A stretch of 64,000 nucleotides of DNA from an uncultured Gammaproteobacteria bacterium. GTDB lineage: Bacteria; Pseudomonadota; Gammaproteobacteria; Ga0077536. Positions 1 to 64,000 of the stretch are shown one piece after another. Each line of letters opens with the position of its first letter. Within the stretch, counting starts at the first letter, position 1. A model generated the notes under the pieces. That model ran no database searches. It saw only the letters and a program-made list of their open reading frames with translations, and was not told where the DNA came from. The stretch is taken from contig CAXBJY010000008.1 of assembly GCA_963976285.1 (NCBI GenBank), positions 14,414 to 78,413 on the forward strand. The letters run 5' to 3'. Made by a program: the position numbers and the translations under genes.

Positions 1-877
1 AAGCCTTCGGGTCGAGGAACGCGTCGTTGATCCGCCGGTAGATCACATCCACGCGTTGCGGACCGTGGATCGTGCGCATGTAGACGCAGTCATCCTTGCC
101 CACCTCGAGATCCGACCCCTCGACGAGTTCCGTGCCCATGCGCTGGGCGAGATAGGAATGTTCGAAGTAGGCGGAATTGTAAATGCCCGGGGTCAGGACG
201 ACGATTTCCGGGTAATCCAGCGGACGCGGCGACAGGGACGCGAGCATGTCGAACAGCTGCGCCGGGTAGTCGTCGACCGGCGCGATCTCGTGCTTGCGGA
301 ACAGTTCCGGCCACACGCGTTTCGTCACGCTCCGGTTCTCGACCATGTAGGACACGCCGGACGGCACGCGCAGGTTGTCCTCGAGCACATAGATCGTGCC
401 GTCCTTGTCGCGCACGAGATCCGAGCCGCAGATATGCGCCCATACGCCGTAGCGCGGTTTCGCGCCGGCGAGTACCGGCAGGTAGTCTTTCGATCCCGCG
501 AGCACCTCGGCCGGGAATACCTTGTCCTTCACGATCTTCTGATCGTTGTAGATATCGTCGATGAAATGGTTCAGCGCGGTGACCCGCTGTTCGAGGCCCG
601 CCGCGATCCGCTGCCATTCGCTCGCCGCAAACACGCGCGGAATGATGTCGAGTGGCCACGCCCGGTCGATATTCTCGCCTTCGGAATACACAGTGAACGT
701 GATGCCCATTTCCGCAATCGCGAGTTCCGCGGCGCGCTGACGCCGCGACAGCTGTTCGTCCGACAGCGAGCGCAGGTATTTGACGAGGCCACGGGCTGCG
801 GCGCGGGCGTAGCCGGGTGACGAAATCAGCTCGTCGAAATTGCCCTGCAGGTCGTATTTTTTCCAGTCGATGCGCAT
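1..877 (-). CDS. circularly permuted ATP-grasp type 2 family protein (COG2308-like); 5' portion only, C-terminus lies beyond window start
   Basis: Own translation of minus strand from ATG (complement of 875-877): MRIDWKKYDLQGNFDELISSPGYARAAARGLVKYLRSLSDEQLSRRQRAAELAIAEMGITFTVYSEGENIDRAWPLDIIP...GVWAHICGSDLVRDKDGTIYVLEDNLRVPSGVSYMVENR... Not in ORF track because no in-window stop. Track ORFs 56..820(+) and 90..893(-) are other frames of this gene. Confidence 0.7.
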   Translation of the reverse strand, partial: MRIDWKKYDLQGNFDELISSPGYARAAARGLVKYLRSLSDEQLSRRQRAAELAIAEMGITFTVYSEGENIDRAWPLDIIPRVFAASEWQRIAAGLEQRVTALNHFIDDIYNDQKIVKDKVFPAEVLAGSKDYLPVLAGAKPRYGVWAHICGSDLVRDKDGTIYVLEDNLRVPSGVSYMVENRSVTKRVWPELFRKHEIAPVDDYPAQLFDMLASLSPRPLDYPEIVVLTPGIYNSAYFEHSYLAQRMGTELVEGSDLEVGKDDCVYMRTIHGPQRVDVIYRRINDAFLDPKA

Positions 878-1053
878 GCGATCGATTATACACACGCCCC
901 CGACCCCGCGCTCAGCGATCGCGAACGGCCCCGGCACCGTCTGGCACCACGATAGGGCTCGTGCGACTATGTAAAGCCGGAGCACAGGAAACACTATTGA
1001 ACGCAAGCGGGCAATCCGTCGCGAGCGAGCGACCATGGTGGGGAGAATTCGCG

Positions 1054-1767
1054 GTGCCCCCCGGGGACACGCTGAGCACGGAAATCAACGGCATGCGCGT
1101 GACAATCTCGCGGCGACCGGGAGAATGGCAGGTGGCAACCGTACGCGCGACGGATCAGGCGGACGACGCGGCCGAACCCCGGCGCTATGTCTTTGAACAC
1201 ACCGATGAGCGGGTTTACCTGCTGCCGCGCCTCGCCGATCGGCCCGTCATCATGCGCCCGCTGAACCCGTTGACGGTCGCCCCCGGCGCGCAAACGGAAA
1301 TCTATGTCTCCTCCCCGGTGCTCGTGCAGGTCGCGGTCGGGCCGGAACGCACCGTGCTCGAAGAACTGTTCAGCGTGCAACCGTCCGATACCTGGTTCGG
1401 TGAATCGACGATCGCGGGCGAGTTGTGCTACGCGAGCCGCACGCGCGCGCGCCTGCGCCCGGACGAACTGCCGCCGACGAACGACCGGGCAATGACCGCG
1501 GTCCGGATCTCGAACCGGGGCAGCGACCCGCTGCACATCGAACGCCTCGCGTTGCGCGCGCCGAATCTCGATTTGTTCGCGACCGCGGCCGGCACGCTGT
1601 GGACCGAGGACATCGCGCTCGATCGCGCCGGCGGCGATCGACTGACCCGTCTCACGCGTATCGAAGGCCCGCCGCGGCATGCCCACGGCGCGGAACTGCT
1701 CGGCACGGCGCGCGTGCCGATGGCACGCAATTTCGTTGTCCGCGCGTTCGGCGAAATGTTCACGTGA
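1054..1767 (+). CDS. conserved hypothetical protein (possibly DUF432-like); start uncertain (GTG 1054 with GGGAGA SD 8 nt upstream; alternative ATG 1093)
   Basis: In-frame part of track ORF 817..1767. N-terminal 79 aa of the track ORF is Arg/Pro-rich junk overlapping the divergent ATP-grasp gene. Coding-like composition from ...GMRVTISRRPGEWQVATVRATDQ onward. Confidence 0.5.
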   Translation: MPPGDTLSTEINGMRVTISRRPGEWQVATVRATDQADDAAEPRRYVFEHTDERVYLLPRLADRPVIMRPLNPLTVAPGAQTEIYVSSPVLVQVAVGPERTVLEELFSVQPSDTWFGESTIAGELCYASRTRARLRPDELPPTNDRAMTAVRISNRGSDPLHIERLALRAPNLDLFATAAGTLWTEDIALDRAGGDRLTRLTRIEGPPRHAHGAELLGTARVPMARNFVVRAFGEMFT

Positions 1768-1789
1768 ACGCGGTGCGCCGGAACGGCCG

Positions 1790-2635
1790 ATGAACGACTT
1801 ACTCGACACCCTGCAGACGCTGGCGACGAGCCCGCATGCGGTCGCGATCATCCGCGCCTGCGCGATGGCCGGCTTCGGCCTGCTGCTCGCCCGCCTCGGC
1901 AGCAAGGCACTCGAACGCATCTTCGTGACGCACCTCGACACCCACCGGGCGATGCTCGTGCGCCGCGGGGCTTATTTCACCATCCTTGCGCTGTTTCTCG
2001 TTTCCGCCCTGCACCAGCTCGGATTCAACTTCAGCGTGCTGCTCGGCGCCGCCGGCATCGTCTCGGTCGCGATCGGCTTCGCCTCGCAAACCTCGGCCTC
2101 GAACCTGATCAGCGGCCTGTTCCTGATCGGCGAACAACCGTTCCGTGTCGGCGACGTGATAAAGATCGGGGATACCACCGGGGAAGTACTGAGCATCGAT
2201 TTGCTCTCGGTGAAACTGCGCACGTTCGACAACCTGTTCGTACGGCTGCCGAACGAGCAGTTGATCAAGTCACAGGTGACGACCCTGACCCGGTTTCCGA
2301 TCCGGCGTTACGATTTGCAAATCGGGGTCGCCTACAAGGAAGACCTCGCGCGCGTAAGCGACGTGCTCATGGAGGTCGCCGATCGCAATCCCGCATGCCT
2401 CGAAGAGCCGAAACCGCTGTTCATTTTCCAGGGCTTCTCCGATTCCGCCCTCGGCATACAGTTTTCCGTCTGGGCCACACGCGCGAACTATCTCCTGTTG
2501 CGCAACACGATGTCCGAACAAATCAAGGCCGCGTTCGACGAGGCCGGGATCGAAATTCCGTTTCCGCACCGTTCGCTGTATGCCGGCAGTGCGACGGAAC
2601 CATTTCCGGTGCGCATAATCGATAGCAGCGACTGA
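1790..2635 (+). CDS. mscS: small-conductance mechanosensitive channel (MscS family)
   Basis: Met 38 of track ORF 1679..2635. MNDLLDTLQTLA...TM helices...GDVIKIGDTTGEVLSIDLLSVKLRTFDNLFVRLPNEQL..VTTLTRFPIRRYDLQIGVAY = MscS beta-domain signature. Confidence 0.85.
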   Translation: MNDLLDTLQTLATSPHAVAIIRACAMAGFGLLLARLGSKALERIFVTHLDTHRAMLVRRGAYFTILALFLVSALHQLGFNFSVLLGAAGIVSVAIGFASQTSASNLISGLFLIGEQPFRVGDVIKIGDTTGEVLSIDLLSVKLRTFDNLFVRLPNEQLIKSQVTTLTRFPIRRYDLQIGVAYKEDLARVSDVLMEVADRNPACLEEPKPLFIFQGFSDSALGIQFSVWATRANYLLLRNTMSEQIKAAFDEAGIEIPFPHRSLYAGSATEPFPVRIIDSSD

Positions 2636-2833
2636 CTCACGCGGCGCCGTGTCGGTTCACCGCGGCCCGCGCGGAACGCGGCGGTAACACCGCGGCGCGA
2701 ACCGGAACCGACGAAATTCCCGCTTGTTTTCATGCCCTCGCGCCGGCCACCGGGAGGCGTGGCCGCGGCGCGCGGAAATTTACCCGCGCCGGTTCAAACA
2801 AGCGTATAACAACGCTGACAGGAGGATACCGTC

Positions 2834-3664
2834 ATGGACAACGAAGGCGCGGGTCTCGACCCCTTGTTCGTCACTTTCGACCAGCTCATGACCATGCTCG
2901 TCGACTACCTGCCAACGCTTGCGTCGGCCGGCGCGATGCTCATGGCCGGGTTCGCGATCGCGTGGGTACTCAAGGTTTTCGTGCTGCGCCTGAGCGCCGC
3001 GATCTCCTCGCTGTTCTCACGCACTGCGGGCGCCGGGCAAACCCGTCACGTGCGCTTGCCGTGGCCGCTGTCGGTGATCGCCGCGAACCTGATTTTCGGC
3101 CTCACCGTGATCTTCTTCCTCGCCGTCAGCGCGCGCATCCTCGGGCTGGCCGGGGTTGCGGACTGGATCGAAGCGGCCGCGGCGTACCTGCCGATCCTGC
3201 TCGTTGCCGCCGCGATCGTGCTCGGCGGCTACATCGCCGCCTCGCTCGCCCGCGACAGTATTACGCGCTATAACGAGCGCGCGACGACGCTGGCGAATCT
3301 CGTGTTCGCGCTGATCAACGCGATAGCCGGGCTGGCCGCGCTGCGCCACCTCGGCATCGATCTCGTACTCGTTCGCGCCTTGGTGATCATCATTGCCGCG
3401 GCGGTCTTCGGTTCGATGGCATTTGCTTTCGCGACCGGCGCGAGCGGTTCGCTCGCGAATATCATCGCCGCCTACTACGTGCGTCGGGTGTACCGGCAGG
3501 GACAACGCGTACGTATCGCGGGGCTCGAAGGCGAAATCCTCGAAATCACCCCGACGGCCGTCGTCATCGACACACCGCTCGGTCGCGCGATGATACCGGC
3601 GACGAAATTCAACCAGGAATCCTCGATACTGCTCGGACGCGAGGAGGTCGACGATGCCGCGTGA
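2834..3664 (+). CDS. mechanosensitive ion channel family protein (MscS-like, 276 aa)
   Basis: Strong SD (GGAGGA) 7 nt upstream of ATG. Multi-TM N-terminus and C-terminal motif QGQRVRIAGLEGEILEITPTAVVIDTPLGRAMIPATKFNQES typical of the MscS-like beta domain. Confidence 0.75.
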   Translation: MDNEGAGLDPLFVTFDQLMTMLVDYLPTLASAGAMLMAGFAIAWVLKVFVLRLSAAISSLFSRTAGAGQTRHVRLPWPLSVIAANLIFGLTVIFFLAVSARILGLAGVADWIEAAAAYLPILLVAAAIVLGGYIAASLARDSITRYNERATTLANLVFALINAIAGLAALRHLGIDLVLVRALVIIIAAAVFGSMAFAFATGASGSLANIIAAYYVRRVYRQGQRVRIAGLEGEILEITPTAVVIDTPLGRAMIPATKFNQESSILLGREEVDDAA

Positions 3665-4481
3665 TACCGTAATCCACTACCTCAAACACCATCCGCGCGA
3701 TGCCCTGCGCGTACTCGAGGCCGCGCGGGCGGAAGAACTGCACGCGTTTATCGACTCGCTGGGTTCCGAGACGAAGGCGAACGTACTCGGCTACCTGCTG
3801 CCCCACACGGCTGCCGGCTATATCGCACGCGTCGGCGCGGACCGCGCCGCGGAAGTCGTGAGCCAGTTGCGCAGCGCGACGGCAGCGCGGGTGCTCGCCG
3901 CGGTCACGCAGGGCCTGCGGCGGGACATCCTCGAACAGCTACCGCTGGAAAAGCGCACGAACATCCGCCACTTGTTGCGCTACCCGGACGACAGCGTCGG
4001 CGCGCTCATGCTCACCTCGACGCTCGCCTGCCGCGTGGACGCGAACGTCAGGCGCGCGAAACAACTCGTGCGCCGGTTCTCGCAGGTCGAGCTGCCGATG
4101 ATGGTGGTCGTCGACGACGACATGCGGCCCGTCGGTCTCGTCTCGGTGAGCAATCTGCTGCGCGCCCGCGAACGCGACCCCATCGATACGCATATGCGTT
4201 TTGTCCCGGCGCGCCTGCGCGCCCATGCGGAAGTGCGCACCGTGCTCGCGCTGCCGGTATGGGACACCGAAGACTACGTGCCGGTGGTCGAAACCGACGA
4301 ACGCTATGTCGGCCTGCTGCCGAAGGCGAGCCTGCACGGACACGCACTCGCGACCCGCGGTACGACGGAGAACTCCGAGGATTTCGCCACGACGGTCCTC
4401 GACGTCGCTGATTTGTTCTGGCGCCCCGCGGCGGAAACCCTCGCACGTGCGGCATCGACGAACTCCGGAGAGCACAAATGA
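3654..4481 (+). CDS. soluble MgtE N-terminal domain + CBS-pair protein (no TM domain)
   Basis: 275-aa ORF with MgtE_N-like helical region followed by two CBS-like segments (…VGALMLTST…VVVDDDMRPVGLVSVSNLL / …VPVVETDERYVGLLPKASL). 11-nt overlap with upstream gene; ATGA overlap with downstream mgtE. Confidence 0.65.
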   Translation: MPRDTVIHYLKHHPRDALRVLEAARAEELHAFIDSLGSETKANVLGYLLPHTAAGYIARVGADRAAEVVSQLRSATAARVLAAVTQGLRRDILEQLPLEKRTNIRHLLRYPDDSVGALMLTSTLACRVDANVRRAKQLVRRFSQVELPMMVVVDDDMRPVGLVSVSNLLRARERDPIDTHMRFVPARLRAHAEVRTVLALPVWDTEDYVPVVETDERYVGLLPKASLHGHALATRGTTENSEDFATTVLDVADLFWRPAAETLARAASTNSGEHK

Positions 4482-5803
4482 GTACGCAAACCGGCGGCGC
4501 GCTCGATTCCGCGCTCGAACGCGACCTGTTCACCCGCCACCCGCTCGAAGCGGCGGGACTGCTCGAAAAAATGCCGGCCTCGGCGGTCGCCGCGATCTTC
4601 GCCGAGCACGATGCGCGAACACTCGCCCCGCTCGTCGAATCGCTGTCGCCGGCGATGCTGCCCCCGGTGTTCGTGAAGCTGCAGGAGGGGCTCGTCGCCG
4701 AGACGATCGATCGCATGGCCCCGGCGCGGGTTGCGGGCATCCTGCGGGTGCTCCCGGCCGAACTGCGCGAACGGCTGCGCCAGCGGCTCGATGCCCAGTT
4801 GAAAGCCGACGTCGATCTCGTCCTCAGCTGTCCGCCGGATACGGCCGGAGCGGTCATGGACCCGCGCGTGATCTTCCTCCGGCGCACGCAACGGGTTGCC
4901 GAGGCGCTCGCGCGCCTGCGCGAAGAGCGGCATCACCGCCGCTACGTGCGCTCGCAACGGATCCTGCTCGTCGTCGATGAATCCGCACGCCTCGAAGGCA
5001 TCGTCGCGATCCAGGATCTGGCGCTTGCCGATCCCGATGATCCGGTCGGCGACTACATGCAGGCGGCGCCGGCGTTCGCGCCGCTGACCGCGACCACGGA
5101 GGAAATGGTCGACCTGCTCACCCGCCACGCGCTGTCGAGCCTGCCGGTCGTCGACAACGAAGGCCACCTCGTCGGCGTCGTGCGCTATGAACAACTCGTC
5201 GCCGCGGCCCAGGAAAACGCGAGCGTCGACCTGCAGACGATGTTCGGTGCGAGCCGCGACGAGAAAGCGTTGTCGAAACCCGGCTTCGCGGTGAGAAAAC
5301 GTTTGCCGTGGCTGCAGATCAACCTCGTCACGGCGTTTCTTGCCGCGGCCGTCGTCGGCTTGTTCGAGGACACGATTGCCCGCTACACGGCGCTCGCGAT
5401 CCTGTTGCCGGTGGTCGCCGGCCAGTCCGGAAACACAGGCGCCCAGGCACTCGCGGTTGTGATCCGGGGCCTCGCCTTACGGGAAATTTCGAGCGCGCAC
5501 TGGCCGCGCGTCGTGCTGAAGGAGACGCTCGTCGCGGCCATGAACGGGGTTGCCGTGGCGATGTCGACGTCGCTCGCGGTGTATATCTGGAGCCGCTCGC
5601 TCGGCCTGACCGCGGTGATCGGTCTCGCGATGGTCATCTCGATGTCGATCGCCGGCACCGCGGGCGCCGGTATCCCGCTGTTGCTGAACAAGCTGGGGCA
5701 GGACCCGGCGCAGTCGTCATCGATCATCCTGACCACGGTGACCGACGTCGCGGGCTTCTTCAGCTTCCTCGGCATCGCGACCCTGTTCATTTCGATGTTG
5801 TAG
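4478..5803 (+). CDS. mgtE: magnesium transporter MgtE (N-domain, CBS pair, 5-TM pore domain)
   Basis: 441 aa. …LVVDESARLEGIVAIQDL…VVDNEGHLVGVVRYEQL (CBS pair) followed by LPVVAGQSGNTGAQALAVVIRGL and C-terminal TM helices, the canonical MgtE layout. Confidence 0.85.
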   Translation: MSTQTGGALDSALERDLFTRHPLEAAGLLEKMPASAVAAIFAEHDARTLAPLVESLSPAMLPPVFVKLQEGLVAETIDRMAPARVAGILRVLPAELRERLRQRLDAQLKADVDLVLSCPPDTAGAVMDPRVIFLRRTQRVAEALARLREERHHRRYVRSQRILLVVDESARLEGIVAIQDLALADPDDPVGDYMQAAPAFAPLTATTEEMVDLLTRHALSSLPVVDNEGHLVGVVRYEQLVAAAQENASVDLQTMFGASRDEKALSKPGFAVRKRLPWLQINLVTAFLAAAVVGLFEDTIARYTALAILLPVVAGQSGNTGAQALAVVIRGLALREISSAHWPRVVLKETLVAAMNGVAVAMSTSLAVYIWSRSLGLTAVIGLAMVISMSIAGTAGAGIPLLLNKLGQDPAQSSSIILTTVTDVAGFFSFLGIATLFISML

Positions 5804-5821
5804 GCGCCGCGGCCGCGCGGA

Positions 5822-7084
5822 TCAGCGCGCGCCGTCGACGCTGCTGCCGGGTTGCGACACGGCGTCCATGACCCGCAGTGCGCGGCGCATCGCGAATTCG
5901 GCCGCGGCCGGTGAGCGCACGACGCAGTACGTGCTCTGACCACGGATCCCGAGGCAGGTGTTCGTGGCATCACGTTGCGACAGATCCGTGATCCCGATTT
6001 GCCAGACAACGTCCCGCGCCCAGCGCGGTACGAGCATCGGCCGACCGCCGCGCAGCAGGCCACGGTGCTCGCGCATAAACTGCCGCGCGCGTGCGAGCGC
6101 CGCGCGGCGGGTCATGTCGACCCCGCCGAGCAGGATGCTCCAGCGCCGCACCCGGAAGTACTCGCGCCCGGGTTCGGGATTGATGCATTCCGTCGCGATC
6201 ATCCGCGCATTGAGCGCTTCGTCGCGCCCTTGAGCGAGCGGGTCGGGAAATGCGTCGAGCGTGTACGCGGGTGCGTAGTGACCCGCGAACCCGGCGTTCA
6301 TCAGACGCACCATGCGCGCATCGCGCGCGGCCGCGCCGGCTTCGCCGAGGACGACCCCGAGCAGATGCCGCCCGTTACGCGCGGCCGTCGCGACGAGGTT
6401 GAATCCGGCGCGACACGTAAACCCGGTCTTCACCCCGCTCGCCCCCGCATACGCGCGCACGAAGTTGTTGTGGGTCTCGATCCGCCGGCCGGCGTGCGTG
6501 AACGCCGTTGCCGCGAAGCGCGCGTACTCGCGCGGAAAGTCAGCGTGCAAGGCGCGGGTCAGCAGCGCGAGATCGCGGGCCGACGTCACCTGTCCGGGAT
6601 CCGGCAGCCCGCTCGCGTTCGTGTACCGGGTCGCGGTGAGCCCGAGCTTGCCGGCAACGGCGTTCATGCGGGCGACAAACGCCGGTTCCGTCCCGGCGAC
6701 CGTTTCGGCGATCGCCACCGCGACATCGTTGCCCGAGGTGACGATGAGGCCGCTCAGCGCGGCATCGAGCGTCAGGGTCGCGCCGGCTTTCAGACCGAGC
6801 CTGACCGGTGCCGCGGCGGCCGCGGCCGGGGAAATCGTCAGCGCATCGTCGCCGGCCAACTGCCCGTCACGCACGGCCGCGAACGCGACATACAGCGTCA
6901 TCAGTTTCGTCAGCGACGCCGGTCGCGCAGGCCGCAGCGCGCCGTCGGCGTGCAGTACCGCACCGCTGTCCATGTCCACGAGCAGACTCGCACGCGCCGC
7001 CGCGGCCGGATCCGATCCGAGCGCCGCGGCGGCGAAAACGATCAGGTGCACGGCACCGGATCGCAGGCAGGCAGTCAGGGACAT
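5822..7084 (-). CDS. D-alanyl-D-alanine carboxypeptidase (serine-type, PBP5/6-like S11) with C-terminal SPOR-like extension
   Basis: Track ORF 5822..7201 trimmed to Met 40 (MSLTACLRSGAVHLIVFAAAALG signal peptide). SLTKLMT (SxxK), SGN and KTG motifs present. C-terminal ~90 aa (…RRWSILLGGVDMTRRAALARARQF…WQIGITDL…) resembles a SPOR peptidoglycan-binding domain. Confidence 0.75.
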   Translation of the reverse strand: MSLTACLRSGAVHLIVFAAAALGSDPAAAARASLLVDMDSGAVLHADGALRPARPASLTKLMTLYVAFAAVRDGQLAGDDALTISPAAAAAAPVRLGLKAGATLTLDAALSGLIVTSGNDVAVAIAETVAGTEPAFVARMNAVAGKLGLTATRYTNASGLPDPGQVTSARDLALLTRALHADFPREYARFAATAFTHAGRRIETHNNFVRAYAGASGVKTGFTCRAGFNLVATAARNGRHLLGVVLGEAGAAARDARMVRLMNAGFAGHYAPAYTLDAFPDPLAQGRDEALNARMIATECINPEPGREYFRVRRWSILLGGVDMTRRAALARARQFMREHRGLLRGGRPMLVPRWARDVVWQIGITDLSQRDATNTCLGIRGQSTYCVVRSPAAAEFAMRRALRVMDAVSQPGSSVDGAR

Positions 7085-7447
7085 GATGAAACCGTTGCGT
7101 GGCTCTCGTGGTCGCAGCGTGCAGTATCCGGGCTTCCCGGCGCGACGCCAACTCGTCGTGCCCCGGCCTCGCGACAGTTCGCCAGCGCACGCGAAATTCA
7201 TGAAATAATGAACCGGCAGCGCGGCTTTGTTGTCACGCTAACAGTAGAAGCGGTCGCGAAACGCAATGCGGCGATGCCGGGAGCCGTTTTTCGGCAGTCC
7301 GGGGCATCCCGTGGCCACACGGCGTTTCGCGACCGCTTCCCGACGAAAAAAAGTAAACAAATTCGCCCGGCCGGCAACGGCGGGGCGCGCTGGTTCAGAA
7401 CGGGCGCTTGCGCATCGCCGCAGGCCCACCGAGGTAATGAATTAATC

Positions 7448-9250
7448 ATGTCCGACTGGAAGCGCGGCGCGCGGGTCGTGTTGATCGCGTTCGCCGTGCT
7501 GATCTTGCAGGGTTGCAGCCTGTTGCCGTGGTCCGCGGAAAAAAAAGCCGCCGCGGCCGCGGCGGAGGCCGCGCCGCAAATAAGCGCTGAAATTACCGGC
7601 ATCGACGGTGAGCTCGCGGCGAACGTACTCGCTCACCTGTCCGTTACGCACAAGCCGTGCACGATTTCCCGCGCTTATCTCTCGGTGTTCGAACAGCGCT
7701 CGCAGGACGAAGCGATCGAAGCGCTGCGGGCGCTCGGGTATTACGCGCCGGAAATCGACGTCAGCATGGAATCCGCGGACGCCTGCCCGCACGCACGGAT
7801 TCACGTCATTCCGGGGCCGCCGGTGCTGTTCGGCAAGATCAACATCGACATCCGCGGTGCCGCCGCCGGGGATCCGGATTTTCAGCAGCGCATCGAGGAC
7901 CTCGGACTCGAACCCGGGCAGCCACTGAACCACGAGAAGTACACCGGGGCGAAGCGACGCATCGAATCCGTCGCGCTCGAACTCGGGTATCTCGAGGGGA
8001 TCTTCGTGAAAAATCTGTTGCGGGTGAACCCGGAGCAGCGGATCGCGGATGTCACGCTCGCATTCGACAGCGGGCCACGCTACCGGATCGGTGACATCTC
8101 AATCGTGCAGGATCCCGATTTTCTCGACGAGGCGCTGATCCGCCGCTTCCTCGACAACGCGGCCGGCGAACCTTACAACGCCACGCGGGTTGCCGGATTC
8201 CACACGGCGTTAGCGCAAGGCGCGTATTTCAACCGCATCGACGTCCGTCCGAAACTGTCGGAAACGGTCGACGATACGATCCCCGTCGTCGTGACGCTGA
8301 CCCCGAAAGACCGCCACAAGTTTACGACCGGGGTCGGGGCCTCCACCGACGAAGGGATCCGCGGCCGGGCGTCGTACAAGAACCGGCGGGTCAACCGTTA
8401 TGGCCACCAGTTTGATGTCGCCGCGAATGCGTCGCTGATCGAGCAACGGTTTTCCGTCGGTTACAGCCTGCCGCGCGAACACCCGGTCGATGAATGGTTG
8501 ACGCTGCAGACCGGGGTCAGGCGCACGGACGTCGACACGTTCGATGCGATCGAGGCGCAGGTCGTATTGTCGGAAACGAAACGCCGTCCCCGGGGCTGGA
8601 TGGAAACCCGTTTTCTCGAATGGAACCGGTCGGATTTTGATGTCTCGTCGACGAACGATGCGACGGTTTTTCTCGCTCCGGGAGCTAAATGGCGCAAGAG
8701 CGCATCCAACCACGATCTGTTCCCGACCCGCGGTTACAGCATTGAATTCGAGGTGAAGGGCGCTGCCGACGCGCTGTTTTCAACCACGAGTTTCGCGCGC
8801 TCGAAGCTGCGCCTGTCGTCGGTCCTCGGACTCACGGAGCGCAGCCGCCTGCTGCTGCGCGGTCGCTTCGGCGCGTTGTGGGTTGACGAATTCGATCAAC
8901 TGCCGCCCTCGGAACGCTTCTTTGCCGGTGGTGACAACAGTATTCGTGGCTACGATATCGATTCGCTCGGTCCGGTCGACTCGAGCGGCGACGTCATCGG
9001 CGGCACCCAACTCGCCATCATCAGCGCCGAGGTCGACTATTACTTCACGGAGCGCTGGGGCATGGCCGCGTTCGTCGACTCCGGTAACGCGTTCGGTGGC
9101 GACGGCAGTGCCACGGGACTGCAGACCGGGATTGGCCTCGGCGTGCGCTGGCGTTCACCGATCGGTTCGATTCGGGTGGACATCGCGCACCCGCTCGACG
9201 ATACGTCGAACGACTTCCGCCTGCACCTGCGGATCGGACCGGATCTGTGA
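7448..9250 (+). CDS. tamA: translocation and assembly module outer-membrane protein TamA (Omp85 family)
   Basis: In-frame ATG within track ORF 5975..9250, downstream of the antisense overlap with the carboxypeptidase gene. MSDWKRGARVVLIAFAVLILQGC (signal/lipobox), POTRA-like repeats, and C-terminal beta-barrel ending …GSIRVDIAHPLDDTSNDFRLHLRIGPDL. Confidence 0.8.
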   Translation: MSDWKRGARVVLIAFAVLILQGCSLLPWSAEKKAAAAAAEAAPQISAEITGIDGELAANVLAHLSVTHKPCTISRAYLSVFEQRSQDEAIEALRALGYYAPEIDVSMESADACPHARIHVIPGPPVLFGKINIDIRGAAAGDPDFQQRIEDLGLEPGQPLNHEKYTGAKRRIESVALELGYLEGIFVKNLLRVNPEQRIADVTLAFDSGPRYRIGDISIVQDPDFLDEALIRRFLDNAAGEPYNATRVAGFHTALAQGAYFNRIDVRPKLSETVDDTIPVVVTLTPKDRHKFTTGVGASTDEGIRGRASYKNRRVNRYGHQFDVAANASLIEQRFSVGYSLPREHPVDEWLTLQTGVRRTDVDTFDAIEAQVVLSETKRRPRGWMETRFLEWNRSDFDVSSTNDATVFLAPGAKWRKSASNHDLFPTRGYSIEFEVKGAADALFSTTSFARSKLRLSSVLGLTERSRLLLRGRFGALWVDEFDQLPPSERFFAGGDNSIRGYDIDSLGPVDSSGDVIGGTQLAIISAEVDYYFTERWGMAAFVDSGNAFGGDGSATGLQTGIGLGVRWRSPIGSIRVDIAHPLDDTSNDFRLHLRIGPDL

Positions 9251-12200
9251 TGCGCGTGCGTCGCCTGCTTGCCTGGACCAGCGGCCTCGCGCTGACAATC
9301 GCGCTGGCCGTGTTGTGCGCCGCCTGGTACCTGACCGCAACGGAACCCGGCAGCCGCTGGCTCGTCGCACGCGCGCTGTCGTTCACCGGCGAACACACCG
9401 TGCGCATTGCGCGGATCCGCGGACGGCTGATCGATCACATCGAACTCACCGAGGCGGCCGTCGACGCGGCCGGGAGCCGGGTCAACGTGAGCGAACTCGC
9501 GTTCAGTTGGTCACCGCGGGCGCTGCTCACCGGCGAATTACTGATCGAGCGACTCCGCCTGGCCGGCGTCGAGGTCACGCCACCGCCACCGTCGGCAGAC
9601 AGCGAGCGCCCCACGGCCGTCTCGATCCCGGCATTACCGTTGCCCGGGACGATCCGCGACCTCACGCTGTTGCGCGTGACGATCCACACCCCGGATCAGG
9701 CTGTCGTGATCGACGAACTGAGCCTCGCCGCGAACTGGGATCGGGATCGCATGCAGCTGACGAACGTGATCCTGAACACCGGCGATCACCGGCTCACCGC
9801 GGACGCGATGCTCGGTATCGGTGACGCCGCCCGCCACGAACTCACTGCGAGCTGGCGCGGTAAACTCGGCGACGACCCCGCGTCCGCGACGATCGTCGCG
9901 GCCGGCCCGCTGCAAGCGCTGACGGTCGAGCTCGATGTCGACGGTCCGCTCACGGCGCAGATCGGCGGCAGCGTGCGTCCGCTCGAGGCCCGCCCCGGGG
10001 TCACGCTCAGCGGGCGCGTACAGGCGCCGCAAACCGGCGCTGCGGTGACGTTCGGTGATATCGATCTCGGTGTCGACGGCGATCTCGCGGCGCTCATCGT
10101 CAACGTCTCGACACAGGCGGGCCGCGCGGGCCGCGACGAGTACACGCTGACGGCGAGTGCCACGCTCGGCCTCGAAGCGACGGATGATGCAAGCGCGACG
10201 GTGAGCGTTGACTGGCGCGCCGTTCCGCTCACGGCGAAGCTGCCGACCGTTGCCGGCCACGGTCGATTTGCGCTCGCCGGCGAGCGCATCGCGCTGACGC
10301 ATACGACGGACGCGCCGCTGGCGACGAACCTCGCCGGCACGGTCACGCTCGGCGACCCCACCCCCGCGCTCGATGTGAAACTCGCGTGGCAGGACTTCGT
10401 GCTCCCGCTCGGCAGCGGTCAGGATATCGTCGGACGCAGCGGTACGCTGACGGCGGTCGGGACCCCCGATGCGCTCGCGCTCGTGATCGCCGGTTCGTTC
10501 GCGGGCACCCCGGTCGGCCCGGTCGACGTCGACGCCCGCGGCCACCTCGACAGTCAGCGCCTGAATCTCGAAACCCTGAGCGCGCGCCTGCTCGACGGCA
10601 CGATCGAAACCGCCGGCACGTTCGACTGGCGCGGCGAGCCCACGGCCGCCCTGCGCTTCAGCGGGCGCGAACTCGATTTCCGCCGTTTCCTCGCCGCATC
10701 GCCGAGCCGGGTCGGGTTTGCCGGTAACGGCACGTTCACCGCCGGCACGAACGGACCGCGCGCGACGCTCGAACTCGACAACGTCGGCGGCGAACTGCAC
10801 GGGCACGAAATTTCCGGCGCCGCGAGTCTGCGGACGAGCCCCGAGGCCATCGTCGTGGACCGCGCGCGGTTCGCGGCCGGACCCAACCGTCTGACTTTCC
10901 ACGGTACGTGGTCCGACGCGCTCGACGGTGAATTCGATGTCGCGCTGAGAGACCTCGGCACGCTCGACCCGCGGCTGTCCGGTTCGCTGACCGGTCAGGG
11001 AGCGGTGGGTGGCGCACTGCTGCGACCACGCATCGATGCGGCAATCGCGGGCCAGGGGCTCAAGTTCGATCGCTTCACCGCCGCGGATCTCGAGGCGAAT
11101 ATCGATATCGATCTGGCCCGCAGCGAGGCGTCGCAGGCGACGTTGAATTTTTCCGGTTTGACGCTCGACGGCGACACCCTCGGTGATGTCACGCTGCGCG
11201 GCAGCGGCACGGCCGCAGAACACCACCTGCGACTCTCGTTCGACGGCCCGCAGGCGTCGTTCGAAACCGCGGCGCAAGGCCATCTCGTCGACGACCGATG
11301 GTTCGGCGAAGTCGCCGAGTTCGATGCGACGTCGAGGATCGCGGGCGCCTGGAACCTGAGTTCACCGAGTTCGGTTTCCGTGAGCGGCAACGACGCCGTG
11401 ATCGCGGACACGTGTTTCGAATCCGGCGCCGCGCGCGTTTGTCTCACCGCGTCGCGCCTGCCGGCGGGCGGCAAGGCACGCGTCGCCATGACCGGCGTCC
11501 CGCTGGCCCTCGCGGATTACTACCTGCCGCGAACGCTGCGTCTGCGTGGCGCCCTGAATGGCGATGTTGAACTCGTCTACGACGACGGCGTGCTGACGGG
11601 CGCCGGGGCGCTCGCCGTTGCCGACGGAGTTGTCATGCGCGAGACCGCCGGCGCGGTGCCCGAGCAGGTTGCGATCGAGTCACTCGCGGGCAAATTCACG
11701 CTCGCGCCGGACGCGTTCACCGCCGAGGTGCAGGCGAACGTCGAACGCTGGCTCGACATCGACGGTGCCATCACCACCGGCCGCGCACCCGATGCGCCGC
11801 TCACCGGTACGTTCGCGGCACGCGCGACGAATCTCGTCTGGCTCGCGGAGTTTGCGCCGGAACTCGCGGGCACGGACGGCGAACTCGAGCTCACGTCGAC
11901 GATAAGCGGCAGTCGCGCCGCCCCGCGCGGTCAGGGCCGGCTGCGTCTTGCGAGCGGCGCACTCACGCTGCCCGATATCGGGCTCACGATCGCACGCTTC
12001 GATACAACGTTCGACGCGAGCCCGGAGGCCATCGTTTTCGACGCTGCGTTCGGCGCCGGCGACGGTGAATTGCGTGCGCGCGGCGACGCACGGAAACCGG
12101 CGGATGGCGCGCCGTGGAACTATACCGTCGAGCTCGGCGGCGAGGATTTCGCGCTCGTGCGGCTGCCGGAAGCGGAAGCCGACGTCAGCCCGGAGCTGAA

Positions 12201-13116
12201 ACTCGCGGGCGGAGACGAGGGCCTGCATGTCAGCGGCACCCTGAACGTGCCGCGCGTCGCGATCGATGTGAAACGCCTGCCGAGTTCCGCTGTCAGCGTC
12301 TCCGAAGACGAGATTATCGTTGCGAGTGACGACGCCGGGCTTGAAGAAACGGCGAACCGCGGCTTTATGACGGAATCCGTGAGCGGCGATGTCGCGATCC
12401 GGTTTGGCGACGATATTTCCGTCAACGGCTTCGGGCTGACGTCGAAACTTTCCGGGGCGGTCGACTGGAAAAAACGCCGCGGCGAAGCGCTCGGCCGGGC
12501 GTCCGGGAAAATCAGCATCGACGAGGGCGAGTTCAAGGCCTACGGCCAGCAACTCCAGATCGAAAACGGCCGCATCGTGTTCGCCGGGCCGGTCGATAAT
12601 CCGAATCTGAACCTGCGCGCTTACCGGCCGAACCTGGACGTCAAGGCCGGGGTCACGGTGCGCGGTACAGTAAGGGATCCGACAATATCGCTGTTTTCGG
12701 AACCGGTGCAGAGCGACGGGGATACGCTGTCCTACATCGTTACCGGGCGCGCCCTGAGCGATGCCTCGGCCGGTGAGTCATCCATGCTCGCGCAGGCCGC
12801 GTTGAGCCTCGGCGCGGAAGAATCCGCCGCGGTGACGAACCAGATCCGCGGCACGTTCGGACTCGATGAATTTTCCGTGAACGCGGGCACGACGGTTCGG
12901 GACACATCGCTCGTGGCGGGCAAGCGGCTGTCGCCGAAGTTGTCCGTGCGCACGGACTACAACCCGTTCGAACAGCTGTGGACGTTTTTTCTGAATTACA
13001 AACTCACGCCAAACTGGAGCGTCGAGGCGGAATCCGGCGAGCGCCAGGGTGCGGATCTGCTGTACAGCGTCGAGGGCGAAGATCTGATCGAAACGCTGTC
13101 GCCGTTCACGAAATAA
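9247..13116 (+). CDS. tamB: translocation and assembly module protein TamB (DUF490/AsmA-like, 1289 aa)
   Basis: ATGA overlap with tamA. N-terminal TM anchor MMRVRRLLAWTSGLALTIALAVLCAAWYL, a very long beta-rich repetitive body, and conserved C-terminal DUF490-like region (…LNLRAYRPNLDVKAGVTVRGTVRDPTISLFSEP…). Confidence 0.8.
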   Translation: MMRVRRLLAWTSGLALTIALAVLCAAWYLTATEPGSRWLVARALSFTGEHTVRIARIRGRLIDHIELTEAAVDAAGSRVNVSELAFSWSPRALLTGELLIERLRLAGVEVTPPPPSADSERPTAVSIPALPLPGTIRDLTLLRVTIHTPDQAVVIDELSLAANWDRDRMQLTNVILNTGDHRLTADAMLGIGDAARHELTASWRGKLGDDPASATIVAAGPLQALTVELDVDGPLTAQIGGSVRPLEARPGVTLSGRVQAPQTGAAVTFGDIDLGVDGDLAALIVNVSTQAGRAGRDEYTLTASATLGLEATDDASATVSVDWRAVPLTAKLPTVAGHGRFALAGERIALTHTTDAPLATNLAGTVTLGDPTPALDVKLAWQDFVLPLGSGQDIVGRSGTLTAVGTPDALALVIAGSFAGTPVGPVDVDARGHLDSQRLNLETLSARLLDGTIETAGTFDWRGEPTAALRFSGRELDFRRFLAASPSRVGFAGNGTFTAGTNGPRATLELDNVGGELHGHEISGAASLRTSPEAIVVDRARFAAGPNRLTFHGTWSDALDGEFDVALRDLGTLDPRLSGSLTGQGAVGGALLRPRIDAAIAGQGLKFDRFTAADLEANIDIDLARSEASQATLNFSGLTLDGDTLGDVTLRGSGTAAEHHLRLSFDGPQASFETAAQGHLVDDRWFGEVAEFDATSRIAGAWNLSSPSSVSVSGNDAVIADTCFESGAARVCLTASRLPAGGKARVAMTGVPLALADYYLPRTLRLRGALNGDVELVYDDGVLTGAGALAVADGVVMRETAGAVPEQVAIESLAGKFTLAPDAFTAEVQANVERWLDIDGAITTGRAPDAPLTGTFAARATNLVWLAEFAPELAGTDGELELTSTISGSRAAPRGQGRLRLASGALTLPDIGLTIARFDTTFDASPEAIVFDAAFGAGDGELRARGDARKPADGAPWNYTVELGGEDFALVRLPEAEADVSPELKLAGGDEGLHVSGTLNVPRVAIDVKRLPSSAVSVSEDEIIVASDDAGLEETANRGFMTESVSGDVAIRFGDDISVNGFGLTSKLSGAVDWKKRRGEALGRASGKISIDEGEFKAYGQQLQIENGRIVFAGPVDNPNLNLRAYRPNLDVKAGVTVRGTVRDPTISLFSEPVQSDGDTLSYIVTGRALSDASAGESSMLAQAALSLGAEESAAVTNQIRGTFGLDEFSVNAGTTVRDTSLVAGKRLSPKLSVRTDYNPFEQLWTFFLNYKLTPNWSVEAESGERQGADLLYSVEGEDLIETLSPFTK

Positions 13117-13129
13117 CGGCCGCGCTCGC

Positions 13130-13333
13130 TCACCGATCGAATTCGAGTTCGACCACCGGTTGCGTGATCCCGGACGCCGCCTGCGCGTGCCACTCGATAC
13201 ACCATTCGGTGCAGAAGATGAGGTCGGCTTGCTGTTCGGACGCCGACGTGAGGCCGGCGTCGTAAATGAGCACGCCGCAGTTATCACACTTCACGTACTT
13301 TTCGATGTAGTAACCGTTCTCCGCGAAACGCAT
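13130..13333 (-). CDS. 67-aa Cys-rich mini-protein (Zn-ribbon/TRASH-like; acetone-carboxylase-gamma-like partner of hydantoinase B)
   Basis: MRFAENGYYIEKYVKCDNCGVLIYD…ADLIFCTEWCIEW: CxxC … FCxxxC motif. Its ATG overlaps the TGA of the upstream hyuB (TGATG), implying translational coupling. Confidence 0.55.
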   Translation of the reverse strand: MRFAENGYYIEKYVKCDNCGVLIYDAGLTSASEQQADLIFCTEWCIEWHAQAASGITQPVVELEFDR

Positions 13334-15060
13334 CAGCGATGTCCCCCGTCAGGGCCGCCGGCCCCGTAGTCGCGCGCCGCCACCGCGGCGCTGATGAACC
13401 CGTCGTCGACATCCGCGGTCACGCGCGCCGGATCGCGCGCCGCGGGCTCGCCCCAGCCGCCACCACCCGGGGTGAGCAGGCGGATCCGCTCGCCCGAGCG
13501 GATCCTCACGTTCGACCATTTGCTCGTCGAGCGCTTGTTGAAGGCTTCCACCATCGTCTGCCATTCGGTGCCATCGGCAGCCTGGTACAGGGTTTGTCCG
13601 GCCGCGCCGGGCCCGCCGCCTTCGAGGCCCCAGGCCTGGTGGTCATGGCGATCGGTCAGTTGCGTGCACGTAATCTCCGCGTCGAGACAACGCCAGGTCT
13701 TGCTCGTGCCGAGACCGCCGCGGTATTGCCCCGCGCCACCGGAATCGGCGCGCAGGCTGTATTCCTCGGTGAGCCAGGGGTAGCGCGTCTCGAACACTTC
13801 GACCGGGATCACGCGGCAGTTCCCGTTGATCGAATCCGTCGCATTGTTGCCGTCGGCGAACGGCCGCGCGCCCCAGCCGACGACTTCGATGTCGTAGCAC
13901 GCGAAGTATTCGTTGTTCTTGACGTCCTGTCCGCCGAACACGAAATTCAGATGCGTGCCGCCTTCCGCCGCCATGCCGCGCGCCGGATCGGCCTGTGCCA
14001 GCGCGCCGATCACGGTACCGGCGATGCGCGGATGCGCTTCGGTGTTACCGCCGACTTCCGGCGCGGGATAATCGACGTTCACGATCGACCCGCGTGGTGC
14101 GATCACCTTGATCGGGCGGAAGCACCCGGAGTTTTTCGGAATCGACGGATCCGTCAAATGCAGGATCGCGTTGTACGTGGCCGACCACGCCACCCCGAGC
14201 GTCGCGTTGATCGGCCCCGCCACCTGCGGCGTGCTGCCGGTGAAATCGACGACGATGCGCTCGCCGCGTACGTGGCAGTGCGCCTCGATGCGGATCTCGC
14301 TGTCGGACACGCCGTCGTTGTCCATGTAGTCGACGAAGTCGTAGCGGCCGTCCGGGATGTCCGCGATTTCCGCGCGCATGCGCGCTTCCGCGTAGTCCAT
14401 CAGATCCGCGCACGTGCGTTTGAACACATCGATACCGTACTTGCGCACGATCTCGCCGAGACGCTCGGCGCCCTGCTCCACCCCGGCGATCATCGCGCGC
14501 ATATCGCCGTAGTTGTAACGCGGCGTGCGCACGTTCGCGAGCCACAGCTTCCACACTTCCGCGACGTCTTCACCGCGCTTTTTGATCTTCACCGGCGGCA
14601 CCCGGATACCTTCATGGAAAATCTCCGTCGCCTCCGACGGGAAGCCGCCCGGCACCATGCCGCCGACTTCGGCGACGTGGCCGATCGCCACGGTGAACGC
14701 AACGAGTTCATCGTCGACGTAAACCGGACAAAACAACGTGTGTTCCGGCGTATGCAGGCCACCACGGTACGGATCGTTGTGCACGATCACGTCGCCGGGT
14801 TCGATCTCGCTCAAGGGTATTTCCTCGAGACACGAGCGGATCAGCAGCGGCATGCCGCCGATCTGCGCCGGGCAGAATTCCGCCACCGCGAGCATTTCCC
14901 CGATTGGCGAAGCAATACCGCACGTGAAATCGAGCGCTTCATTGAAAATCGTCGAGTACGAGGTTTTCATCAGCGTGATGCCCATTTCGCGACACGCCGA
15001 AATCATCGTGTTCTCGATCACGTTCATCGTCACGAGATCCATCGAAGCGTTTGTGTTCAT
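13333..15060 (-). CDS. hyuB: hydantoinase B / oxoprolinase family protein (HyuB, 575 aa)
   Basis: Met 90 of track ORF 13333..15327, with GGGAGAAGAG SD upstream. MNTNASMDLVTMNVIENTMISACREMG… DPYRGGLHTPEHTLF… typical HyuB. ATGA overlap with hyuA stop. Confidence 0.85.
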   Translation of the reverse strand: MNTNASMDLVTMNVIENTMISACREMGITLMKTSYSTIFNEALDFTCGIASPIGEMLAVAEFCPAQIGGMPLLIRSCLEEIPLSEIEPGDVIVHNDPYRGGLHTPEHTLFCPVYVDDELVAFTVAIGHVAEVGGMVPGGFPSEATEIFHEGIRVPPVKIKKRGEDVAEVWKLWLANVRTPRYNYGDMRAMIAGVEQGAERLGEIVRKYGIDVFKRTCADLMDYAEARMRAEIADIPDGRYDFVDYMDNDGVSDSEIRIEAHCHVRGERIVVDFTGSTPQVAGPINATLGVAWSATYNAILHLTDPSIPKNSGCFRPIKVIAPRGSIVNVDYPAPEVGGNTEAHPRIAGTVIGALAQADPARGMAAEGGTHLNFVFGGQDVKNNEYFACYDIEVVGWGARPFADGNNATDSINGNCRVIPVEVFETRYPWLTEEYSLRADSGGAGQYRGGLGTSKTWRCLDAEITCTQLTDRHDHQAWGLEGGGPGAAGQTLYQAADGTEWQTMVEAFNKRSTSKWSNVRIRSGERIRLLTPGGGGWGEPAARDPARVTADVDDGFISAAVAARDYGAGGPDGGHR

Positions 15061-17093
15061 GTCTCTTCTCCCGCGGCGCCGATCACGAGATGCCCCGTGG
15101 GTGACACCGTCAGCTGTTGCGCAGGACCAATCACGGTCACCGACGCCGCTTCTTCGACGAGCGCCGGACCGGTGAGGGCAAAGCCCGCGCCGAGCGTCGC
15201 CCGGTCGTATACCGGCGTGTCGATCACGTCCTCGCCGAACGCCACTTTGCGCCGCGCCGGCACGGGCGGCGGACGTTCGCCGAGCGACGGGAAACGCGGT
15301 TTCTCGGTCGTTGCGAACACGGTGCATTTAATCGTCGTCATTTCGATCACCTCGTTCGGGATCGCGAAGCCGAAGCGGGCGTCGTGTTTTGCATGGAAGT
15401 CCGCCCACAGGCGGGCGCAGTTCGCCGGGGTGAACTCGTCGAACGCGATCGGTACTTCGAGTTCGTAGTTTTGGCCGAGATAGCGCAGTTCGAGTACGCG
15501 CTGGACGACGAGGTCGGTGTGGTAGCCCTGGCGTTCGAGATCGCGCCGGCCGCTCGCCACGAGATGCTGCAGCACCTCGGTCGCGCGCGCGGCATCGAAA
15601 CGTTGCGAGGTCATATCGATCGTGCGTTCGAGATCGACGCGTGCGTCGGCGAGCGTAAACCCGAGCGCGGAAAACTGGCCCGGATGGATCGGCACGACGG
15701 CCGTCGGAATGCCCGCTTCGCTGATCACCTCGGCCGCGTGCAGTGGCCCCGCCCCGCCGAACGCCATCAGCGAGAAATCCCGCGGGTCGAGTCCGCGCTC
15801 GATCAGCACCGTGCGCAGCGCGCCGACCATGTTCGTATTGACGATGCGGATGATCGCATCGGCCGTTGCGAGTACGGACAGGCCGAGTGGCCCGGCGATC
15901 CCGGCGATCGCCGCCTCGGCGCGATCGCTGGCCAGCGCCATCGTACCGCCGAGGAAATTCTCCGGATTGATCCGCCCGAGCACGACGTTCGCATCCGTCA
16001 CCGTCGGCGCCGTTCCGCCGCGGCCGTAACACGCCGGCCCCGGGTTCGCGCCGGCACTGTGCGGTCCGACGCGCAGCATGCCGCCCTTGTCGATCCACGC
16101 GATCGAACCGCCGCCGGCACCGATCGTGCGGATATCGAGCATCGGGATCTGGATCGGCAGCCCGAACGCGATTTCAAAATTCGTCGTAAACGCAATCTCG
16201 TGCTGCACGATCGTCGAGCAGTCCGTCGACGTGCCCCCCATGTCGAGCGTCACGACATGGTCGCAGTCGAGTTCCTGCGCGACGGCGCGCCCGGCGACGA
16301 TGCCGCCCGTGGGCCCGGAAATCGTTAAATGGATCGGATGTTCCGCCGCGGCCGCCGGGGTCATCTCGCCACCGTTCGATTTGATCATCGCGGTCTCGGC
16401 CCGCACGCCGAGGTCGCGGAAACGCTGCTCCATGTCGCGCAGGTAGCGTTGCAGGATTGGCTTGATATAGGCGTCGGCGATCGTCGTCGAGGCGCGCTCG
16501 AACTCTTTCCACTTCGGCAGCACGTCGAACGAGATCGAAACCGGCACGTCGGGTAGTTCTTCGCGCAGGATGTCGCGCACGCGGCGTTCGTGCACCGGGT
16601 TGACGTAGGAGAACAGCAGGTTGACCGCGATCGCCTCGATATCGCCGGCGGCGCGGATGGCGGCGGCGACGTCACGCACGCTCGCTTCGTCCAGCGGTGT
16701 GTACACCTCGCCGGTGCTGAGCAGACGTTCGGTGATTTCGAAACAGTGCCGGCGCGCGACGAGCGGCTCAATGCGCGACCAGGTGCGATCGTAGTGATGC
16801 TCGCGGTGCCCGCGCTGCAGAAACGGGATGTCGCGGAAACCGGCGGTCGTGACGTAGGCAACGCGGGCGCCCTTGCGTTCGAGGATCGCGTTCGTCGCGA
16901 CCGTCGTGCCGACGCGGAGATTGTCGATCGCGGACGGCTCGGCGATACGGCCAAGACCGGCGAGGATGCCGGCGGTCGGATCATCCGGGGTGGTCAGGTT
17001 TTTCCAGACGTCGATCGTCCGGGTGTCCTTGTCGTAGGCAACGAAGTCGGTGAACGTGCCGCCGACGTCCACCCCAAGTAAATAGGCCGGCAT
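15057..17093 (-). CDS. hyuA: hydantoinase A / oxoprolinase family protein (HyuA, 678 aa)
   Basis: MPAYLLGVDVGGTFTDFVAYD… (actin-like ATPase fold N-terminus), LDMGGTSTDCSTI, and other conserved hydantoinase A motifs. Confidence 0.85.
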   Translation of the reverse strand: MPAYLLGVDVGGTFTDFVAYDKDTRTIDVWKNLTTPDDPTAGILAGLGRIAEPSAIDNLRVGTTVATNAILERKGARVAYVTTAGFRDIPFLQRGHREHHYDRTWSRIEPLVARRHCFEITERLLSTGEVYTPLDEASVRDVAAAIRAAGDIEAIAVNLLFSYVNPVHERRVRDILREELPDVPVSISFDVLPKWKEFERASTTIADAYIKPILQRYLRDMEQRFRDLGVRAETAMIKSNGGEMTPAAAAEHPIHLTISGPTGGIVAGRAVAQELDCDHVVTLDMGGTSTDCSTIVQHEIAFTTNFEIAFGLPIQIPMLDIRTIGAGGGSIAWIDKGGMLRVGPHSAGANPGPACYGRGGTAPTVTDANVVLGRINPENFLGGTMALASDRAEAAIAGIAGPLGLSVLATADAIIRIVNTNMVGALRTVLIERGLDPRDFSLMAFGGAGPLHAAEVISEAGIPTAVVPIHPGQFSALGFTLADARVDLERTIDMTSQRFDAARATEVLQHLVASGRRDLERQGYHTDLVVQRVLELRYLGQNYELEVPIAFDEFTPANCARLWADFHAKHDARFGFAIPNEVIEMTTIKCTVFATTEKPRFPSLGERPPPVPARRKVAFGEDVIDTPVYDRATLGAGFALTGPALVEEAASVTVIGPAQQLTVSPTGHLVIGAAGEET

Positions 17094-17177
17094 GGTCGTG
17101 TCTCTCGCTTAGTGCTCGTCGGTGAGTCCTGGCGTCAGCATAACGAACGGCGACAGGCGCGACCAGAACGGAACGAC

Positions 17178-18278
17178 TCAGCGATTGCGATGGTCGCGCT
17201 CGCCGGGTTTTTTCGGGTGCGCGTAAGGATGCGCTCGCTCCGCGCGCTCCGCTACCGGGATCGCGGCAACGCTCGCCGCGGCCTCGCGCCATGCCGCGAT
17301 CAGGCGATCTTCGGCCGCATAATCGAAACGATCCTGCAGCCGTTGTTCGAGGTCACCGCCGGCCGGCGGCGCATTGGCGAGTAACCAGTCGACCGTGATG
17401 CCGAGCGCGTCGGGAACGCTGCACACGTCGCGGTAACCGAGTTTGGTGCGGATCTTTTGCGTGTCCATGAGGCGGTGATGCGTGGTCGTGCCGTCGCCGA
17501 AAATATGCGCCGAGTGGGCGAGTTCGTGCGGCAGGTTCACGAGTTCGACGTCGGCGCCCATTTTTCGCGCGATCACCTCGATCAGCTGCGCGGTCGTGTA
17601 TTGCTCGTCGTCGCCGCAATTGAAAATCTGGCCAGCCGCAGCGTCCGCCTGGTCGGCGGCCAGCAACACGCTGTGGGCGAGATTGCCGGCGAAACCGTGC
17701 GTCAGGAGTGACAGTCCGCCGTCGGCGACGATAATGTGGCGGCGGCCGTCGCGCAGGCGGCGCACGACGGACCACTCGCGCGGCACGAGCTGGCGGGGAC
17801 CATAAACGTACGGGTAGCGGAAATGCGCCGCGTCCGGGTGGTGCTCGAACACGGCGCGTTCGGTCTGGCCAATCAGCCACGAGAAGCGATGTTCCGCTTC
17901 GTCATCGACGAGCGCCGCGTCCTCGGCGATCGGACTCGTCATCCCCGCCGGACGCAAGCGTTCCGGTTCGAGGTAACCGCGATAGGCGGCGACCCCGCCG
18001 ACACTGATGAAGCGCCCGACCTTGCCCCGCAGGGCCTCGGCCAGCAGGCGAATGCGGCCGTACGTGACGACCGCGAGATCGAACGTGCGTCCGTCGAGCG
18101 CCCCGGTGATCGTGTCGAGGAAATGCGGATCGCCGTGGATATGCTCCACCGCGGGCGGGATCTCGTCGATCTCGTGCGTGCCGCGGTGGAATATCGCGAC
18201 CTCGAAGCCGCGCTCGAGCAGACCATTGACGATGTAGGGACCGGTCGGGCCGGTGCCGCCGACGACGAGTGCACGCAT
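17178..18278 (-). CDS. NAD-dependent epimerase/dehydratase family protein (extended SDR)
   Basis: MRALVVGGTGPTGPYIVNGLLERGFEVAIFHR (Rossmann GxxGxxG); 366 aa. Confidence 0.75.
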   Translation of the reverse strand: MRALVVGGTGPTGPYIVNGLLERGFEVAIFHRGTHEIDEIPPAVEHIHGDPHFLDTITGALDGRTFDLAVVTYGRIRLLAEALRGKVGRFISVGGVAAYRGYLEPERLRPAGMTSPIAEDAALVDDEAEHRFSWLIGQTERAVFEHHPDAAHFRYPYVYGPRQLVPREWSVVRRLRDGRRHIIVADGGLSLLTHGFAGNLAHSVLLAADQADAAAGQIFNCGDDEQYTTAQLIEVIARKMGADVELVNLPHELAHSAHIFGDGTTTHHRLMDTQKIRTKLGYRDVCSVPDALGITVDWLLANAPPAGGDLEQRLQDRFDYAAEDRLIAAWREAAASVAAIPVAERAERAHPYAHPKKPGERDHRNR

Positions 18279-18344
18279 GCAATTCAGCCTGATTAATCGA
18301 AAGGAACGGGCCCCAGTGTAACGCGCGGGCGCGGACCGCCGCGC

Positions 18345-19598
18345 TTACGCGCGGTCCGCGATGTAATCGCTCTTGATCGTCACGATCGAATTGAACCAGG
18401 CTTCCATGTCGCGGACGTTCATCGTCGACCAGTCCGGGATGTCGACCACGAGCGCCTGGCCGAGCTGATTGCCGAAGTGCACGAGATTATTGTTCACCTC
18501 GGTGCGCTCGACGTTCCAGGCCGCGAGCGCCGCGTCGATGTCGCCGCCAGGAGTCAGCGCATCGCCGAGCGCAATCGCATCGTTCAGCCCTTTCAGCGCG
18601 CCGGCCGCGCTGTGCGGCCGCGCGAACGCGCCGGCGTCACCGGCGAGGCAAATGCGGCCGCGGCGATAAGCCGGCACCGGGCAATCGTAGATGGCATAGG
18701 CAAACGTATCGGCACTGCGTTCGGCGATCTCCGCGTAATACGCCGGCAACACATCGCGCGCGAGATCCTTCATGCGCCGCTCCGTCGCCAACGGCATCGC
18801 GCCGGGCGGCAGGGAGCCGACGTGCTGCACCCCGTGTTTGTCGCGCATGAACGTTTCGAGTTCATCATCGGCGATCGGGACGTACAGGCCCCAGTTCACG
18901 AGGCGCTCGCCACGGGCGATCGAATCGTTCGCACCGGGCACGAAGTAAAAGATCCCGTGACCACCGGGGTAGCCGACGCAGCGGATGCCCTGCTCCAGCG
19001 GCGGCGATTCGCCGAGCGTCGCCTCGTCGATGAAACCGCGCCACAGCACGTAGCCGGCGTAATTGACGTCGATGTCCGGAAACAGCGTGCGCCGGCCGAG
19101 CGACGCATAGCCGTCGGCGCACACGACGAGATCGAATTCATGGCGTGAACCGTCGATGAGTTCGAGTTGCACGCGATCGGCGCCGCGCTGCCCGAGCCGG
19201 CACACCCCGGTGTGCGTCCGGTAGATCGAATCGGGAACGCGTTTGCGCAGATTGCGATAAAGCCCGCCCCAGTTCAGCGCGGCGAGTGAGGCCGGCTGAT
19301 CCCAGGCCAGATAGCCGTAGCGCGGCTCCGCCGGGGTGCGGCAAATGCGTGAGAACGCATGCACCGGGAAATACGGAATGTCGGCGTCGATTAGATCGCG
19401 CGCGATGAAGTCCTCGATCGCCGCGAACGGAATACCGAGCCCGGCGCCGCGGTCTTTCAGTTCGTCGCCCGAGCGTTCGAACAGGGTGACGTTCGCGCCG
19501 CAACGCAGCAGTTCGATCGCAACCGCGCAGCCGGCGATGGAACCGCCGACGACCGCAACCTCGAGATCCGCCGCAGAATTTTTCTCGCCTCGGCCCAT
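18345..19598 (-). CDS. FAD-dependent monooxygenase (UbiH/PHBH-like fold)
   Basis: LEVAVVGGSIAGCAVAIELLRCGANVTLFER (FAD dinucleotide-binding motif), …LAGDAGAFARPHSAAGALKG (GD motif). Confidence 0.75.
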   Translation of the reverse strand: MGRGEKNSAADLEVAVVGGSIAGCAVAIELLRCGANVTLFERSGDELKDRGAGLGIPFAAIEDFIARDLIDADIPYFPVHAFSRICRTPAEPRYGYLAWDQPASLAALNWGGLYRNLRKRVPDSIYRTHTGVCRLGQRGADRVQLELIDGSRHEFDLVVCADGYASLGRRTLFPDIDVNYAGYVLWRGFIDEATLGESPPLEQGIRCVGYPGGHGIFYFVPGANDSIARGERLVNWGLYVPIADDELETFMRDKHGVQHVGSLPPGAMPLATERRMKDLARDVLPAYYAEIAERSADTFAYAIYDCPVPAYRRGRICLAGDAGAFARPHSAAGALKGLNDAIALGDALTPGGDIDAALAAWNVERTEVNNNLVHFGNQLGQALVVDIPDWSTMNVRDMEAWFNSIVTIKSDYIADRA

Positions 19599-19695
19599 GT
19601 TTCGTCACCCACCCGGCACGTCGTCACGCGCGAAGAATTTCGTCCGCCGTCCATTCTAAGGCGAGAGTCACGCGAGGCACAGCGGCGACCTCGGC

Positions 19696-20532
19696 GTGCA
19701 CCGGCTTTCCGATCGGAACGCCAGGCACACTGATCTTGCGCGAGCGACGGCACGTACCTTTCAGGTGACAACAGCAAACGAACAAAACCGCGCCGCGGTG
19801 ATCCAGGGCGCGAGCCGTGGCATCGGTCTGGCGCTCGTGCGCGCGCTGCTTGCCGATCCGCACAACGACCGCATCGTGGCGAGCTGCCGCGATCCGGCCG
19901 CTGCATCGGCATTGCGCGACCTGCAACGTGCAAATCCGCGGCGTCTCGACATCGTCGCGCTCGACGTCACCCGCGAAGACTCCGTGCGCGCGGCGGCGGC
20001 GCGCACGGCGGAACGCGTCGATACGGTGTCGTTACTGATCAATTGCGCCGGCCTACTGCACGGCGATCACTTCGAACCGGAGCGCCGGCTGGCCGATGTT
20101 GACCCGGAACACCTGCAGCGGCTGTTTGCGGTCAATGCGTTCGGCCCGCTGCTCGTCGCAAAACACTTCGCTGCGCTGTTCCCGCGCCAGCAGCGCGCCG
20201 TGCTCGCGAACGTGTCCGCGCGGGTCGGCAGCATTGGCGATAATGCGCTCGGTGGCTGGTACGGCTACCGCGGGTCGAAAGCCGCGCAAAATATGTTCAC
20301 GCGCAACCTCGCGATCGAACTGAAGCGCAGGCATCGCGGTATCATTTGCGTCGCGCTGCACCCCGGCACCGTCGACACGGATCTGTCGCAACCGTTCCAG
20401 CGCGGGGTGCCGGCGCACAAACTGTTCCCGGCGGCGCGCGCCGCGGCGCAGTTGCTCGCCGTGATCGACGGCCTGGGTCCGTCCGCCAACGGCGGTTTCT
20501 ACGCCTGGGATGGATCGGAAATCGAATGGTAA
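19696..20532 (+). CDS. SDR family oxidoreductase (CsgA/C-factor-like short-chain dehydrogenase); start uncertain (track GTG 19696; alternative GTG 19765)
   Basis: …AAVIQGASRGIGLALVRALL (TGxxxGxG), …YGYRGSKAAQNMFTRNLAIEL (YxxxK catalytic pair). Confidence 0.7.
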   Translation: MHRLSDRNARHTDLARATARTFQVTTANEQNRAAVIQGASRGIGLALVRALLADPHNDRIVASCRDPAAASALRDLQRANPRRLDIVALDVTREDSVRAAAARTAERVDTVSLLINCAGLLHGDHFEPERRLADVDPEHLQRLFAVNAFGPLLVAKHFAALFPRQQRAVLANVSARVGSIGDNALGGWYGYRGSKAAQNMFTRNLAIELKRRHRGIICVALHPGTVDTDLSQPFQRGVPAHKLFPAARAAAQLLAVIDGLGPSANGGFYAWDGSEIEW

Positions 20533-20637
20533 GCCGATCCGATACGCAGCGCCGCCGACGCGCCGCGACCTTGCAATGAACCGCGAACCCGGGCGCCGGC
20601 TGCGCCGGCCCGTGCGCAATCTCAAAAGGAGTTTCAA

Positions 20638-21090
20638 GTGAATACAGCAGATGTTGCGACAACCAGCGCCTGGCCGCTCGCGCCGATCGAAACCTACCTC
20701 GCCGAGACCGCGCTGCCGTGCCGCCTGGCCTGCGTCACCGACGCCGGTTTTCCGCATGTCACGTCGTTGTGGTACCTGTATCGCGACGGCGAACTGCTGT
20801 TCAGCGTGCAACGCAGCGCCATGGTTTCCACCTGGCTCGCGGAAAATCCGCAATGCGGCTTTGAAGTTGCCGTCAACGATCCCCCGTACCGCGGCGTGCG
20901 CGGGCGCGGCACCGCGACCGTTGCGCCGGCCACGGACGACACCGTGTTACGCAGCCTGATCGATCGCTTTCTCGGCGATGACAACCCGGGCCTCGCGCGC
21001 TGGTTGCTGTCGCGCACGGCGACGGAGTTGACGCTGCGGGTTCGCCCGCAATGGCTCACGGCGTGGGATTACGGCAAGCGCATGGCGTGA
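20638..21090 (+). CDS. pyridoxamine 5'-phosphate oxidase family protein (FMN-binding split barrel)
   Basis: GTG start with AAAGGA SD; 150 aa; …PHVTSLWYLYRDGELLFSV… pattern of PNPOx-like/general stress protein 26 family. Confidence 0.7.
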   Translation: MNTADVATTSAWPLAPIETYLAETALPCRLACVTDAGFPHVTSLWYLYRDGELLFSVQRSAMVSTWLAENPQCGFEVAVNDPPYRGVRGRGTATVAPATDDTVLRSLIDRFLGDDNPGLARWLLSRTATELTLRVRPQWLTAWDYGKRMA

Positions 21091-21106
21091 CCCCGCGACC
21101 GCCGGC

Positions 21107-22102
21107 TCACGACTGCCGGCTCTGCAGTTTGGCCGGCAACGCGATGCCCTCGTACTCGGCGACTTCGATCAGGGCGTGTTCGAAGATCTCGCGCGCCGCG
21201 CTCGTCGTGCGGCGCAGCTTCGCGTGCAACACGGCGTCCTCGTCGTTGCGGTTCTCACACTCCGCGCTGTACGCCTCGAATTGAGTCAGGGTGCGCACGA
21301 TGTCCACGAGATGATGCGGGCATTCGCATTGCACCGCCGGCGCCGCGTTCGCCAGCATTTCCAGTAGCGCATCGTCGAGAATCCGCGGCACCACGGTATC
21401 GGGCAAGCCGCGGTCGGGCGCCGCGCGCGGCGGCAGGGGCCGCGCGAGTTCCCGCCCGAGCTGGTAGCTGTCGGCCGGCGAGCGCAACGTGACGATCCCG
21501 TCGCGCGCGAGGTCGGCGAGCACGTCGGCAGGCGCGAAGCCGTAAATCACGACCGTCCGCTTCGCCGCCGTCTGCGCATGCAGTTGCCGGATCTGTCGCG
21601 CGCGGTTGCGCAGCAATGCGGCGACGTCGATCACGAGCGCGTCGGGCAGCGTGCGCAACGCTTCGGCTTCGAATTCGGGCCAGCTGCGACAGTGCGCTCT
21701 CACGGTCATGTCATCGAACGACGGATGGCCGGCCGGCAGGAGCGATTCGCGAGACTCACTGAACACAACGGCATCGGCGATCCCGGGCGACGCGGCGGCG
21801 CCGTCGGTGTGCTGGTCCTCGTGATGCAACTGCGTCAGTTCATCGAGTTCCGCCCGGCTCAGATTCGCGACCGAACTGATCGCGTGACCGCTGCCAATGA
21901 GCCGTTTGATTAGCTTTAACCGCTCGACATCGTCACTGCTGTACAAGCGCGCCGCGCTGCCGGTGCGCTGCGGCGAGACGACCTGGTAACGGCGCTCCCA
22001 CGCCCGCAGCGTGTCCACCGGGATCTGCGTAATGCGCGATACAGCGCCGATTTTGAACCGGGAACCGTCGTCCGGGTTTTCGTTCTCCGTGTCTTTGACC
22101 AT
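21107..22102 (-). CDS. MerR family transcriptional regulator with ~250-aa C-terminal domain of unknown function
   Basis: N-terminal HTH FKIGAVSRITQIPVDTLRAWERRYQVVSPQRTGSAARLYSSDDVERLKLIKRL = MerR-type. Divergent from the HiPIP operon promoter. Confidence 0.75.
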   Translation of the reverse strand: MVKDTENENPDDGSRFKIGAVSRITQIPVDTLRAWERRYQVVSPQRTGSAARLYSSDDVERLKLIKRLIGSGHAISSVANLSRAELDELTQLHHEDQHTDGAAASPGIADAVVFSESRESLLPAGHPSFDDMTVRAHCRSWPEFEAEALRTLPDALVIDVAALLRNRARQIRQLHAQTAAKRTVVIYGFAPADVLADLARDGIVTLRSPADSYQLGRELARPLPPRAAPDRGLPDTVVPRILDDALLEMLANAAPAVQCECPHHLVDIVRTLTQFEAYSAECENRNDEDAVLHAKLRRTTSAAREIFEHALIEVAEYEGIALPAKLQSRQS

Positions 22103-22221
22103 GTTGTTCGTTTCCTCACGTTATCCGGTGCTGTCCGGCACTCGCGGCGGTGTACACCGCGAGTGCGCAGTCGCGATCAGGCGATTCCTCGCAGGGATGA
22201 ATATAACGACCGAACTATTAA

Positions 22222-22280
22222 TTGAACAGTGCAAAGCATTGACATACCGTTCGAGCTTGTCTATATTTTGCACTGTTCAT
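22222..22280. promoter_or_regulatory. inverted pair of a 15-nt motif (TTGAACAGTGCAAAG at 22222-22236; TTTTGCACTGTTCAT at 22266-22280) bracketing the promoter: candidate operator
   Basis: Reverse complement of the second copy is ATGAACAGTGCAAAA. Copy 1 abuts the -35; copy 2 overlaps the -10 and predicted TSS. The same motif recurs at 25785-25829. Confidence 0.45.
22239..22267 (+). promoter_or_regulatory. consensus sigma70-type promoter TTGACA-17 bp-TATATT driving the small-ORF/HiPIP operon
   Basis: TTGACA at 22239-22244, 17-nt spacer, TATATT at 22262-22267, in a locally AT-rich intergenic region about 37 nt upstream of the ATG at 22304. Confidence 0.55.
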
Positions 22281-22303
22281 AACATATACAAAAGGACGCG
22301 CAC

Positions 22304-22405
22304 ATGAAAATCGCTCTGCACACGACCCGCCTCAACATTGTCAGCCTCGTCGCGATCGCGCCATTAGGCGTGCTTTCGGCGTTCGCCATCGTCGGCACCC
22401 TGTAA
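22304..22405 (+). CDS. 33-aa hydrophobic small ORF (MKIALHTTRLNIVSLVAIAPLGVLSAFAIVGTL); putative membrane mini-protein or leader peptide
   Basis: AAGGA SD 7 nt upstream of ATG, between promoter and HiPIP gene. Below the ORF-track size cutoff. Predicted single TM helix. Confidence 0.35.
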   Translation: MKIALHTTRLNIVSLVAIAPLGVLSAFAIVGTL

Positions 22406-22438
22406 ACCGATCAAGAAATTTTCCCGGAGGAACCCTCA

Positions 22439-22813
22439 ATGATAGACAAAACCCGTGCAACCGCATCGGCGACGACGCTTCGGTCGCGCCGCGACGCGTT
22501 GAAGAAAACAGCCGCCCTGGGTGCCGGACTCGTGCTCGGCGCCGGCCTCGCGACGCACCGCCGCGCCGCGGCGACGGAGCTGCCGCAACTCGCCGAAGAC
22601 CATCCGCAGGCGATCGCGCTCGGCTATCGCCACGACGCGGCAACCGTCGACCCGGTGAAATATCCGACCGCCGATGCGGCGTCGAAGAACTGCGCGAACT
22701 GCCAGTTGTTCCAGGCCGACGGCGATTCCGCCTGGGGCGGGTGTCCACTGTTCGCCGGCAAGGCGGTTAACGCGCAGGGCTGGTGCACCGCCTGGGTCAA
22801 GCGGGTCGGCTAG
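22439..22813 (+). CDS. high-potential iron-sulfur protein (HiPIP) with twin-arginine (Tat) signal peptide
   Basis: SRRDALKKTAALGAGLVLGAGLA (Tat motif); mature domain with CANCQLF…GGCPLF…GWCTAW, the four-Cys HiPIP [4Fe-4S] signature. Confidence 0.85.
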   Translation: MIDKTRATASATTLRSRRDALKKTAALGAGLVLGAGLATHRRAAATELPQLAEDHPQAIALGYRHDAATVDPVKYPTADAASKNCANCQLFQADGDSAWGGCPLFAGKAVNAQGWCTAWVKRVG

Positions 22814-22822
22814 GAGAGCAAC

Positions 22823-22984
22823 ATGGAACTGATTACGCCTGTTCGTGATTGCGGCGGTGCCGCGTGGCAATGGCTGCAGCGGCTCGCCGGCCCGCATGAA
22901 CGGATCTGTCGCCATCGGGAGTGGACGAAGTTCGGCACGTACTCGGAGCAGATGCTGTGTCGTCTGCTCGATGACCTGTGCTGA
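22823..22984 (+). CDS. 53-aa Cys-rich hypothetical protein
   Basis: MELITPVRDCGGAAWQWLQRLAGPHERICRHREWTKFGTYSEQMLCRLLDDLC. GGAGAG SD immediately after the HiPIP stop codon (TAG-GAGAGCAAC-ATG). Four Cys. Below ORF-track cutoff. Confidence 0.45.
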   Translation: MELITPVRDCGGAAWQWLQRLAGPHERICRHREWTKFGTYSEQMLCRLLDDLC

Positions 22985-23016
22985 TCTGCGTCGCGATCGC
23001 AACCGTACCCCCCGTA

Positions 23017-23916
23017 ATGAACCCATCACCCCGCACGGCTGCACCTCCGGTCACCGTCTACTTCGACGGCGACTGTCCGGTGTGCAGCCGGGAGATCGGC
23101 TGGTACCGGCGCTGCCGCGGGGCGGAGTCGGTCGCCTGGGTCGACATCCACGGCACTGCGTTCGCACCGGCTTGCGGCCTCACCCGCGACGCCGCGCTCG
23201 CCGAACTGCATGTGCGCGGGTCGGATGGTTCAGTCGTTACCGGCGTCGATGCGTTCGTCGAGTTGTGGCGCGAGTTGCCCGGCTGGCGCTGGCTCGCGCG
23301 CCTCGCGGCGCGCCGCGGGGTCAACCGGGTGCTCAAACGGGGCTACGCCGTCTTCCTGTGGTGGCGCCAGCGTGGCGACGCTACGGCGCCGGCATTTACC
23401 GCGCTTCCGACTCCGGTGCAGCGTGACTTGCGTTCGAATCACGCCGGTGAACTCGGCGCCGTGTGGATCTATCGCGGCATCCTGACGGCCAGCCGCGATG
23501 CGCAACTGCGGCACTTCGCCCGACGTCACCTGGCAACCGAGCAAACCCATCTCGCGCTGATGCGCGCACGTGTGCCGTTGCGCCGGCGCAGCGTCTTCGG
23601 GCCGATCTGGATCCTCGCCGGCTACGTCACGGGACTGCTCCCGGCGCTTGCCGGCAAGCACGCGGTCTACGCGACCGTCGCGGCGGTCGAGGCGTTCGTC
23701 GATGAACACTACCGGCAGCAGATCGAATACCTCGACAAGCAATCCGGTTGCGCCGATTTGCGCGCGCTGATCAACCGTTGTCACGCCGACGAGATCAACC
23801 ATCGCGACGAAGCGCGCCGCGCAGCGGGCGCGCCTGCCGGGCGGTGGCTCGACGCGTGGATCAAGCTCGTCACAAACACCTCACGCATCGCGGTGCGGAT
23901 CGCGCGCCGCGCGTAA
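23017..23916 (+). CDS. coq7: fusion protein: N-terminal DCC-family thiol-disulfide oxidoreductase domain (DUF393) + C-terminal Coq7-type di-iron demethoxyubiquinone hydroxylase domain
   Basis: Met 14 of track ORF 22978..23916 (alternative GTG 22978 overlapping the upstream stop). VYFDGDCPVCSREIGWYRR…WVDI = DCC signature. C-terminal half has NHAGELGAVWIYRG, ATEQTHLALM, AAVEAFVDEHYRQQ and DEINHRDEA, i.e. the E…ExxH…E…ExxH ligand set of Coq7/CLK-1. Confidence 0.75.
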   Translation: MNPSPRTAAPPVTVYFDGDCPVCSREIGWYRRCRGAESVAWVDIHGTAFAPACGLTRDAALAELHVRGSDGSVVTGVDAFVELWRELPGWRWLARLAARRGVNRVLKRGYAVFLWWRQRGDATAPAFTALPTPVQRDLRSNHAGELGAVWIYRGILTASRDAQLRHFARRHLATEQTHLALMRARVPLRRRSVFGPIWILAGYVTGLLPALAGKHAVYATVAAVEAFVDEHYRQQIEYLDKQSGCADLRALINRCHADEINHRDEARRAAGAPAGRWLDAWIKLVTNTSRIAVRIARRA

Positions 23917-23933
23917 ACCAGCAGGAGCAGCAC

Positions 23934-24968
23934 ATGGCCAGTGTAGCGATAGCAGGCGCCGGCATCGCCGGTATCAGCGCCGCCCGGGCGCTGCGGCAGG
24001 ATGGATACAGGATCACCCTGTTCGACCGCGGGCGACGTCTCGGTGGACGCGCCTGCTCGCGACGGACGGGTGGCGGTTACGATCACGGCGCGCAGTACTT
24101 CACCGTCTCCGACCCGGCATTCGCACGCGCACTCGCGCCGCACATGCGCAGCGGCGCGGTCGCGCCGTGGCACGGACGCGTCGTGCGCAGCGTCGGCGGG
24201 CAACTGCACGAGTTCGACGCGCGCCGCTATGTCGGGGTCCCGGGTATGGGTCGCCTCGCCGAAGTGCTGGCGCAAGACTGCGAAGTTTTGACCGACACCC
24301 GAGTCACCGTGGCTGAGCAAGGCGCACGCGGCTGGTCGCTCGTCGACGCGGACGGTTCGGAACTCGGCGAATACGATGTGCTGCTGCTCGCGATGCCGCC
24401 GGAACAGGCGAGCGCGCTGACACCGCGCGATTGCCCGTTGCGCGAGACCTTGCGCGCCTGTCGCTCGCAACCCGCGTGGGCCGCGCTGCTTCAATTCGCC
24501 GAGCGCCTGCCGCTCGATTTTGACGGCGCGACGTTCGATCGGCTCGACCTTGCCTGGGCGGCGCGCGACTCGGGCAAACCGGGCCGTGAACCGGGTGAAC
24601 GCTGGGTCGTGCATGCCGCCGCGGAATGGTCGCGGGAGCGGTTCGGGGCCGCACCCGAGCGGGTGGCGGCAGAACTCGCCAGCGCATTGTTCACCGCCAC
24701 CGCTCTCGATCCACGCGAGACGACAGCGATGTCCGCGCACCGCTGGGGCTTCGCGCGGGTCGGGAACGGACCGGCTTGTGGCGCGTTATGGGACGAACAC
24801 CTGCGCCTCGGGATTTGCGGCGACTGGTGTGTCAGCCCGCGTATCGAAGGCGCCTGGCTGAGCGGGGTCGAAGCCGCCGCGCAAATCCGCGCAAGCGTCG
24901 GTCGGCCACGACGGCGAACCGCGAAAACCGCCGCCGTCACGCCTGGCGACGAGGCAGCGCTGACATGA
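23934..24968 (+). CDS. NAD(P)/FAD-dependent oxidoreductase (amine-oxidase/renalase-like fold)
   Basis: Met 63 of track ORF 23748..24968 with AGGAG SD. MASVAIAGAGIAGISAARALRQDGYRITLFDRGRRLGGR (dinucleotide-binding motif). Confidence 0.7.
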   Translation: MASVAIAGAGIAGISAARALRQDGYRITLFDRGRRLGGRACSRRTGGGYDHGAQYFTVSDPAFARALAPHMRSGAVAPWHGRVVRSVGGQLHEFDARRYVGVPGMGRLAEVLAQDCEVLTDTRVTVAEQGARGWSLVDADGSELGEYDVLLLAMPPEQASALTPRDCPLRETLRACRSQPAWAALLQFAERLPLDFDGATFDRLDLAWAARDSGKPGREPGERWVVHAAAEWSRERFGAAPERVAAELASALFTATALDPRETTAMSAHRWGFARVGNGPACGALWDEHLRLGICGDWCVSPRIEGAWLSGVEAAAQIRASVGRPRRRTAKTAAVTPGDEAALT

Positions 24969-25759
24969 GCAAGGCCGACACGAAACCGTTCTCCGCCAGC
25001 GTCGATATGAACGAAGTGGCGTACTACGCGCAGCGCGCGCACACGTGGTGGGACGAACACGGCCCGTTCTGGCCGCTGCACCGACTGAACGCGCTGCGCG
25101 TCGACTACCTGAAGCGCGAACTCGCGACCGCGTTCGATCGCAACCCCGATTCGCCACAACCGCTCGCGGATCTCGAGGTACTCGACGTCGGCTGCGGTGG
25201 CGGCCTGCTTGCCGAAGCGATGGCGGCCCTCGGTGCGCGCGTGCACGGTATCGACGTCGTCGAGGGCAATATCCTCACGGCGCGCCATCATGCCCGCTCC
25301 CGGCCGTACCGCATCACTTATGACATAACGACGATCGAGGAACTCGCGCGCGGGACGCAACGCTACGATGTCGTGTTGACGCTCGAAGTGGTCGAGCACG
25401 TGGCGGACCTGGCGGGCTTCATGGCCGCCTGCACGCGGGTCGTGAAACCCGGCGGTATCCTCGCCGTCGCCACGATCAACCGCACGTGGCGGTCGTGGCT
25501 GTTCGCGATCGTGGGCGCGGAATATGTCCTGCGCTGGCTCCCGCGCGGGACGCATCAATGGCGCAAATTCGTGCGCCCCCGGTTCCTGCGGCAATTACTC
25601 GACGCACACGGGTTCGAGGTGTTCGCCGCGCGCGGCGTGCGCATCAATCCACTGAACCGGCGGTTTTCGACCACGAGTGATCTCAGCGTGAACTACATGC
25701 TGCTCGCCACCCGCACGAACGCAGCGGTTTCCCCGATCGCAACCGGCACAACACAGTGA
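24965..25759 (+). CDS. ubiG: ubiquinone biosynthesis O-methyltransferase UbiG (3-demethylubiquinone 3-O-methyltransferase)
   Basis: Met 114 of track ORF 24626..25759; ATGA overlap with the upstream gene. …LEVLDVGCGGGLLAEAMAALGARVHGIDVVE… (SAM-binding motif I), DVVLTLEVVEHVADL, VKPGGILAVATINRT. Confidence 0.8.
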   Translation: MSKADTKPFSASVDMNEVAYYAQRAHTWWDEHGPFWPLHRLNALRVDYLKRELATAFDRNPDSPQPLADLEVLDVGCGGGLLAEAMAALGARVHGIDVVEGNILTARHHARSRPYRITYDITTIEELARGTQRYDVVLTLEVVEHVADLAGFMAACTRVVKPGGILAVATINRTWRSWLFAIVGAEYVLRWLPRGTHQWRKFVRPRFLRQLLDAHGFEVFAARGVRINPLNRRFSTTSDLSVNYMLLATRTNAAVSPIATGTTQ

Positions 25760-25784
25760 TCCGGAATTCCCGAATGCACGTATG

Positions 25785-25829
25785 TTGAACAGTGCAAATA
25801 TTGTTCACACGATTTGAACAGTGTTGCAA
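25785..25829. promoter_or_regulatory. second occurrence of the TTGAACAGTG(C)AAA motif (two direct copies) upstream of the fasciclin gene
   Basis: TTGAACAGTGCAAAT (25785-25799) and TTGAACAGTGTTGCAA (25814-25829), with TGAACA/TGTTCA inverted half-sites in between. In the ubiG-fasciclin intergenic region. Confidence 0.4.
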
Positions 25830-25900
25830 CGATAAACCGAACCGGCCAATGCCGGCCCGGTACGCCACCTGGTCCTTAATGAATGGAGTTTGCGAGTCTG

Positions 25901-26416
25901 ATGAAACTGAAAACCCTGATCACCACCGCGTTCCTCGCCGCCGCCACCGTGACGAGCGCCCACGCGGAAAACCATGGTCACCATCACATGGCGACCCCGG
26001 CGCAGCAGAACATCGTTGAAATTGCCGCCACGAACGACAGCTTCAAGACGCTTACCGCCGCGGTCACCGCCGCCGGGCTTGCCGACACGCTGCAGGGCGC
26101 GGGACCGTTTACGGTCTTCGCCCCGACCGACGCGGCGTTTGCCGCACTGCCGGCGGGCACGCTCGAGAACTTGTTGAAGCCTGAGAACAAGCAGCAGCTC
26201 GCCGCGATCCTCACCTACCACGTCGTGCCGGGTGCCGTCATGGCACAAGACGTCGTCGGCCTCAGTGAAGCGGCGACCGTCCACGGCAACAGTCTTGCCA
26301 TCAGTGTGATCGACGGTGCCGTCGTGATCGACGACGCGCGGGTCGTGTCGACGGACATCAAGGCATCGAACGGGGTCATTCACGTGATTGACAAAGTCAT
26401 GCTGCCGAAATCCTGA
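25901..26416 (+). CDS. fasciclin (FAS1) domain-containing secreted protein
   Basis: Met 7 of track ORF 25883..26416. [22 protein letters not shown] signal peptide; [15 protein letters not shown]…TYHVVPG…[13 protein letters not shown] (FAS1 H1/H2 boxes). Confidence 0.8.
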
Positions 26417-26438
26417 TCTCCCCCAGCGAAGCTGAGTT

Positions 26439-26467
26439 GGGCCGGCCCGTTCGCCGGCCCTTTTTTT
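26439..26467 (+). terminator. rho-independent terminator after the fasciclin gene
   Basis: GGGCCGGC-CCGTTC-GCCGGCCC stem-loop followed by TTTTTTT (26461-26467). Confidence 0.7.
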
Positions 26468-26480
26468 CGAGGATACCGTT

Positions 26481-26819
26481 ATGAAATACCGTGACGTTTG
26501 GGTCCGGGCACTTGCACCGCTGTGCGTTGCGCCACTCATTCTGGGTTTGCTCCGGCAGCCGGCCAGCGCGCAGCAATTCGACGGCGCCGCCCTCGCGGCC
26601 AGCTGCGCGGCGCACGACTGGACCACGTATATGAACTGCCAGCGTGAACTGCTCGAGGTGCGTCGCGCCGGCGCCTACTGTGTGCCCGGGGCCAACAATG
26701 CCGCGCGCTACCAGCTGGAATTCGTGCGCTTTGCCCGCGACAACCCGGCCGCCGTGAACGGCATACCCGCCGCGGTCGCCGCCGCCACGTACTTCAGCCG
26801 CTATCACGGCTGCGGGTGA
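26481..26819 (+). CDS. secreted Cys-containing hypothetical protein (112 aa)
   Basis: GAGGA SD; MKYRDVWVRALAPLCVAPLILGLLRQPASA signal peptide; four Cys in the mature part. Confidence 0.55.
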   Translation: MKYRDVWVRALAPLCVAPLILGLLRQPASAQQFDGAALAASCAAHDWTTYMNCQRELLEVRRAGAYCVPGANNAARYQLEFVRFARDNPAAVNGIPAAVAAATYFSRYHGCG

Positions 26820-27008
26820 GCCGTGCGTCGCTGCCGTGACTGGCGTTGCTGCGGCGCAGCGGTATACTTTGAAGCCTATGCCGCCATGTTCCCGATCCGC
26901 CACGACACCCCGCGACGCAGTCCGGCACCCGCGTCCGGTCCCTGCCCTCCCCGGCGCCCGAATCCGCACCGCCCCGGATAGCACCTGGCGCTACCCGGCC
27001 ACCGCCCA

Positions 27009-29111
27009 ATGAGTTACATCGTCGCGACGGATGTGGGGGGTACCTGCACCGACACGGTGATCGCATCCGATGACGGCCACATCGAAATCGGCAAAGTGCT
27101 GTCGACCCCGCCGCAGTTCGCGAACGGGGTGCTCGATTCCGTGCGCACGACGGCCGCCGCGATGGGCCTGACGCTCGAGCAACTGCTCGCCGACACGCGG
27201 CTGTTCGTCCACGGCTCGACCGTCGTCGACAATATCCTGCTGACACACAGCGGCACGGCAACGGCGCTGCTGACGACCGCGGGCTTCGAGGATACGCTGC
27301 GCGTCACCCGCGGCGCCTACGGCCGCTGGGCCGGCCTGCCCGAAGACCAGGTGAAGCATCCGGTCGCCACGGACCGCCCGCCGCCGCTCGTCGATATCGC
27401 CGATGTCGTGGGGATCCGTGAACGCATCGATTACCAGGGCGCGGTGGTCGAAGCCCTCGATGAAGTCGCCGCGGAGGCCGCGATCCGCGAATTGCTCGCC
27501 GATGACCGGATCGGCGCGGTCGCGATTTGCCTGTTGTGGTCGTTCCGCAATCCCGCGCATGAAACGACGCTGCGCGACCTCGTACGACGGATCGCACCGG
27601 ATTGTTTCGTCTGCACGTCCGCCGACATCGCGCCGCTGCCGGGCGAATACGAACGCACCTCGACGACCGTGATCAACGCTTACGCCGGCACGGAAACGCA
27701 GCGCTACGTCGAACAGCTGCAGGCGCAACTGCAGGCCGCGGGCTACACCGGGCCGCTGCTCGTGATGCAGGGACACGGCGGGCTCGCGAATGCCCGCGAC
27801 GCCGCGGTCCGCGCCGTGTCGATGATCGAATGCGGTCCCGTCGCCGGTCTCATCGGCAGCCGCCATCTCGGCGAATTGCTCGACGATCGCAGCATCATCG
27901 CCGTCGACATTGGCGGCACGACATCGAAAGTCGGCGTGATCCGCGACGGCGCGCTCGAATACGCGCGCGAACCGATGGTCAACCGCTATCACTATCTCGG
28001 ACCGAAAATCGAAGTCGCCTCGATCGGCGCCGGCGGCGGCAGCATCATCACGCTCGAGGCGGATTCGCTCGCGCCGCGGGTGGGGCCGAAAAGCGCCGGC
28101 GCGAGCCCGGGTCCCGTGTGTTACGGCCGCGGCGGCGAACAGATCACGCTGACCGACGTCCTGCTGCTCGCCGGTTACATGGATCCCGGGCAGTTCCTCG
28201 GCGGTCGCATGCGTCTCGACCTCGAGCGTTGCCGCAGCGAGTTCGCGCGCCAAATCGCCGACCCGCTCGGCATGAGCATCAGCGAAGCCGCGTTCGGGAT
28301 TTTCCGGGTCGCGGCGTCGCAGTTGACGGATCTGATCCACGAGATCACGGTCGAACGCGGGCTCGACCCGCGCGATTATTCGCTGCACGCGTTCGGCGGG
28401 ACGTGTCCGATGCTCGCCGGCGTGTTCGGCGCGGAGCTGAACGTCGCGCGCATCGTCGTGCCGTACACCGCGGCGGTGAACTGCGCGTTCGGCCTCGCCG
28501 CGTCCGACGTCGTGCACGAAATGGCGCTGCCGGTGCTCGTGCCGTTACCGGTCGATCCCGACGCGTTGAACCGGGAATTCGCGCCGCTCGTCGAACGCGG
28601 ACGCGCGGCACTCGCGAGCGAGGGATTCGAGCCCGGGCGGATCCGCATCGAATGCGCCGCGGCGCTGCGCTACGGTTTGCAGGTGCACGAAATCATCACC
28701 CCGCTCGACGTCACCCCGCCGCTCGATGGCGCCGCGCTCGAGCGCCTCGCGGCGACGTTCGAAGCGCTGTACGAACAGCGCTACGGCGCCGGTTCGGCCT
28801 ACCGCGAAGCGGGGATCGAAATCACCGGGCTGCGCGTGACCGCGCGCGGCTTGCTGGAACGTCCGCAATTCGTCACCCGCGACGTCGCCGGGCCGGATTC
28901 CACCGCCGCACAGATCGGTCGCCGCGCGATCTTCGTCGAGGCGGCCAACGATTTCGTCGACTCGCCGATTTACGATTTCACGCAGTTGCTGCCCGGCAAC
29001 GTCGTCGCCGGCCCCGCCGTTATCCACACGCCGGTGACGACGATCGTCGTGCAAGGCGACCAGGTCGCGCGCATCGATGCGACCCTGAACACGATCATCG
29101 AACGGGCCTGA
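27009..29111 (+). CDS. hyuA: hydantoinase A / oxoprolinase family protein (second copy, 700 aa)
   Basis: MSYIVATDVGGTCTDTVIASDD…, IAVDIGGTTSKVGVI…; paralogous to the 15057..17093 gene. Confidence 0.85.
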   Translation: MSYIVATDVGGTCTDTVIASDDGHIEIGKVLSTPPQFANGVLDSVRTTAAAMGLTLEQLLADTRLFVHGSTVVDNILLTHSGTATALLTTAGFEDTLRVTRGAYGRWAGLPEDQVKHPVATDRPPPLVDIADVVGIRERIDYQGAVVEALDEVAAEAAIRELLADDRIGAVAICLLWSFRNPAHETTLRDLVRRIAPDCFVCTSADIAPLPGEYERTSTTVINAYAGTETQRYVEQLQAQLQAAGYTGPLLVMQGHGGLANARDAAVRAVSMIECGPVAGLIGSRHLGELLDDRSIIAVDIGGTTSKVGVIRDGALEYAREPMVNRYHYLGPKIEVASIGAGGGSIITLEADSLAPRVGPKSAGASPGPVCYGRGGEQITLTDVLLLAGYMDPGQFLGGRMRLDLERCRSEFARQIADPLGMSISEAAFGIFRVAASQLTDLIHEITVERGLDPRDYSLHAFGGTCPMLAGVFGAELNVARIVVPYTAAVNCAFGLAASDVVHEMALPVLVPLPVDPDALNREFAPLVERGRAALASEGFEPGRIRIECAAALRYGLQVHEIITPLDVTPPLDGAALERLAATFEALYEQRYGAGSAYREAGIEITGLRVTARGLLERPQFVTRDVAGPDSTAAQIGRRAIFVEAANDFVDSPIYDFTQLLPGNVVAGPAVIHTPVTTIVVQGDQVARIDATLNTIIERA

Positions 29112-29115
29112 ATCC

Positions 29116-31161
29116 ATGGATCCGATCACGTTTTCGATCATTCGCCACCGCCTGTTCCGGATCGTCGACGAGGCCGTGATCACGCTGAAGAACGTGTCCG
29201 GCAGCGCGATCACGAACGAGGGTCACGACCTCATGGTGTCGCTGTACCGCGCGGACGGTTCGCTGCTCATGGGCGGGGTCGGATTCCTGCACCATCTCAC
29301 GAGCGCCGCCGAGGCCTGCCAGTCGATCATCCGTCGCTTCAAGGGTCGCATCGAACCCGGTGACGTCTACCTGCTGAACGATCCGTACACCGCCGCGCTG
29401 CACACCTCGGACGTGTATCTCGTGGCCCCGATCCACGTCGGCGACGAACTCGTCGCCTGGAGCGCGTGTTTCGTCCACGTCTACGACATCGGGGCGAAGA
29501 ATCCCGGCGGTTTCTGCCCCGATGCCGACAGCATTTATATCGAGGGCTTCAGCTCGCCGGGGATCCGCCTCGTGCGGCGCGGCGAAATCAACCGCGACGT
29601 GTTCGATACGCTCATGAACATGGTGCGCTCGCCGGAAATGGTCGCGCTCGACATCTCCTCGATGATCGCGTGCAACAACGTCGCCCGCGAACGCATGGTC
29701 GCGCTCGTCGAGAAATACGGCGCCGCGACCGTCGACGCCGCGTGCTCGGCCCTGATCGAGAATTCCGAAACGAAACTGCGCGAACGCCTGCGGAGCCTGC
29801 CGGACGGCCAGTGGCGCTCGCGCCAGTACCTGAACGTCGGCGAGGACATCTCGCGCATTTGCCTCACGATGACGAAGCGCGACGACGAACTGCACTTCGA
29901 TTTCACGGGTTCGAGCGCGCAGAGCCCGTATGCCGTGAACTGCACGCAATGGGCCTCGCTCGGCGGCCTGTTCGCGCCGCTGTTCCCGCTGCTGTGTTAC
30001 GACATCACGTGGAACGAAGGCGTGATCCGGCCGATCCGCATGACCGCCCCGGCCGGTTCGATCGTGAACTGCACGCGCCCGGCGCCGGTGTCCGTCGCCA
30101 CGGTCGGCGCGATCCAGTCCGTGAACAATGCCGCGTGCGCGACGATCGGCAAGCTGCTCGCCACGAGCGATGAGTACCGGCGCGAAGCGACGGCGGTGTG
30201 GCATGCGAACCATTTCGCGATATTCAAATTCGGCCGCAACCAGCACGGGCGTGATGCGATCGGGATCCTGACGGAAACGTTCGCCGGCGCCGGCGGCGCG
30301 CGCACGTTCGCCGACGGGATCGATGTCGGCGGCGAGATCCCGAATCCGATTTCACGCATGGCTAATGTTGAAACGATCGAAAACCTGTTTCCGATCCGCT
30401 ACCGCTATCGCCGCCTCAGAACGGATTCCGGCGGCGCCGGACGCTATCGCGGCGGCGCCGGTATGGAACTCGCGATCACGGCGCACGATGCGCCGGACGG
30501 CGGCATCCACTACGTCGTCTCCGGCAAGGGCGCAGCGTTCCCGATGAGCGACGGCCTCGGCGGCGGCTACCCGGGCGCGCCGAACGCGTATTACTGGCAC
30601 GCCGCGGACGGTACGACGCAAGCCGTGGACTGGGGCGTATTTCCGCTGTTCGGCGAGGACGCGCTCGAAGTGCGCTGGAATGGCGGCGGCGGGGTTGGTG
30701 ACCCGTTGCAGCGCGACCCGCGCGCCGTGGCCCGCGACGTCACGGCCGGCCTCGTGTCCGGCGATGCCGCGCGCGAGTTGTACGGGGTCGTCATCGCGGG
30801 CGCGGACGTCGATGCCGCGGCGACGACGGCGGCCCGGGCCGCGATCCGCGCCAGCCGGCTCGGCGGCACCGCACCGGAGGCGAACGACCCAGTCCCTGAT
30901 GCCGCGATCGTCTTCGATGGCAAAACGGTTGCCTGCGCCGCCTGCGGGCAGCATCTCGCCGATCCGGGCAGCGCGTGGAAGACCGCTGCGCGGCAGGTCG
31001 CACGCACGATGTCCGGCGTGATACCCGCCTATACGACGATCGCGGCGGTGAGCTTGCGCGAATTCGTCTGCCCGGGCTGCGCCACCGTGCTCGACACCGA
31101 AACCGTGTGCGACAACGATCCCCCCTTACTCGATTACCTTGGAGTCATTCCCGATGCATGA
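29116..31161 (+). CDS. hyuB: hydantoinase B family protein (second copy, 681 aa) with ~100-aa C-terminal Zn-ribbon-like extension
   Basis: MDPITFSIIRHRLFRIVDEAVITLKN…DPYTAALHTSDVYL… = HyuB. The tail …GKTVACAACGQHLADPGSAWK…REFVCPGCATVLDTETVCD carries CxxC…CxxC, absent from the 575-aa paralog. Confidence 0.85.
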   Translation: MDPITFSIIRHRLFRIVDEAVITLKNVSGSAITNEGHDLMVSLYRADGSLLMGGVGFLHHLTSAAEACQSIIRRFKGRIEPGDVYLLNDPYTAALHTSDVYLVAPIHVGDELVAWSACFVHVYDIGAKNPGGFCPDADSIYIEGFSSPGIRLVRRGEINRDVFDTLMNMVRSPEMVALDISSMIACNNVARERMVALVEKYGAATVDAACSALIENSETKLRERLRSLPDGQWRSRQYLNVGEDISRICLTMTKRDDELHFDFTGSSAQSPYAVNCTQWASLGGLFAPLFPLLCYDITWNEGVIRPIRMTAPAGSIVNCTRPAPVSVATVGAIQSVNNAACATIGKLLATSDEYRREATAVWHANHFAIFKFGRNQHGRDAIGILTETFAGAGGARTFADGIDVGGEIPNPISRMANVETIENLFPIRYRYRRLRTDSGGAGRYRGGAGMELAITAHDAPDGGIHYVVSGKGAAFPMSDGLGGGYPGAPNAYYWHAADGTTQAVDWGVFPLFGEDALEVRWNGGGGVGDPLQRDPRAVARDVTAGLVSGDAARELYGVVIAGADVDAAATTAARAAIRASRLGGTAPEANDPVPDAAIVFDGKTVACAACGQHLADPGSAWKTAARQVARTMSGVIPAYTTIAAVSLREFVCPGCATVLDTETVCDNDPPLLDYLGVIPDA

Positions 31162-31834
31162 TGCCGATGTCGGTGCGGATATCGTCGAGCGCGTCATGGC
31201 GCGCCGCGGCCGCTACCATATTTATGATCAGATCGAGGCCGCGAAATCCGCCCTGATCGTCGTCGATATGCAGAACGCGTTCTGCAAGCCGGGCGCGCCG
31301 GCGGAAGTCCCGGCCTCGCGCGGTATCGTCGCGAACATCAACGCGCTCGCGAAGACCCTGCGCGGCGCGGGCGGGCAGGTGATCTGGATCGTCAGCGTGT
31401 TCGATGCCCGCAGCGGCCGCAGCGACTGGGAAAACTTCTTCAATCACATCGTCGCCGCGGACGTGCGCGAGCGCACGATGGCGAACATGGCGCCCGGCGG
31501 TGACGGCACGTTCCTGTGGCACGAAATGGACGACCACGACGAGGACAGCCTGATCGAGAAGAACCGCTACAGCTGTTTCGCGCCCGGCGCTTCCCAGCTC
31601 GAACGCATCCTGCGCAGCCGCGGGGTCGAGACCGTGATCATTACCGGGACGAAAACGAATATCTGCTGCGAGACGACGGCGCGCGCCGCGTTCGACATGG
31701 ATTTCAACGTCATCATGGCGAGCGATTGCTGCGCGGCCCTGTCCGATCGCGAACACGTCGCCGCGCTCGAAAACATCATTCAGCAATTCGGTGATGTGAT
31801 GACGAGCGAGGAGATCGCTGAACGCCTCGCGTAA
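31154..31834 (+). CDS. isochorismatase-family cysteine hydrolase (N-carbamoylsarcosine amidase-like)
   Basis: Met 6 of track ORF 31139..31834 with GGAG SD. …SALIVVDMQNAFCKPG… (Asp), …TGTKTNICCETTARAAFDMDFNVIM… (catalytic Cys within an isochorismatase-like fold). 8-nt overlap with hyuB. Confidence 0.75.
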   Translation: MHDADVGADIVERVMARRGRYHIYDQIEAAKSALIVVDMQNAFCKPGAPAEVPASRGIVANINALAKTLRGAGGQVIWIVSVFDARSGRSDWENFFNHIVAADVRERTMANMAPGGDGTFLWHEMDDHDEDSLIEKNRYSCFAPGASQLERILRSRGVETVIITGTKTNICCETTARAAFDMDFNVIMASDCCAALSDREHVAALENIIQQFGDVMTSEEIAERLA

Positions 31835-32021
31835 GCGACGCCAGCGAATACGCGCAGCACCCGGCTGACGGATACTGCCGCGAGCCACGATCCGTCGTTC
31901 GCATGCGCAGCGCCACCGGGCACCCCGGAGTGCGCGGGCTCCCGACGCGGGGACAGGGCCGGCGCTTAAGAGCAACCGTGAAGTCACGCCGCCGTCGCCG
32001 CGCGGCCCGTCGCACCCGGGA

Positions 32022-32858
32022 TCAGAACTGGTAGATCAGGCCCGTGCTCGCGCTCAGCTGGTTCGCATCGCCGAGCCTGGCGGTGAGCGGACTGTCCGCG
32101 GCGTCGCCGAGGAGACGTTCGTAATTGAGCACCGCCACGAGCGCGAGGCCGCGCCACAGCGGCAGCCGGGACGAGAGCGAAAAGCCGACGTCCCGGATCC
32201 CGGCAGTCGCCCGGAACGGCCGCAGGCCGGAACGCGCCGCCTGGCGTGCGGTGATCCCGAAATAGCTGCTCGTGTAATCCTGATCGGCCCACGTCGCCTT
32301 GCCCATGAGCAGGAACCAGGGGCGGTCGAACGGCACCTGCACCCCGGCCCCCATTTCGACCACGGCGCCATTGTGGCCACCGCCGACGTCGTGCACGGCG
32401 GTCAGGCGCAAGCGGTACGGGCCGGTTCGATAGCGCGCAAACCCGCCCACCTCGAGCGCGCGGTCGTCATCACCGAGGCCCCGCAGATCGTCGTTGTCAT
32501 CCTCGTCGCGCCCCCCGCGCAGGCGCGCGACGGGACCCACGCTGAAGCCCTGCCGATCGAAAATCCGCGCACGGACGGAACGACCACCGAGCACGATCGT
32601 GTCTTTCCAGTTGATGCGGAAGTACGGCGCGAGGCTCGTGTCGTAGTCGTCCGAACCCGCGTAGTCGGGGTGGACAGCGCCGAGCAGGCCGACCCGGATG
32701 TCCCAGACTTCCGGCTCCAGCGGCGCCTCGATCCCCGGGGTATCGTCGAGTGGATCGACGTTGCGCAACACCGCAACCTGATCCGGATCGTCACTTGCGG
32801 TGCACGTTCCGGTTAGCAGCAGCAACAGGATCGGATAGTAGCGGCACTTGAAATTCAT
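32022..32858 (-). CDS. MipA/OmpV family outer-membrane protein
   Basis: Met 12 of track ORF (MNFKCRYYPILLLLLTGTCTA signal peptide); beta-barrel-like alternating pattern; C-terminal …STGLIYQF aromatic terminus. Confidence 0.7.
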   Translation of the reverse strand: MNFKCRYYPILLLLLTGTCTASDDPDQVAVLRNVDPLDDTPGIEAPLEPEVWDIRVGLLGAVHPDYAGSDDYDTSLAPYFRINWKDTIVLGGRSVRARIFDRQGFSVGPVARLRGGRDEDDNDDLRGLGDDDRALEVGGFARYRTGPYRLRLTAVHDVGGGHNGAVVEMGAGVQVPFDRPWFLLMGKATWADQDYTSSYFGITARQAARSGLRPFRATAGIRDVGFSLSSRLPLWRGLALVAVLNYERLLGDAADSPLTARLGDANQLSASTGLIYQF

Positions 32859-33179
32859 TCTAGAATTATTCTGCTTTAGTGATGCAAGCATCTGATTGTA
32901 ATAAATTTCGCGTTACGATTCTTGTGCTACTTAAAGTTGATTCGAGCTTATTCAGGTACCCACCGGGGGCCCGCGGCGGCCCCGGCATGCAGAATCCCGC
33001 CGCCCGGGCTCCGAATCCCGGCACCGGCGCCGTCGCGGGGCCGGGCAGCGTTGGCGGGACCCGAGCAGGCATCGCCCGCTTGCTGCGGGCGATTCACGAT
33101 TAATCATTCAACCCACTGATACTACGGGTATTCGCGATCGGGGTGAGCCGACACTTAACGTGTTTTCGAGATCGCGGGC

Positions 33180-33944
33180 TCAGCCGATCATCGTCAGTCC
33201 GCCGGAGACACTGAGCACCTGTCCGGTGATATAGCCGGCATCGTCACTGGCAAAGAACGCGACCGCGCCGGGCAGGTCACCGGGCTCGCCGAGCCGACCC
33301 ATCGGCACGGAGCGGCGGAACGCTTCCCGCAACTTGTCGGGGTTGCTCACGTCGGCCATGAACGATTCGAACAGCGGTGTCTCCGTCGCCCCGGGGCACA
33401 CGACGTTGAACGTGATGTTGTGCCGCGAGTGTTCACGCGCGAGTGATTTCGACAGGGCCATGAGCCCGGCCTTGCAACCCGAGTAGACGGCTTCGCCGGA
33501 CGAGCCGCCACGACCGGCGTCCGAGGCGATGCTGACGACCCGCCCACCGCCGCCCGCGATCAGCAACGGTAACGCACTATGTAACACGTTCAGCGGCGCG
33601 CGGTAGTTGATATCGATCACGCGGGACCAGAAGTCCGGGGTCGTGTCGACAAACGGGATGAACTGATCCCAGCCGGCGTTGTTGATCACGATGTCGAGAC
33701 CCTGTGCCGCATGGGTCGCCCCGATCGCGGCCTTGACCGCGGCGTGATCCGTCAGGTCGACGGTCACGGCCCCGGCGCGACCACCGGCGTCGCGAATCGC
33801 GGCCGCGGTGGCCTCGGCCGTGTCGCCGTTGATGTCGTAGATCGCGACCGCTACCCCTTCCTCGCCAAACCGTTTCGCGATTGCCTGGCCGATGCCGCTG
33901 CCGGCGCCCGTGATGATTGCCGATTTGCCGTCGAGTCCGCGCAT
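33180..33944 (-). CDS. SDR family oxidoreductase (3-oxoacyl-ACP reductase-like)
   Basis: KSAIITGAGSGIGQAIAKRF (TGxxxGxG), NNAG, YSGCKAGLMALSKSLA (YxxxK). Confidence 0.8.
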   Translation of the reverse strand: MRGLDGKSAIITGAGSGIGQAIAKRFGEEGVAVAIYDINGDTAEATAAAIRDAGGRAGAVTVDLTDHAAVKAAIGATHAAQGLDIVINNAGWDQFIPFVDTTPDFWSRVIDINYRAPLNVLHSALPLLIAGGGGRVVSIASDAGRGGSSGEAVYSGCKAGLMALSKSLAREHSRHNITFNVVCPGATETPLFESFMADVSNPDKLREAFRRSVPMGRLGEPGDLPGAVAFFASDDAGYITGQVLSVSGGLTMIG

Positions 33945-34157
33945 GTTTTGTCCCCGTGTGATTCAGTTGATGTTGTCACGGTCATTCTAAAGACGCGTTC
34001 CGGCTTCCGAAACCAGCGGGTGGCGCGCGCGGATCACCGGTGACGTCGCCCGCGGGATTGCGCCCGCCCGGTTCGGGACAGCGCCGCCGCGGGATCCGAT
34101 GACGGATCAGCCGCGCCGGTTCGTTCCGCGCCGGGCGCGGCCGGTTCGGCGCAGCGC

Positions 34158-35057
34158 TCAGTCGGAGTCGCTGAACGCCTCGACGAGATAATCGACGAAA
34201 CTGCGGACCTTCGTGGCGAGAAACTCGCGATGCGGATACACCGCGTGGATCGGACGACTCGGCACGGCGTACGCGCGCAGGATGGCGACGAGGCGCCCGG
34301 CGGCGAGATCCTCGCGCACGATGTATTCCGGCAGGTGCACGATCCCGCGTCCCGCGATGGCGGCGATGCGCAACGCATCACCCTGGTTCGACACCATCGG
34401 GCCGGACACGCGCACGGTTTCCCGCGTACTGCCGCTGCCGAAACGCCAGTCGCCGTGGTTGCGCTGGACGCTTTCCGCGAACACGAGGCACGCATGATCG
34501 GCGAGCGCCGCGGGGCTGTCGGGCTCGCCATGGGCCTCGAGATACGCCGGCGCGGCGCACGTGATCATCGACGCCTCGCCGAGACGGCGCGCGACGAGGC
34601 CCGAGTCATCGAGTTCGCCGATGTGGATCGCAACATCGAAACCCTCGTCGATCAGATTCACGCTGCGATCGGTCAGCAGCAGGTGTACGTCGACGTCCGG
34701 GTACCGGGTCATATAACGCGCGATGCGGTGGGACAAATGAAACAGGCCGAACGAGGTTGGCGCGGCCACCGCGAGCCGCCCGGTCGGCGTCGTCGTCAGA
34801 TCGCCCATATGGTTCGCGACCTCGGCGAGCGCTTCGAGCAGCGGACTCACCTCGCGGCGATACGCCGCGCCGGCATCGGTCAGGTGAATCGCGCGGGTCG
34901 AACGGTTGAACAGGCGCACGCCGAGCGTGGCCTCGAGCGCCTGGACGTGTTTCGACACCATCGCGCGGGACATGCCGAGTTCCTCCGCCGTGCGGGAAAA
35001 GCTCCCGTTGCGCGCGATGGCAAGGAAGACCTCGATACTGGTGATGCGGTCGAGCAT
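34158..35057 (-). CDS. LysR family transcriptional regulator
   Basis: MLDRITSIEVFLAIARNGSFSRTAEELGMSRAMVSKHVQALEATLGVRLFNRSTR = LysR HTH; C-terminal substrate-binding domain. Divergent from the SnoaL-like gene. Confidence 0.85.
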   Translation of the reverse strand: MLDRITSIEVFLAIARNGSFSRTAEELGMSRAMVSKHVQALEATLGVRLFNRSTRAIHLTDAGAAYRREVSPLLEALAEVANHMGDLTTTPTGRLAVAAPTSFGLFHLSHRIARYMTRYPDVDVHLLLTDRSVNLIDEGFDVAIHIGELDDSGLVARRLGEASMITCAAPAYLEAHGEPDSPAALADHACLVFAESVQRNHGDWRFGSGSTRETVRVSGPMVSNQGDALRIAAIAGRGIVHLPEYIVREDLAAGRLVAILRAYAVPSRPIHAVYPHREFLATKVRSFVDYLVEAFSDSD

Positions 35058-35197
35058 GACTGTTTTCTCGCAGTAAACGGTGTGTTTCGTCGACGGCCCT
35101 AGATGAATTTCTCCGCGGCACTATATTTGATGCATCGCAGCAAAACTACCGCGCAGCTGCCGCAAGGTCACCATTTCAAGTCTTAGGAGAAACCCTG

Positions 35198-35662
35198 ATG
35201 AACAAGCGATCAAGGCATTTCGTTGCCGCCGTGCTGGCCACAGCATCCCTCGCCACCGAGGCGACCGACTTCGGTTGTCCCGCCGGTGGTGCCGCCGAGC
35301 GCCTCGCCGCGGCGACGACGATCCGCTGGCTCGACGCCGCGCAAAGTGGCAACCCGCAGGCGCTGGCCGAACTGTATACGGAAAACGCGGTGCTGATGCC
35401 GCCGACCGACGAGACGATCGTCGGCCGCGCGCCAATCGCCCGCTACCTCGCCGAGGGCCCCGGGGCGACGAGCCTGCATGGTTATACCGTCGACATCGTC
35501 GGCTGTGATCTGCGCGGCGATACGCTCGAAATCGCCGGCGTGTGGGGGGTCGACCCCGCGCACCCGGATCCGCGGCCGGGCTTGCGCACGGGCAACGTGA
35601 TGCGGGTGGCGAACCGCCAGGCGGATGGCAGCTGGGCGCTGAAGTACGAGATCTGGAACTGA
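35198..35662 (+). CDS. secreted NTF2-like/SnoaL-like (DUF4440-type) protein
   Basis: AGGAGA SD; signal peptide MNKRSRHFVAAVLATASLATEA; …WLDAAQSGNPQALAELYTENAVLMPP… typical NTF2-like fold. Confidence 0.6.
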   Translation: MNKRSRHFVAAVLATASLATEATDFGCPAGGAAERLAAATTIRWLDAAQSGNPQALAELYTENAVLMPPTDETIVGRAPIARYLAEGPGATSLHGYTVDIVGCDLRGDTLEIAGVWGVDPAHPDPRPGLRTGNVMRVANRQADGSWALKYEIWN

Positions 35663-35724
35663 CCCGGTGTGCGTAAATCTGCAGCCCTGTGGCTTCGGGA
35701 GCGGAACCACGGTCTCCACCCCAT

Positions 35725-35751
35725 CCCTTCCCCTCGATTTGAGGGGAAGGG
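35725..35751. terminator. GC-rich hairpin CCCTTCCCCTC-GATTT-GAGGGGAAGGG (11-bp perfect stem, no U-tract) 60 nt after the SnoaL-like gene
   Basis: Perfect inverted repeat seen directly; a related hairpin occurs at 53120-53145. Confidence 0.4.
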
Positions 35752-36051
35752 TACCGGGCTCATCAAAGTCGGTGTTGCATAATTTTTGACCACGTATTCA
35801 GCCCATCGGGATCGCGCCGCCGGTGTCAGCGCCCGCGCGTGCCCGCCGGCCGCGTGCGCTGACGCAGCGTCGCAACGCCCGGGTTCGCGCCTTGCGGGCA
35901 CGGGCTCGCGGCGGCTTACCCCGCCGCGGACGCCACGGGCGCACGACACAAGACCCCGGTCGTCGCGACTCGCGCAGCCGCGACGTCGGCGGACGTGCCC
36001 GGCCAGGCCCCGATGATTGCGGGATCCAGCCCGCGTCATTAGCATCGCCGC

Positions 36052-36660
36052 ATGGACATCAAGCTCACGGCGGTCCGCGCCGTCGTTTTCGATCTCGGTC
36101 GGGTGCTGATCGACATTCAACCGCGCCGCTGCCTCGCCCACTGGGCGCGGCACGCGAACGTGGCCGTCGAAGAACTCGAGCGCGCGTTCGTCCACGATGC
36201 CGAGTACGAGCGCTTCGAACGCGGCGAAATCACGTTCCGTGACTACGCCGCGCATCTGCGCGCGACGCTCGCCGTGAACCTGCCGGACGACGTGCTCGAA
36301 TACGGCTGGAACGCCCTGCTCGGCGACGCCTTGCCGCATGCGCGCGATGCGATTGCGGCGGCGACGGCGCGCTATCCGGGCTTCGTGTTCAGTAATTCGA
36401 ACCTGACCCATGAAACCGTCTGGCGTCGCACGCATGCCGAATTGCTCGCACCGCTGCAGCAGATTTTCGTGTCTTCCACACTCGGGTTGCGCAAACCCGA
36501 AGCGCGCGCTTACCGCGCCGTCGCCGACGCGATCGGCGTCGCACCGGACGCGATCTTGTTTTTCGACGACCTCGCGGAAAACGTCGCCGCGAGCCGCGCG
36601 GTCGGTTACCAGGCCGTCCATGTGCGTAGCGCGCGTGATATTCTCGACGTGTTTTGCTGA
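36052..36660 (+). CDS. HAD family hydrolase (HAD-IA)
   Basis: AVVFDLGRVLID (motif I DxG), …FVFSNSN…, …ILFFDDLAENVAASRAVGYQAV (motif III/IV). Confidence 0.75.
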   Translation: MDIKLTAVRAVVFDLGRVLIDIQPRRCLAHWARHANVAVEELERAFVHDAEYERFERGEITFRDYAAHLRATLAVNLPDDVLEYGWNALLGDALPHARDAIAAATARYPGFVFSNSNLTHETVWRRTHAELLAPLQQIFVSSTLGLRKPEARAYRAVADAIGVAPDAILFFDDLAENVAASRAVGYQAVHVRSARDILDVFC

Positions 36661-36684
36661 ACCGTCCCGGACCCCGAATTTTTC

Positions 36685-37473
36685 ATGAATGACCCTGCCA
36701 CGAACCCGAACCCGCGCATCCTGATCACGAACGACGACGGCATCCATGCGCCGGGGATCGCGGTACTGGAAACGATCGCGCGGGGATTTTCCGACGACAT
36801 CTGGGTCGTCGCCCCGGATCAGGAGCGCAGCGGTGCCGGGCATTCCGTCTCACTCGCGCATCCCGTGCGCATGCGCCAGCTCGATGAGCGACACTTCCAG
36901 GTGTCCGGCACACCGACGGACTGCGTGCTCATGGCCGTGTGCGAGATCCTGCGCGACGAGCGGCCGACGTATTTGCTGTCCGGCATCAACAGCGGCGCGA
37001 ACCTCGCCGAAGACGTGAGTTATTCCGGCACGATCGCGGCGGCGATGGAAGGCACGCTGCTCGGGATCCGCTCGCTCGCGATCAGCCAGTTACGCGGGCC
37101 CGACCGACAGGTGGATTTCGCCCCGTGCGAGCGCTACGCACCGGATCTGATCCGGCGCCTGCTGCATCTCGAACCGTGGCCGGCCGACTCACTCATTAAT
37201 ATCAATTTCCCGCATGCCGATCCGCACGCGATTTCGGGGGTGCGTCTGACGACGCAGGGCCAGCGGCCGCCCGGCTCGTTTTCCATCGCGCCGCGCACGG
37301 ACACGCGCGGTCAGCCGTATTACTGGGTGAACGTCGAATACACGGACGGCGCGAAGGAGCCGGACAGCGATCTGCACGCGATCGCGGAGGACGCGATCTC
37401 GGTGACGCCGATCAAGATGAATTACACGGATCGCGCCTGGCGTGAGGAATTGCGCGGCCTCTTCGACGCCTGA
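36685..37473 (+). CDS. surE: 5'/3'-nucleotidase SurE
   Basis: RILITNDDGIHAPGIAVLE…, GINSGANLAEDVSYSGTIAAAMEG… = SurE signature. Confidence 0.85.
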   Translation: MNDPATNPNPRILITNDDGIHAPGIAVLETIARGFSDDIWVVAPDQERSGAGHSVSLAHPVRMRQLDERHFQVSGTPTDCVLMAVCEILRDERPTYLLSGINSGANLAEDVSYSGTIAAAMEGTLLGIRSLAISQLRGPDRQVDFAPCERYAPDLIRRLLHLEPWPADSLININFPHADPHAISGVRLTTQGQRPPGSFSIAPRTDTRGQPYYWVNVEYTDGAKEPDSDLHAIAEDAISVTPIKMNYTDRAWREELRGLFDA

Positions 37474-37497
37474 GCGCGAGTCCGCGCTCGTGCGCGC

Positions 37498-38286
37498 TTA
37501 TTGCCGCGCGGTCGTCCCGCCGTCGATCGGCAACACGACGCCGTTGCAGTAACTCGCTTCGTCCGAGGCGAGATAGAGACAGCCGTAGGCCATTTCCTCG
37601 GGGGTGCCGGCGCGTTGCATCGGCGTGAGCACGTCGGCGACGGCCTTGTCGTCGAACAGGTTCATCACGGGGGAGATCATCGGCGTGTCGGTATAACCCG
37701 GACACACGCAATTCGAGCGGATCCCGTCCATCGCGTACGTTGCCGACATCGCGCGGGTCAGGTTGATCATCGCGCCCTTGCCGGCGCAGTACGTATGCGC
37801 CGTGGTCATGCCCTGAAAACCCGAGATACTCGCGACGTTCACGATCGAACCGGCACCCTGTTTTTGCATGATCGGGATCACGCCACGGCACATGTAGAAA
37901 CACGAGTCGAGGTTGATCGCCATCACCTCGGCCCAGTGCTCGGGGGTCGTGTTCGCGATGTCCTGCATCGACCCCGGACTCTGCTCCTGACCCCAGCTCC
38001 AGCCCACCCCGGCGGCATGCACGAGGATGTCGATGCGGCCATAAGCCTCCAGCGTCGCCGCGATGACCTTCTCGGCGCCAGCCAGGGTCGACAGATCACT
38101 CGCGACGACGAAGCCGTCGCCGCCCGCGGCGCGCGTTTGCGCCAGCGTGTCGTCGAGCGCGGACTGCGTCCGCGACACCCCGACCACCCGCGCACCTTCA
38201 CGGCCGAACAACACCATCGTCGCCTCGCCGATCCCCGTACCGGCGCCGGTAATGATCGCTACCTTGTCCTGAACCCGTCCGCTCAT
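37498..38286 (-). CDS. SDR family oxidoreductase
   Basis: KVAIITGAGTGIGEATMVLF, NVASISG, YCAGKGAMINLTRAMS (YxxxK). Confidence 0.8.
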   Translation of the reverse strand: MSGRVQDKVAIITGAGTGIGEATMVLFGREGARVVGVSRTQSALDDTLAQTRAAGGDGFVVASDLSTLAGAEKVIAATLEAYGRIDILVHAAGVGWSWGQEQSPGSMQDIANTTPEHWAEVMAINLDSCFYMCRGVIPIMQKQGAGSIVNVASISGFQGMTTAHTYCAGKGAMINLTRAMSATYAMDGIRSNCVCPGYTDTPMISPVMNLFDDKAVADVLTPMQRAGTPEEMAYGCLYLASDEASYCNGVVLPIDGGTTARQ

Positions 38287-38387
38287 ATCGCTTCCTCGCT
38301 CGCTCGCTGTGACCGCGGTGGCGCGCCTGCTGTGGCAGGTTCACGCGTGGTGGTTGTGCCGCGGTCGTTTGCAGATAAAATTGTATG

Positions 38388-38402
38388 ACAAAAATGTTTT
38401 GT
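38388..38402. promoter_or_regulatory. perfect palindrome ACAAAA-ATG-TTTTGT in the AT-rich SDR/GntR divergent intergenic region (candidate operator)
   Basis: Seen directly in sequence; roughly 70 nt upstream of the preferred GntR start and 100 nt from the divergent SDR start. Confidence 0.35.
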
Positions 38403-38471
38403 GATGCCCCGGATGACGTCTGCTACGCACGCCACACCATTGTGACTTCCTCATCAAAACGTGTCAGCCGC

Positions 38472-39131
38472 ATGAGTTCGCCCGACAGCGTCGCCGCGGC
38501 GCTGCTCGACGGCATCAAGACCGGGCGCTACGTGCCCGGCCAGCGACTCATCGAAGCGGATCTGACCGCCGAACTCGACGTCAGCCGCGGCCCCGTGCGC
38601 GAGGCGCTGAAACGGCTCGCCGCGGAAGGCGTCGTGCAGTTGATCCCGCATCGCGGCGCCTACATCCGCAAACTGACCCGGCGCGAAGTCATGGACATAC
38701 TCACGATCCAGGAAGTCCTCACCGGGCTCGCGGCGCGCCTCGCGGCCGAACAAATCGACATTGGCGGCAACCGCGACCGCTTCCGCAGCGCGTATGAAAA
38801 ACTCGTCGCGCTGCGCGACCTGCCGGACGCGGACGTCATGCTCGACGAGCGCGCGCGCTTCTACGAAACGCTCGTGACCCTGAGCGACAACCGCGAATTG
38901 TCGCGTTTCGTGCCGATCCCGCAGACAAACCTGCTGCGTACGCAGCTAAGCCACTACGCGGGCGCACGCGAACGCGCGCGCCAGTTCAAGGACTACGACA
39001 GCATCGCGAAGCACGTGCTCGCCGGCAACGGGCCGGGCGCGGAATCCGTCATGCAACGCCACATCCGCAACAGCCGCCTGAGTATCGATCGCCTCGGCGA
39101 CGAAGCGTTCGCGAACGCTGCGCTCGCCTGA
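38472..39131 (+). CDS. GntR family transcriptional regulator (FadR/FCD subfamily)
   Basis: Met 30 of track ORF 38385..39131. …GQRLIEADLTAELDVSRGPVREALKRLAAEGVVQLIPHRGAYIRK (GntR wHTH) + FCD-like C-terminal helical domain. Confidence 0.75.
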   Translation: MSSPDSVAAALLDGIKTGRYVPGQRLIEADLTAELDVSRGPVREALKRLAAEGVVQLIPHRGAYIRKLTRREVMDILTIQEVLTGLAARLAAEQIDIGGNRDRFRSAYEKLVALRDLPDADVMLDERARFYETLVTLSDNRELSRFVPIPQTNLLRTQLSHYAGARERARQFKDYDSIAKHVLAGNGPGAESVMQRHIRNSRLSIDRLGDEAFANAALA

Positions 39132-39219
39132 TCGGCGCTCGCACAACAACCGCGCGACATTCCGCACCGCCGGCAACCCGCACGGCTTGCCGGCGTCGCC
39201 GCGGATGCCGCGACCCGGC

Positions 39220-40512
39220 TCAGACGATCAGTACGGGCCGATCGCTGAATTCGCCGTCGACATCGAGCGGCAGCACGTGCGCATTACCGCCGCGTTTGCT
39301 CGGGGTGTCGTCGTATTCACGCAGCTCGAGCCGCGCGAGCTGATTGCGGTGCACTTCATCGGGACCGTCGGCGATACGAATCAGACGGGCGTTCGCATAG
39401 GCGAATGGCAGTCCGTAATCGGTCGTCACCCCGGCCGCGCCGAACGCCTGGATCGCCCAGTCGATCACCTGGCAGGCCATGTTCGGCACGACGACCTTGA
39501 TCATCGCGATTTCCTTGCGCGCGACCTTGTTGCCGACCGTGTCCATCATGTAGGCGGCCTTTAACGTCAACAGACGCGCCTGCTCGATCATGATCCGCGA
39601 TTCCGCGATGCGTTCCTGGGTGACGGTCTGCTCGGACACCGGCTTGCCGAACGCAACCCGCTGTTTCGTGCGCCGGCACATGCGCTCGAGCGCACGTTCG
39701 GCGGCACCGATCAGGCGCATGCAGTGGTGGATGCGACCGGGCCCGAGGCGGCCCTGGGCGATTTCGAAGCCGCGCCCCTCGCCGAGCAGCATGTTCGATA
39801 CCGGCACGCGGACGTTATCGAAATGCACTTCGGCATGGCCGTGCGGGGCGTCGTCGAAACCGAATACCGGCAGGATCCGTTTCATCTTGATCCCGGCCGT
39901 GTCCATCGGCACGAGCACCATCGATTGCTGTTCGTGACGGTTCGGGTTGTCGGGGTCGGTCTTGCCCATGACGATGAGAATCTTACAGCGCGGATCGGGC
40001 GCACCCGAGGTCCACCACTTGCGGCCATTGATCACATACTCATCGCCGTCGCGTTCGATGCTCGTTTCGATGTTCGTCGCGTCCGACGAGGCGACCTCGA
40101 TCTCCGTCATTGCGAACGCGGAGCGGATCTTGCCGTCGAGCAGCGGCTGCAACCAGTCGCGCTTGTGTTCTTCCGTGCCGTAACGCGCGATGACTTCCAT
40201 GTTGCCGGTGTCCGGGGCGGAACAATTGAACACTTCCGGCGCGAGCGGCGAACGACCCATTTCCTCGCACAGCGGCGCGTATTCGAGGTTCGTGAGACCG
40301 GCCCCGAGATCGCTCTCGGGCAGGAACAGGTTCCACAACCCGGCCGCTTTCGCTTTCTCTTTCAACTCCTCGAGCAGCGGGTACGGCGCCCAGCGATCGC
40401 CGTCGTCGATCTGCGCGAACATTTGCGCTTCGTTCGGATAGATGTGCTCGATCATGAACTCGCGCACTTGCGCGAGCAGTTGCTGGGTTTTGTCACTGTA
40501 CTCAAAGTTCAT
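39220..40512 (-). CDS. acyl-CoA dehydrogenase family protein
   Basis: Met 29 of track ORF, GGGGAGCG SD. …[39 protein letters not shown]… (ACAD middle-domain signature), C-terminal …[35 protein letters not shown]…. Confidence 0.85.
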
Positions 40513-40547
40513 CGTTTCGCTCCCCCACGGGAATTTGCTCCCGGTTA

Positions 40548-41735
40548 TTACAATCGTTCGATCAATGTCGCGTTCGCCATGCCGCCGCTTTCGCACATCG
40601 TCTGCAGGCCATAACGGCCGTTCGTCTGTTCGAGTGCGCGGATCAGGTTCGCGGTGAGCCGGCCGCCGGACGCGCCGACCGGATGGCCGAGCGCGATCGC
40701 GCCGCCGAAGCGGTTCAGGCGTTCGGGATCGGTATTGAATTCCTTCTCCCAGGCCAGCGGCACCGACGCGAACGCTTCGTTCACCTCGTACGCATCAATC
40801 TGATCGAGGCTCAATCCCGCGCGTTCGAGCAGTTTACGGGTGGCCGGAATGATCCCGGTCAACATCATGATTGGATCGTCGCCACTGACCGCGAAATGCG
40901 TGACCGCCGCGCGCGCCTGCAGGCCGAGACGTTCCGCCATACCCGCTTCCATAACGAGCATCGCGCTCGCGCCATCCGTCACCTGGCTCGCGTTCCCGGC
41001 CGTCACGGACCAGTTGATGTCGGGGAAGCGCGCCGCCATGTCCGCGTTTTCGAACGCGGCTTTCAGCGTACCGAGCTTCTCCAGGGTCGAGTTCGCGCGG
41101 ATCCCCTCGTCGCGCGCGACGAGCACCGTCGTACCGTCGCGCGCCGTTTCAATCGGCGCAATATCGCGCGCCGCATCGGCGCGATCCGCTTCCGCGCGCT
41201 GATGCGAGCGCAGCGCAAAGCGATCCTGGGTTTCGCGGTCGAGCTGCCAGCGCGCCGCGATCAACTCCGCGGAAATGCCCTGGCGCACGAGCCCTTCGGG
41301 GTAGCGCGCGTGAAAGCGGCTGCCCTCGTTATCCTTGCCCATGCGGTTCACCCGCATCGGTACGACGGACATCATCTCGACCCCGCCGGCGATCACGGCG
41401 TCATACGCGCCCGCGATCACGCCCTGCGCCGCGAAGTCGAGCGCCTGCTGCGCGGAGCCGCATTTGCGGTCGAGCGTCACCGCCGGCACGGACTCCGGAA
41501 AACCGGCCGCGAGCACGGCCTGGCGTCCGATGTTGCCGGACTGTTCGGCCACCTGTATCACGCAACCGCTGATCACGTCGTCGACGATCGCCGGGTCGAT
41601 GCCCGTACGTTCAATCAACGCCGCGAGCACGTGCGCGTACAGGTTCACCGGGTGCAGGCTCGCGAGCGCGCCGTCTTCGCGCGCGCGGCCAAACGGCGAG
41701 CGCACGATATCGACAATCACGGCGCGGCGAGTCAT
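40548..41735 (-). CDS. acetyl-CoA C-acyltransferase (thiolase)
   Basis: …[13 protein letters not shown] (active-site Cys), …NEAFASV…, …[11 protein letters not shown]…[13 protein letters not shown] (C-terminal Cys/His signatures). Confidence 0.85.
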
Positions 41736-41783
41736 CGTCCGCGCCCCGAGGTGCCGCGCGCGGCGGCGGGTTGAATGGTTTGT

Positions 41784-43244
41784 TCAGGCATTTTTTCTCA
41801 GCGACAATTCGAGACCTTCCGTTTTCAGCTGCACGACCGGCGAGTTCGCGATGTTCATGAGCCGCCGCACCTGTTCGAGTTCGGGGCTCGACAGTAGCGG
41901 ATAGGTTTGTTTCACCGGGCCCGCGGCCCACATTTTCTTCAGATCGGCTTCCGGCACGAGCGCGCGCAGGATCAGTTCGTCGTCGTTGTCCGTGCCGTAT
42001 TGCTTGCGCAGATCCTCGATGCTCGGTTGCGGCGGCGGATTCGCCGCGACTTCCTTTGCCCGCGACGAGGACATGATCTTGTCGAGGATATTCGGATCGA
42101 TCGGCGCGGCCGGTTCGCCGTAGAACTTGCACGCATACTGCACGACCTCGTCCGGGACGACGGAGTAGCGCTCGCCGGTGACGATGTTCAGCACGGCTTG
42201 CGTACCGACGAGCTGGCTGAACGGGGTGGCCATGCCGGGATACCCGAGTTCGTGGCGCACGACGGCCGTTTCCGTCAGCACGTCGTCGAGACGATCCATC
42301 ATGTTCTGCTGCGCGAGCTGGGCCTTCAGGGTGCCGACCATGCCGCCCGGCACCTGGTGCTGGATCGACAGCACATCGTATTCCGCATACTGGTTCACGA
42401 GAAAACCCGCGGCCTTGCCCACTTGCTCGAAATGCCGGGAGACCGGCGGCACGAGGCTCATGTCGACATCGTGCGTGTGCCCGAGCAGTTCGAGATTGCG
42501 GGTCATGATTTCGACCGATGGCACGGACGGCCCGTTCGCCATCGGCCGCACGGCCGTGTGCAGGATCGTGACCCCGAGGTCGACGGCGTCGAGATAGGCT
42601 TTCGCGGATTGGCCGAGCAGGTTGTTCGAATGGAACTCGATCGGTTTGCCGCGCGATTTTTCGATGATCGCCGGCAGCAGGGTCGTCAGGCGTTCCTTCT
42701 CCAGCACCCCGGCCGTGTCGTAGAGCAGGATCGTGTCGATGTCGGGACACACGGACAATTTATCGGCCTTGTCGGCGTAGTACTCGTCCGTGTGCACGGG
42801 GCTCAAGGTGAACATGATCGCGCCGGCGACTTCGGAGCCGAACTCCTTCGCGACTTTCGCGAGGCGATGCGTCTTGTCGTTATTGAACAGCACGTCGTAG
42901 ACCCAGAAGCTGCGGCAGCCGTGCACGTTCAGTTGCCGCATCCACGCATCCATGAGCGCATCCGGGGTGACCCCGAACGTGACCGAGGCATTCGAGCGCA
43001 TGCCCGCGCGGATCGGGGTGCGCGGCATCGCCGCGGCCATCAGGTCGAGACCTTCCCACGGGTTTTCCTGGCAGTGCCGGATCATCACCTCGAACATGGA
43101 CGAGCCCGTCAGGTCGATCACGCGGTAGCCGCTGCGGTCGATCATCGGCGCCACGGGTAACGCCATGCCGGCCTGCATGCGCATTCCCCACAGACTCTGT
43201 TGTCCGTCGCGCATCGTTTCGTCGAGCAGTTCGATATGGGCCAT
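41784..43244 (-). CDS. 5S-type carboxyltransferase subunit (oxaloacetate decarboxylase alpha / pyruvate carboxylase B-subunit-like TIM barrel + conserved carboxylase domain; no biotinyl domain)
   Basis: ATG (aa 4 of track ORF) with AAGGAG SD 10 nt upstream. MAHIELLDETMRDGQQSLW (the RDxxQS motif of pyruvate carboxyltransferase domains). 5-nt gap to the upstream biotin carboxylase gene. Confidence 0.75.
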   Translation of the reverse strand: MAHIELLDETMRDGQQSLWGMRMQAGMALPVAPMIDRSGYRVIDLTGSSMFEVMIRHCQENPWEGLDLMAAAMPRTPIRAGMRSNASVTFGVTPDALMDAWMRQLNVHGCRSFWVYDVLFNNDKTHRLAKVAKEFGSEVAGAIMFTLSPVHTDEYYADKADKLSVCPDIDTILLYDTAGVLEKERLTTLLPAIIEKSRGKPIEFHSNNLLGQSAKAYLDAVDLGVTILHTAVRPMANGPSVPSVEIMTRNLELLGHTHDVDMSLVPPVSRHFEQVGKAAGFLVNQYAEYDVLSIQHQVPGGMVGTLKAQLAQQNMMDRLDDVLTETAVVRHELGYPGMATPFSQLVGTQAVLNIVTGERYSVVPDEVVQYACKFYGEPAAPIDPNILDKIMSSSRAKEVAANPPPQPSIEDLRKQYGTDNDDELILRALVPEADLKKMWAAGPVKQTYPLLSSPELEQVRRLMNIANSPVVQLKTEGLELSLRKNA

Positions 43245-43249
43245 TGCCG

Positions 43250-44617
43250 TCAAGCTCCTTCAGTTTGAAAGCCGCTGAGCACGCTTTGTTCGAGCCAGCG
43301 GGTAGAAATTTCGTTAGCCATAAAGTCCGGGTGTTTCACGATGTGCCGGAGCAGCGGCAGGTTCGTCACGATGCCGTCGATCGTGAATTCGTCGAGCGCC
43401 GCGGCGAGGCGTTCGACCGCGCTCGCGCGATCGTTCGCGGTGACGATCAGTTTGCCGATCATCGAGTCGTAGTACGGCGGTACGAGGTAGCCGTCGGCGC
43501 AGTGGCTGTCGACCCGGATCCCGGCGCCACGCGGCGGCTGCCACGACGTGATCCGGCCCGGGCTCGGGCGAAAATCGTGCGCCGCGTCCTCGGCGTTGAT
43601 GCGGCATTCGATCGAATGCCGGCTTACCGTGATCGCCGACTGATCGAAGCTCACGGGCTCGCCACCGGCAACCCTGAACTGCAGTTGCACGAGATCGGCG
43701 CCGGTCACCTGTTCGCTCACCGGATGCTCCACCTGGATCCGCGTATTCACCTCGATGAAGAACACTTCTTCATGGTCGACGTCGTAGAGAAACTCGACCG
43801 TGCCGGCATTGCGGTATTTCAGCTTCGACAGCAGGTTCACCGCGGCCGCATGCAGCTTGCCGCGCACGTGTTCCGGCATGATCGCGCACGGCGCTTCCTC
43901 GATCACCTTCTGGTAACGCCGCTGCGTGGAACAGTCTCGCTCACCGAAATGCACGACCTGCCCGGTGCCGTCGCCGAGCACTTGCACTTCGACGTGACGC
44001 GCATTGCCGACGAAGCGCTCCATATAGAGCGTGCCGTCGCCGAATGCTTCGAGCGCTTCGGTACTCGCCTTGTCGAACGACCCGGCGAGATCCGCCGGGG
44101 TGCGCGCGATGAACATGCCGCGCCCGCCGCCGCCGGCCGACGCTTTCATGACGACCGGATAGCCGATGTCCTCGGCCGCCCGTTGCGCGCTCTGCACATC
44201 GGCGATCGAATCCGTGCCGGGCACGAGCGGCACCCCGGCTTCGGCGGCGATCGCGCGCGCCCGCAGTTTGTCGCCGAGCGCGTCGATCACGTCCGCATCC
44301 GGCCCGACGAATGTGATGTCGTGCTCGCGGCACAGGTTCGCGAGCGACGCGCGCTCCGACAGGAAACCGTAGCCGGGATGCAGCGCGTCGCAGCCCGTTT
44401 GTTGCGCCGCGTGCAGCAGCAGTTTCGCCTCGAGATAACTCTGTTTCGATGGCGCCGGCCCGATCACGACCGCGCGATCGGCGAGACGCGCGGCGGCGCT
44501 GTCGCGATCCGCTGCGGATAACACCTGCACGGTTTCGATCCCGAGCGCCTGCGCGGCACGAATGATGCGCACGGCGATTTCGCCCCGGTTCGCGACGAGC
44601 ACCCGGTTTATCGGCAT
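43250..44617 (-). CDS. biotin carboxylase (ATP-grasp; AccC-like, 455 aa)
   Basis: MPINRVLVANRGEIAVRIIRAAQALGIETV…GYGFLSE…, glycine-rich loop GGGGRGM, typical BC. Confidence 0.85.
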   Translation of the reverse strand: MPINRVLVANRGEIAVRIIRAAQALGIETVQVLSAADRDSAAARLADRAVVIGPAPSKQSYLEAKLLLHAAQQTGCDALHPGYGFLSERASLANLCREHDITFVGPDADVIDALGDKLRARAIAAEAGVPLVPGTDSIADVQSAQRAAEDIGYPVVMKASAGGGGRGMFIARTPADLAGSFDKASTEALEAFGDGTLYMERFVGNARHVEVQVLGDGTGQVVHFGERDCSTQRRYQKVIEEAPCAIMPEHVRGKLHAAAVNLLSKLKYRNAGTVEFLYDVDHEEVFFIEVNTRIQVEHPVSEQVTGADLVQLQFRVAGGEPVSFDQSAITVSRHSIECRINAEDAAHDFRPSPGRITSWQPPRGAGIRVDSHCADGYLVPPYYDSMIGKLIVTANDRASAVERLAAALDEFTIDGIVTNLPLLRHIVKHPDFMANEISTRWLEQSVLSGFQTEGA

Positions 44618-44677
44618 GCGCGGATCACCCCGTGGGTTTCGCGGCGAACGTGCGTTGGTCGTCGTTGCTGCATCGGT

Positions 44678-45184
44678 TCAGGCGCCCGGTTCGATGATCA
44701 CGAGCAGTTGCCCGAACTCGACCATCTGCCCGTCTTCGATACAGATCTCGCGCACGACCCCGGCGGTCCCGGCGCTGACGGGGGTAAACAGTTTCATCAC
44801 CTCGATCAGGCACACTTCCGTGCCCGGCTCAACGGCCTGGCCCACTTCGACGTACGGTGGCGCACCGGGCTTCGGCGCGCGGTAGAACGTACCGAGGTTC
44901 GGCGCGGTGATCCCGATCATGCCGTCCGGCACCGTGGCGGCAGCACTCGCTGGAGCAGCCCCTGCAACGGGCGCCGGCTCACCCGGAGCGGCCGCGGGCG
45001 CGGTGGCAGCGGGCGGGGTCGCGGCGATGGCCGCCGGCGCGGCCGGCGCCGCCGGTCCGCTCGCTTGCGGATCGTTCGACAGGAAAATTTCCAGCCCGTC
45101 CGTCTTTACATACAGTTCGTCCCAGTCGGACTGGTTGAACAATTCGACCAGATTGTCGACGTCTCGCGGATCAGGATTGGCCAT
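44678..45184 (-). CDS. biotin carboxyl carrier protein (AccB-like) with Ala/Pro-rich linker
   Basis: C-terminal biotinyl domain …GTEVCLIEVMKLFTPVSAGTAGVVREI… (EVMKL in place of the canonical EAMKM biotinylation motif); long PAAPAAPAA linker. Confidence 0.75.
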   Translation of the reverse strand: MANPDPRDVDNLVELFNQSDWDELYVKTDGLEIFLSNDPQASGPAAPAAPAAIAATPPAATAPAAAPGEPAPVAGAAPASAAATVPDGMIGITAPNLGTFYRAPKPGAPPYVEVGQAVEPGTEVCLIEVMKLFTPVSAGTAGVVREICIEDGQMVEFGQLLVIIEPGA

Positions 45185-45218
45185 CGGGCACGGTCCTCGT
45201 CATCTGTGTTTGAGCGTT

Positions 45219-46967
45219 TCAGGTTTGTTCACGGTGCAGTGCATACAGCAAGACCGGCAGCACATGGCCGGCGACGATCTGTTGCACCCCGGCAGTCAGC
45301 GCGGCGTCGAGTCCGGCATCGCTTTCGAGCGCGCCACCGGTGACGCTCTTCGCCTCGCCGATCAGCGCACCGAGGCGTTCCGGATCTTCGCCGCCCTCGA
45401 GCGTGTTCAGGTCGAGCGTGTCCGGCGGCACCCCGTCGGCTTTCGCGATCACGCGCAGCGGACACAGGCGACTCGCCCATGCCGTCAGCGTCGCGAGCGC
45501 CGGATCGTCGAATTCGTTCGGGTGCACGACCGCGAGTTCGCCGTCGTAGACCTTGCCACTGATCCCGTCCACCGTAACCGTGCGCTCGGCGAGTTGGGCC
45601 ACGCTGCCCTCGCCGCAACCGACGATGCACGGCACCCCGAGCGCGCGGCTCACGACCGCCGCGTGGGACGTCGAACCGCCGTGATCGGTGACGACGGCGA
45701 CGCTCGCAATCATGCCGTGCACGTCTTCGGGACTCGTACTCGGCCGCGCCAGTACCACCGCCTCACCGGCGGCGGCGCGCGTTTCCGCCGCGTCCGCGTT
45801 CGTCACGACGACCCCGGCCCCGACACCCTGGCACGCCGGTTCACCGCTTGCGAGCACGGTGGCGGCATCGGCCGCGCCAGGCGCGAGGTGTGGCTGCAAT
45901 AATGTGCGCACCTGTTCGGCGGACACGCGCGACAGCGCCGTGGCTTCATCGATCAAACCGTCGGCGACGAGGTCGAGCGCAAAGCGCACGGCCGCGGCCG
46001 GCGCGCGCTTCGCGGCGCGTGACTGCAACAGGAACAACTGTCCCTGCTGCACCGTGAACTCGATGTCCTGTACGTCCGCGCCGTCGCGTTCGAGCACGGC
46101 GGCGGCGGCGAGCAGTTCGTCGTGCACCGCGGGCAGCGCCTCGCGCAGGCTCGACAGCGGCTCCGGCGTGAACTTGCCGGACACGACGTCTTCGCCCTGC
46201 GCGCGGTGCAGGTATTCCCCGTAAGGTTCGCGATCGCCGTTCAGCGGATTGCGACTGAACAGGACGCCGGTGCCGGAGTTGTCGTCGAGATTACCGAACA
46301 CCATCGCCTGGATCGTGACCGCGGTGCCGAGGTTCTCCGGCAGATTGTGATGCTTGCGGTAACGCCGCGCGCGGCGCGAATTGCACGAATCGAACACGGC
46401 CGTCACGGCGTCGTGCAACTGCTCGCGCGCGCCGTCGGGGACGGACTTGCCGGCGGCGCGCGCGATCTCCGCGAGCCAGCTGGCCGGCTCGGCATCGGCA
46501 GCGAGCGCCGGCACCGTCGCCTTCATGACGATCCCGGCATACAGTTCAAGGAAGCGGCGGTGCGTGTCGCGCGCGAACGCAGCGCTGCCGGACTGGGCCG
46601 CGAGCGCGGCTTCCGTGTCGGCGTTAATACCGAGATTCAGCACCGTGTCCATCATGCCCGGCATCGAGATCGCCGCGCCCGAACGCACCGACACGAGCAG
46701 CGGCGATCCGCCGTGACCGAACGTGCGGCCGCTCTGCGCTTCGAGCCAGGCGATCGCCGTGTCCAGTTCTTCGACGAGGCCGTCCGGCATGGCCCCCGTG
46801 TCGAGATAGGCGGCGCACGCCTCGGTTGTGACCACGACGGCCGGCGGCACGTTCAGGCCGAGTTCGCGCATGCGCGCGATCGACCACGCCTTGCCCCCGA
46901 TCAACTCGCGCGACGGCAGCGAGCTGCCATCGATCGTGACTATCCATTTTCCGCCTGGCGCCGTCAT
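45219..46967 (-). CDS. PPDK/PEP-synthase-like protein: N-terminal nucleotide-binding (ATP-grasp) domain + phosphohistidine swivel domain, lacking the C-terminal PEP/pyruvate TIM-barrel
   Basis: …LIGGKAWSIARM…PLLVSVRSGAAISMPGMMDTVLNLGIN… (PPDK_N signature); …VVTDHGGSTSHAAVVSRALGVPCIVG… (PEP-utilizers His domain). Confidence 0.7.
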   Translation of the reverse strand: MTAPGGKWIVTIDGSSLPSRELIGGKAWSIARMRELGLNVPPAVVVTTEACAAYLDTGAMPDGLVEELDTAIAWLEAQSGRTFGHGGSPLLVSVRSGAAISMPGMMDTVLNLGINADTEAALAAQSGSAAFARDTHRRFLELYAGIVMKATVPALAADAEPASWLAEIARAAGKSVPDGAREQLHDAVTAVFDSCNSRRARRYRKHHNLPENLGTAVTIQAMVFGNLDDNSGTGVLFSRNPLNGDREPYGEYLHRAQGEDVVSGKFTPEPLSSLREALPAVHDELLAAAAVLERDGADVQDIEFTVQQGQLFLLQSRAAKRAPAAAVRFALDLVADGLIDEATALSRVSAEQVRTLLQPHLAPGAADAATVLASGEPACQGVGAGVVVTNADAAETRAAAGEAVVLARPSTSPEDVHGMIASVAVVTDHGGSTSHAAVVSRALGVPCIVGCGEGSVAQLAERTVTVDGISGKVYDGELAVVHPNEFDDPALATLTAWASRLCPLRVIAKADGVPPDTLDLNTLEGGEDPERLGALIGEAKSVTGGALESDAGLDAALTAGVQQIVAGHVLPVLLYALHREQT

Positions 46968-46977
46968 GCTCCCGTTC

Positions 46978-47580
46978 CTATTCGTCGCGCACGCGTGCGA
47001 GCACGCGCAGCAGGTCTTCGTGCAGTTCGAACCACACCGTGTGGTAACTCTCGATCGTCGCGTCGCTCACCCATGCCGGGTCGCCGTCTTCCGCGCGCTC
47101 GAGCGCGTGTTCGAGTTTCTCACCATAACGCGCGAAGCGCGGCGCGGATGCGGCGAACGTTTGCACGATCGGCTCGAAGCGCTCATGGATAGCCGCGAGC
47201 CGGTCGAGGATCGCCGCATCGTAATCGGGATCGCTGTGATCGTTCGGCATCGCCTGGCCGCCGATATCGACGAGCTGCCAGTCCGTGATCGCCTGTTTCA
47301 ATTCTGTATTGATCAACTCGAACCGATCGTAAGCCGCGACGAACGCCGGATCATCCCGCAATGCCGCGCAACGCACGGGATACTGGCCCTCGAGGATCAT
47401 GTGCCCGGCCGGGGTGAGCAGGTATTTGCCCTGCGCCGCGGCCGCGCGCCCCGTGTTGACAGCCCGTTCGAGCAGGGGCGCGAGTGCCGCCTGCGGCTGC
47501 CCCGTCAGTTCGGCGAGCGCGGCGGCATCGGCGTGTTTCTTGATCGCGATGGCGTGCAGCAGTTCGTGCATCGTGTTCAT
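46978..47580 (-). CDS. hypothetical protein (200 aa), translationally coupled (ATGA overlap) to the upstream ~520-aa gene
   Basis: MNTMHELLHAIAIKKHADAAALAELTGQPQAALAPLLERAVNTGRAAAAQGKYLLTPAGHMILE… no recognisable catalytic motif; possible winged-helix-like N-terminus. Confidence 0.5.
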   Translation of the reverse strand: MNTMHELLHAIAIKKHADAAALAELTGQPQAALAPLLERAVNTGRAAAAQGKYLLTPAGHMILEGQYPVRCAALRDDPAFVAAYDRFELINTELKQAITDWQLVDIGGQAMPNDHSDPDYDAAILDRLAAIHERFEPIVQTFAASAPRFARYGEKLEHALERAEDGDPAWVSDATIESYHTVWFELHEDLLRVLARVRDE

Positions 47581-49139
47581 TCGCCGCTCCTGCGCAGGCG
47601 TTCGACGTCGTCACGCGAGAGCCCCGCGCCGGCGCCCTTGAGGCGCCGGGAGTGGATCTGATCGAGACCATACAGTTCGTCCGCGAGTGGCGTGTGCGCG
47701 TTGTACTTGACCCAGGTTTCACACAGGTGACGGTATTTGTCCGTGCACACCTGCGGCACGAACTCGCGCGCGCGGCGATTGTATTCCGCGAGCCCGAGCA
47801 CCCCGGCCGAGGTCGTGTAGCGATCGATTTTCGGCGGCAGATGCGTGATCCCGGGCTGCAGTTCACCGCACGTGCGCGTGAAGTTGCCGTCGGCGAGGAT
47901 CGAATACGGGATGTGCGAGTACACGCGGGTCGGCGCGTTCGAATGCTTCATCATGTTGTAGCCGTGCAGTTGCTGCGACGGGTTCGAGATATAGCCGACG
48001 AGTTCGCCGAGCACGGCGTTCGCGTACTCGTCATTGAACAGCGGCCGGAAACGCTCGGCGCGTTCGTCGACCATCATCCAGTCTTCCACCGCGTAGACCC
48101 CGGCGACGTGCGCGAGATCCTTGACGATGCCGAAGTACACCATCGCCCCGGCGTCGATCATCTGATCGCGCGACCAGCCGGCGATCCGCCGCCACAGTTT
48201 CGACGTCGCGTCTTTCACCCGCACGGTCAGATCCTCGAACGCCTCGGTGAGCGTTTCGCGGCTGTCCATGGCCACGGGGACGTAACCTTCCGTGAGTACA
48301 TCGGACGTGTACAGGCCCACCCCGACGACATGGTGTGCCTTGAACTCGGGCTCCGATTCGAACGAACCCCAGTCGTCCATCAGGTAGAAATGACAGCCTT
48401 CGACGGCCATCGGCACGGTGAGGTTGTTGTACGGCACGTCGGCGGCGACGTCGTCGAGCCAGGGAAAGTCGCTCTCCGAAAGATCCATGTAATCGCGCAC
48501 GATCATCTCGCGCGTGTCCGACAATTTATACGGCCCGGAATTATGCAGGCTCACCCGGCTTTCGCAGGAAATGAGGAAGCCGTACTGCGATGCCGCCGCC
48601 ATGAACGCCTGCGCGGCGGTATGCAGGCGATCGCCCTCGCGGCATTCATACATATCGGCGTGAAACACCTGCAGCCGGCGTTCCGGCAGCAGTTGCGCGC
48701 GATGACCGTATTCGCTGTTTGTAATGTGACCGTCGTTGCGGTGCCAGGAGAGCTGAAAGCGCTTCCAGAAATCCATCACCGTAATGAGGTCTTCCACCGC
48801 GTCCGTCGGCCTGAGCAAGCCCATGTTCATGAGCAGTTCGCGCCCGAGCAGGTAGAACGACAAGCCCCAGCCCATGCTCGGGTTCTGGATCTTGATCCCC
48901 ATGTTGCGCGCGCGATCGCCGATGTCCTCGGCCGGCAGCGCGCGATCGATTTTGCGCAGCAGCTCCGGGTAGCGATAGAACGCCATCATGTAGGACAGCA
49001 ACATGTACGGCGACACGGGGAACAGTTTCGACTCCTGCACCGTGCGGGTGAGGCACAGCCAGTACGTCTCGTCCGCGAGTTGCTGGATCAGCGTGTTCGT
49101 CTCGAGCAGTTGTTCGTAGCTGATCCGCTTGTCGGTCAT
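47577..49139 (-). CDS. hypothetical protein (~520 aa; no recognisable domain); start uncertain (ATG 49139 or GTG 49160)
   Basis: Coding-like, aromatic-rich composition (MTDKRISYEQLLETNTLIQQLADETYWLCLTRT…); embedded between the two PEP-utilizing-enzyme modules. Confidence 0.5.
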   Translation of the reverse strand: MTDKRISYEQLLETNTLIQQLADETYWLCLTRTVQESKLFPVSPYMLLSYMMAFYRYPELLRKIDRALPAEDIGDRARNMGIKIQNPSMGWGLSFYLLGRELLMNMGLLRPTDAVEDLITVMDFWKRFQLSWHRNDGHITNSEYGHRAQLLPERRLQVFHADMYECREGDRLHTAAQAFMAAASQYGFLISCESRVSLHNSGPYKLSDTREMIVRDYMDLSESDFPWLDDVAADVPYNNLTVPMAVEGCHFYLMDDWGSFESEPEFKAHHVVGVGLYTSDVLTEGYVPVAMDSRETLTEAFEDLTVRVKDATSKLWRRIAGWSRDQMIDAGAMVYFGIVKDLAHVAGVYAVEDWMMVDERAERFRPLFNDEYANAVLGELVGYISNPSQQLHGYNMMKHSNAPTRVYSHIPYSILADGNFTRTCGELQPGITHLPPKIDRYTTSAGVLGLAEYNRRAREFVPQVCTDKYRHLCETWVKYNAHTPLADELYGLDQIHSRRLKGAGAGLSRDDVERLRRSGE

Positions 49140-49149
49140 CGTCGGGTGC

Positions 49150-49905
49150 TCAGGCTTCACCGGCGCGCGCGTGACGCCAGATCCGCGCCGTCATCGCGAT
49201 GCCCTGCTGGTAGGCTTCGGCCGTTTTCGCCGCCGCGGTCGTCTCCATGATGACCGTATCGCCCTCGATGATGTCGGCCACTTTCGCGTTCATGAAACAC
49301 GGGATGCCGTATTCGCGGGTGAGGATGCCGAGGTGTGAGCGCACCGTGCCGCCGGCGCAGATCACCCCGGCGAACTGCTCGAGGATCGGCGCGGTTAACG
49401 TGCCACCGGAATCGTCGATGACGGCAATCGTGCCGGGTGGCACGCCGTCGCTCAGGTATTTCAGCACGCGATCGCTCGAGCGCAGGTAGCGCGCCGTGCC
49501 CGTCGTGTACTCGGGATAGCCGACGACGTTATCCCCGATCCCGCACAACACCCGGCCGTCTTCGTCGGTTTCCGGGGTCGGCGCTTCCGGGTGGGCAAAA
49601 CTGAATTGCGTCGCGTCGTCGTCGAGCCCCTCGGCGGGCTTGTACGCCTCCGGTCGCTCGCGGACCGAGGCGAGCGCGGACCAGTCGTAGCGATGGCCGA
49701 GTTCGAGCAGGCGCGCATCGATTGCGCGCAGGGCCCCGGCGTCGATCACGGACGGCGCACTGCCGAACACGAACGCGTCCCAGGTTTCACCGCTCGTCGC
49801 GAGATGTTCGCGCACGCGGGTTTTGATGGCGGCATGGAAGGCCTCGACGATGGCGAATTCAGCTTCGTCGCCGTACTTGTCCCCATCGTTGTAGTGGCTC
49901 GCCAT
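49150..49905 (-). CDS. PEP-utilizing-enzyme mobile (phosphohistidine swivel) domain protein with ~150-aa N-terminal region of unknown function
   Basis: Met 80 of track ORF 49150..50142 (MASHYNDGDKYGDE…). C-terminus …ICAGGTVRSHLGILTREYGIPCFMNAKVADIIEGDTVIME… = PEP-utilizers domain. Confidence 0.6.
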   Translation of the reverse strand: MASHYNDGDKYGDEAEFAIVEAFHAAIKTRVREHLATSGETWDAFVFGSAPSVIDAGALRAIDARLLELGHRYDWSALASVRERPEAYKPAEGLDDDATQFSFAHPEAPTPETDEDGRVLCGIGDNVVGYPEYTTGTARYLRSSDRVLKYLSDGVPPGTIAVIDDSGGTLTAPILEQFAGVICAGGTVRSHLGILTREYGIPCFMNAKVADIIEGDTVIMETTAAAKTAEAYQQGIAMTARIWRHARAGEA

Positions 49906-50300
49906 GGCATCCCCATCGATCCGCTTGAACCCGTCCGCCCGGCGCTGCTCGCGGCTCTTGATTGTGCGCGAACGGGGTCCGGCAGGATGTCGTAGTTTGG
50001 AATTCGTGTCAAACCTGATAGGACGATATTGTCCTACAATCCGGACCATACCGGGTGCCAAAATCGCCCGCCTCGCGACCCCGCTCGCACCGCTCCCGCG
50101 ACCCTGGCCATGGCCATGAAGCCGGCGCACGAACGCCGCCAATCACCGCCGCCGGGTACCTGCCAGCCGCCCCGCCAGCGCGCGCGGGTACCGCCGTTGG
50201 CACGGGCTGCCAAAGCGCCGCGGTAGCGCCACCGGCCACCGCCCCGGCGCAACTTGAACGGCGCGTTCTTCGCCGTGAGAATAGGTGAGCGAAACTTCCA

Positions 50301-51122
50301 ATGGAGATCGAGCACATGGCCAGCAGCGCCGCCGCAACCGCCAGCCCCGCAGTCCCCGTGATCCGCACGGATAACGCCGGGATCACGCAATTGATGCTGA
50401 ACGACCCGGACAAGTACAACACGCTGTCGCGCGAAGTCATCGACGACATGCTCACGCATCTCGACAACATCGCCGCCGATGAATCGGTGCGCGTGGTCGT
50501 GATCGCGGCCCGCGGCAAGGCGTTTTGCAGCGGTCACAACCTGAAGCAGATGCACGCAAACCACGATCGGGCCTACTACGAGGCCCTGCTGACGGACTGC
50601 TCGCGCATGATGCAGAGCATTGTTGCGCTGCCGCAGCCGGTGATTGCCCGGGTGCAGGGCATCGCCACGGCGGCCGGTTGCCAGCTCGTCGCGAGCTGCG
50701 ATCTCGCCATCGCCGCGGCGAGCGCCGCGTTCGCCACGAACGGGATCAACAACGGCCTGTTCTGCGCCACCCCGGCGGTGGCCGTCAGCCGCACGGTCGC
50801 GCGCAAGCACGCGCTCGAAATGCTGCTCACGGGCGATTTCGTCGACGCAGCGCGGGCGGCGGACATCGGCCTCGTCAATCACGTCGTCCCCGATGACGAA
50901 CTCGATGCCGCTATCGACGCGCTCGCGGGCAAACTCGCCGGCCAGTCGCAGTATGCGCTGCGTCTCGGCAAGGCCTCGTTCAATCGCCAGTTGCACGAAC
51001 CGCTCGACCGCGCGTATCGCGGCGCCGCGAGCGATCTCGTGTGTAACCTGCTCGCCGACGACGGGGTCGAGGGGGTCACCGCGTTTCTCGAGAAACGTAA
51101 ACCGCGGTGGCAGAACGACTAG
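50301..51122 (+). CDS. enoyl-CoA hydratase/isomerase family protein
   Basis: …VVVIAARGKAFCSGHNLKQM…, …VIARVQGIATAAGCQLVASCDLAIAA… (crotonase fold oxyanion-hole segments). Confidence 0.8.
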   Translation: MEIEHMASSAAATASPAVPVIRTDNAGITQLMLNDPDKYNTLSREVIDDMLTHLDNIAADESVRVVVIAARGKAFCSGHNLKQMHANHDRAYYEALLTDCSRMMQSIVALPQPVIARVQGIATAAGCQLVASCDLAIAAASAAFATNGINNGLFCATPAVAVSRTVARKHALEMLLTGDFVDAARAADIGLVNHVVPDDELDAAIDALAGKLAGQSQYALRLGKASFNRQLHEPLDRAYRGAASDLVCNLLADDGVEGVTAFLEKRKPRWQND

Positions 51123-51394
51123 CAGGCCGGCAGCATCGAACCCGTCGCGTTGCGCGCAGAACATATATATAAAGACGCCGCGCGGCGAACACGACAACGC
51201 CGACAGCGCCGACAGCGCTGCCCCCGGCACCCGGGCGGCGGGGTCGCGGCGCTTATCGAGGACGTTGACGTCAGTCATCGATAATTTTTCCGGCTGAATG
51301 TCGCTCCTCGCGCCCAGGAATGCGTAATAATGGCTCCCGGCGCGAACCCATTCAGTCACCAGGATCGCCTCTACTAAGAAATCGGACCGACACC

Positions 51395-53038
51395 ATGAGC
51401 ACATCGACAAACATCTACGAACAAGACCTGCCGAAGGTTGAAGCGAACTACACCCCGCTGTCGCCGCTGAGTACGATCGAGCGCGCGGCCTCCGTGTATC
51501 CCACCCAGCTTGCCGTCGTCCACGGCGATCGCGAGTTCACGTGGGCGGAAACGTTCGCGCGCTGCCGCCAGCTCGCCTCCGCGCTGAGCCAGCGCGGGAT
51601 CGGCCTCGGCGACACGGTCGCCGTACTCGCGACGAATATCCCGGCGTTCTACGAAGGCCTGTTCGGGATCCCGGCCACGGGCGCCGTGATCAACCCGATC
51701 AACATCCGCCTCGATGCCGAAGCCATCGCGTTCATTCTCGACCACGGCGAAGCGAAGGTGCTGTTCACGGATACGGAATTCGCGCCGGTCGTGAGCGAGG
51801 CGCTGAAAATCTGCAAAGTGAAACCGCTCGTGATCGACATCGCCGACGAAGCGGCGCATTGCCACGACCGGATCGGCGAGATCGAATACGAGGACTTCAT
51901 CGCGGCCGGCGATCCGGAGTATCCATGGGAACTGCCGAAGGACGAATGGCAGGCCATCGCGCTGTGCTACACGTCCGGCACCACCGGCAACCCGAAGGGC
52001 GTGGTCACGCATCACCGCGGCGCGTACCTGAATGCGATTGGCAACATCATGGCGTGGACCCTGCCGCACAACCCGGTGTACCTGTGGACCTTGCCGATGT
52101 TTCATTGCTGCGGCTGGTGCTACCCGTGGTCGATCGCGATGCAGGGCGGCACGAACGTATGCCTGCGACGGATCGCGGCGGCGGATATCTACGACGCGAT
52201 CGACCGCCACGGGGTGACGCATTTCTGCGGCGCGCCGATCGTGCTGAATTTCATCGTCAACGCGAGCGAAGAAGAAAAGTGCGTGCCGAAGACCCCGATC
52301 AACGTGATGACCGCCGGGGCCGCGCCGCCGGCGGCGATCCTGAAATCGATGGCCGATCAGGGCTTCAAGGTGACGCACGCCTATGGCCTGACGGAAGTTT
52401 ACGGCCCGGCCGTGTTCACGGCGCACCAACCGTCGTGGGATTCGCTGTCGAGCCTCGAACTCGCGGAAAAACGCATCCAGCAGGGCGTGCGCTACAACGT
52501 GCTCGAGGATCTCGACGTGCTCGACCCGGAGACGATGAAGCCCGTGCCGCGTGACGGCGAGACGATCGGTGAAATCATGTTCAAGGGCAATGTCGTCATG
52601 CGCGGTTATCTGAAAAACCCGAAGGCGACGCAGGAATCGCTCGCGGACGGCTGGTTTCACTCCGGCGACCTCGGGGTGATGCACCCGGAGAACTATATCC
52701 AGCTGAAGGACCGCTCGAAGGACATCATCATTTCCGGCGGCGAGAATATCTCCTCGATCGAAGTCGAAGAAGTGTTGTACAAACACCCGCACGTGCTCGA
52801 AGCCGCCGTCGTCGCGCGGCCGGACGAAAAGTGGGGCGAGACGCCGTGCGCGTTCGTGGCCCTGAAACCATCGGCACCGGACGTGAGCGCGGACGAGCTG
52901 ATCAAGTATTGCCGCGAGCACATCGCGCACTTCAAAGCGCCGAAGACGATCGTTTTCCGCGAACTGCCGAAAACCTCGACCGGCAAGATCCAGAAATTCA
53001 AACTGCGGGTTGAAGCCGACGAGATGGGATCGCTGTAA
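51395..53038 (+). CDS. AMP-dependent synthetase/ligase (acyl-CoA synthetase)
   Basis: Met within track ORF 51320..53038. …YTSGTTGNPKGV (AMP-binding motif), …YGLTEV…, …GWFHSGDLG…, …ELPKTSTGKIQK (C-terminal Lys motif). Confidence 0.8.
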   Translation: MSTSTNIYEQDLPKVEANYTPLSPLSTIERAASVYPTQLAVVHGDREFTWAETFARCRQLASALSQRGIGLGDTVAVLATNIPAFYEGLFGIPATGAVINPINIRLDAEAIAFILDHGEAKVLFTDTEFAPVVSEALKICKVKPLVIDIADEAAHCHDRIGEIEYEDFIAAGDPEYPWELPKDEWQAIALCYTSGTTGNPKGVVTHHRGAYLNAIGNIMAWTLPHNPVYLWTLPMFHCCGWCYPWSIAMQGGTNVCLRRIAAADIYDAIDRHGVTHFCGAPIVLNFIVNASEEEKCVPKTPINVMTAGAAPPAAILKSMADQGFKVTHAYGLTEVYGPAVFTAHQPSWDSLSSLELAEKRIQQGVRYNVLEDLDVLDPETMKPVPRDGETIGEIMFKGNVVMRGYLKNPKATQESLADGWFHSGDLGVMHPENYIQLKDRSKDIIISGGENISSIEVEEVLYKHPHVLEAAVVARPDEKWGETPCAFVALKPSAPDVSADELIKYCREHIAHFKAPKTIVFRELPKTSTGKIQKFKLRVEADEMGSL

Positions 53039-53119
53039 CGCGCGACCACCCGGGGTGAATGCGGGCGCGACGTAAACCGCAGCGCCTGCAGGCCCCCCCG
53101 GGAAGACAACGCAACGTCC

Positions 53120-53145
53120 CCTCCCCTTCAACCGTGAAGGGGAGG
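53120..53145. terminator. GC-rich hairpin CCTCCCCTTC-AACCGT-GAAGGGGAGG between convergent AMP-ligase and hlyD genes (no U-tract)
   Basis: Perfect 10-bp inverted repeat seen directly; compositionally related to the 35725-35751 hairpin. Confidence 0.4.
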
Positions 53146-53213
53146 AACTCCCCAAGGGTATCAACCCCGACACGAACCCGACGCCCGCCTGGCACGGCAT
53201 CCGAACCGCGGCG

Positions 53214-54566
53214 TTAACGCTCACGAAAACCCTCGTCGCGGTAGCGCAATAACGGCGCGGCGAGGAATTCGATCAGGCGGCGGCGACCGAGTTTGATCTC
53301 CACCGTCACCGCCATCCCCGGCGCGAGATTCGCGACCCGGTCGGCGGTCTCGATCGTCGTGCGCTCGAGGCTCACTTGCGCCGGATACACGAGCCCCTGC
53401 TTCTCATCCGCGATCGCATCGTGCGCGACATGTGTAATGCGGCCGTCGATCGTGCCGTATTGCGTGAACGGGAACGTCTCGACCTTGATCTCCGCGTGCT
53501 GGCCCGCGCGCACGAAGCCGGCGTCGCGGTTCGTGACGAACGCCTCGACGACGAGCGCGCCATCGAGCGGCACGAGCAACATCAGTTGTTCCGCCGGGGT
53601 GACGACTCCGCCGATCGTATGCACGGAGAGCTGGTGCACCGTGGCCGCCTCCGGCGCGCGCAGAACGCGCTCCCGGATCTGCATTTCCGCCTTGCCGATC
53701 TCGGGTTCGATCGCGGCGAGTTCCGTTGCGAGCGTTGCCCGCGATTCGATCAGCCGCGAGCGTTCGCCGGCGGCGAGCGCGCGCAAACGCCTTAGCAAAC
53801 CGGCATGCGCGGCATCGAGCGCGGCGAGGCGCGCGCCGACGATACCGCGCTCGCGCTCGGTTTCGAGTCGCGGGATCTCGAGTTCAAACCAGCTCGCGCG
53901 CGACGCGAGCGAACGCGCTTCGAGTTGTGCCAGCGCGTTCGCGCGTTCCGTGAGCAGCGGCAAGGTCGCGTCGAGCATGGCAAGACGCCGTTCGCTGGCG
54001 AGACGTTCCGCGCGGTTCTCCGCGGCCGCGTCCTCGAGTGCCGCGCGCTCGGCGTAATGCGCTTCGAGCTGGCTGTCGATGCGGCGCCGGATCGCCATCG
54101 GCGTGGCCGCGATCGCCACGTTCAGTGGATGCCCGGGCGCGCGATCGAGGTAAGCGGCCGCGGTCGGGAACGCCGCGAACGCGCGTAACTGCAATTCCAG
54201 TGCGCGCAGTTCCGCGGCCATCGCATCGCGCGCAACGCGCAGGCGGCGCAAGTCGGCGCGAGATTTCTCGTCGTCGAGCTGGATCAGCGGATCGCCGGCG
54301 GCGACCGTCTCGCCTTCGCGCACATGGATCGCACTGACCACCCCGGCCTCGAGCGGCTGCACCGTCTTCACCCTGCCGGTGGGGACGATCCGGCCTTGCG
54401 CGACGGCCACGACATCCACCCGCCCGAGCACGGACCAGCCGAGCGCGAACGCAAACAACGTCATCACGCTCCACAGGATCGCGCGCGACGCCGGCAGCGG
54501 CGGCGTGTGTTCCACTTCGAGCACGGCCGGCAGAAACGCGCAAGACTCACGCGAGCGGGACATCAC
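53214..54566 (-). CDS. HlyD family type I secretion periplasmic adaptor subunit
   Basis: N-terminal TM, long coiled-coil (…RALELQLRAFAAF…), C-terminal beta-barrel/lipoyl-like …VTVEIKLGRRRLIEFL…. Confidence 0.8.
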   Translation of the reverse strand: MMSRSRESCAFLPAVLEVEHTPPLPASRAILWSVMTLFAFALGWSVLGRVDVVAVAQGRIVPTGRVKTVQPLEAGVVSAIHVREGETVAAGDPLIQLDDEKSRADLRRLRVARDAMAAELRALELQLRAFAAFPTAAAYLDRAPGHPLNVAIAATPMAIRRRIDSQLEAHYAERAALEDAAAENRAERLASERRLAMLDATLPLLTERANALAQLEARSLASRASWFELEIPRLETERERGIVGARLAALDAAHAGLLRRLRALAAGERSRLIESRATLATELAAIEPEIGKAEMQIRERVLRAPEAATVHQLSVHTIGGVVTPAEQLMLLVPLDGALVVEAFVTNRDAGFVRAGQHAEIKVETFPFTQYGTIDGRITHVAHDAIADEKQGLVYPAQVSLERTTIETADRVANLAPGMAVTVEIKLGRRRLIEFLAAPLLRYRDEGFRER

Positions 54567-54594
54567 TCGCCCCCTGGATGCGCGGCGTGAAGCA

Positions 54595-56733
54595 TCACCC
54601 TGCGGGCTCGGCCTGCAGGCGCACGAGTTCAGCGTAATAACCGTCCCGCGACACGAGCTCCGCGTGACTGCCGCACTCGACGATACGACCGTCGTCGATC
54701 ACGATGATCCGGTTCGCGGCGCGCACGCTGCTGAGGCGGTGCGCGATCAGGAACACGGTGCGACCGCCGCAGATCCGGCGCAGGTTACGCCGGATCACGG
54801 CTTCCGATTCGACGTCGAGCGCACTCGTCGCTTCGTCGAAAATGAGGATCCGCGGATCCGTGATCAGCGCCCGCGCGATCGCGATCCGCTGGCGTTGTCC
54901 GCCGGAGAGATTGCTGCCCTGTTCGCCGACGATCGTGTCGTAACCGGCCGGCAGATCGAGAATGAAGTCGTGGGCGCCGGCGAGTTCCGCCACGTGCATG
55001 ATCCGTTCGAGCGGCAGGGTCGGATCCGTGATCGCGATATTCTCGCGCACGCTGCGGTTGAACAGCCGGTTCTCCTGCAGCACCACCCCGATGCGACGGC
55101 GCAACCACGCGCTGTCGACGAGCGCGAGATCGATCCCGTCCACGAGCACACGCCCCGCGCCCGGTACGTACAGGCGCTGGATCAGTTTCGCGAACGAACT
55201 CTTGCCCGAGCCCGAACGGCCGACGATGCCGATCATCTCGCCCGGCGCGACATCGAGCGTGATGTCGCGCAACACGTCCGGCCCGTCCGGGCGATAGCGG
55301 AACGTGACCGCCTCGAACGTCACCCGCCCGCGAACGTCCGGCAGCGAAGCGCGGCTCGACACGGCGGCGGGTTCCGCGGGCGCGTTCAGAATGTCGCCGA
55401 GGCGACGCAATGAAATCGCCGCTTGCTGGAAGTCCTGCCACAACTGCACGAGGCGCAGGATCGGTCCGGACACGCGCGCCGCGATCATATTGAACGCGAC
55501 GAGTTGACCCACCGTAAGCGCGCCGTCGATCACGAGCCGCGCGCCGAACCACAGGATCCCGAGGATCATCAGCTTGTTGGTCAAACCCGCGATCTGGGCC
55601 GCCACGTTCGACAGGTTCGTCGCGCGGAAACTCGCGCCCACGTAGGCCGCGAGGCGTTCTTCGAAGCGCCGTTGCGTGGCCGGCTCGATCGCGCCGGCCT
55701 TCAGCGTTTCGATGCCGCTGACGGCTTCGACGAGATAGGCCTGGTTGTCGGCCCCGCGATCGAATTTCTCGTTCAGCCGATGACGCAACACCGGGGTCAC
55801 GAACAGCGCGAGCGCGATGTAGCACGGCAACGTGGCCACAACGACGATGGTCAACATCGGGCTGTAGGCGAACAACACGGCGAAGAACACGAGCGTGAAC
55901 GTGACATCAACAATGAGCGTGAGCGCGGAACCGGTGATGAAATTGCGCAACGTTTCGAGTTCGCGCACCCGCGCGACGACATCGCCCACCCGGCGCGCCT
56001 CGAAATACGCGAGCGGCAGGCGCAACAAGTGCCGGAACAGCTCGGCCCCGAGCGCGACGTCGATCCGGTTCGCCGTGTGCGAGAACACGTACGCGCGCAA
56101 CCCGCCGAGCCCGGCATCGAACAGCGACACGACGAGCAGCCCGAACGCGAGCAGATCGAGCGTGGTGAGACTGCGGTGCACGAGTACCTTGTCGACGACG
56201 ACCTGGAAGAACAGCGGCGTGACGAGCGCGAACAACTGCAGAAAGAACGACGCGAGCAGCACTTCCGAAAAATAGCGCCGGTACTTCAGGATAAACGGCG
56301 CGAACCAGGCGAGGTTGAACTCGCGCCGCCCGCTGGCTATCCCGGCGCGGCGGGTGAGCAGGATCAGCTCACCGTTCCACTGCGACTCGAACTCGGATTT
56401 CGAGATCTCCCGCGGCGCCGGATCGCACGGATCCCGGATCAGCAACCTGTCGCCGCCGATCGCCGCGAGCGCAACGAAGCGATCGTCGTCCAGGCCAACG
56501 ATGCACGGACACACCGCGTCGTGGAGACGCCGGCGGGCCGCACGCATCCGGCGCGAGCGCAAGCCGAGCCAGCGCGCCGCGCGCACGATGTCGGCACTTG
56601 TGAAGCAGCGATCATGCGCGGCGAACTCGTGCTTCAGTTCATGCGGATTCGCGCGCACTTCGAGGAAACGCGCGATCAGCACGAGACTCATCAATCCGGT
56701 ATCCGCATCCTGCGGAGTTGCGTGTGCCTCCAT
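54595..56733 (-). CDS. type I secretion system permease/ATPase (HlyB-like) with N-terminal C39-like domain lacking the catalytic Cys (CLD type)
   Basis: Met 45 of track ORF (MEAHATPQDADTGLMSLVLIARF…). Six-TM ABC exporter core; Walker A GRSGSGKSS, signature LSGGQRQRIAIARAL, Walker B ILIFDEATSALD. Confidence 0.8.
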   Translation of the reverse strand: MEAHATPQDADTGLMSLVLIARFLEVRANPHELKHEFAAHDRCFTSADIVRAARWLGLRSRRMRAARRRLHDAVCPCIVGLDDDRFVALAAIGGDRLLIRDPCDPAPREISKSEFESQWNGELILLTRRAGIASGRREFNLAWFAPFILKYRRYFSEVLLASFFLQLFALVTPLFFQVVVDKVLVHRSLTTLDLLAFGLLVVSLFDAGLGGLRAYVFSHTANRIDVALGAELFRHLLRLPLAYFEARRVGDVVARVRELETLRNFITGSALTLIVDVTFTLVFFAVLFAYSPMLTIVVVATLPCYIALALFVTPVLRHRLNEKFDRGADNQAYLVEAVSGIETLKAGAIEPATQRRFEERLAAYVGASFRATNLSNVAAQIAGLTNKLMILGILWFGARLVIDGALTVGQLVAFNMIAARVSGPILRLVQLWQDFQQAAISLRRLGDILNAPAEPAAVSSRASLPDVRGRVTFEAVTFRYRPDGPDVLRDITLDVAPGEMIGIVGRSGSGKSSFAKLIQRLYVPGAGRVLVDGIDLALVDSAWLRRRIGVVLQENRLFNRSVRENIAITDPTLPLERIMHVAELAGAHDFILDLPAGYDTIVGEQGSNLSGGQRQRIAIARALITDPRILIFDEATSALDVESEAVIRRNLRRICGGRTVFLIAHRLSSVRAANRIIVIDDGRIVECGSHAELVSRDGYYAELVRLQAEPAG

Positions 56734-57136
56734 GGCCGATCCGTGATCCTTGCGTGCTGTTTGCAACGGGCGATCGTTGCGTGATCGCGCGCAACCCGCG
56801 TTCGAGCGGGCTGCAGCTTGCGTGGGATTGAATCTAGCGCGCCCCGTTGCGCGACGCCCAGACACGAGGACGCGTAATGATCGATGCGCGAAGCACGGTA
56901 ATTAACTGAACACCCGACGGAATCACCCGGGCTCCCGTCGCGCCGGTACTGCCGCGCCGAACGCACAAGGACCAATTCCCGGCACCGGCCGTCGCAAACC
57001 CGCGCGCAATGATTGCCAGCGGGACCCGCACCGCCGTTCGCGGCACCCGGCAACCCGACGCGGCCAAACCGGCGCCCGTAGTTCCCGTAACACAAATTTT
57101 GTATGCTGCCAGCCCCATTCGCATTGAGGCGAACCG

Positions 57137-57688
57137 ATGCTGGAAATCGATTTTTCCGGTCCCTGGGCGTTGCTGCCAAACGCCGACAACGTGCCCTACC
57201 TGCTGGCAGCACCCGCGGCGTGGGGGCCCGGTATCTACCTGTGGACGTTTCTGTTCAACCAGGCGCACCGGATGAACCGGATCGAAGCCGTGGGGGACAG
57301 CATCGCGGCGCGACACGAGGAAACCCTCGCCGCATTTCTCGCCGGCAAACGCACCGTGTATCGCGCCGCCGAACTCGACGCGGGCACGTTGATCCCGGCG
57401 TATTCCCCGACGGACGATCGCGACGCGTTCATCGCGGCCTACCCCGATGTTATGCATCACGTCTCGAGCCTGCGCGTGTTCTACGCGCCGTACGACGGCG
57501 ACGATGCAATGCGCGAACGGATCGCCATCGCACTCACGGCGCACTTCCATCGCCTCGGCGGCAAAGCCATCGCGTGGCTGGAGAACGAACCGGTAAGTTA
57601 CGATGCAAACGCTGACGCAAACCCGATAACGCTGCGCATCGGCAGACCCGCCTTCGTCGCCAGCCTGCCGGACGAAATGCACCTGTAA
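57137..57688 (+). CDS. hypothetical protein (183 aa)
   Basis: Coding-like high-GC ORF (MLEIDFSGPWALLPNADNVPYLLAAPAAWGPGIYLWTF…); no recognised motif. Confidence 0.45.
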   Translation: MLEIDFSGPWALLPNADNVPYLLAAPAAWGPGIYLWTFLFNQAHRMNRIEAVGDSIAARHEETLAAFLAGKRTVYRAAELDAGTLIPAYSPTDDRDAFIAAYPDVMHHVSSLRVFYAPYDGDDAMRERIAIALTAHFHRLGGKAIAWLENEPVSYDANADANPITLRIGRPAFVASLPDEMHL

Positions 57689-57772
57689 TATGCGGCAACG
57701 ACAATGCGCGCGTTCGCCACGCTGCGCGATAGTGATGAATCAACACGGGGAACGGCGCCTGTGATCCGCCTC

Positions 57773-58183
57773 ATGATCCTGGCGCTCACCCTGACATCCC
57801 TGGTCGGCTGCACCAGCCCCCCGAACCCACAGCTGAACGCGTTCACCACGGACGGCTGCAGCAGCTTCCCCAACGGCACCCGCGATAACAAAACCCTGTG
57901 GCTGCACTGCTGCACGGCACACGACGTCGCCTATTGGCAGGGCGGCACGCGCGAAGAACGTCGCGCGGCGGATTTCGCGCTGCGTGAATGTGTGGGCGCG
58001 ACCGGCGAGACGACGATTGCGAACCTGATGCTGGCGGGGGTGTGGATCGGTGGGTCGCCGTATTTGCCGACGTCGTTTCGGTGGGGGTATGGGTGGCCGT
58101 ATCCGCGGGGGTATGGGGCGTTGGATGGGGAGGCGCGGGGGATGGTGGTGGAGTTGTTGGAGGCGTATCGGCGTAGTCGGTGA
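57773..58183 (+). CDS. hypothetical lipoprotein with Gly/aromatic-rich C-terminus
   Basis: Met 24 of track ORF 57704..58183. MILALTLTSLVGC lipobox; …CSSFPNGTRDNKTLWLHCCTAHD…. Last host-composition gene before the low-GC island. Confidence 0.5.
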   Translation: MILALTLTSLVGCTSPPNPQLNAFTTDGCSSFPNGTRDNKTLWLHCCTAHDVAYWQGGTREERRAADFALRECVGATGETTIANLMLAGVWIGGSPYLPTSFRWGYGWPYPRGYGALDGEARGMVVELLEAYRRSR

Positions 58184-58604
58184 CTCGGTTTACTTTCGTT
58201 GCGGGTGCTGCGAATTGGGACGATACGGATAGGCGCGGCGCGCCTGCATGCGGCGCTCGGCTTCGTTGAGCAAACTGCGGAGATACTTGCAGACGAAACC
58301 GCTCTGTGGGGCGGCTTTCATGAGCCGGGTTTTATCAGATGCTTGTTACCGGACTATGGATTAACGCGACGCAACAGCATCCCGCTGATCCCCTCCGAAG
58401 CTTCCCGAAACGCTGCATTGCAATATTTTCTGGCTCTTCAACTGCGACTTCTTGCAGATGAGAAATCCTGCTATCTTCTGTGCCAGTAGCGTTCCGGGAT
58501 TGACGTGATATGCAGATTCTACATAGAGCAGCAGTACGTCGTTCTGCGTATTTCGAGTATGCGTAATTTCTCTAAACCGCTGTTAGGCGGTAGGAGCAGA
58601 AGTA

Positions 58605-58844
58605 TTGTCGCGTAATAATCGTTACCTCCCGATACTAATGGGCTTTGGATCTTTTGCGCTGGCCATATGGCTTGCTATGGGTCATGTATCGTGGTGGAAA
58701 GCTATTCTCGGCGCCCTACTGCTTATGTTTGGTTGGGGTTCATTAAGAACGGGAATTAGCGCTTCGGATGAGGAAATTGAAGAATTGACCTCGCCGAAAC
58801 CTTTATCTGAAAGTACGAGGAAAAAATTCGAAGAACGATTTTGA
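58605..58844 (+). CDS. small membrane protein (79 aa, 2 predicted TM helices, charged C-terminal tail)
   Basis: TTG start with AGGAG SD 8 nt upstream (internal ATG at 58638 lacks SD). MSRNNRYLPILMGFGSFALAIWLAMGHVSWWKAILGALLLMFGWGSL…. Confidence 0.5.
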   Translation: MSRNNRYLPILMGFGSFALAIWLAMGHVSWWKAILGALLLMFGWGSLRTGISASDEEIEELTSPKPLSESTRKKFEERF

Positions 58845-58860
58845 AACGAATGCAGCAGAG

Positions 58861-59151
58861 ATGAATCCAGCATTATTGATAACAGCGGCCGGCCCTATTC
58901 TTGGGGCAATCGGTCTGTATGGGGGAATCGACTGGCTATTTTGGTCAGGAATAGTCATAGCACTACTAGCGTTGTTTCTGAATTTGGCTTCCGGAATATT
59001 GAAAGCACCTGTACTGCCCGGACTGTGCGTAGTCGTGGGTGCGGCGGCGATAACCCCCTGGTATCACGGTGCCGGAGTCGGGCTTCTAGTTTGGACGGCG
59101 TTGGAAACCGCCGGAGAAATTGTGGGCCTTCGCAAAGAAGGCAGACTATAA
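58861..59151 (+). CDS. small membrane protein (96 aa, 3 predicted TM helices)
   Basis: MNPALLITAAGPILGAIGLYGGIDWLFWSGIVIALLALFLNLASGIL…; 16-nt gap from the upstream small TM gene (same cassette). Confidence 0.5.
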   Translation: MNPALLITAAGPILGAIGLYGGIDWLFWSGIVIALLALFLNLASGILKAPVLPGLCVVVGAAAITPWYHGAGVGLLVWTALETAGEIVGLRKEGRL

Positions 59152-59158
59152 ACGTGCC

Positions 59159-59268
59159 GCCTAAAAAACGCTGCAGTCCAACCCATTACAGTGCGCTTTT
59201 CCAGCGTACCTTCGGATTTTCCCGCTTCCAAAGCGCACTGCAACGGGCTGCATCGCGCGGCGTTAGAT
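59159..59268. repeat. attC-like imperfect palindromic element 1 (GCCTAAA…CAGTGCGCTTT…AAAGCGCACTG…GTTAGAT)
   Basis: Perfect 11-bp core inverted repeat 59189-59199/59230-59240. Outer arms GCCTAAAAAACGCTGCAG vs CTGCATCGCGCGGCGTTAGAT also partly complementary; ends in the GTTAGAT core 14 nt before the next ATG. Confidence 0.45.
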
Positions 59269-59281
59269 TACGCGCACACCT

Positions 59282-61042
59282 ATGATTCTGCCTGACGTGA
59301 CACGCGTCCTTGAATCCTTTACGGCGTCGGGCGAAGCTGAGGCTATCTCTATAACAGGCGATTGGGGCGTAGGGAAAACGTACTACTGGAGGTCATTCGT
59401 TGGTAGCTTGAGTCAAAGAAACGACCTTCAATTCACAAAGTATTCGTATGTATCTTTATTCGGGCTGTCATCCCTGCCCGAAGTACGTGACGCGATATTT
59501 GACAATGCAGTTCCTTCCGAAGAGATTTCGGCTGAGCCGTCGCTCTCTTCTTTCTTCGGAAATCTAGCTGCGATTACCGATTCCGGAGGCGCGCTTTTCG
59601 CAATCAAGGGCGTTTTCTCAAGAGCTCGGAAGCACTTAGGAACTATAGAGAAGGTGCCCGCAATTAGCAGGGTTTCTCCATTTCTACGAGCCGCGTCCTA
59701 CTTCGCCATATCGAACTATTTGGTCTGCCTAGATGATGTTGAACGCAAAGGTGAAGGTCTCTCCGGCCGCGACCTCTATGGATTAATTTCCCACCTTAAA
59801 GAGCGGCGGAATTGCAAGGTTGTGATAATCCTAAATTCCGATTCACTAGATGAATCGGAGCGTAGCGAGTATGACCAGTTTCGGGAAAAAGTATTTGATA
59901 TCGAGATGTCGTTCCGTCCTACCAAAGCAGACTGCATCAGCTTGGTTTTTGGAGATGGCTCAGATGTATCGGTGAAAGCCATCCGCTACTGCGGCGAACT
60001 TGGAATTAACAACATTCGGGTCCTGAAACGGATCCATCGAAATTTGAACTATCTGCTCCCGTTCACGGAAGGTCTAGACCCCCTACTAGAAGAACAGATC
60101 TTCCATTCAACGGTGTTACTAACATGGAGTTACAACAGCCGACAAGCCGACGCACCGGATTACGATTTCGTGAAGAAACTTGGCGTTGCGGATATGTTTT
60201 CGCTAGACGTCGAAACAACCGAGGACGACACCGAAGAAAAGGAATGGCGAGACCGACTTTGGAACTACAAATACACGTCATCGGATGAGATTGATTTAGA
60301 AATCTGTAGATTCCTCGAAAATGGGTACTTAGATAGCGATCTGTTTCGCACCGTGCTTAACCAAAAAAACAAAGAACTTACCCAGACTCATACCAGGAAT
60401 AAGTTTGAGGCGGCATGGCGTTTATTTCACGATTCGTTTAATGATAATGAAGCGGAGTTTATTGAAGAGCTGTCGAGGGCGTTTCATGAAAGCGCGAGAT
60501 GGATTAGCCGCGCTAATGTCGACGCCGCCGTCCGGATATTGCGCGACCTAGACCGATCTGAGCTAGCAGACAAATTCATCGCCCATTGGATCGACGTGCA
60601 ATCTAGAGAAAACGCCTCATCTCTAACAGCAGAGCCAGATCATTTTGATCGGGAAATAAGAGACGAATCGTTGCGTGTCGCGATCGAGAACGCTGCCGAT
60701 CAAAACATGCCGATCCCGACTCTCGATGAGATTGTTCCTAGGATTGCCGGTAATGAAGGTTGGGGACAAAAAGATGAGGAGTTCTTGTCAACTGCGTCCG
60801 TTGACGATTTCTACTATTACTTCAAAAGGACAGAAGATCGAAATCTGACGACTTACGTAAGGACATGTCTGAAATTTGGCCAGTTCCTCAATCCAACTGG
60901 GCCGATGCGAACAATATCGGGGAAAGCGATAGAAGCGCTCAGGCGGATAGAAAGTGAATCCAAGCTCAATGAACTGCGCATTCGTAAATTCGGGTTAGGC
61001 ACCAAACCGGATGACGCCCGCGTCGACAAACAATTGGATTAA
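59282..61042 (+). CDS. KAP-family P-loop NTPase (586 aa)
   Basis: N-terminal Walker A ITGDWGVGKTYYW and Walker B LVCLDDVER, characteristic of KAP NTPases; large helical C-terminal region. Confidence 0.65.
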   Translation: MILPDVTRVLESFTASGEAEAISITGDWGVGKTYYWRSFVGSLSQRNDLQFTKYSYVSLFGLSSLPEVRDAIFDNAVPSEEISAEPSLSSFFGNLAAITDSGGALFAIKGVFSRARKHLGTIEKVPAISRVSPFLRAASYFAISNYLVCLDDVERKGEGLSGRDLYGLISHLKERRNCKVVIILNSDSLDESERSEYDQFREKVFDIEMSFRPTKADCISLVFGDGSDVSVKAIRYCGELGINNIRVLKRIHRNLNYLLPFTEGLDPLLEEQIFHSTVLLTWSYNSRQADAPDYDFVKKLGVADMFSLDVETTEDDTEEKEWRDRLWNYKYTSSDEIDLEICRFLENGYLDSDLFRTVLNQKNKELTQTHTRNKFEAAWRLFHDSFNDNEAEFIEELSRAFHESARWISRANVDAAVRILRDLDRSELADKFIAHWIDVQSRENASSLTAEPDHFDREIRDESLRVAIENAADQNMPIPTLDEIVPRIAGNEGWGQKDEEFLSTASVDDFYYYFKRTEDRNLTTYVRTCLKFGQFLNPTGPMRTISGKAIEALRRIESESKLNELRIRKFGLGTKPDDARVDKQLD

Positions 61043-61134
61043 GCGGTCGTGTTTCAGCGCGCTTCCTTCCGCCGGATCCGCATTTTCACCTACACGAAAC
61101 GCGCTGAAACACGCCGATTATCCAAGCGTTAAGT
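61028..61134. repeat. attC-like imperfect palindromic element 2 (arms TTGGATTAAGCGGTCGTGTTTCAGCGCGC / GCGCGCTGAAACACGCCGATTATCCAAGC, ending in GTTAAGT)
   Basis: Perfect 14-bp core inverted repeat 61048-61061/61100-61113 extending to ~28 bp with bulges. Left arm overlaps the KAP gene stop codon. Inner GCGGATCCGC palindrome. GTTAAGT core at 61128-61134. Confidence 0.5.
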
Positions 61135-61152
61135 TTCTTTTGAGATTGAAAT

Positions 61153-62250
61153 ATGCGAGTTCTAGTTTTTGACACGAACGCCTTTGTCCAAGACTTGGGG
61201 CTAGAGGGTCATGCATTTCAGCTGCTGCTCTTGCATTTAAATGTCGTGACTGACCTAGTCGCGTTTCCGATTGTGGTACTACAAGAAACCTCGAATAAGT
61301 ATGAGGAGTTCCTGCGCAAGGTCGTCTCTGATGCGAAGAAAGCGTCTGAGCGATTCGAAAGACTTACTGGAACGGCACTAGAGCCGCCCGACCCAAGAAT
61401 AGTTGTTGAATCTATTTCTCAGTACCGCGCAAAGCTCATGTCGAAGTTTGGCGGCCTCGCTGAAGCATTCCCCTATCCGTCTATAGATCACGAATCTGTC
61501 GTTCAAAGGGCCATCCTTCGAAGGCGTCCTTTTCAAGATTCCGGGGCCGGGTACAGAGACACGATAATCTGGGAGTCGATTCTAGAAATTGCCGACAAGC
61601 CGGACATCGATTCCATTATTTTTATTACTAACAATTCGAAAGACTTCCTGGCCGAAGACCGGCTGGCACCAGACCTTATAGAAGACTTGAGAGAGCGGGG
61701 GCACCCAGACTCCTTAATTCGCACTTACGGGACGGTGAAAGCCCTCGTTGATGCTGAGATCCTGCCAAGCATCGAACAATTTAGTGAAGTAGCAACGCTC
61801 ATAGAAGAACGCAATATTCCCGGCATTGATTTCGACGCTTGGTTGCAAGATGCCTTGTTCGATTGCGTGCCGGCGGCCGATGCAGCGCGGGCGATAGCAG
61901 GGATAGCCCCCGGTGATGCCGATACAGAGCTATCTGAAATCTATGAAATCAAAGAATTCAAGGTAGAGCATGGCTATCCGCTCCCAAACGACGAGCACTA
62001 TCTAATTGTGTCCGTATTCGCAGGCGTTGGCGTGAACGTTTGCGCCAGCTGGGTGCAATACGGTGATTCGCTCGCGGTCACCGAATTGTTTGACTGTGAG
62101 GGAACGGGCCAACCAGCGCCTTACGCGTGTGTATATGCCGGAGAAGTTATTTGGATCACTTTATCCCTCGTGGTTCATTCATTAGTTCCGTTTACCTGGT
62201 CTGTTGAAATCATTTCCGTTGAGTCGACAGGAAGCGAGTCGGAAACCTAA
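61153..62250 (+). CDS. PIN-like nuclease domain protein with ~185-aa C-terminal domain of unknown function (365 aa)
   Basis: MRVLVFDTNAFVQD (first PIN acidic residue), …VVLQETSNKY… (Glu), …IIFITNNSKDF… (distal Asp pair) within the first ~180 aa. Confidence 0.55.
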   Translation: MRVLVFDTNAFVQDLGLEGHAFQLLLLHLNVVTDLVAFPIVVLQETSNKYEEFLRKVVSDAKKASERFERLTGTALEPPDPRIVVESISQYRAKLMSKFGGLAEAFPYPSIDHESVVQRAILRRRPFQDSGAGYRDTIIWESILEIADKPDIDSIIFITNNSKDFLAEDRLAPDLIEDLRERGHPDSLIRTYGTVKALVDAEILPSIEQFSEVATLIEERNIPGIDFDAWLQDALFDCVPAADAARAIAGIAPGDADTELSEIYEIKEFKVEHGYPLPNDEHYLIVSVFAGVGVNVCASWVQYGDSLAVTELFDCEGTGQPAPYACVYAGEVIWITLSLVVHSLVPFTWSVEIISVESTGSESET

Positions 62251-62261
62251 TAAATGGCTCA

Positions 62262-62343
62262 ATATGCCGCGTTACAGCGCGCTTCCCTCAGGCGGATCCG
62301 TATTTTCGCCTCCCCAAAGCGCGCCGAAATACGCAGGTTATCT
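62262..62343. repeat. attC-like imperfect palindromic element 3 (…CGCGTTACAGCGCGCTTCCCTCAGGCGGATCCGTATTTTCGCC…GCGCGCCGAAATACGCAG-GTTATCT)
   Basis: About 75% identical to element 2 over the central region (CAGCGCGCTTCC…GGCGGATCCG…ATTTTC…GCGCGC…GAAA). Ends with GTTATCT (imperfect core) 15 nt before the next start. Confidence 0.45.
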
Positions 62344-62357
62344 GAGCCTTAGAACTC

Positions 62358-63134
62358 TTGGCGGAAATTATGGCGCAATCAAACCGGAAGCAATACGGCG
62401 AAGCACAGAACGTCGCGCTGACTTCACAGGTCGGCGGCGTTTGCCCGCGCTGCGACGAGCCGCTTTTCTACAAGAAAATGGGCAAAAGTTTTAAAGCGTA
62501 TGAGGTAGCGCACATCTACCCCCTAAACCCCACCCCCGAAGAAATCGAACACCTTAAGGACGAGCCTAGACTTAGCCAAGACGTGAATGATGAAGATAAC
62601 CTGATTCCTCTCTGCAAGAGCTGTCATGGCAAGTTCGATAAGCCTCGGACAGCTGAAGAGTATCGGCAACTCGTCGAACTCAAGAAGCGCTACATCGCGC
62701 GTTCAGGCCAAGAGATATTGTGGTCTTCGCATCATCTTGAGTCTGAGATCCGCAGTGTCATCGAGGCGCTTTATGAGGAACACTTCATCGGGGCTTCAAC
62801 CGCTGTAATTGAGTACGAGCCAGCTACAATCGATGAAAAGGTCGATGACTCGATAACGAGACCTACCGTCCGAAAGATCAAGAATAACGTCAGTGATTAC
62901 TTCACGTTAATCAAGACTCATTTTTCTGAAATTGACAAGACCAATCCGAATTTTTCAGACATAGTGTCGCTACAGGTCAAGACATACTTTCTGAAGCAGC
63001 AACAGTTGGGGGTAGATAAACAAGCGATCTTTGACAATTTAGTTTCCTGGGTGCGTGTAAAAACTAAACCCCGAAGTATTGATGCTGCCGAGATATTGGT
63101 TTCGTTTTTCATCCAGAATTGCGAGGTGTTTTGA
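62358..63134 (+). CDS. HNH-family nuclease domain protein (258 aa) with C-terminal helical domain
   Basis: TTG start (internal ATG at 62370). CPRCDEP…AHIYPLNP…NLIPLCKSCHGKFDK = CxxC…H…N…CxxCH HNH zinc-finger nuclease signature. Confidence 0.65.
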   Translation: MAEIMAQSNRKQYGEAQNVALTSQVGGVCPRCDEPLFYKKMGKSFKAYEVAHIYPLNPTPEEIEHLKDEPRLSQDVNDEDNLIPLCKSCHGKFDKPRTAEEYRQLVELKKRYIARSGQEILWSSHHLESEIRSVIEALYEEHFIGASTAVIEYEPATIDEKVDDSITRPTVRKIKNNVSDYFTLIKTHFSEIDKTNPNFSDIVSLQVKTYFLKQQQLGVDKQAIFDNLVSWVRVKTKPRSIDAAEILVSFFIQNCEVF

Positions 63135-63355
63135 TGATTGTTCCCACCAAGTTCACCTCCCTAGACAAGAGCGCCTTAGGCAAATCACCAATCGTGTTGC
63201 AAGCTTTCGATCGTCCGGTTTCGGCTCACAGCTTATACAAACTCGTAGACCGCCAATTCGAGGACGTTGGCGAATTCTTGTTTACGCTTGATGTTCTGTA
63301 TGTCCTGGGATCGATTCGCCTCGACACAGCTACAGGGATGGTAGAAAAATGCTGA
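63134..63355 (+). CDS. 73-aa hypothetical protein, translationally coupled between the HNH and ATPase genes
   Basis: ATG overlaps the TGA of the HNH gene (TGATG). Its own stop overlaps the ATPase start by 7 nt. MIVPTKFTSLDKSALGKSPIVLQAFDRPVSAHSLYKLVDRQFEDVGEFLFTLDVLYVLGSIRLDTATGMVEKC. Confidence 0.45.
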   Translation: MIVPTKFTSLDKSALGKSPIVLQAFDRPVSAHSLYKLVDRQFEDVGEFLFTLDVLYVLGSIRLDTATGMVEKC

Positions 63356-64000
63356 AAGCAATCTCGTGTATAAAATTTAGCCAGGAGACGATCAGTTTCA
63401 AACCTGGCCTGAACGTTGTTGTTGGCGATGATCTGGCGACAAATTCGATCGGTAAATCTACTTTGCTGATGGTAGTAGATTTTGTCATGGGCGGATCTGA
63501 TTTCCTTGTTCACAACAACGATGTTGTGGCTGAGCTCGGCGATCATGCCTACCGCGCTGCGTTCGATTTTGTCGGCGAATCTTACTTTTTTCGCCGTGAT
63601 ACAGCGACGCCTGATGTAGTGGACCTTTGCGATAAGTCGTGGAAGGTCATTGAGGCGCTCACCATTCAGGACTATCGAGAGCGTTTAACTACCCTGTATG
63701 GCCTGAATGACGTCGGCCTAAGCTTTCGGCAGATCTGTGCTCCGTTTTCGAGAATCTGGGGAAAGCAGAACCTAAACCCTGCAAGGCCGTTAGATGCGCA
63801 TCTCAAACAATCGGCCGCAGATTCGCTGTATCTAGCGCTCAAGTTATTCCAGAAATATGACGAAGTGGAAGATCTAGAGGGGGCGCTGAAAAGCGTTCAA
63901 AACAAGGCGAGTGCACTAAATTCCGCGTTTCGCGAACAGGTTGTTCCGAGGATCACCAAGAGGAAATATAACGACAACTCTAGAAACATTTCGGAGCTCT
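63349..64000 (+). CDS. ABC/SMC-type (AAA_15/23-like) ATPase, N-terminal 217 aa only (runs off window end)
   Basis: Own translation: MLKAISCIKFSQETISFKPGLNVVVGDDLATNSIGKSTLLMVVDFVMGG… = N-terminal Walker A region typical of defense-associated ABC ATPases. No stop before position 64000, so absent from the ORF track. Confidence 0.6.
   Translation, partial: MLKAISCIKFSQETISFKPGLNVVVGDDLATNSIGKSTLLMVVDFVMGGSDFLVHNNDVVAELGDHAYRAAFDFVGESYFFRRDTATPDVVDLCDKSWKVIEALTIQDYRERLTTLYGLNDVGLSFRQICAPFSRIWGKQNLNPARPLDAHLKQSAADSLYLALKLFQKYDEVEDLEGALKSVQNKASALNSAFREQVVPRITKRKYNDNSRNISEL

Follow-up and report, generated by a model that had tools for sequence, protein, structure and literature searches.

Results

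Gene organization of the locus

The 64-kb window, i.e., the whole stretch of DNA that was analyzed, carries four consecutive minus-strand genes whose products we designate S251, X520, Y200, and PPDK582, together with genes for a three-subunit biotin-dependent carboxylase and several further enzymes. The relevant features are as follows.

36685-37473, plus strand: SurE-family phosphatase (Pfam and NCBIfam SurE), a paralog recurring with the cluster; candidate dephosphorylation enzyme
37498-38286, minus strand: short-chain dehydrogenase, recurring after the thiolase in gammaproteobacterial loci
38385-39131, plus strand: GntR/FCD-family regulator, recurring beside the cluster
39220-40596, minus strand: acyl-CoA dehydrogenase, present in some related loci but not in others
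40548-41735, minus strand: thiolase, whose place after the carboxyltransferase gene is conserved among type-1 loci (see below)
41784-43253, minus strand: carboxyltransferase (CT) of the pyruvate carboxylase beta/oxaloacetate decarboxylase alpha/transcarboxylase 5S type
43250-44617, minus strand: biotin carboxylase (BC), by Pfam and NCBIfam
44678-45184, minus strand: biotin carboxyl carrier protein (BCCP), PF00364 and TIGR00531 above cutoff
45219-46967, minus strand: PPDK582, truncated pyruvate-phosphate-dikinase (PPDK) homolog with ATP-grasp and swivel domains and lacking the PEP/pyruvate TIM barrel
46978-47580, minus strand: Y200, 200 aa, with a winged helix followed by a four-helix bundle; proposed to link X to the truncated PPDK as an adaptor
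47577-49139, minus strand: X520, 520 aa, lacking a Pfam or NCBIfam match; proposed acceptor-substrate-binding and phosphotransfer subunit
49150-49905, minus strand: S251, predicted 251-aa phosphohistidine carrier with PF00391 at its C terminus
50301-51122, plus strand: enoyl-CoA hydratase, divergently transcribed
51320-53038, plus strand: AMP-forming acyl-CoA synthetase, divergently transcribed

The genes for S251, X520, Y200, and PPDK582 are translationally coupled. More specifically, the stop codon of S251 (49152-49150) is followed by exactly 10 nt (gcacccgacg) and then by the ATG of X520, the stop codon of which (TGA, 47579-47577) overlaps the ATG of Y200 (47580-47578) on the minus strand (gcgaATGAacacg); the stop codon of Y200 lies at 46980-46978 and, 10 nt on, PPDK582 begins with an ATG at 46967. 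Both the ATGA overlap of the 520-aa and 200-aa reading frames and the 10-nt gap after the swivel-domain gene had been reported in an earlier, sequence-only reading of this DNA, and inspection of the sequence showed them to be real. The ATG start of X520 is backed by 520-aa homologs of 98% identity. The window as a whole encodes a kinase, BCCP, BC, CT, a phosphatase, and a CoA ligase along with an enzyme for C-C cleavage, and these genes recur in related loci. The NCBIfam names of the thiolase, acyl-CoA dehydrogenase, short-chain dehydrogenase, and regulator gave no hint of the substrate; the CT is of a type that acts on the carbon adjoining a keto group. A palindrome in the divergent promoter (TAGGAC-N6-GTCCTA, 6+6) is shared only by the nearest relative and is at chance level.

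Two conserved swivel histidines in S251 and PPDK582

S251 consists of an N-terminal helical domain of ~120 to 150 aa that matched no family, followed by its sole Pfam/NCBIfam match, a PEP-utilizers mobile domain (residues ~156 to 221 of the ATG-start protein). The presumptive phosphocarrier residue His191, in the motif GGTVRSH, is invariant in 60 aligned homologs and is kept in 81 of 81 tblastn matches. PPDK582 matched PF01326 (PPDK_N, ATP-grasp) at an E value of 2e-39 and scored 719.8 bits against NF004531 (PRK05878; cutoff 456) over residues 6 to 580, and PPDK structures aligned with it at an E value of 1e-112. That alignment covers residues ~1 to 550 of the 874-residue PPDKs and no PEP-utilizers_C match was obtained, in agreement with the earlier claim that this PPDK-like protein lacks the TIM barrel. 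Its swivel motif (PF00391), GGxT[S/C/A]H, is kept in 53 of 53 homologs. Two features of the swivel-histidine dikinases (PPDK, PEP synthase, RPH, and PpsAB/HpeHI), namely, an ATP-grasp domain (PPDK582) and a GGxxxH swivel (present twice), are encoded at the locus. Enzymes of this superfamily turn ATP into AMP, the beta-phosphate being left on the acceptor. The histidine codons are located as follows.

45663-45665, minus strand: His435 codon of PPDK582, predicted autophosphorylation site by analogy with PPDK His455 and VadK His422
49333-49335, minus strand: His191 codon of S251, predicted phosphocarrier histidine

X520 and Y200

Neither X520 nor Y200 gave a significant match in Pfam, in NCBIfam, in phmmer searches against the PDB, or in profile searches against the PDB. 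Consistently, the first reading had found no motif that could be placed in the 520-aa protein, the 200-aa protein, or the first ~150 aa of the 251-aa protein. The predicted model of X520 is confident (pLDDT 95.5), and comparison with solved structures found no relative, the fold being neither a TIM barrel nor a rifampin-binding domain. A confident model that has no solved relative indicates that X520 does not belong to a known enzyme class. The residues invariant across the X family are mostly arginines. Remote homology of X520 to a substrate domain of the rifampin-phosphotransferase type, which had been suggested as a check, was found neither by sequence nor by fold.

In the model of Y200, a winged helix makes up the N-terminal part and a four-helix bundle the C-terminal part, which ends in the motif SYHTVWFELHEDLL; conservation in the Y family is highest in this helical bundle, not in the recognition helix. 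Although the fold is MarR-like, no Pfam MarR match was obtained at E ≤ 0.01; DNA binding by Y200 is possible given this fold. Full-length homology was detected to 200- and 201-aa proteins encoded on plasmids of M. avium and M. branderi (E values of 1e-43 and 6e-46). These homologs sit directly after truncated PPDK genes, i.e., in the position of Rv1126c beside VadK (Rv1127c), and at the mycobacterial plasmid loci the kinase and Y are accompanied by another kind of swivel protein, which does not resemble X. Mycobacterial "PEP-utilizing enzymes" of 503 and 543 aa were considered as X-like candidates and rejected (hhalign probability 0.2).

Conservation across genomes and natural fusions

A scan of 185,579 species genomes yielded 391 loci, and homologs of the three proteins numbered more than 970 (X), 1,590 (Y), and 2,576 (S); the alignment used to scan genomes for X was restricted to close X members. 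Gene neighborhoods were counted in 80 loci of other genomes. S immediately precedes X in all of the 75 loci that have enough flanking sequence, and in 58 of 63 loci Y follows at a distance of no more than 2.3 kb, a gene arrangement far beyond chance. PPDK, BCCP, BC, and CT genes are all present in 36 of 45 loci. In contrast, eight of the 45 (type 2) carry S-X-Y with neither PPDK nor carboxylase nearby, so the genes of the S-X-Y unit need not lie close to that of its proposed partner. Conserved synteny with the truncated PPDK extends across Gamma- and Alphaproteobacteria and into Rhodococcus. Between X and Y, most other loci have an AMP-binding gene, distinct from the acyl-CoA synthetase gene of the window.

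Natural fusions join the same three proteins. X-Y (520+200) fusions occur among close relatives (P0108, P0110, P0241, and P0243), S-X fusions occur as P0286, P0318, and Rhodococcus SX3, and S-X-Y fusions occur as P0377 (777 aa) and as a 793-aa protein of R. opacus B4. The X-like part of the S-X and S-X-Y fusions is distantly related to the first ~360 residues of X520, and in all three kinds of fusion the domain order equals the gene order in the window. The swivels fused to X-like domains are nearer to that of S251 (E values of 1e-11 to 1e-16) than to that of PPDK582 (1e-3 to 1e-5). Moreover, the sizes of S and X are paired, a long S accompanying a long X and a short S (117 to 126 aa) a short X (383 to 399 aa). 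The fusions and the conserved adjacency support the conclusion that S251, X520, and Y200 form one unit. A gene for a 214-aa protein downstream of an S-X fusion (L003) was ruled out as Y-like on comparison.

Phosphatase genes near the cluster

The SurE protein encoded in the window scores as an ordinary SurE nucleotidase. Its homologs (48 to 60% identity) are present in at least 20 other type-1 loci, and partial matches, truncated by the ends of the loci, were found in a few more. The 64-kb window contains no Y_phosphatase3 gene. Elsewhere, all type-2 loci have a Y_phosphatase3 gene immediately before S, alphaproteobacterial type-1 loci have one nearby, and both Rhodococcus clusters include one. 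The cluster of R. opacus B4 combines the genes for the S-X-Y fusion and a truncated PPDK with P450, ferredoxin, reductase, alcohol dehydrogenase, aldehyde dehydrogenase, and phosphatase genes, a set that we take to resemble the phosphorylation-initiated Cre pathway.

Discussion

Comparison with characterized systems

We found no description in the literature of the S/X/Y/PPDK gene combination. The closest likeness, at the level of the gene set, is to the hydroxyphenylethanone pathway, represented by HpeHI/HpeCBA/HpeD of Rhodococcus rhodochrous GD02 and AcvAB/AcvCDE/AcvF of Sphingobium sp. SYK-6, with homologous Xcc genes in Aromatoleum aromaticum EbN1. Common to these systems and the window are a multicomponent ATP-dependent dikinase, a three-subunit biotin-dependent carboxylase, a phosphatase, and an AMP-forming CoA ligase, as well as an enzyme that cleaves a C-C bond. 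HpeCBA accepts the ketone for carboxylation only in its phosphorylated form, after which HpeD strips the phosphate (PMC9618137). The Hpe kinase and that of the window both combine an ATP-grasp domain with a phosphohistidine swivel, but their components differ: no resemblance of X520 to the RPH-type domain of HpeH was detected in sequence or in fold, PPDK582 bears its own swivel His435 (PF00391) whereas HpeI is an ATP-grasp domain only, and the window has in addition the putative adaptor Y200 and a separate swivel protein. The substrate subunit homologous to the rifampin-binding and swivel domains of RPH and the swivel-free ATP-grasp subunit that define the two-component phenolic dikinases (HpeHI, AcvAB, CreHI, and PpsAB) are both lacking here. 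Likewise, the candidate phosphatases are of the SurE or Y_phosphatase3 type in the loci described here, as opposed to the HAD/NagD type in Hpe/Acv, and a thiolase takes the place of the Hpe/Acv beta-ketoacyl-CoA hydrolase.

Canonical PPDK and PEP synthase share with PPDK582 the ATP-grasp domain, the swivel, and a presumed swivelling-histidine mechanism, but only the canonical enzymes have the TIM barrel. The architecture of PPDK582 is instead that of VadK, which also has an ATP-grasp domain and a swivel histidine and no TIM barrel, and which would likewise belong to NF004531, the model for short PPDK-named proteins. VadK autophosphorylates on His422, retains Rv1126c during purification up to a wash with 2 M NaCl, and has been read as a kinase that regulates the methylcitrate cycle and has no substrate-binding partner or domain (PMC13400623). 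Both kinases adjoin a gene for a ~200-aa protein, and Y is likened to Rv1126c by gene position and through the plasmid homologs; however, the gene order is reversed, Y preceding the kinase in the window, and the window kinase, unlike VadK, shares its operon with S, X, and carboxylase genes.

A proposed four-protein dikinase

We consider it probable, albeit with moderate confidence, that S251, X520, and Y200 constitute the substrate-side half, and PPDK582 the nucleotide-side half, of a four-protein ATP-dependent dikinase that readies a ketone for carboxylation. In such an enzyme, the ATP-grasp domain of PPDK582 would bind ATP and phosphorylate the protein's own swivel residue His435, a step shown for the homolog VadK. 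The phosphoryl group would then pass to His191 of S251, either by His-to-His transfer or through docking of S251 on the ATP-grasp domain. We know of no precedent for His-to-His transfer in this swivel-dikinase family, and because PPDK582 keeps a swivel histidine that is not needed in HpeI or PpsB, the phosphoryl route is uncertain. S251 would next deliver the phosphoryl group to an arginine-rich site of X520 that holds the acceptor, as the domain fusions suggest. By binding the acceptor and receiving the phosphoryl group from S251, X520 would stand in for the missing TIM barrel. The sequence-only reading had put forward one of the unplaced proteins, most plausibly the 520-aa one, as just such a replacement substrate domain in a multisubunit dikinase; the fusions and synteny support this proposal, X520 carries no unrelated annotation, and no version of the locus lacks it. 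Y200 is proposed to be noncatalytic and to tether X520 to PPDK582, on the basis of its fusion to X and the salt-resistant association of VadK with Rv1126c in M. tuberculosis.

The acceptor is probably a hydroxyl group of a methyl ketone. The phosphorylated ketone would be carboxylated beside the carbonyl by BCCP, BC, and the pyruvate-carboxylase-type CT, and then dephosphorylated by the SurE-like enzyme (by Y_phosphatase3 in other genomes), after which the CoA ligase would activate the carboxylated product and the thiolase would cleave it.

The same four proteins could instead place the phosphoryl group on the enol oxygen of the ketone, with CT consuming the enol phosphate and releasing phosphate, so that no dedicated phosphatase would be involved. 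PPDK, the parent enzyme, makes an enol phosphate, the CT is of the pyruvate/oxaloacetate type, and the gammaproteobacterial type-1 loci, the window included, have no Y_phosphatase3 inside the operon. We nevertheless regard this variant as unlikely, as phosphatase genes recur beside S-X-Y in type-2, alphaproteobacterial, and Rhodococcus loci, X-like domains occur in the carboxylase-free, Cre-like oxidation cluster, where a lasting phosphate tag on a hydroxyl fits better, and the characterized analog Hpe retains its phosphate through carboxylation (PMC9618137).

It is more doubtful still that PPDK582 acts together with Y200 as a regulatory histidine kinase, with S251 as a phospho-acceptor that switches an X520 of unrelated chemistry and no small molecule being phosphorylated. 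The swivels of the PEP-utilizers type that are known as fused domains (PPDK, PEP synthase, EI, RPH, and HpeH) are all catalytic phosphoryl shuttles, the pairing of kinase with phosphatase recurs in the gene neighborhoods, and Hpe- and Cre-like gene sets require a substrate kinase, no other being encoded. These points are set against the two conserved histidines, which would suit a relay, the lack of a recognizable kinase-type motif in X, and the description of VadK as a regulatory histidine kinase interacting with methylcitrate-cycle enzymes (PMC13400623). Finally, that Y200 is merely a MarR-type transcription factor of the operon, with X520 alone being the missing dikinase domain, is very improbable, given that Y is fused to X or S-X in several lineages, that Y200 is translationally coupled within enzyme genes and most conserved outside its recognition helix, that a separate GntR regulator accompanies the cluster, and that Rv1126c, at the corresponding M. 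tuberculosis position, co-purifies with the kinase (PMC13400623).

Implications

The four-protein dikinase that we favor would give a testable function to three protein families now listed as hypothetical in databases, and the strict conservation of both of its swivel histidines makes a His-to-His relay conceivable, a mechanism undescribed in this enzyme family. MarK (UPF0261) of Novosphingobium aromaticivorans is an aromatic kinase that acts ahead of an Acv-type carboxylase (PMC12624787); it is a single protein, lacks a swivel histidine, and bears no relation to the proteins of the window. As another nonhomologous kinase, MarK shows that pathways of this kind have acquired their kinase on more than one occasion, and the enzyme proposed here would be a third nonhomologous solution, after HpeHI/AcvAB and MarK, for phosphorylation-dependent ketone carboxylation, which is of current interest for lignin valorization. 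The kinase proposed here also occurs in the Cre-like oxidation cluster.

More tentatively, S-X-Y and the truncated PPDK may represent an unrecognized class of metabolite dikinase, in which the phosphoryl group would pass from the swivel histidine of PPDK to a free-standing swivel protein and on to a substrate held by a domain of unsolved fold. By extension, VadK/Rv1126c might be the nucleotide-side half of such an enzyme, alongside or instead of its regulatory role, in which case the partner and substrate of this half are still to be discovered. The kinship of Y200 with the mycobacterial 200-aa proteins encoded after PPDK suggests that VadK-type truncated PPDKs may generally use separately encoded substrate modules, a possibility that bears on how VadK acts as a virulence factor of M. 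tuberculosis.

Organization of the S-X-Y operon

The genes encoding the 251-, 520-, and 200-aa proteins S251, X520, and Y200 (S, X, and Y) are part of a minus-strand operon in a genome of 65% G+C, which also encodes PPDK582, a truncated homologue of pyruvate-phosphate dikinase (PPDK).

Genes of the operon in the window
49905..49150, minus strand: S251, 251 aa, PEP-utilizers swivel domain at the C-terminus
49139..47577, minus strand: X520, 520 aa, without family match
47580..46978, minus strand: Y200, 200 aa, without family match
46967..45219, minus strand: PPDK582, PPDK-like, PPDK_N and swivel domains
45184..44678, minus strand: biotin carboxyl carrier protein (BCCP)
44617..43250, minus strand: biotin carboxylase (BC)
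43253..41784, minus strand: carboxyltransferase (CT)
41735..40548, minus strand: thiolase
40596..39220, minus strand: acyl-CoA dehydrogenase (ACAD)

Immediately outside the operon are genes for a GntR/FCD regulator, an SDR, and a SurE-family phosphatase; two divergently transcribed genes encode an enoyl-CoA hydratase and an AMP-forming acyl-CoA synthetase. The junctions described in the sequence-only reading are exact: X and Y overlap at an ATGA, and 10 nt separate the stop of S from the start of X. PPDK582 likewise starts 10 nt after the stop of Y. That reading could place no motif in X, in Y, or in the N-terminal ~150 residues of S, and we obtained no match for them in Pfam or NCBIfam. It also correctly described the PPDK-like protein as lacking its TIM barrel, as PPDK582 aligns to residues ~1 to 550 of 874-residue PPDKs and has no PEP/pyruvate domain. 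PPDK582 matches NCBIfam NF004531 across its entire length (719.8 bits; cut-off, 456).

X as the candidate holder of the second active site

From the sequence alone, it had been proposed that one of these proteins, most plausibly the 520-aa protein, may replace the missing substrate domain of the dikinase, forming a multi-subunit enzyme. Independent comparative evidence supports this proposal, the main argument being fusion of X to a swivel domain. More specifically, we identified (i) X-Y fusions among close relatives (P0108, 723 aa; P0110, 717 aa) and representative homologues (P0241 and P0243); (ii) an S-X-Y triple fusion (P0377, 777 aa) collinear with S251 residues 121 to 211, X520 residues 28 to 385, and Y200 residues 46 to 194; (iii) a second triple fusion, a 793-aa "PEP-utilizing enzyme" encoded on plasmid pROB02 of Rhodococcus opacus B4; and (iv) a distant group of ~360- to 400-aa proteins that match X residues ~12 to 360 only (25 to 36% identity), to which P0377 belongs and three members of which have an N-terminal PEP-utilizers swivel domain. 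The fused swivels are much closer to that of S251 (E 1e-11 to 1e-16) than to that of PPDK582 (E 1e-3 to 1e-5). To our knowledge, the sole role of a swivel domain is to shuttle a phosphoryl group between two active sites, and its fusion to X thus argues that X holds the second of these; we infer that X performs the phosphotransfer.

When encoded by separate genes, S and X covary in length, with S of 183 to 251 aa paired with X of 503 to 525 aa, and S of 117 to 126 aa paired with X of 383 to 399 aa. This pairing suggests that the N-terminal extension of S contacts the C-terminal extension of X. The proposed replacement role can be extended from a single protein to S, X, and Y together.

An AlphaFold2 model of X, generated from an 87-sequence alignment, was very confident (pLDDT, 95.5; pTM, 0.94). 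A Foldseek search of the whole PDB with this model returned no solved relative at E ≤ 1e-3, which rules out X as a TIM barrel, as the rifampin-binding domain of RPH/HpeH, or as any other solved enzyme fold. Seven residues (R32, Y45, G99, R195, G202, P203, and G347) are invariant in both the close and distant X families, and a further eight (R56, R78, R100, R127, R215, D123, D256, and D353) are almost invariant. This arginine-rich set would be compatible with phosphate handling.

Conservation and spread of the S-X-Y unit

We found >970 homologues of X (64 to 98% identity), all named "hypothetical" and none with a Pfam domain, as well as 1,590 of Y and 2,576 of S. A scan of one genome per species yielded 391 loci encoding X relatives, the majority in Gamma- and Alphaproteobacteria, with cultured carriers including Roseiarcus fermentans DSM 24875 and Chachezhania sediminis CAU 1508. 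At 94% amino-acid identity, the closest relative is an uncultured gammaproteobacterium. The cluster also occurs in Novosphingobium resinovorum SA1 and is plasmid-borne in Rhodococcus oxybenzonivorans S2-17 and R. pyridinivorans.

To quantify synteny, the window's proteins were mapped onto 80 retained loci, counting for each feature only loci with enough flank. S lies directly upstream of X in 75/75 loci, and Y lies ≤2.3 kb downstream of X in 58/63. A truncated PPDK follows downstream in 39 of 53 loci; the complete set of PPDK, BCCP, BC, and CT is present in 36 of 45 and entirely missing from 8. In the common (type-1) order, S and X are followed, in most genomes after an AMP-binding gene, by Y, PPDK, BCCP, BC, CT, and thiolase. 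A type-2 paralogue (~64% identical; loci L060 and L068 to L084, e.g., L071 8180-13006 and L084 3962-13072) has the order Y_phosphatase3, S, X, Y, SDR and lacks nearby PPDK and biotin carboxylase/carboxylase genes. It often shares a genome with a type-1 locus, as do L008 (type 1) and L071, both on OZ244144.1; presumably, type-2 loci borrow the PPDK subunit in trans.

In a Rhodococcus locus (L088 7902-12272) and a related metagenomic contig (L007 8428-12939), additional paralogous modules adjoin the full cluster, comprising short versions of S and X, an S-X fusion, and a DUF7065-like protein of 381 aa. These paralogues suggest that one PPDK subunit is common to several substrate modules. Plasmid RPME01 of Methylibium petroleiphilum PM1 (L093 8890-11779) encodes an X-like 415-aa protein, a 153-aa hypothetical protein, a 149-aa swivel protein, and a 190-aa "MarR family" protein. 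Their neighbors are a B12-binding protein, an AMP-binding protein, MeaB, and a mutase; these resemble 2-hydroxyisobutyryl-CoA mutase genes, although the record assigns them only to the methylmalonyl-CoA mutase family.

Two swivel histidines and a mycobacterial counterpart of Y

Both swivel histidines are strictly conserved: GGxT[S/C/A]H is retained in 53/53 homologues of PPDK582 and GG[T/S]xRSH in 81/81 homologues of S251. The S-X-Y system with PPDK582 thus has two swivel histidines, in contrast to the single one of known two-component dikinases, in which HpeI and PpsB have no swivel. The phosphoryl group could be handed from His435 of PPDK582 to His191 of S251; alternatively, S251 could dock straight onto the ATP-grasp domain.

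PPDK582 shares its truncated architecture with M. tuberculosis Rv1127c, renamed VadK in a 2026 paper (PMC13400623). According to this paper, VadK autophosphorylates on His422 in a reaction that depends on ATP and Mg, and its authors view it as a regulatory histidine kinase. A complementing substrate domain was stated not to be encoded in the M. tuberculosis genome, and co-expression of the operonic partner Rv1126c yielded more soluble VadK, with a 2 M NaCl wash needed to separate the pair (PMC13400623). On plasmids of M. avium (pP7a; L091 6968-9194) and M. branderi (pJCM12687; L092 7001-9186), the gene immediately after that for a truncated PPDK encodes a 201- or 200-aa protein, one of the two being annotated "MarR family". 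An HMM of Y homologues matched both proteins over their full length, with the DSYHTVWFELH motif covered (E 1e-43 and 6e-46); Y200 is thus a member of a small-protein family that accompanies truncated PPDKs in mycobacteria. Judging from gene position and size (presumably 201 aa), Rv1126c itself is likely to belong to this family. Since Y is fused to X in other lineages and the corresponding Rv1126c binds VadK tightly, Y is best read as an adaptor that would link the ATP-side and substrate-side subunits.

The swivel protein near the mycobacterial plasmid pair is different and not X-like, so the kinase-Y pair may serve more than one type of substrate module. This 503/543-aa protein has a C-terminal swivel and ~420 unrecognized N-terminal residues, and DUF7065/DUF7064 proteins are encoded in the same neighborhood.

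Pathway context

The CT belongs to the pyruvate carboxylase beta/oxaloacetate decarboxylase alpha/transcarboxylase 5S type, enzymes that carboxylate the carbon adjoining a keto group. The CT, CoA ligase, thiolase, and SDR genes form a set with parallels in the Hpe/Acv pathway, which acts on 4-hydroxyacetophenone and acetovanillone, and in the homologous Xcc genes. In Hpe/Acv, a dikinase phosphorylates the phenol, the phosphorylated ketone is the only form carboxylated by the biotin enzyme, and a phosphatase then strips the tag before a CoA ligase and a cleaving enzyme act (PMC9618137, PMC12167813, SYK-6 preprint).

Phosphatase genes recur around S-X-Y. In every type-2 locus, the gene immediately upstream of S encodes a Y_phosphatase3 enzyme; such a gene is ~5 kb upstream in the type-1 loci of Alphaproteobacteria and is also present in both Rhodococcus clusters. 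At least 20 type-1 loci have a SurE paralogue that is 48 to 60% identical to the one in the window, and its relative position in L032, L035, L051, and similar loci is as in the window. In R. opacus B4 (L090, plasmid pROB02, 305-14773), the S-X-Y fusion and a truncated PPDK occur together with a tyrosine-phosphatase-family gene, accompanied by a P450, ferredoxin, FAD reductase, alcohol and aldehyde dehydrogenases, and two APH-type phosphotransferases. We take this layout to mirror the phosphorylation-initiated 4-cresol (Cre) pathway, the CreHI kinase of which is confirmed in the cited literature.

All these contexts require a substrate kinase, and no other one is encoded. They favor a lasting phosphate tag on a hydroxyl group over an enol-phosphate variant of the same kinase. 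The family names of the flanking enzymes gave no substrate clue.

Comparison with known kinases

By analogy, the S-X-Y system with PPDK582 would work like a swivel-histidine dikinase supplying an Hpe-like carboxylation pathway. The missing TIM barrel excludes it from the canonical PPDKs. Nor is it a member of the HpeHI/AcvAB/CreHI/PpsAB family, because its substrate domain is unrelated to theirs and its ATP-grasp subunit retains the swivel. MarK has already filled the kinase step of such pathways independently once; thus, if our proposal holds, S-X-Y would be a third kinase solution for phosphorylation-dependent carboxylation. The mechanism class and pathway logic are already known; new are the predicted acceptor module without a solved fold relative, the putative adaptor, the two-histidine architecture, and the link to VadK. 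Literature searches found no published description of this gene combination.

Other features of the window

Using L084 proteins as tblastn queries, we detected two hydantoinase A/hydantoinase B pairs (acetone/acetophenone-carboxylase or oxoprolinase family) in the window, at 13363-17084 (minus strand) and 27006-30801 (plus strand). Such a pair adjoins the type-2 S-X-Y locus in L084, L077, and L079. Between the S251 and enoyl-CoA hydratase genes, the divergent promoter region contains a 6+6 palindrome, TAGGAC-N6-GTCCTA (~50013-50030), which we rejected as a conserved element because it recurs only in the nearest relative, L008, i.e., at chance level.

At the window end (58000-64000), G+C falls from ~65% to ~48 to 52%. 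The predicted products of this part are a P-loop protein that weakly matches KAP NTPase, a protein with a PIN_12 domain, and a fusion of an HNH nuclease to CTD11 of ABC-3C systems, and the region looks like a horizontally acquired defense island. Between the catabolic cluster and this low-GC island lie genes for type I secretion/bacteriocin export (53214-56865, minus strand), which encode an HlyD-family adaptor and an ABC transporter that contains a C39 peptidase domain.

Follow-up and report, generated by a model that had tools for sequence, protein, structure and literature searches.

The right-hand end of the window (the whole 64-kb stretch of DNA that was analysed) is a low-GC island, in which the GC content per kb is 0.47-0.52 across 58-64 kb, vs 0.62-0.71 up to 58 kb. 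The island had been noticed in an earlier reading made from the letters of this DNA (hereinafter the sequence-only reading) and is real; however, the GC drops to ~50% from a level of ~65% rather than 68%, and the step is located at 58.3-58.4 kb, with its onset at about 58.35 kb. The genes of the island form four blocks, all on the + strand, with three related ~108-nt imperfect palindromes (el1, el2, and el3) in the gaps between them, and on the source contig (L001) this array runs past the window end to about 65.07 kb. The first block codes for two predicted membrane proteins, one of 79 aa (58605-58844; taken from the list of open reading frames, with neither a Pfam nor a PADLOC match) and one of 96 aa (58861-59151; homologues at 54-65% identity). 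The second codes for a 586-aa protein resembling KAP-family P-loop NTPases (59282-61042), which PADLOC assigns to the candidate defence family PDC-S49 (E 1.6e-21) and whose match to Pfam KAP_NTPase is weak and under the cut-off of that family. The third codes for a 365-aa PIN_12-domain protein (61153-62250; Pfam PIN_12, E 6e-23), a predicted nuclease. The fourth is a three-gene ABC-3C set: an effector combining an HNH nuclease with CTD11 (62370-63134; Pfam CTD11, E 1.4e-26, and HNH_2; PADLOC PDC-M68A), the middle component MC7 (63134-63355; Pfam MC7, E 1.4e-14), and a DUF2326 ATPase (from 63349 to beyond the window end at 64000; PADLOC PDC-M68B and LmuB-like matches), whose gene, in the gene calls on L001, extends to window-equivalent 64968 and is followed by a fourth repeat, el4. 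The four co-oriented blocks of the sequence-only reading are hence real, save that the last most likely starts at ATG 62370, as in the gene call on the public contigs, and not at TTG 62358. A promoter-consensus scan reported two promoter-like sites in the island vs 5.9 expected, none of them inside the gaps. An Rfam scan of 57-64 kb returned only noise, and a megablast search of 52-64 kb against plasmids only distant matches to host genes.

The repeats all lie on the + strand directly 3′ of a co-oriented ORF and have the layout of putative attC sites in different states of preservation. The R″ box stands 14 nt before the stop codon of the preceding gene in el2, on the stop codon in el3 and el4, and 9 nt after it in el1, and the R′ box lies 13-18 nt ahead of the next start. 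The best preserved, el2 (61026-61134), alone has both the AAC and the GTT triplet; it reads R″ GACAAAC, AATTG, L″ GAT, a bulged T, a 6-nt stem, a second bulged T, a 14-bp stem, L′ ATC, CAAGC, and R′ GTTAAGT. A partly decayed site, el1 (59160-59268), keeps an intact R′ GTTAGAT and has AAC changed to AAA in R″ (GCCTAAA), with the register of its L box shifted. Neither triplet is left in el3 (62245-62354), with R″ ACCTAAT (AAC to AAT) and R′ CTTAGAA (GTT to CTT), or in the further decayed el4 (window-equivalent 64967-65066 on L001; AGATAAT ... ATTATGA). That most sites in the window strain are degenerate is a point absent from the sequence-only reading, whose quoted palindrome cores and CGGATCCG motif are present as it described them. 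In register, el2 and el3, 1220 nt apart, are 71-75% identical (75% over 103 nt). Three of the four blocks have a perfect GTTRRRY 13-18 nt ahead of their start (GTTAGGC 58582, GTTAGAT 59262, GTTAAGT 61128; p about 2e-4 for at least three of four, given that the + strand of the island contains nine GTTRRRY sites). A GTTRRRY-like core had been claimed for all four, but the fourth, GTTATCT, does not conform to GTTRRRY, and the position in el3 homologous to the R′ of el2 is the decayed CTTAGAA (62348-62354).

Folding of the bottom strands as DNA, a check that the sequence-only reading had proposed, gave -25 to -33 kcal/mol for el1-el3, better than shuffled sequences with z of -3.6 (el1) to -4.7 (el2). 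In the fold of el2, AAC pairs with GTT and the extra bases are found on the R″/L″ arm, as in control folds of real attC sites; the GAT:ATC L box is followed by a bulge, six positions of which one is mismatched, a second bulge, and the 14-bp stem, and what might be taken for an unpaired central spacer is mostly paired in the minimum-energy structure. The register of the region of the L box and extrahelical bases is disturbed in el1 and el3. When seven members of the family are folded together, the consensus structure contains 34 pairs, and compensatory changes are seen at 17.

For profile searches we used a surrogate attC covariance model, R2, built from 29 class 1 cassette sites; it is not the attc_4 model of IntegronFinder, and its E-values are rough. 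R2 is specific and generalises beyond its training sites, recovering the attC sites of arr-2 (36 bits), IMP-1 (31 bits), qnrVC6 (a 126-nt site, 21 bits), and fos (17 bits), all outside the training set. With default filters neither R2 nor the companion model R1 reported anything in the window, and weak matches appeared only with the filters off: el2 at 8.4 bits (E about 1, the top score of the region), el1 at 8.1 bits (E 1.3), and el4 at 5.3 bits, with no match to el3 down to about 4.6 bits. These scores are at background, there being six equal or better matches in 50 kb of host DNA; the top matches in 63 kb of host DNA reached 13.2 and 11.9 bits. On the attC model the window copies thus fall short, whereas copies of the same family in a related strain do not.

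In this strain (L036), the flanks match window positions 45193-58586 at 82-88% identity, and homology resumes at L001 position 19933; between the same flanks L036 has entirely different low-GC genes, contrary to the conserved synteny that the sequence-only reading had set as one possible refutation of a cassette array. Four repeats in L036, co-oriented and each following an ORF, score 40.0, 29.4, 27.4, and 26.8 bits with R2 (E 2e-8 to 4e-5), and el1-el3 align with them nearly gap-free and at equal length; over its full length el1 is 65-69% identical to attC1 (the 40-bit site) and attC2 of L036. This alignment identifies GCCTAAA at 59160 as the homologue of the R″ box in el1, as the sequence-only reading had suspected; GTCCAAC at 59176, where the attC model places that box, was rejected. 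The AAC and GTT triplets are kept in attC1, attC2, attC3, and attC6 of L036, and the R″ of attC5 is ATCATAC. Because family members at the same locus score at 27-40 bits, the weakly scoring window repeats may be taken as attC sites as well, and we regard the strain comparison as the decisive evidence for their predicted identity and for that of the cassette array.

The left limit of the array is marked by the same comparison. The BLAST alignment with L036 ends at 58586, within a GTTAGGC core on the + strand (58582-58588) that is the putative insertion point of cassettes. The core closes a low-GC non-coding segment of ~245 nt (58345-58588, + strand), here called the platform, which is conserved in L036 at 86% identity overall and at 90% over 58345-58540; the adjoining host gene reaches 82% and the spacer 58184-58344 71%, and identity falls to 31% immediately past 58586. 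The 400-bp stretch that the sequence-only reading had passed over as a mere junction hence holds a conserved attI-like element. The platform ends in CTCTAAAC-CGCT-GTTAGGC, which resembles the simple site of attI1, CCCTAAAAC-AAA-GTTAGGC, as found in class 1 integrons (L025, L028), and this resemblance together with the breakpoint makes the platform a candidate attI. A consensus scan found no sigma-70 promoter in 58345-58588. Between a host gene for a 159-aa protein (57704-58183) and the platform lies a terminator-like hairpin with a T-run (58312-58337, + strand), a pattern match of the consensus scan only.

A tblastn search with IntI1 found nothing below E 0.1 in the window (64 kb), in L001 (to 9 kb further right), or in L036 (22 kb), and there is no PF00589 domain among the called genes of these loci; a complete integron, with intI beside attI and Pc, is not what lies here. 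With no integrase found in the window, in the adjoining 9 kb on the right, or in L036, the assignment is to the CALINs, recognised by two or more attC sites that share a strand and lie less than 4 kb from each other. If el1-el4 are counted as attC through their homology to significant sites, there would be four such sites on one strand at spacings of 1866, 1220, and 2712 nt; on model score alone the case is borderline. We therefore consider it very probable that 58.35-64.0 kb of the window, and its continuation to about 65.07 kb, is a CALIN: an array of integron-type cassettes in a bacterial chromosome, lacking an adjacent integrase and occupying a fixed position, flanked by two genes of its GC-rich (~65%) host. 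The integrase-less array proposed by the sequence-only reading is in this respect supported by the comparison with L036.

By the G|TT rule the cassettes would extend over 58583-59262, 59263-61128, 61129-62348, and 62349 to about 65060. Each unit would comprise one or more ORFs and a ~108-nt attC of a single local family, whose bottom strand, as established for integrons, would form a hairpin carrying the R and L boxes and the extrahelical bases. Cutting at AAC/GTT would be the work of a tyrosine recombinase, IntI, excising circular cassettes or inserting them at the GTTAGGC of the platform end; the action of such an integrase presumably either lies in the past or is supplied in trans. With both triplets gone from el3 and el4 and one from el1, the array of the window strain is probably frozen for the most part, and el2 alone keeps every canonical feature. 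Cassettes of 1.9 and 2.7 kb, one of them with three genes, are big by integron standards, and their size counts against the array reading, as does the placing of KAP-family homologues elsewhere in ordinary integrase-bearing islands, although those contexts gave no information on this locus.

Homologues of the cassette genes were found in several settings. The pair of genes in cassette 1 recurs on L035 (78 aa and 96 aa). One homologue of the 96-aa protein, P0132, forms a cassette of its own in an independent array (L034); attC matches directly follow genes there, at 29.7 bits behind P0132 and at 26.2 bits. A homologue of the PIN protein on L011 has 86% amino-acid and 89% DNA identity, and the identity is confined to 61133 (GTTTC...) to 62253 (...CCTAA), that is, to the PIN gene without the adjoining repeat bodies; the repeat on L011 shares its first 16 nt exactly with an attC of L034. 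Over the PIN stop codon a canonical RYYYAAC is kept in L011, where the R″ homologue of el3 is ACCTAAC, and in L010, whose PIN homologue (47% identity) has CCTAAC over the stop and GTTAGGG upstream, with repeats of its own that the attC model does not recognise. The cargo as a whole (the KAP-like NTPase PDC-S49, the PIN_12 nuclease, and the three-gene ABC-3C system) looks like anti-phage defence, in agreement with the reported content of integron cassettes; both CALINs and defence genes inside integron cassettes have been documented (PMC4889954; bioRxiv 10.1101/2024.07.02.601686; 10.1101/2024.07.02.601719).

The alternative that survives best keeps the cassette array and questions its fossil state: an IntI encoded elsewhere in the genome or on a plasmid may still move cassettes at the platform and the intact sites, making the locus a detached part of a working integron. 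The platform, at 86-90%, is conserved at least as well as the host gene at 82%; the cassettes have been replaced completely between the two strains, with a breakpoint at a core site and no neighbouring intI; the L036 sites are canonical, and el2 retains AAC, GTT, and the bulged bases; moreover, according to Cury et al. (PMC4889954), about half of the CALINs occur in replicons encoding IntI. However, the triplet losses in el1, el3, and el4 argue against recent recombination in the window strain, the content could equally have changed by homologous recombination through the conserved flanks, and the intI search, which covers roughly 86 kb, found none there; overall we judge a still-working array possible but doubtful. 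Related to this is a tentative and rather unlikely proposal for the platform itself, which might be an orphan attI that lacks its own integrase and still receives cassettes, either through an IntI acting in trans or through homologous recombination that uses the platform and the right flank to swap whole arrays. If true, it would explain why two strains have entirely different cassettes with no intI at the locus, and an attI-like platform without intI offers a small testable lead on how CALINs acquire cassettes.

Two further readings deny the integron altogether. Since ERIC and BIME elements are likewise intergenic imperfect palindromes of ~100 nt and the window copies score under significance on the attC model, the palindromes could in principle be REP/BIME-, ERIC-, or MITE-like dispersed repeats carried in with a foreign island. 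Such families are defined by many dispersed copies in both orientations, a pattern that the present one does not appear to follow: an nhmmer family profile found copies only in arrays and in a single orientation, with no copy across the 58 kb and 13 kb of host DNA searched; a scan of 185,579 species genomes for the exact core gave seven matches, none with extended similarity and hence by chance; and in JGI metagenomes the same scan gave one match from the same strain (L033) and one chance match in a coding region (L032). The rest of the window has some weak matches to the central motif, which fall within coding sequence and were set aside as chance. The genome-wide dispersal that the sequence-only reading had named as a refuter was thus not seen in the DNA searched, the same-family copies score at 27-40 bits as attC, and the repeats begin at the stop codon of one gene and close with GTTRRRY ahead of the start of the next; we regard the dispersed-repeat explanation as very improbable. 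Nor does it seem at all probable that the hairpins serve to end transcription or stabilise RNA in an ordinary defence island inserted by another integrase: although they are stable, directly follow ORFs, and accompany a KAP gene whose homologues elsewhere (in a Vibrio genome and on a Logan contig) lie in ordinary islands with P4-like integrases and not in integrons, an intrinsic-terminator scan reported none of el1-el3, no T-run follows their stems, their loops and flanks are as well conserved as the stems at a fixed ~108 nt in two strains, no other integrase and no tRNA were found at the junction, and the strain breakpoint lies at GTTAG.

Taken as a cassette array without an integrase, the locus adds one more case to a known class of elements and leaves the current view of integrons unchanged. 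It resembles the CALINs described in 2016 (PMC4889954) in its attC sites, which share one orientation, follow ORFs, and are spaced at under 4 kb, in the lack of intI or a recognisable pseudogene nearby, in cargo that is mostly unknown or defence-related, and in an insertion sequence adjoining the array. Unlike them, most of its sites are degenerate and probably under the detection threshold, and it has a conserved attI-like platform and large cassettes (1.2-2.7 kb, one with three genes). With the sedentary chromosomal integrons of Vibrio and Xanthomonas it shares a fixed location across strains, a uniform lineage-specific attC family of ~108 nt, strain-specific cassettes with a GC content under that of the host, and anti-phage cargo (bioRxiv 10.1101/2024.07.02.601686); in contrast to these, neither strain has intI beside the insertion site, and the arrays are short, with about 5-6 sites. 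The locus accordingly adds a chromosomal integrase-less array with its own attC family in a GC-rich bacterium, in which sizeable candidate defence genes (PDC-S49, the PIN_12 nuclease, and the three-gene ABC-3C system) would travel as integron cassettes. It also illustrates decay, in that point changes in AAC/GTT would freeze cassettes and render an array nearly invisible to attC models without a related strain. At the level of individual sites, el2 shares with the attC of aadA1 the order and spacing of GTCTAAC-AATTC-GTT-C-AAGCCG-A ... CGGCTT-AAC-TCAAGC-GTTAGGC, whereas class 1 attC sites have no sequence relation to it outside the boxes, and el2 differs from them in its much longer centre and in bulging A on the bottom strand rather than G and T. 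The platform, likewise, is similar to class 1 attI1 at its end and differs from it in that counterparts of DR1/DR2, the repeats at which the integrase binds attI1, were not identified.

GC content per kilobase is 0.62-0.71 up to 58 kb of the window and 0.47-0.52 from there to its end, in keeping with the drop described in the sequence-only reading; the source contig places this step within window positions 58.3-58.4 kb. To the right of it all sizeable ORFs are on the + strand, in the four co-oriented blocks already proposed. The first codes for a 79-aa protein (58605-58844) and a 96-aa protein (58861-59151), neither with a family match; the second for a 586-aa P-loop protein (59282-61042) matching the PADLOC candidate family PDC-S49 (E 1.6e-21) and, below the cut-off, Pfam KAP_NTPase; the third for a PIN_12 protein (61153-62250; E 6e-23); and the fourth for an ABC-3C system with HNH+CTD11, MC7 and ATPase components, which runs from 62370 and whose ATPase continues past the window end. 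A consensus scan of the island found no promoter-like sites in the gaps between blocks, and they are rarer across the whole island than in its shuffles. Left of the island (52.5-56.9 kb) the host encodes a type I secretion or bacteriocin-export pair, consisting of a C39-peptidase ABC exporter with an AprE-like adaptor; two small genes without family matches separate it from the array.

The related palindromes claimed for the three gaps are present as imperfect elements of about 108 nt: el1 (59160-59268), el2 (61026-61134) and el3 (62245-62354). Elements el2 and el3, exactly 1220 nt apart, show 75% identity over 103 nt; the central and right parts recur in el1. Folded as single bottom strands, all three beat every one of 200 shuffles (z -3.6 to -4.7). 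A perfect GTTRRRY stands 13-18 nt upstream of three of the four block starts (chance ~2e-4, given nine such sites on the + strand of the island); the earlier claim of such a core before every block holds for these three and fails for the fourth, where GTTATCT is off consensus. The full attC layout is visible by eye in el2 (GACAAAC-AATTG-GAT-T-AAGCGG-T-(14-bp stem) ... CCGATT-ATC-CAAGC-GTTAAGT), with extra bases on the same arm as in the aadA1 attC (GTCTAAC-AATTC-GTT-C-AAGCCG-A- ... CGGCTT-AAC-TCAAGC-GTTAGGC). The corresponding positions of el3 read ACCTAAT ... CTTAGAA. A fourth palindrome, el4, was found on L001, a metagenome contig that carries the window sequence (offset 52369) and adds ~9 kb on the right: there the ABC-3C ATPase gene runs to window-equivalent 64968, and directly after it comes el4 (64967-65066), which reads AGATAAT ... 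ATTATGA at the homologous positions.

For a quantitative assessment we used R2, a covariance model built as follows. The aadA1 attC sequence was confirmed in 2,515 plasmids before model building, attC sites were read from ten class 1 integrons, and a seed model coding R-box, L-box and stem pairs found 29 sites, which were realigned to give R2; being a surrogate and not the IntegronFinder model, it yields only rough E-values. It recovers unseen sites (arr-2, 36 bits; a cupin cassette, 33; the 127-nt IMP-1 site, 31; the 126-nt qnrVC6 site, 21; fos, 17). With default filters R2 gave zero hits in the window; with filters off, the two top hits in 57-64 kb were el2 (61026-61134, 8.4 bits, E 1) and el1 (8.1 bits, E 1.3), both on the + strand and covering the whole element, el4 scored 5.3 bits, and el3 was not hit even then. 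As 50 kb of host sequence gave six hits of at least 8 bits (best 13.2), the window sites are indistinguishable from background by R2 score alone. A model-based scan would probably miss the window's own sites or find them borderline.

The attC question is decided by comparative evidence, the most important being L036, the same locus in a related strain, reached on a 5.85-Mb contig through the clusters (90% identity) that hold the host flank proteins. L036 DNA is 82-88% identical to window 45193-58586, and the match with L001 resumes from 19933; between these flanks the related strain carries 6.8 kb of low-GC DNA with a gene content entirely different from the window's (UPF0167, deoxynucleoside kinase, unknowns and an IS110 element). 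Here R2 gave four attC hits oriented as the window genes (40.0, 29.4, 27.4 and 26.8 bits; E 2e-8 to 4e-5) and two weak hits, against a best hit of 11.9 bits in 13 kb of L036 host flank. These sites align with el1-el3 almost gap-free at equal length, with the common consensus CCC(A/G)TTACAG(C/T)GCGCTTTTCC ... ATTTTC ... CCAAAGCGC.CTG(T/C)AA(T/C)GGG. Their identity to el1-el3 is 50-69%, as compared to 50-71% among the window's own three, and in the consensus fold 17 of 34 pairs have pair-keeping changes on both sides. On these alignments we assign the L036 sites and the window palindromes to one family; the practical lesson is that the attC assignment was made secure only by the related strain. 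An IS110-family transposase (L036 3568-4518) is inserted within that strain's cassette array, and the site adjoining it has a degenerate R'' (ATCATAC).

Along the left junction, identity between window and L036 is 82% in the host 159-aa gene, 71% in the spacer (58184-58344), 86% in a low-GC non-coding block (58345-58586; 90% over 58345-58540) and 31% from 58587, the break falling inside GTTAGGC (58582-58588). Because the block ends in CTCTAAAC-CGCT-GTTAGGC, resembling the attI1 simple site of the class 1 integrons examined (CCCTAAAAC-AAA-GTTAGGC), and the breakpoint lies there, we read 58345-58588 as a putative attI-like platform. A consensus scan of the platform found no sigma-70 promoter. 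Just upstream of the core, the motif TGCGTA(A/T)TTTC occurs twice, 15 nt apart, and platform 58544-58555 is a 12-nt perfect reverse-complement match to the el3 right arm at 62325-62336 (CTGCGTATTTCG / CGAAATACGCAG); match and motif may be what is left of a copy of the family, or may be binding repeats.

No tblastn match to IntI1 with E under 0.1 turned up in the window, L001 or L036, and the gene tables of the locus hold no phage-integrase domain. A CALIN is defined by two or more attC sites lying within 4 kb on the same strand, with no integron integrase nearby (PMC4889954), and the region is one by this definition, integrase absence being judged within the window, L001 and L036. The proposal of an integrase-less cassette array is supported both by this absence of an IntI1 match and by the scores of the same-family L036 sites (26.8-40.0 bits). 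In integron recombination the bottom strand of attC folds, IntI cuts at AAC/GTT, and cassettes are excised and inserted. If recombination here follows this established mechanism, the cassettes of the window strain would be expected to be largely immobile, since most sites are without the invariant triplets; el2 alone might have kept the ability to recombine. That the array is no fossil, and that an integrase encoded elsewhere still serves it in trans, we hold to be unlikely but far from negligible; in its favour are the full replacement of content between the two strains, neither of which has intI at the locus, and the good conservation of the platform. Transcription terminators would also yield hairpins in such gaps, but this reading is improbable, as no T-runs follow the hairpins, and conservation is as high in loops and flanks as in stems. 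Within the reach of the data, REP- or MITE-like dispersed repeats are ruled out: copies are confined to arrays in a single orientation, no further copy was found in the remaining 58 kb of the window nor, by family profile search, outside arrays, and core scans of genome and metagenome collections gave chance hits only. Rfam returned no family for the palindromes.

Homologues of single cassette genes add to the comparative evidence for the attC reading of the palindromes. The closest homologue of the PIN gene (locus L011; 86% aa and 89% DNA identity) matches in DNA from window 61133 (GTTTC, inside GTTAAGTTTC) to 62253 (CCTAA), with a sharp drop on both sides. It and a 47% identical homologue (L010) have a canonical RYYYAAC over the stop codon (ACCTAAC and GCCTAAC, respectively), and L010 has GTTAGGG 16 nt upstream of the start codon. 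A 65% identical homologue of the 96-aa ORF lies in an independent array, L034, where a + strand attC hit comes after every one of six co-oriented genes (29.7 bits, E 6e-6; 26.2 bits, E 4e-5; then 12.3, 8.5 and 5.2); one site there starts ATCTAACAAGCGACTGTG, 16 nt in common with the repeat after the PIN gene in L011. A further locus, L035, has the same gene pair (78-aa and 96-aa). In L034 a ~75-nt element (TAACAATAACTT...GTTGTTATYC...GAATGTATGTGAATAATTCGC) occurs twice upstream of genes (99-170 and 3366-3440) and may be either a promoter or a cassette lacking an ORF.

Right of el4, L001 codes for a CSD-DUF1294 protein, an IS3-family element and two small ORFs, followed by LysR, carbonic anhydrase and SulP genes that are not cassette-like; GC stays at ~50% to the contig end, and the extension has no tRNA. 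Strain-specific low-GC DNA, including a PEP-CTERM-like ORF, runs ~7 kb past the last recognisable attC (L001 12700-19933, window-equivalent ~65.07-72.30 kb), a stretch with no attC-model hits. Island proteins recur identically on several metagenome assemblies; the IS3-family element (L001 13700-14890, window-equivalent ~66.07-67.26 kb; L002 7980-9130) varies among otherwise identical ones, being shortened in L001 (88 + 157 aa ORFs), fuller in L002 (101 + 244 aa) and missing from L003. The recurrence of identical sequence of this GC-rich organism in several TARA Oceans and unrelated ENA assemblies (L001-L009, L033) raises the question whether the strain is widespread in the sea or came with contaminated reagents.

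Judged only from family matches, the array appears to carry anti-phage defence genes, in line with recent reports of defence systems encoded by cassettes in integrons, whether chromosomal or mobile, and also in CALINs (bioRxiv 10.1101/2024.07.02.601686; 10.1101/2024.07.02.601719). With its fixed site, its own attC family and its strain-specific cargo, the locus is like a small sedentary chromosomal array.

Follow-up and report, generated by a model that had tools for sequence, protein, structure and literature searches.

The region at positions 59263 to 61128 of the window (the whole 64 000-nt stretch of DNA that was analysed) is best explained as a complete integron-type cassette in a chromosomal array of an uncultured marine gammaproteobacterium. 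The cassette has a stand-alone organisation: its single gene encodes a P-loop NTPase with intact catalytic motifs. The protein's family, which is large and uniform, lies at the margin of the KAP clade among P-loop NTPases, and we consider that the cassette protein is probably an autonomous NTP-driven anti-phage (anti-mobile-element) protein.

Cassette boundaries and the attI-like junction

The features of the region are:

58190..58588, forward strand: low-GC leader, conserved in a relative, ending in an attI-like box GTTAGGC (58582–58588)
59159..59268, forward strand: attC-like site 1, 3' end of the preceding cassette, with R''-like GCCTAAAAAAC and R' GTTAGAT (59262–59268)
59263..61128, forward strand: single-gene cassette of 1866 bp, starting at the TT of R' GTTAGAT and ending with the G of R' GTTAAGT of site 2
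59282..61042, forward strand: gene for a KAP-like (PDC-S49-type) P-loop NTPase, 586 aa, predicted soluble, ATG start
59282..59917, forward strand: N-terminal ASCE/AAA+-like NTPase core, aa 1–212
59918..60067, forward strand: helical lid, aa 213–262, with an invariant LGIxNIR motif (helices from the structure model)
60068..60997, forward strand: all-alpha C-terminal domain, aa 263–572, with conserved G348, W379, F386, D461, N563 and R566
61037..61134, forward strand: attC-like site 2, 3' end of the NTPase cassette, with R''-like GGATTAAGC and R' GTTAAGT (61128–61134)
~62256–62354: third related palindrome, whose R' reads CTTAGAA

The preliminary description had proposed a 586-aa ORF with Walker A GDWGVGKT and a Walker B motif, flanked on both sides by attC-like palindromes and without an obvious partner gene. 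All three points stood up: the ORF begins with ATG and runs from 59282 to 61042 on the forward strand; palindromes ending in GTTAGAT and GTTAAGT lie at 59159–59268 and ~61037–61134 (hairpins with z = −3.4 and −4.4); and only one ORF is found between the cassette boundaries, which are marked by repeats 1866 nt apart (coordinates were read directly off the sequence).

Site 1 is an inverted repeat with 28-nt arms, and the hairpin of its bottom strand has a folding energy of −32.6 kcal/mol (z = −3.37). Site 2 has 18-nt arms that are 94% complementary and folds at −26.1 kcal/mol (z = −4.44, with none of 200 shuffles as good); its GGATTAAGC overlaps the TAA stop codon of the NTPase gene (61040–61042). 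The three palindromes can be aligned with one another, and their bottom strands form long imperfect hairpins (z = −3.4, −4.4 and −4.2) whose fold is matched by 0–1 of 200 shuffles. As expected for integron cassettes, a 3' hairpin ends in a GTTRRRY box and an ORF follows soon after: ATG codons are found 13 nt past the end of R' GTTAGAT and 18 nt past the end of R' GTTAAGT. The R'' boxes in the window (GCCTAAAAAAC, GGATTAAGC and GGCTCAATA) are degenerate relative to RYYYAAC, and our own strict and relaxed motif scanners missed them. The strict scanner (RYYYAAC...GTTRRRY plus a hairpin) overlooked obvious sites and returned 11 hits, with 7 in reversed controls, and the relaxed one was non-specific genome-wide (213 hits against 170 in the control), so that only its positional signal was used. 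The attC-like sites are nevertheless not due to chance, since a related genome (L088) bears the same repeat family with canonical GCCTAAC...GTTAGGC boxes: site 1 aligns with these repeats, and the homologous repeats in L088 have the canonical R'' GCCTAAC. An Rfam search of the window gave no match.

Comparison with L088 (~83% identity) also locates the start of the variable part of the array. The blastn alignment is unbroken up to position 9305 of contig L001 (58586 of the window) and then stops; at base level, identity extends through CGCTGTTAG(G/C)C and the sequences beyond are unrelated. The variable cassettes start directly after the GTTAGGC box, and past this junction L088 has different cassettes or genes with the same attC repeat family and no homologue of the NTPase, i.e. 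cassette content varies downstream of a conserved attI-type junction. The site at 58480–58595 does not fold as an attC hairpin (z = +0.43), and for this reason, together with the L088 comparison, we reinterpreted it as an attI-like junction. GC content falls from ~65% to ~50% at ~58190, and the gene itself has 47.6% GC as compared with 65.8% for the flanking chromosome. Horizontal acquisition, which had been suggested from the sequence alone, is thus borne out: synteny with L088 holds up to GTTAGGC, and other cassettes, without this gene, follow in L088.

We found no integrase with the array: tblastn with an IntI1 probe over the whole window gave a best E-value of 0.31, and the gene calls of L001 and L088 include none either. 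With this probe, IntI was detected in five homologue loci (43–47% identity). The window therefore lacks the arrangement of a complete integron (intI adjacent to attI), and the array is CALIN-like (an attC cluster lacking an integron integrase); together with the degenerate R'' boxes, this makes present-day mobility doubtful. A promoter and terminator scan, of little informative value overall, found no promoter-like site inside the array, against 3.8 expected. Taken with the third R' (CTTAGAA), these traits would fit a gene that is inactive and decaying, left in a fossil array unable to recombine. We regard this as extremely improbable, as the 586-codon ORF is intact and keeps every family-invariant residue, the structure model of the protein is confident, and an identical protein is found on 5 contigs from several marine metagenome samples (mostly Tara Oceans).

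A P-loop NTPase at the edge of the KAP clade

Walker A GDWGVGKT spans G26–T33 (nt 59357–59380), and the Walker B motif LVCLDDVER (aa 147–155) lies within YLVCLDDVER (Y146–R155, nt 59717–59746). Both agree with the KAP signature, which Aravind et al. in 2004 reportedly defined by a GxxGxGK[ST] Walker A together with an acidic Walker B that has an arginine after it (hhhhDDxxR type). G26, G29, G31, K32, D151, D152 and R155 are invariant in 60 out of 60 sequences, and E154 is nearly so (≥90%). The NTPase core contains an ~85-aa non-membrane insert between Walker A and Walker B (aa 63–145), a candidate sensor-1 residue (N185) and a candidate arginine finger (R201, whose role is putative). In the lid, N244 and R246 are invariant across the family alignment and are candidates for sensor 2, the assignment of R246 being provisional. 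The predicted structure models have helices only over residues 213–568, in keeping with the alpha-helical region that follows the NTPase domain in KAP proteins, and the C-terminal all-alpha domain is probably a recognition or scaffold surface. An effector domain had been thought possible in this part of the protein; our search of it returned no effector domain and no enzymatic match to the helical scaffold. At a pI of 4.98 the protein as a whole is acidic, a property not favourable to extensive DNA binding.

Two or four transmembrane (TM) helices inserted in the P-loop domain are typical of many prokaryotic KAP proteins, but are not universal. A check for such an insert had also been suggested, and we rejected its presence on the basis of hydropathy, which shows none in the query or in 60 family members. 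The maximum KD19 hydropathy of the query is 1.19, and the top hydrophobic windows of the 60 members never lie wholly inside the insert region: the only insert-region value ≥1.6 (1.60, in P0038) belongs to a window that runs into the Walker B strand, and a single value of 1.87 falls outside the region. The protein is therefore predicted to be cytoplasmic and not membrane-anchored.

The best Pfam family for the query is KAP_NTPase (PF07693), with 18.9 bits against a cut-off of 20 and a match limited to the P-loop region (aa 17–59). Among 60 relatives, 46 have a match to this family at E ≤ 0.001, and the eight relatives tested separately all score 24.8–38.6 bits, with the model covered up to positions 12–278 of 293. 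The earlier assignment to KAP is thus supported (profile searches did not move the protein to a non-KAP family), and membership of the query itself is peripheral. Apart from the Walker motifs (GxWGxGKT and the hhhhDDxER type), the query shares with KAP proteins such as Kidins220/ARMS and PifA a long insert between Walker A and Walker B, the alpha-helical C-terminal region, a sporadic distribution associated with mobile elements, and relatives that pass the Pfam threshold; it differs in its own sub-threshold score and in an insert that is free of TM helices in 60 members.

The strongest profile match is to PDC-S49 in PADLOC: HMM PDLC05031 matches aa 21–402 at positions 26–395 of 624 (E = 1.6e-21), PDLC05029 and PDLC05030 also match the query, and PDC-S49 matches 60 of 60 relatives (best E 4e-30). 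PDC-S49 resembles the query further in being a single gene of similar length (HMMs of 619–629 positions). As the match is confined to positions 26–395, only ~59% of PDLC05031 is covered by the query, and the C-terminal third may differ; the query possibly belongs to a sister subfamily. PADLOC phage-defence candidates are derived from their association with defence islands; PDC-S49 itself is a computational candidate only, and a literature search for it found no publication.

Other P-loop groups fit less well. The query resembles STAND/Avs proteins in its general layout (an NTPase switch at the N-terminus and a helical repeat sensor after it) and in weak cross-hits to NB-ARC, NACHT and plant/human NLR structures; it differs in that these hits stay under the Pfam thresholds (NB-ARC, 11.4 bits for the query against a cut-off of 23.5; relatives are likewise below the NB-ARC and NACHT cut-offs), in having no separate effector domain and in being far shorter than Avs. 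The best structural matches of the model are ORC/Cdc6 initiators, followed by TnsC, MuB and RFC. The resemblance to ORC/Cdc6 is structural and not one of family membership: sequence identity is 10–15%, below family-level similarity, the winged-helix domain of this AAA+ initiator clade is absent and full-length Foldseek comparisons give TM-scores of ≤0.28.

Distribution and genomic company

The family comprises at least 2,336 clusters at 50% identity with E ≤ 1e-30, and 150 out of the 150 best hits align end to end (~550–600 aa). In a scan run with a 15-sequence alignment, homologues were found in 321 of ~185,600 species genomes, scattered across many phyla; the gene is thus neither ubiquitous nor core, and it is missing in the close relative. 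The Desulfuromonadales loci of the family have a conserved chromosomal position.

Eight homologues (L005, L009, L013, L016, L020, L024, L038 and L046) are themselves single-gene integron cassettes, so that, counting the query's, there are nine cassettes with the single-gene organisation of PDC-S49. An R' box lies 20–60 nt upstream of the start codon in these eight (it is degenerate in L016), and an xCATAAC box lies at or just past the stop in seven, the exception being L038, where the contig ends just after the gene; as in the query cassette, the stop codon is embedded in the R'' box. Three of the eight are ~1 kb from a divergent IntI (45–47% identical to IntI1). The relaxed scanner gave an attC hit directly past the stop in seven loci, against ~1 expected, and these sites were confirmed by eye. 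No neighbour gene is conserved across clades, i.e. outside one clade. The description of the protein as stand-alone is well supported by these eight homologues.

Family genes are also carried by phages and phage-plasmids. They are found at the ends of temperate Burkholderia phage genomes, adjoining RelE and HNH genes, and as accessory cargo in a variable slot of ~110 kb phage-plasmids of Klebsiella and E. coli: 724 plasmids share the flanks of this slot, 22 of them keep the stretch with the family gene, and near-identical phage-plasmids (97% identity) hold DUF2971 or other genes there. On an E. coli phage-plasmid the gene lies between a gene for a ParA-like ATPase and genes for a DnaB-like helicase and primase. 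This position and the structural matches to ORC/Cdc6, TnsC, MuB and RFC would be expected of an accessory ATPase for replication or maintenance of mobile elements (initiator- or helicase-loader-like), with integron and chromosomal copies as stray cargo. The variability of the slot speaks against such a function, and we rejected the replication-protein hypothesis on this ground. Moreover, a chromosomal integron cassette without a promoter would offer a replication factor no role, and cassettes of this kind were observed at least eight times; the lid is not followed by a winged-helix or other DNA-binding module either, since the region beyond residue 210 is entirely helical. We therefore rate a replication or maintenance role as very unlikely.

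In the window, the neighbours of the NTPase cassette are a PIN_12 cassette and an ABC-3C system. Elsewhere, the neighbours include DpdF, JetD, Dsr1, PsyrT, mad3, HNH, Uma2, TraH, integrases and terminases. Such company counts in favour of an anti-phage function, although the enrichment in defence genes was assessed qualitatively, from crude ORF calls. PIN_12 and ABC-3C next to the cassette, and TraH and integrases at other loci, could point to an addiction or stabilisation module that keeps the array or its carrier, or to a factor of inter-element competition that excludes plasmids or conjugative elements instead of phages; PifA, the founding KAP protein, is plasmid-borne, and sedentary integron arrays hold toxin–antitoxin cassettes. 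We think this rather unlikely: none of the nine cassettes contains an antitoxin-like partner, the protein, at 586 aa and with its NTPase intact and a sensor-like domain conserved, does not resemble a simple toxin, and the occurrence of family genes on prophages and phage-plasmids would suit superinfection exclusion no less well.

The protein could also be an ordinary cellular regulatory or signalling NTPase without a role in genetic conflict that integrons captured by chance, given that most integron cassettes have unknown and varied functions and that some loci, e.g. those in Desulfuromonadales, keep a conserved chromosomal position. This is quite unlikely, as the family is patchy across phyla, the close relative lacks the gene, copies turn up repeatedly on phages, phage-plasmids and integrons, the neighbours are rich in defence genes, and the protein matches a family on PADLOC's list of phage-defence candidates.

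Proposed function and related systems

For the anti-phage function that we favour, a possible mechanism is as follows. The C-terminal alpha-helical domain would recognise a protein or nucleoprotein complex derived from a phage; the AAA+-like core would then bind and hydrolyse nucleotide and so drive oligomerisation or remodelling; and this would block phage replication. The residues proposed to take part are Walker A K32, Walker B D151/D152/E154, sensor-1 N185, the arginine finger R201 and sensor-2 R246. Because the protein has no nuclease, protease, TIR or pore-forming domain, the ATPase plus its scaffold would itself be the effector. The defence function, oligomerisation, the roles of R201 and R246 and the mode of interference are inferred.

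Several characterised proteins are consistent with this function. KAP NTPases fused to uncharacterised C-terminal regions give single-gene protection against phages; this protection is non-abortive and depends on Walker B as well as on the C-terminal region (PMC13552941). Like the query, EF_KAP and its relatives consist of one polypeptide with a KAP-type NTPase followed by ~320 aa without a known fold, but EF_KAP has two TM helices and Walker B at D246/D247, and so belongs to another branch (PMC13552941). Identity of the cassette protein with the validated EF_KAP was rejected for these differences in Walker B position and TM content; more generally, validated KAP defence proteins have TM helices, whereas the family of the query has none. 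L091, an Enterococcus plasmid protein that is not EF_KAP, resembles the query's family (hhalign probability 99%). Tmn is another KAP-type NTPase used in phage defence, but is membrane-anchored and synergises with Gabija. QatA is KAP-type and soluble like the cassette protein, binds DNA and forms heptamers or octamers (PMC13279940), and is thus a plausible model for its behaviour; QatA, however, is part of an operon of four genes and is not needed against some phages, whereas the cassette protein has no partner gene. Other PDC candidates had a mixed outcome, with four out of eight giving protection (PMC12881386).

If the cassette protein is indeed a defence protein, the cassette naturally demonstrates that a PDC-S49-type KAP-like NTPase can act alone, since cassettes delimit functional units and the one-gene cassette has been found at least nine times. 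As it lacks both a membrane anchor and any recognisable effector domain, the protein would be a simple model for how a KAP/AAA+-type switch stops a phage; and because the family is large and is carried by phage-plasmids of Klebsiella and E. coli, its mechanism is relevant to phage therapy and to how mobile elements compete. Specialists would hardly be surprised, as KAP NTPases and integron cassettes have both already been tied to phage defence, and the cassette is a clean but ordinary example of a kind already catalogued.

A bolder proposal, which we hold to be unlikely, is that this soluble family, with its uniform length of ~570 aa and no recognisable effector domain, represents a mechanistically new type of single-protein immunity, in which the interference is carried out by the AAA+ core, of ORC/Cdc6-like build, and by a helical domain not seen before. 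One possibility would be ATP-dependent assembly of the protein on a phage replication or packaging nucleoprotein complex, or on a phage initiator or helicase loader, which it would stall. In either case no nuclease, NADase or pore would have to be activated. If this were true, the recurrent one-gene cassette would mark one of the smallest self-sufficient NTPase immune sensors.

In the papers that we searched on integron defence (BRiCs of mobile integrons, and cassettes of sedentary chromosomal integrons), the terms KAP, NTPase and P-loop were not found. The array described here differs from these integron defence cassettes in having no adjoining integrase, but its NTPase cassette resembles them in being a compact, attC-bounded gene of a defence type that adjoins other conflict systems.

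The NTPase cassette and its protein family

The NTPase gene lies alone between two attC-like palindromes. The cassette and the gene clusters that follow it in the window have these features.

Features of the NTPase cassette and the adjoining array (window coordinates)
59263-61128: NTPase cassette, 1866 bp between G|TT crossover positions, single ORF
59282-61042, + strand: NTPase ORF, 586 aa, read from the sequence
59357-59380, + strand: Walker A, G26-DWGVGK-T33, from the sequence
59717-59746, + strand: Walker B, Y146-LVCLDDVE-R155, from the sequence
59159-59268: attC-like imperfect palindrome 1, ends GTTAGAT
~61037-61134: attC-like imperfect palindrome 2, ends GTTAAGT
~62256-62354: attC-like imperfect palindrome 3, degenerate R' box (CTTAGAA)
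62358-63134: ABC-3C HNH_2+CTD11 effector (Pfam)
63131-63355: ABC-3C MC7 middle component (Pfam)
from 63349: ABC-3C DUF2326 ABC ATPase, 539 aa in L001, a 148-kb marine metagenome scaffold (Pfam)

The preliminary description had reported a 586-aa ORF with GDWGVGKT and an hhhhDDVER Walker B, flanked on both sides by attC-like palindromes, and all of this could be read from the sequence. The bottom strands of the three palindromes fold into long imperfect hairpins (z = -3.4, -4.4 and -4.2 against dinucleotide shuffles; the first two flank the gene). The ATG is 13 nt past the end of the upstream R' box and 19 nt past the G|TT crossover, and the R'' boxes adjoining the gene are degenerate.

The assignment of the protein to the KAP family is supported with qualifications: KAP_NTPase is its best Pfam family and is matched (E <= 0.001) by 46 of 60 relatives, but membership is peripheral (18.9 bits versus a cut-off of 20, over the P-loop region only) and the protein is membrane-less. 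Relatives above the Pfam threshold cover the KAP model through Walker B and past it. NCBIfam returned nothing useful for the NTPase, and PADLOC matched residues 21-402 to the single-gene defence candidate PDC-S49 (E = 1.6e-21), as it did all 60 relatives. Classic KAPs carry transmembrane helices in the insert between Walker A and B, a feature for which a check had been suggested; in this family, by contrast, the insert is present but has no transmembrane-grade segment in any of the 60 members.

The closest full-length homologs share just 37-40% identity with the NTPase. When 1.84 billion cluster representatives were searched with a profile, at least 2,336 matched at E <= 1e-30; the best 150 of these all align end to end (~550-600 aa), and therefore the architecture is fixed, with no additional fused domain. 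Pairwise identity across the family is 43-46% in the NTPase core, ~25% in the C-terminal domain and 21% in the Walker A-B insert, the most variable part. AlphaFold2 gives a confident model of the protein (pLDDT 90, pTM 0.79).

Domains of the NTPase (AlphaFold2 model)
residues 1-212: ASCE alpha/beta core
residues 213-262: helical lid
residues 263-572: all-helical C-terminal domain

Invariant or nearly invariant residues are G26, G29, G31, K32, D151, D152, E154, R155, N185, R201, E202, K203, N244, R246, G348 and W379. By position on the predicted secondary structure, N185 (end of strand 4) is a candidate sensor-1, R201 (C-terminal end of the helix preceding strand 5, the AAA+ box VII position) a candidate arginine finger and R246 (start of a lid helix) a candidate sensor-2. 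That the gene is a decaying relic is disfavoured, as the ORF is intact and the invariant residues are kept.

The island and its junction in related genomes

GC content drops from ~65% to ~50% at ~58190, and the NTPase gene itself has 47.6% GC versus 65.8% in the rest of the window. The identical protein is found on marine metagenome scaffolds (mainly Tara Oceans), and the host is an uncultured marine gammaproteobacterium. The whole island in L001 reads: two small ORFs, NTPase, PIN_12, ABC-3C, CSD-DUF1294, IS3 transposase, two small ORFs and then core genes.

Horizontal acquisition of the gene, proposed earlier, is borne out by related genomes. In L088, a relative with a 5.8-Mb contig and with flanking genes ~83% identical in nucleotide sequence, homology continues without a break through core genes and the low-GC leader of 400 bp and ends exactly at GTTAGGC (58582-58588); different genes lie beyond this box, with no NTPase homolog downstream of it. 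The island is wholly absent from two more distant relatives (L089 and L090). The repeats of L088 belong to the family of attC-like site 1 and have canonical GCCTAAC...GTTAGGC boxes; homogeneous attC families are typical of sedentary chromosomal integrons. Judged from the sequence comparison, the pattern is that of a cassette array, variable between strains, behind a putative attI-type junction. Because no integrase adjoins the array in either genome (window/L001 or L088) and the R'' boxes are degenerate, we call the array CALIN-like (an attC cluster lacking an integron integrase), and possibly fossil.

Other parts of the locus deserve mention. The leader (58190-58588, ~400 bp, kept in L088 up to the junction) has no detectable integrase remnant and could be an attI/Pc platform remaining after loss of intI. 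The first cassette (58605-59151) has two small ORFs with hydrophobic products of 79 and 96 aa, neither with a Pfam match. The gene for a 365-aa PIN_12 (DUF4935) protein (61153-62250) is a one-gene cassette in itself, bounded by attC-like sites 2 and 3. The ABC-3C conflict system is complete (62358-64000, on to ~64970; 13089-15687 in L001) and appears to be one three-gene cassette, with a palindrome directly 3' of its stop codon (L001 15704-15764). On one Tara scaffold (L002, 7980-9130) the array includes an IS3-family transposase pair that is missing from another (L003, ~7750-7910), an insertion polymorphism inside the population. Just left of the island, a bacteriocin-type export pair (53214-56865, - strand; C39-peptidase ABC exporter and AprE/HlyD-type partner) is missing from L089 and L090.

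Distribution and integron context of homologs

Among ~185,600 species-representative genomes, 321 have relatives, with a scatter across Gamma-, Beta- and Deltaproteobacteria, cyanobacteria, Acidobacteria, Bacteroidota and Marinimicrobia. This patchy distribution, tied to mobile elements, speaks against a housekeeping role; conserved neighbors are seen within Desulfuromonadales only, as clade-level synteny.

Eight of the best 80 loci (L005, L009, L013, L016, L020, L024, L038 and L046) are bona fide single-gene integron cassettes, in keeping with the stand-alone gene of the preliminary description. They have an R' box (e.g. GCGTTATGC; degenerate in L016) 20-60 nt 5' of the start codon and an xCATAAC box at or just past the stop, except L038, whose contig ends just past the gene. 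An attC-like match directly follows the stop codon at seven loci (~1 expected from hit density), and integron integrases, 43-47% identical to IntI1, are found at five loci (divergent and ~1 kb upstream in three). In L005, a 399-aa Phage_integrase gene (5622-6821) adjoins a textbook attC array and may encode a divergent integron integrase, which the IntI1 probe did not detect at E <= 1e-5. A Dyella/Rhodanobacter pair (L007 and L010) has a common upstream sequence, ...AAGGACAAGAAGAGGTTGTAGGG, ~100 nt 5' of the homolog, possibly a sign of an upstream gene or regulatory element that is specific to this clade and lies beside the closest homologs.

No obvious partner gene had been noticed, and indeed the cassette encloses the NTPase ORF alone and no partner recurs among the neighbors at 55 diverse loci, a qualitative analysis with crude ORF calls. 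Neighbors include integrases, terminases, portal proteins, TraH and Uma2, and PADLOC matches (E <= 1e-10) to DpdF, JetD, Dsr1, PsyrT, mad3, HNH and several PDC candidates.

Proposed role and carriage by phage-plasmids

We consider the NTPase, with reasonable though limited confidence, to be an autonomous NTP-driven protein of anti-phage or anti-mobile-element defence. More tentatively, the helical C-terminal domain might recognise a phage-derived macromolecule, and nucleotide binding and hydrolysis by the AAA+-like core might drive oligomerisation or remodelling that blocks replication. An effector domain, sought in the C-terminal part, was not found in the protein; because there is no enzymatic effector domain, ATPase and scaffold would be the effector in itself.

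Single-gene proteins with a KAP domain and an uncharacterised C-terminus give non-abortive phage protection that depends on Walker B as well as on the C-terminal region (PMC13552941); the validated EF_KAP, however, is transmembrane and on a branch separate from the NTPase family. Tmn, a KAP NTPase anchored in the membrane, acts in synergy with Gabija, and QatA is a soluble, DNA-binding KAP-type protein forming 7-8-mers (PMC13279940). Our literature search found no published test of PDC-S49; other PDC candidates gave mixed results on testing (PMC12881386). Defence systems are already known as integron cassette cargo. The carrier is of a known kind, and PDC-S49 is a catalogued candidate defence family; for the large family of the NTPase, this cassette provides a clean, cassette-delimited and effector-less model.

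We regard an addiction or anti-plasmid role for the protein as a less probable alternative to phage defence. Family members are carried by 143 plasmids, mainly from Klebsiella and E. coli, ~110 kb long, non-mobilisable and with phage genes aboard. In these phage-plasmids the KAP-like gene sits in a variable slot between ParA-like ATPase and helicase/primase genes: the flanks are common to 724 records, of which only 22 keep it. This variability and the occurrence of the gene as an integron cassette speak against a replication or maintenance ATPase. Temperate Burkholderia phages also have members close to their genome ends, adjoining RelE and HNH genes. On an E. faecalis plasmid (LR962627.1), a 612-aa unannotated ORF (2504-4342), directly 3' of an ORF with a Fic motif (HPFREGNGR), is a remote family member (hhalign probability 99%, 443 columns).

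SSU5-like phage-plasmids of ~110 kb with the variable slot occur in E. coli, Klebsiella, Salmonella, Enterobacter and Citrobacter (e.g. E. coli plasmid NZ_CP031136.1, 69606-77287, between ParA-like ATPase and DnaB-helicase/primase). In near-identical phage-plasmids DUF2971 or other genes replace the KAP-like gene, and therefore this cargo slot may be a defence hotspot.
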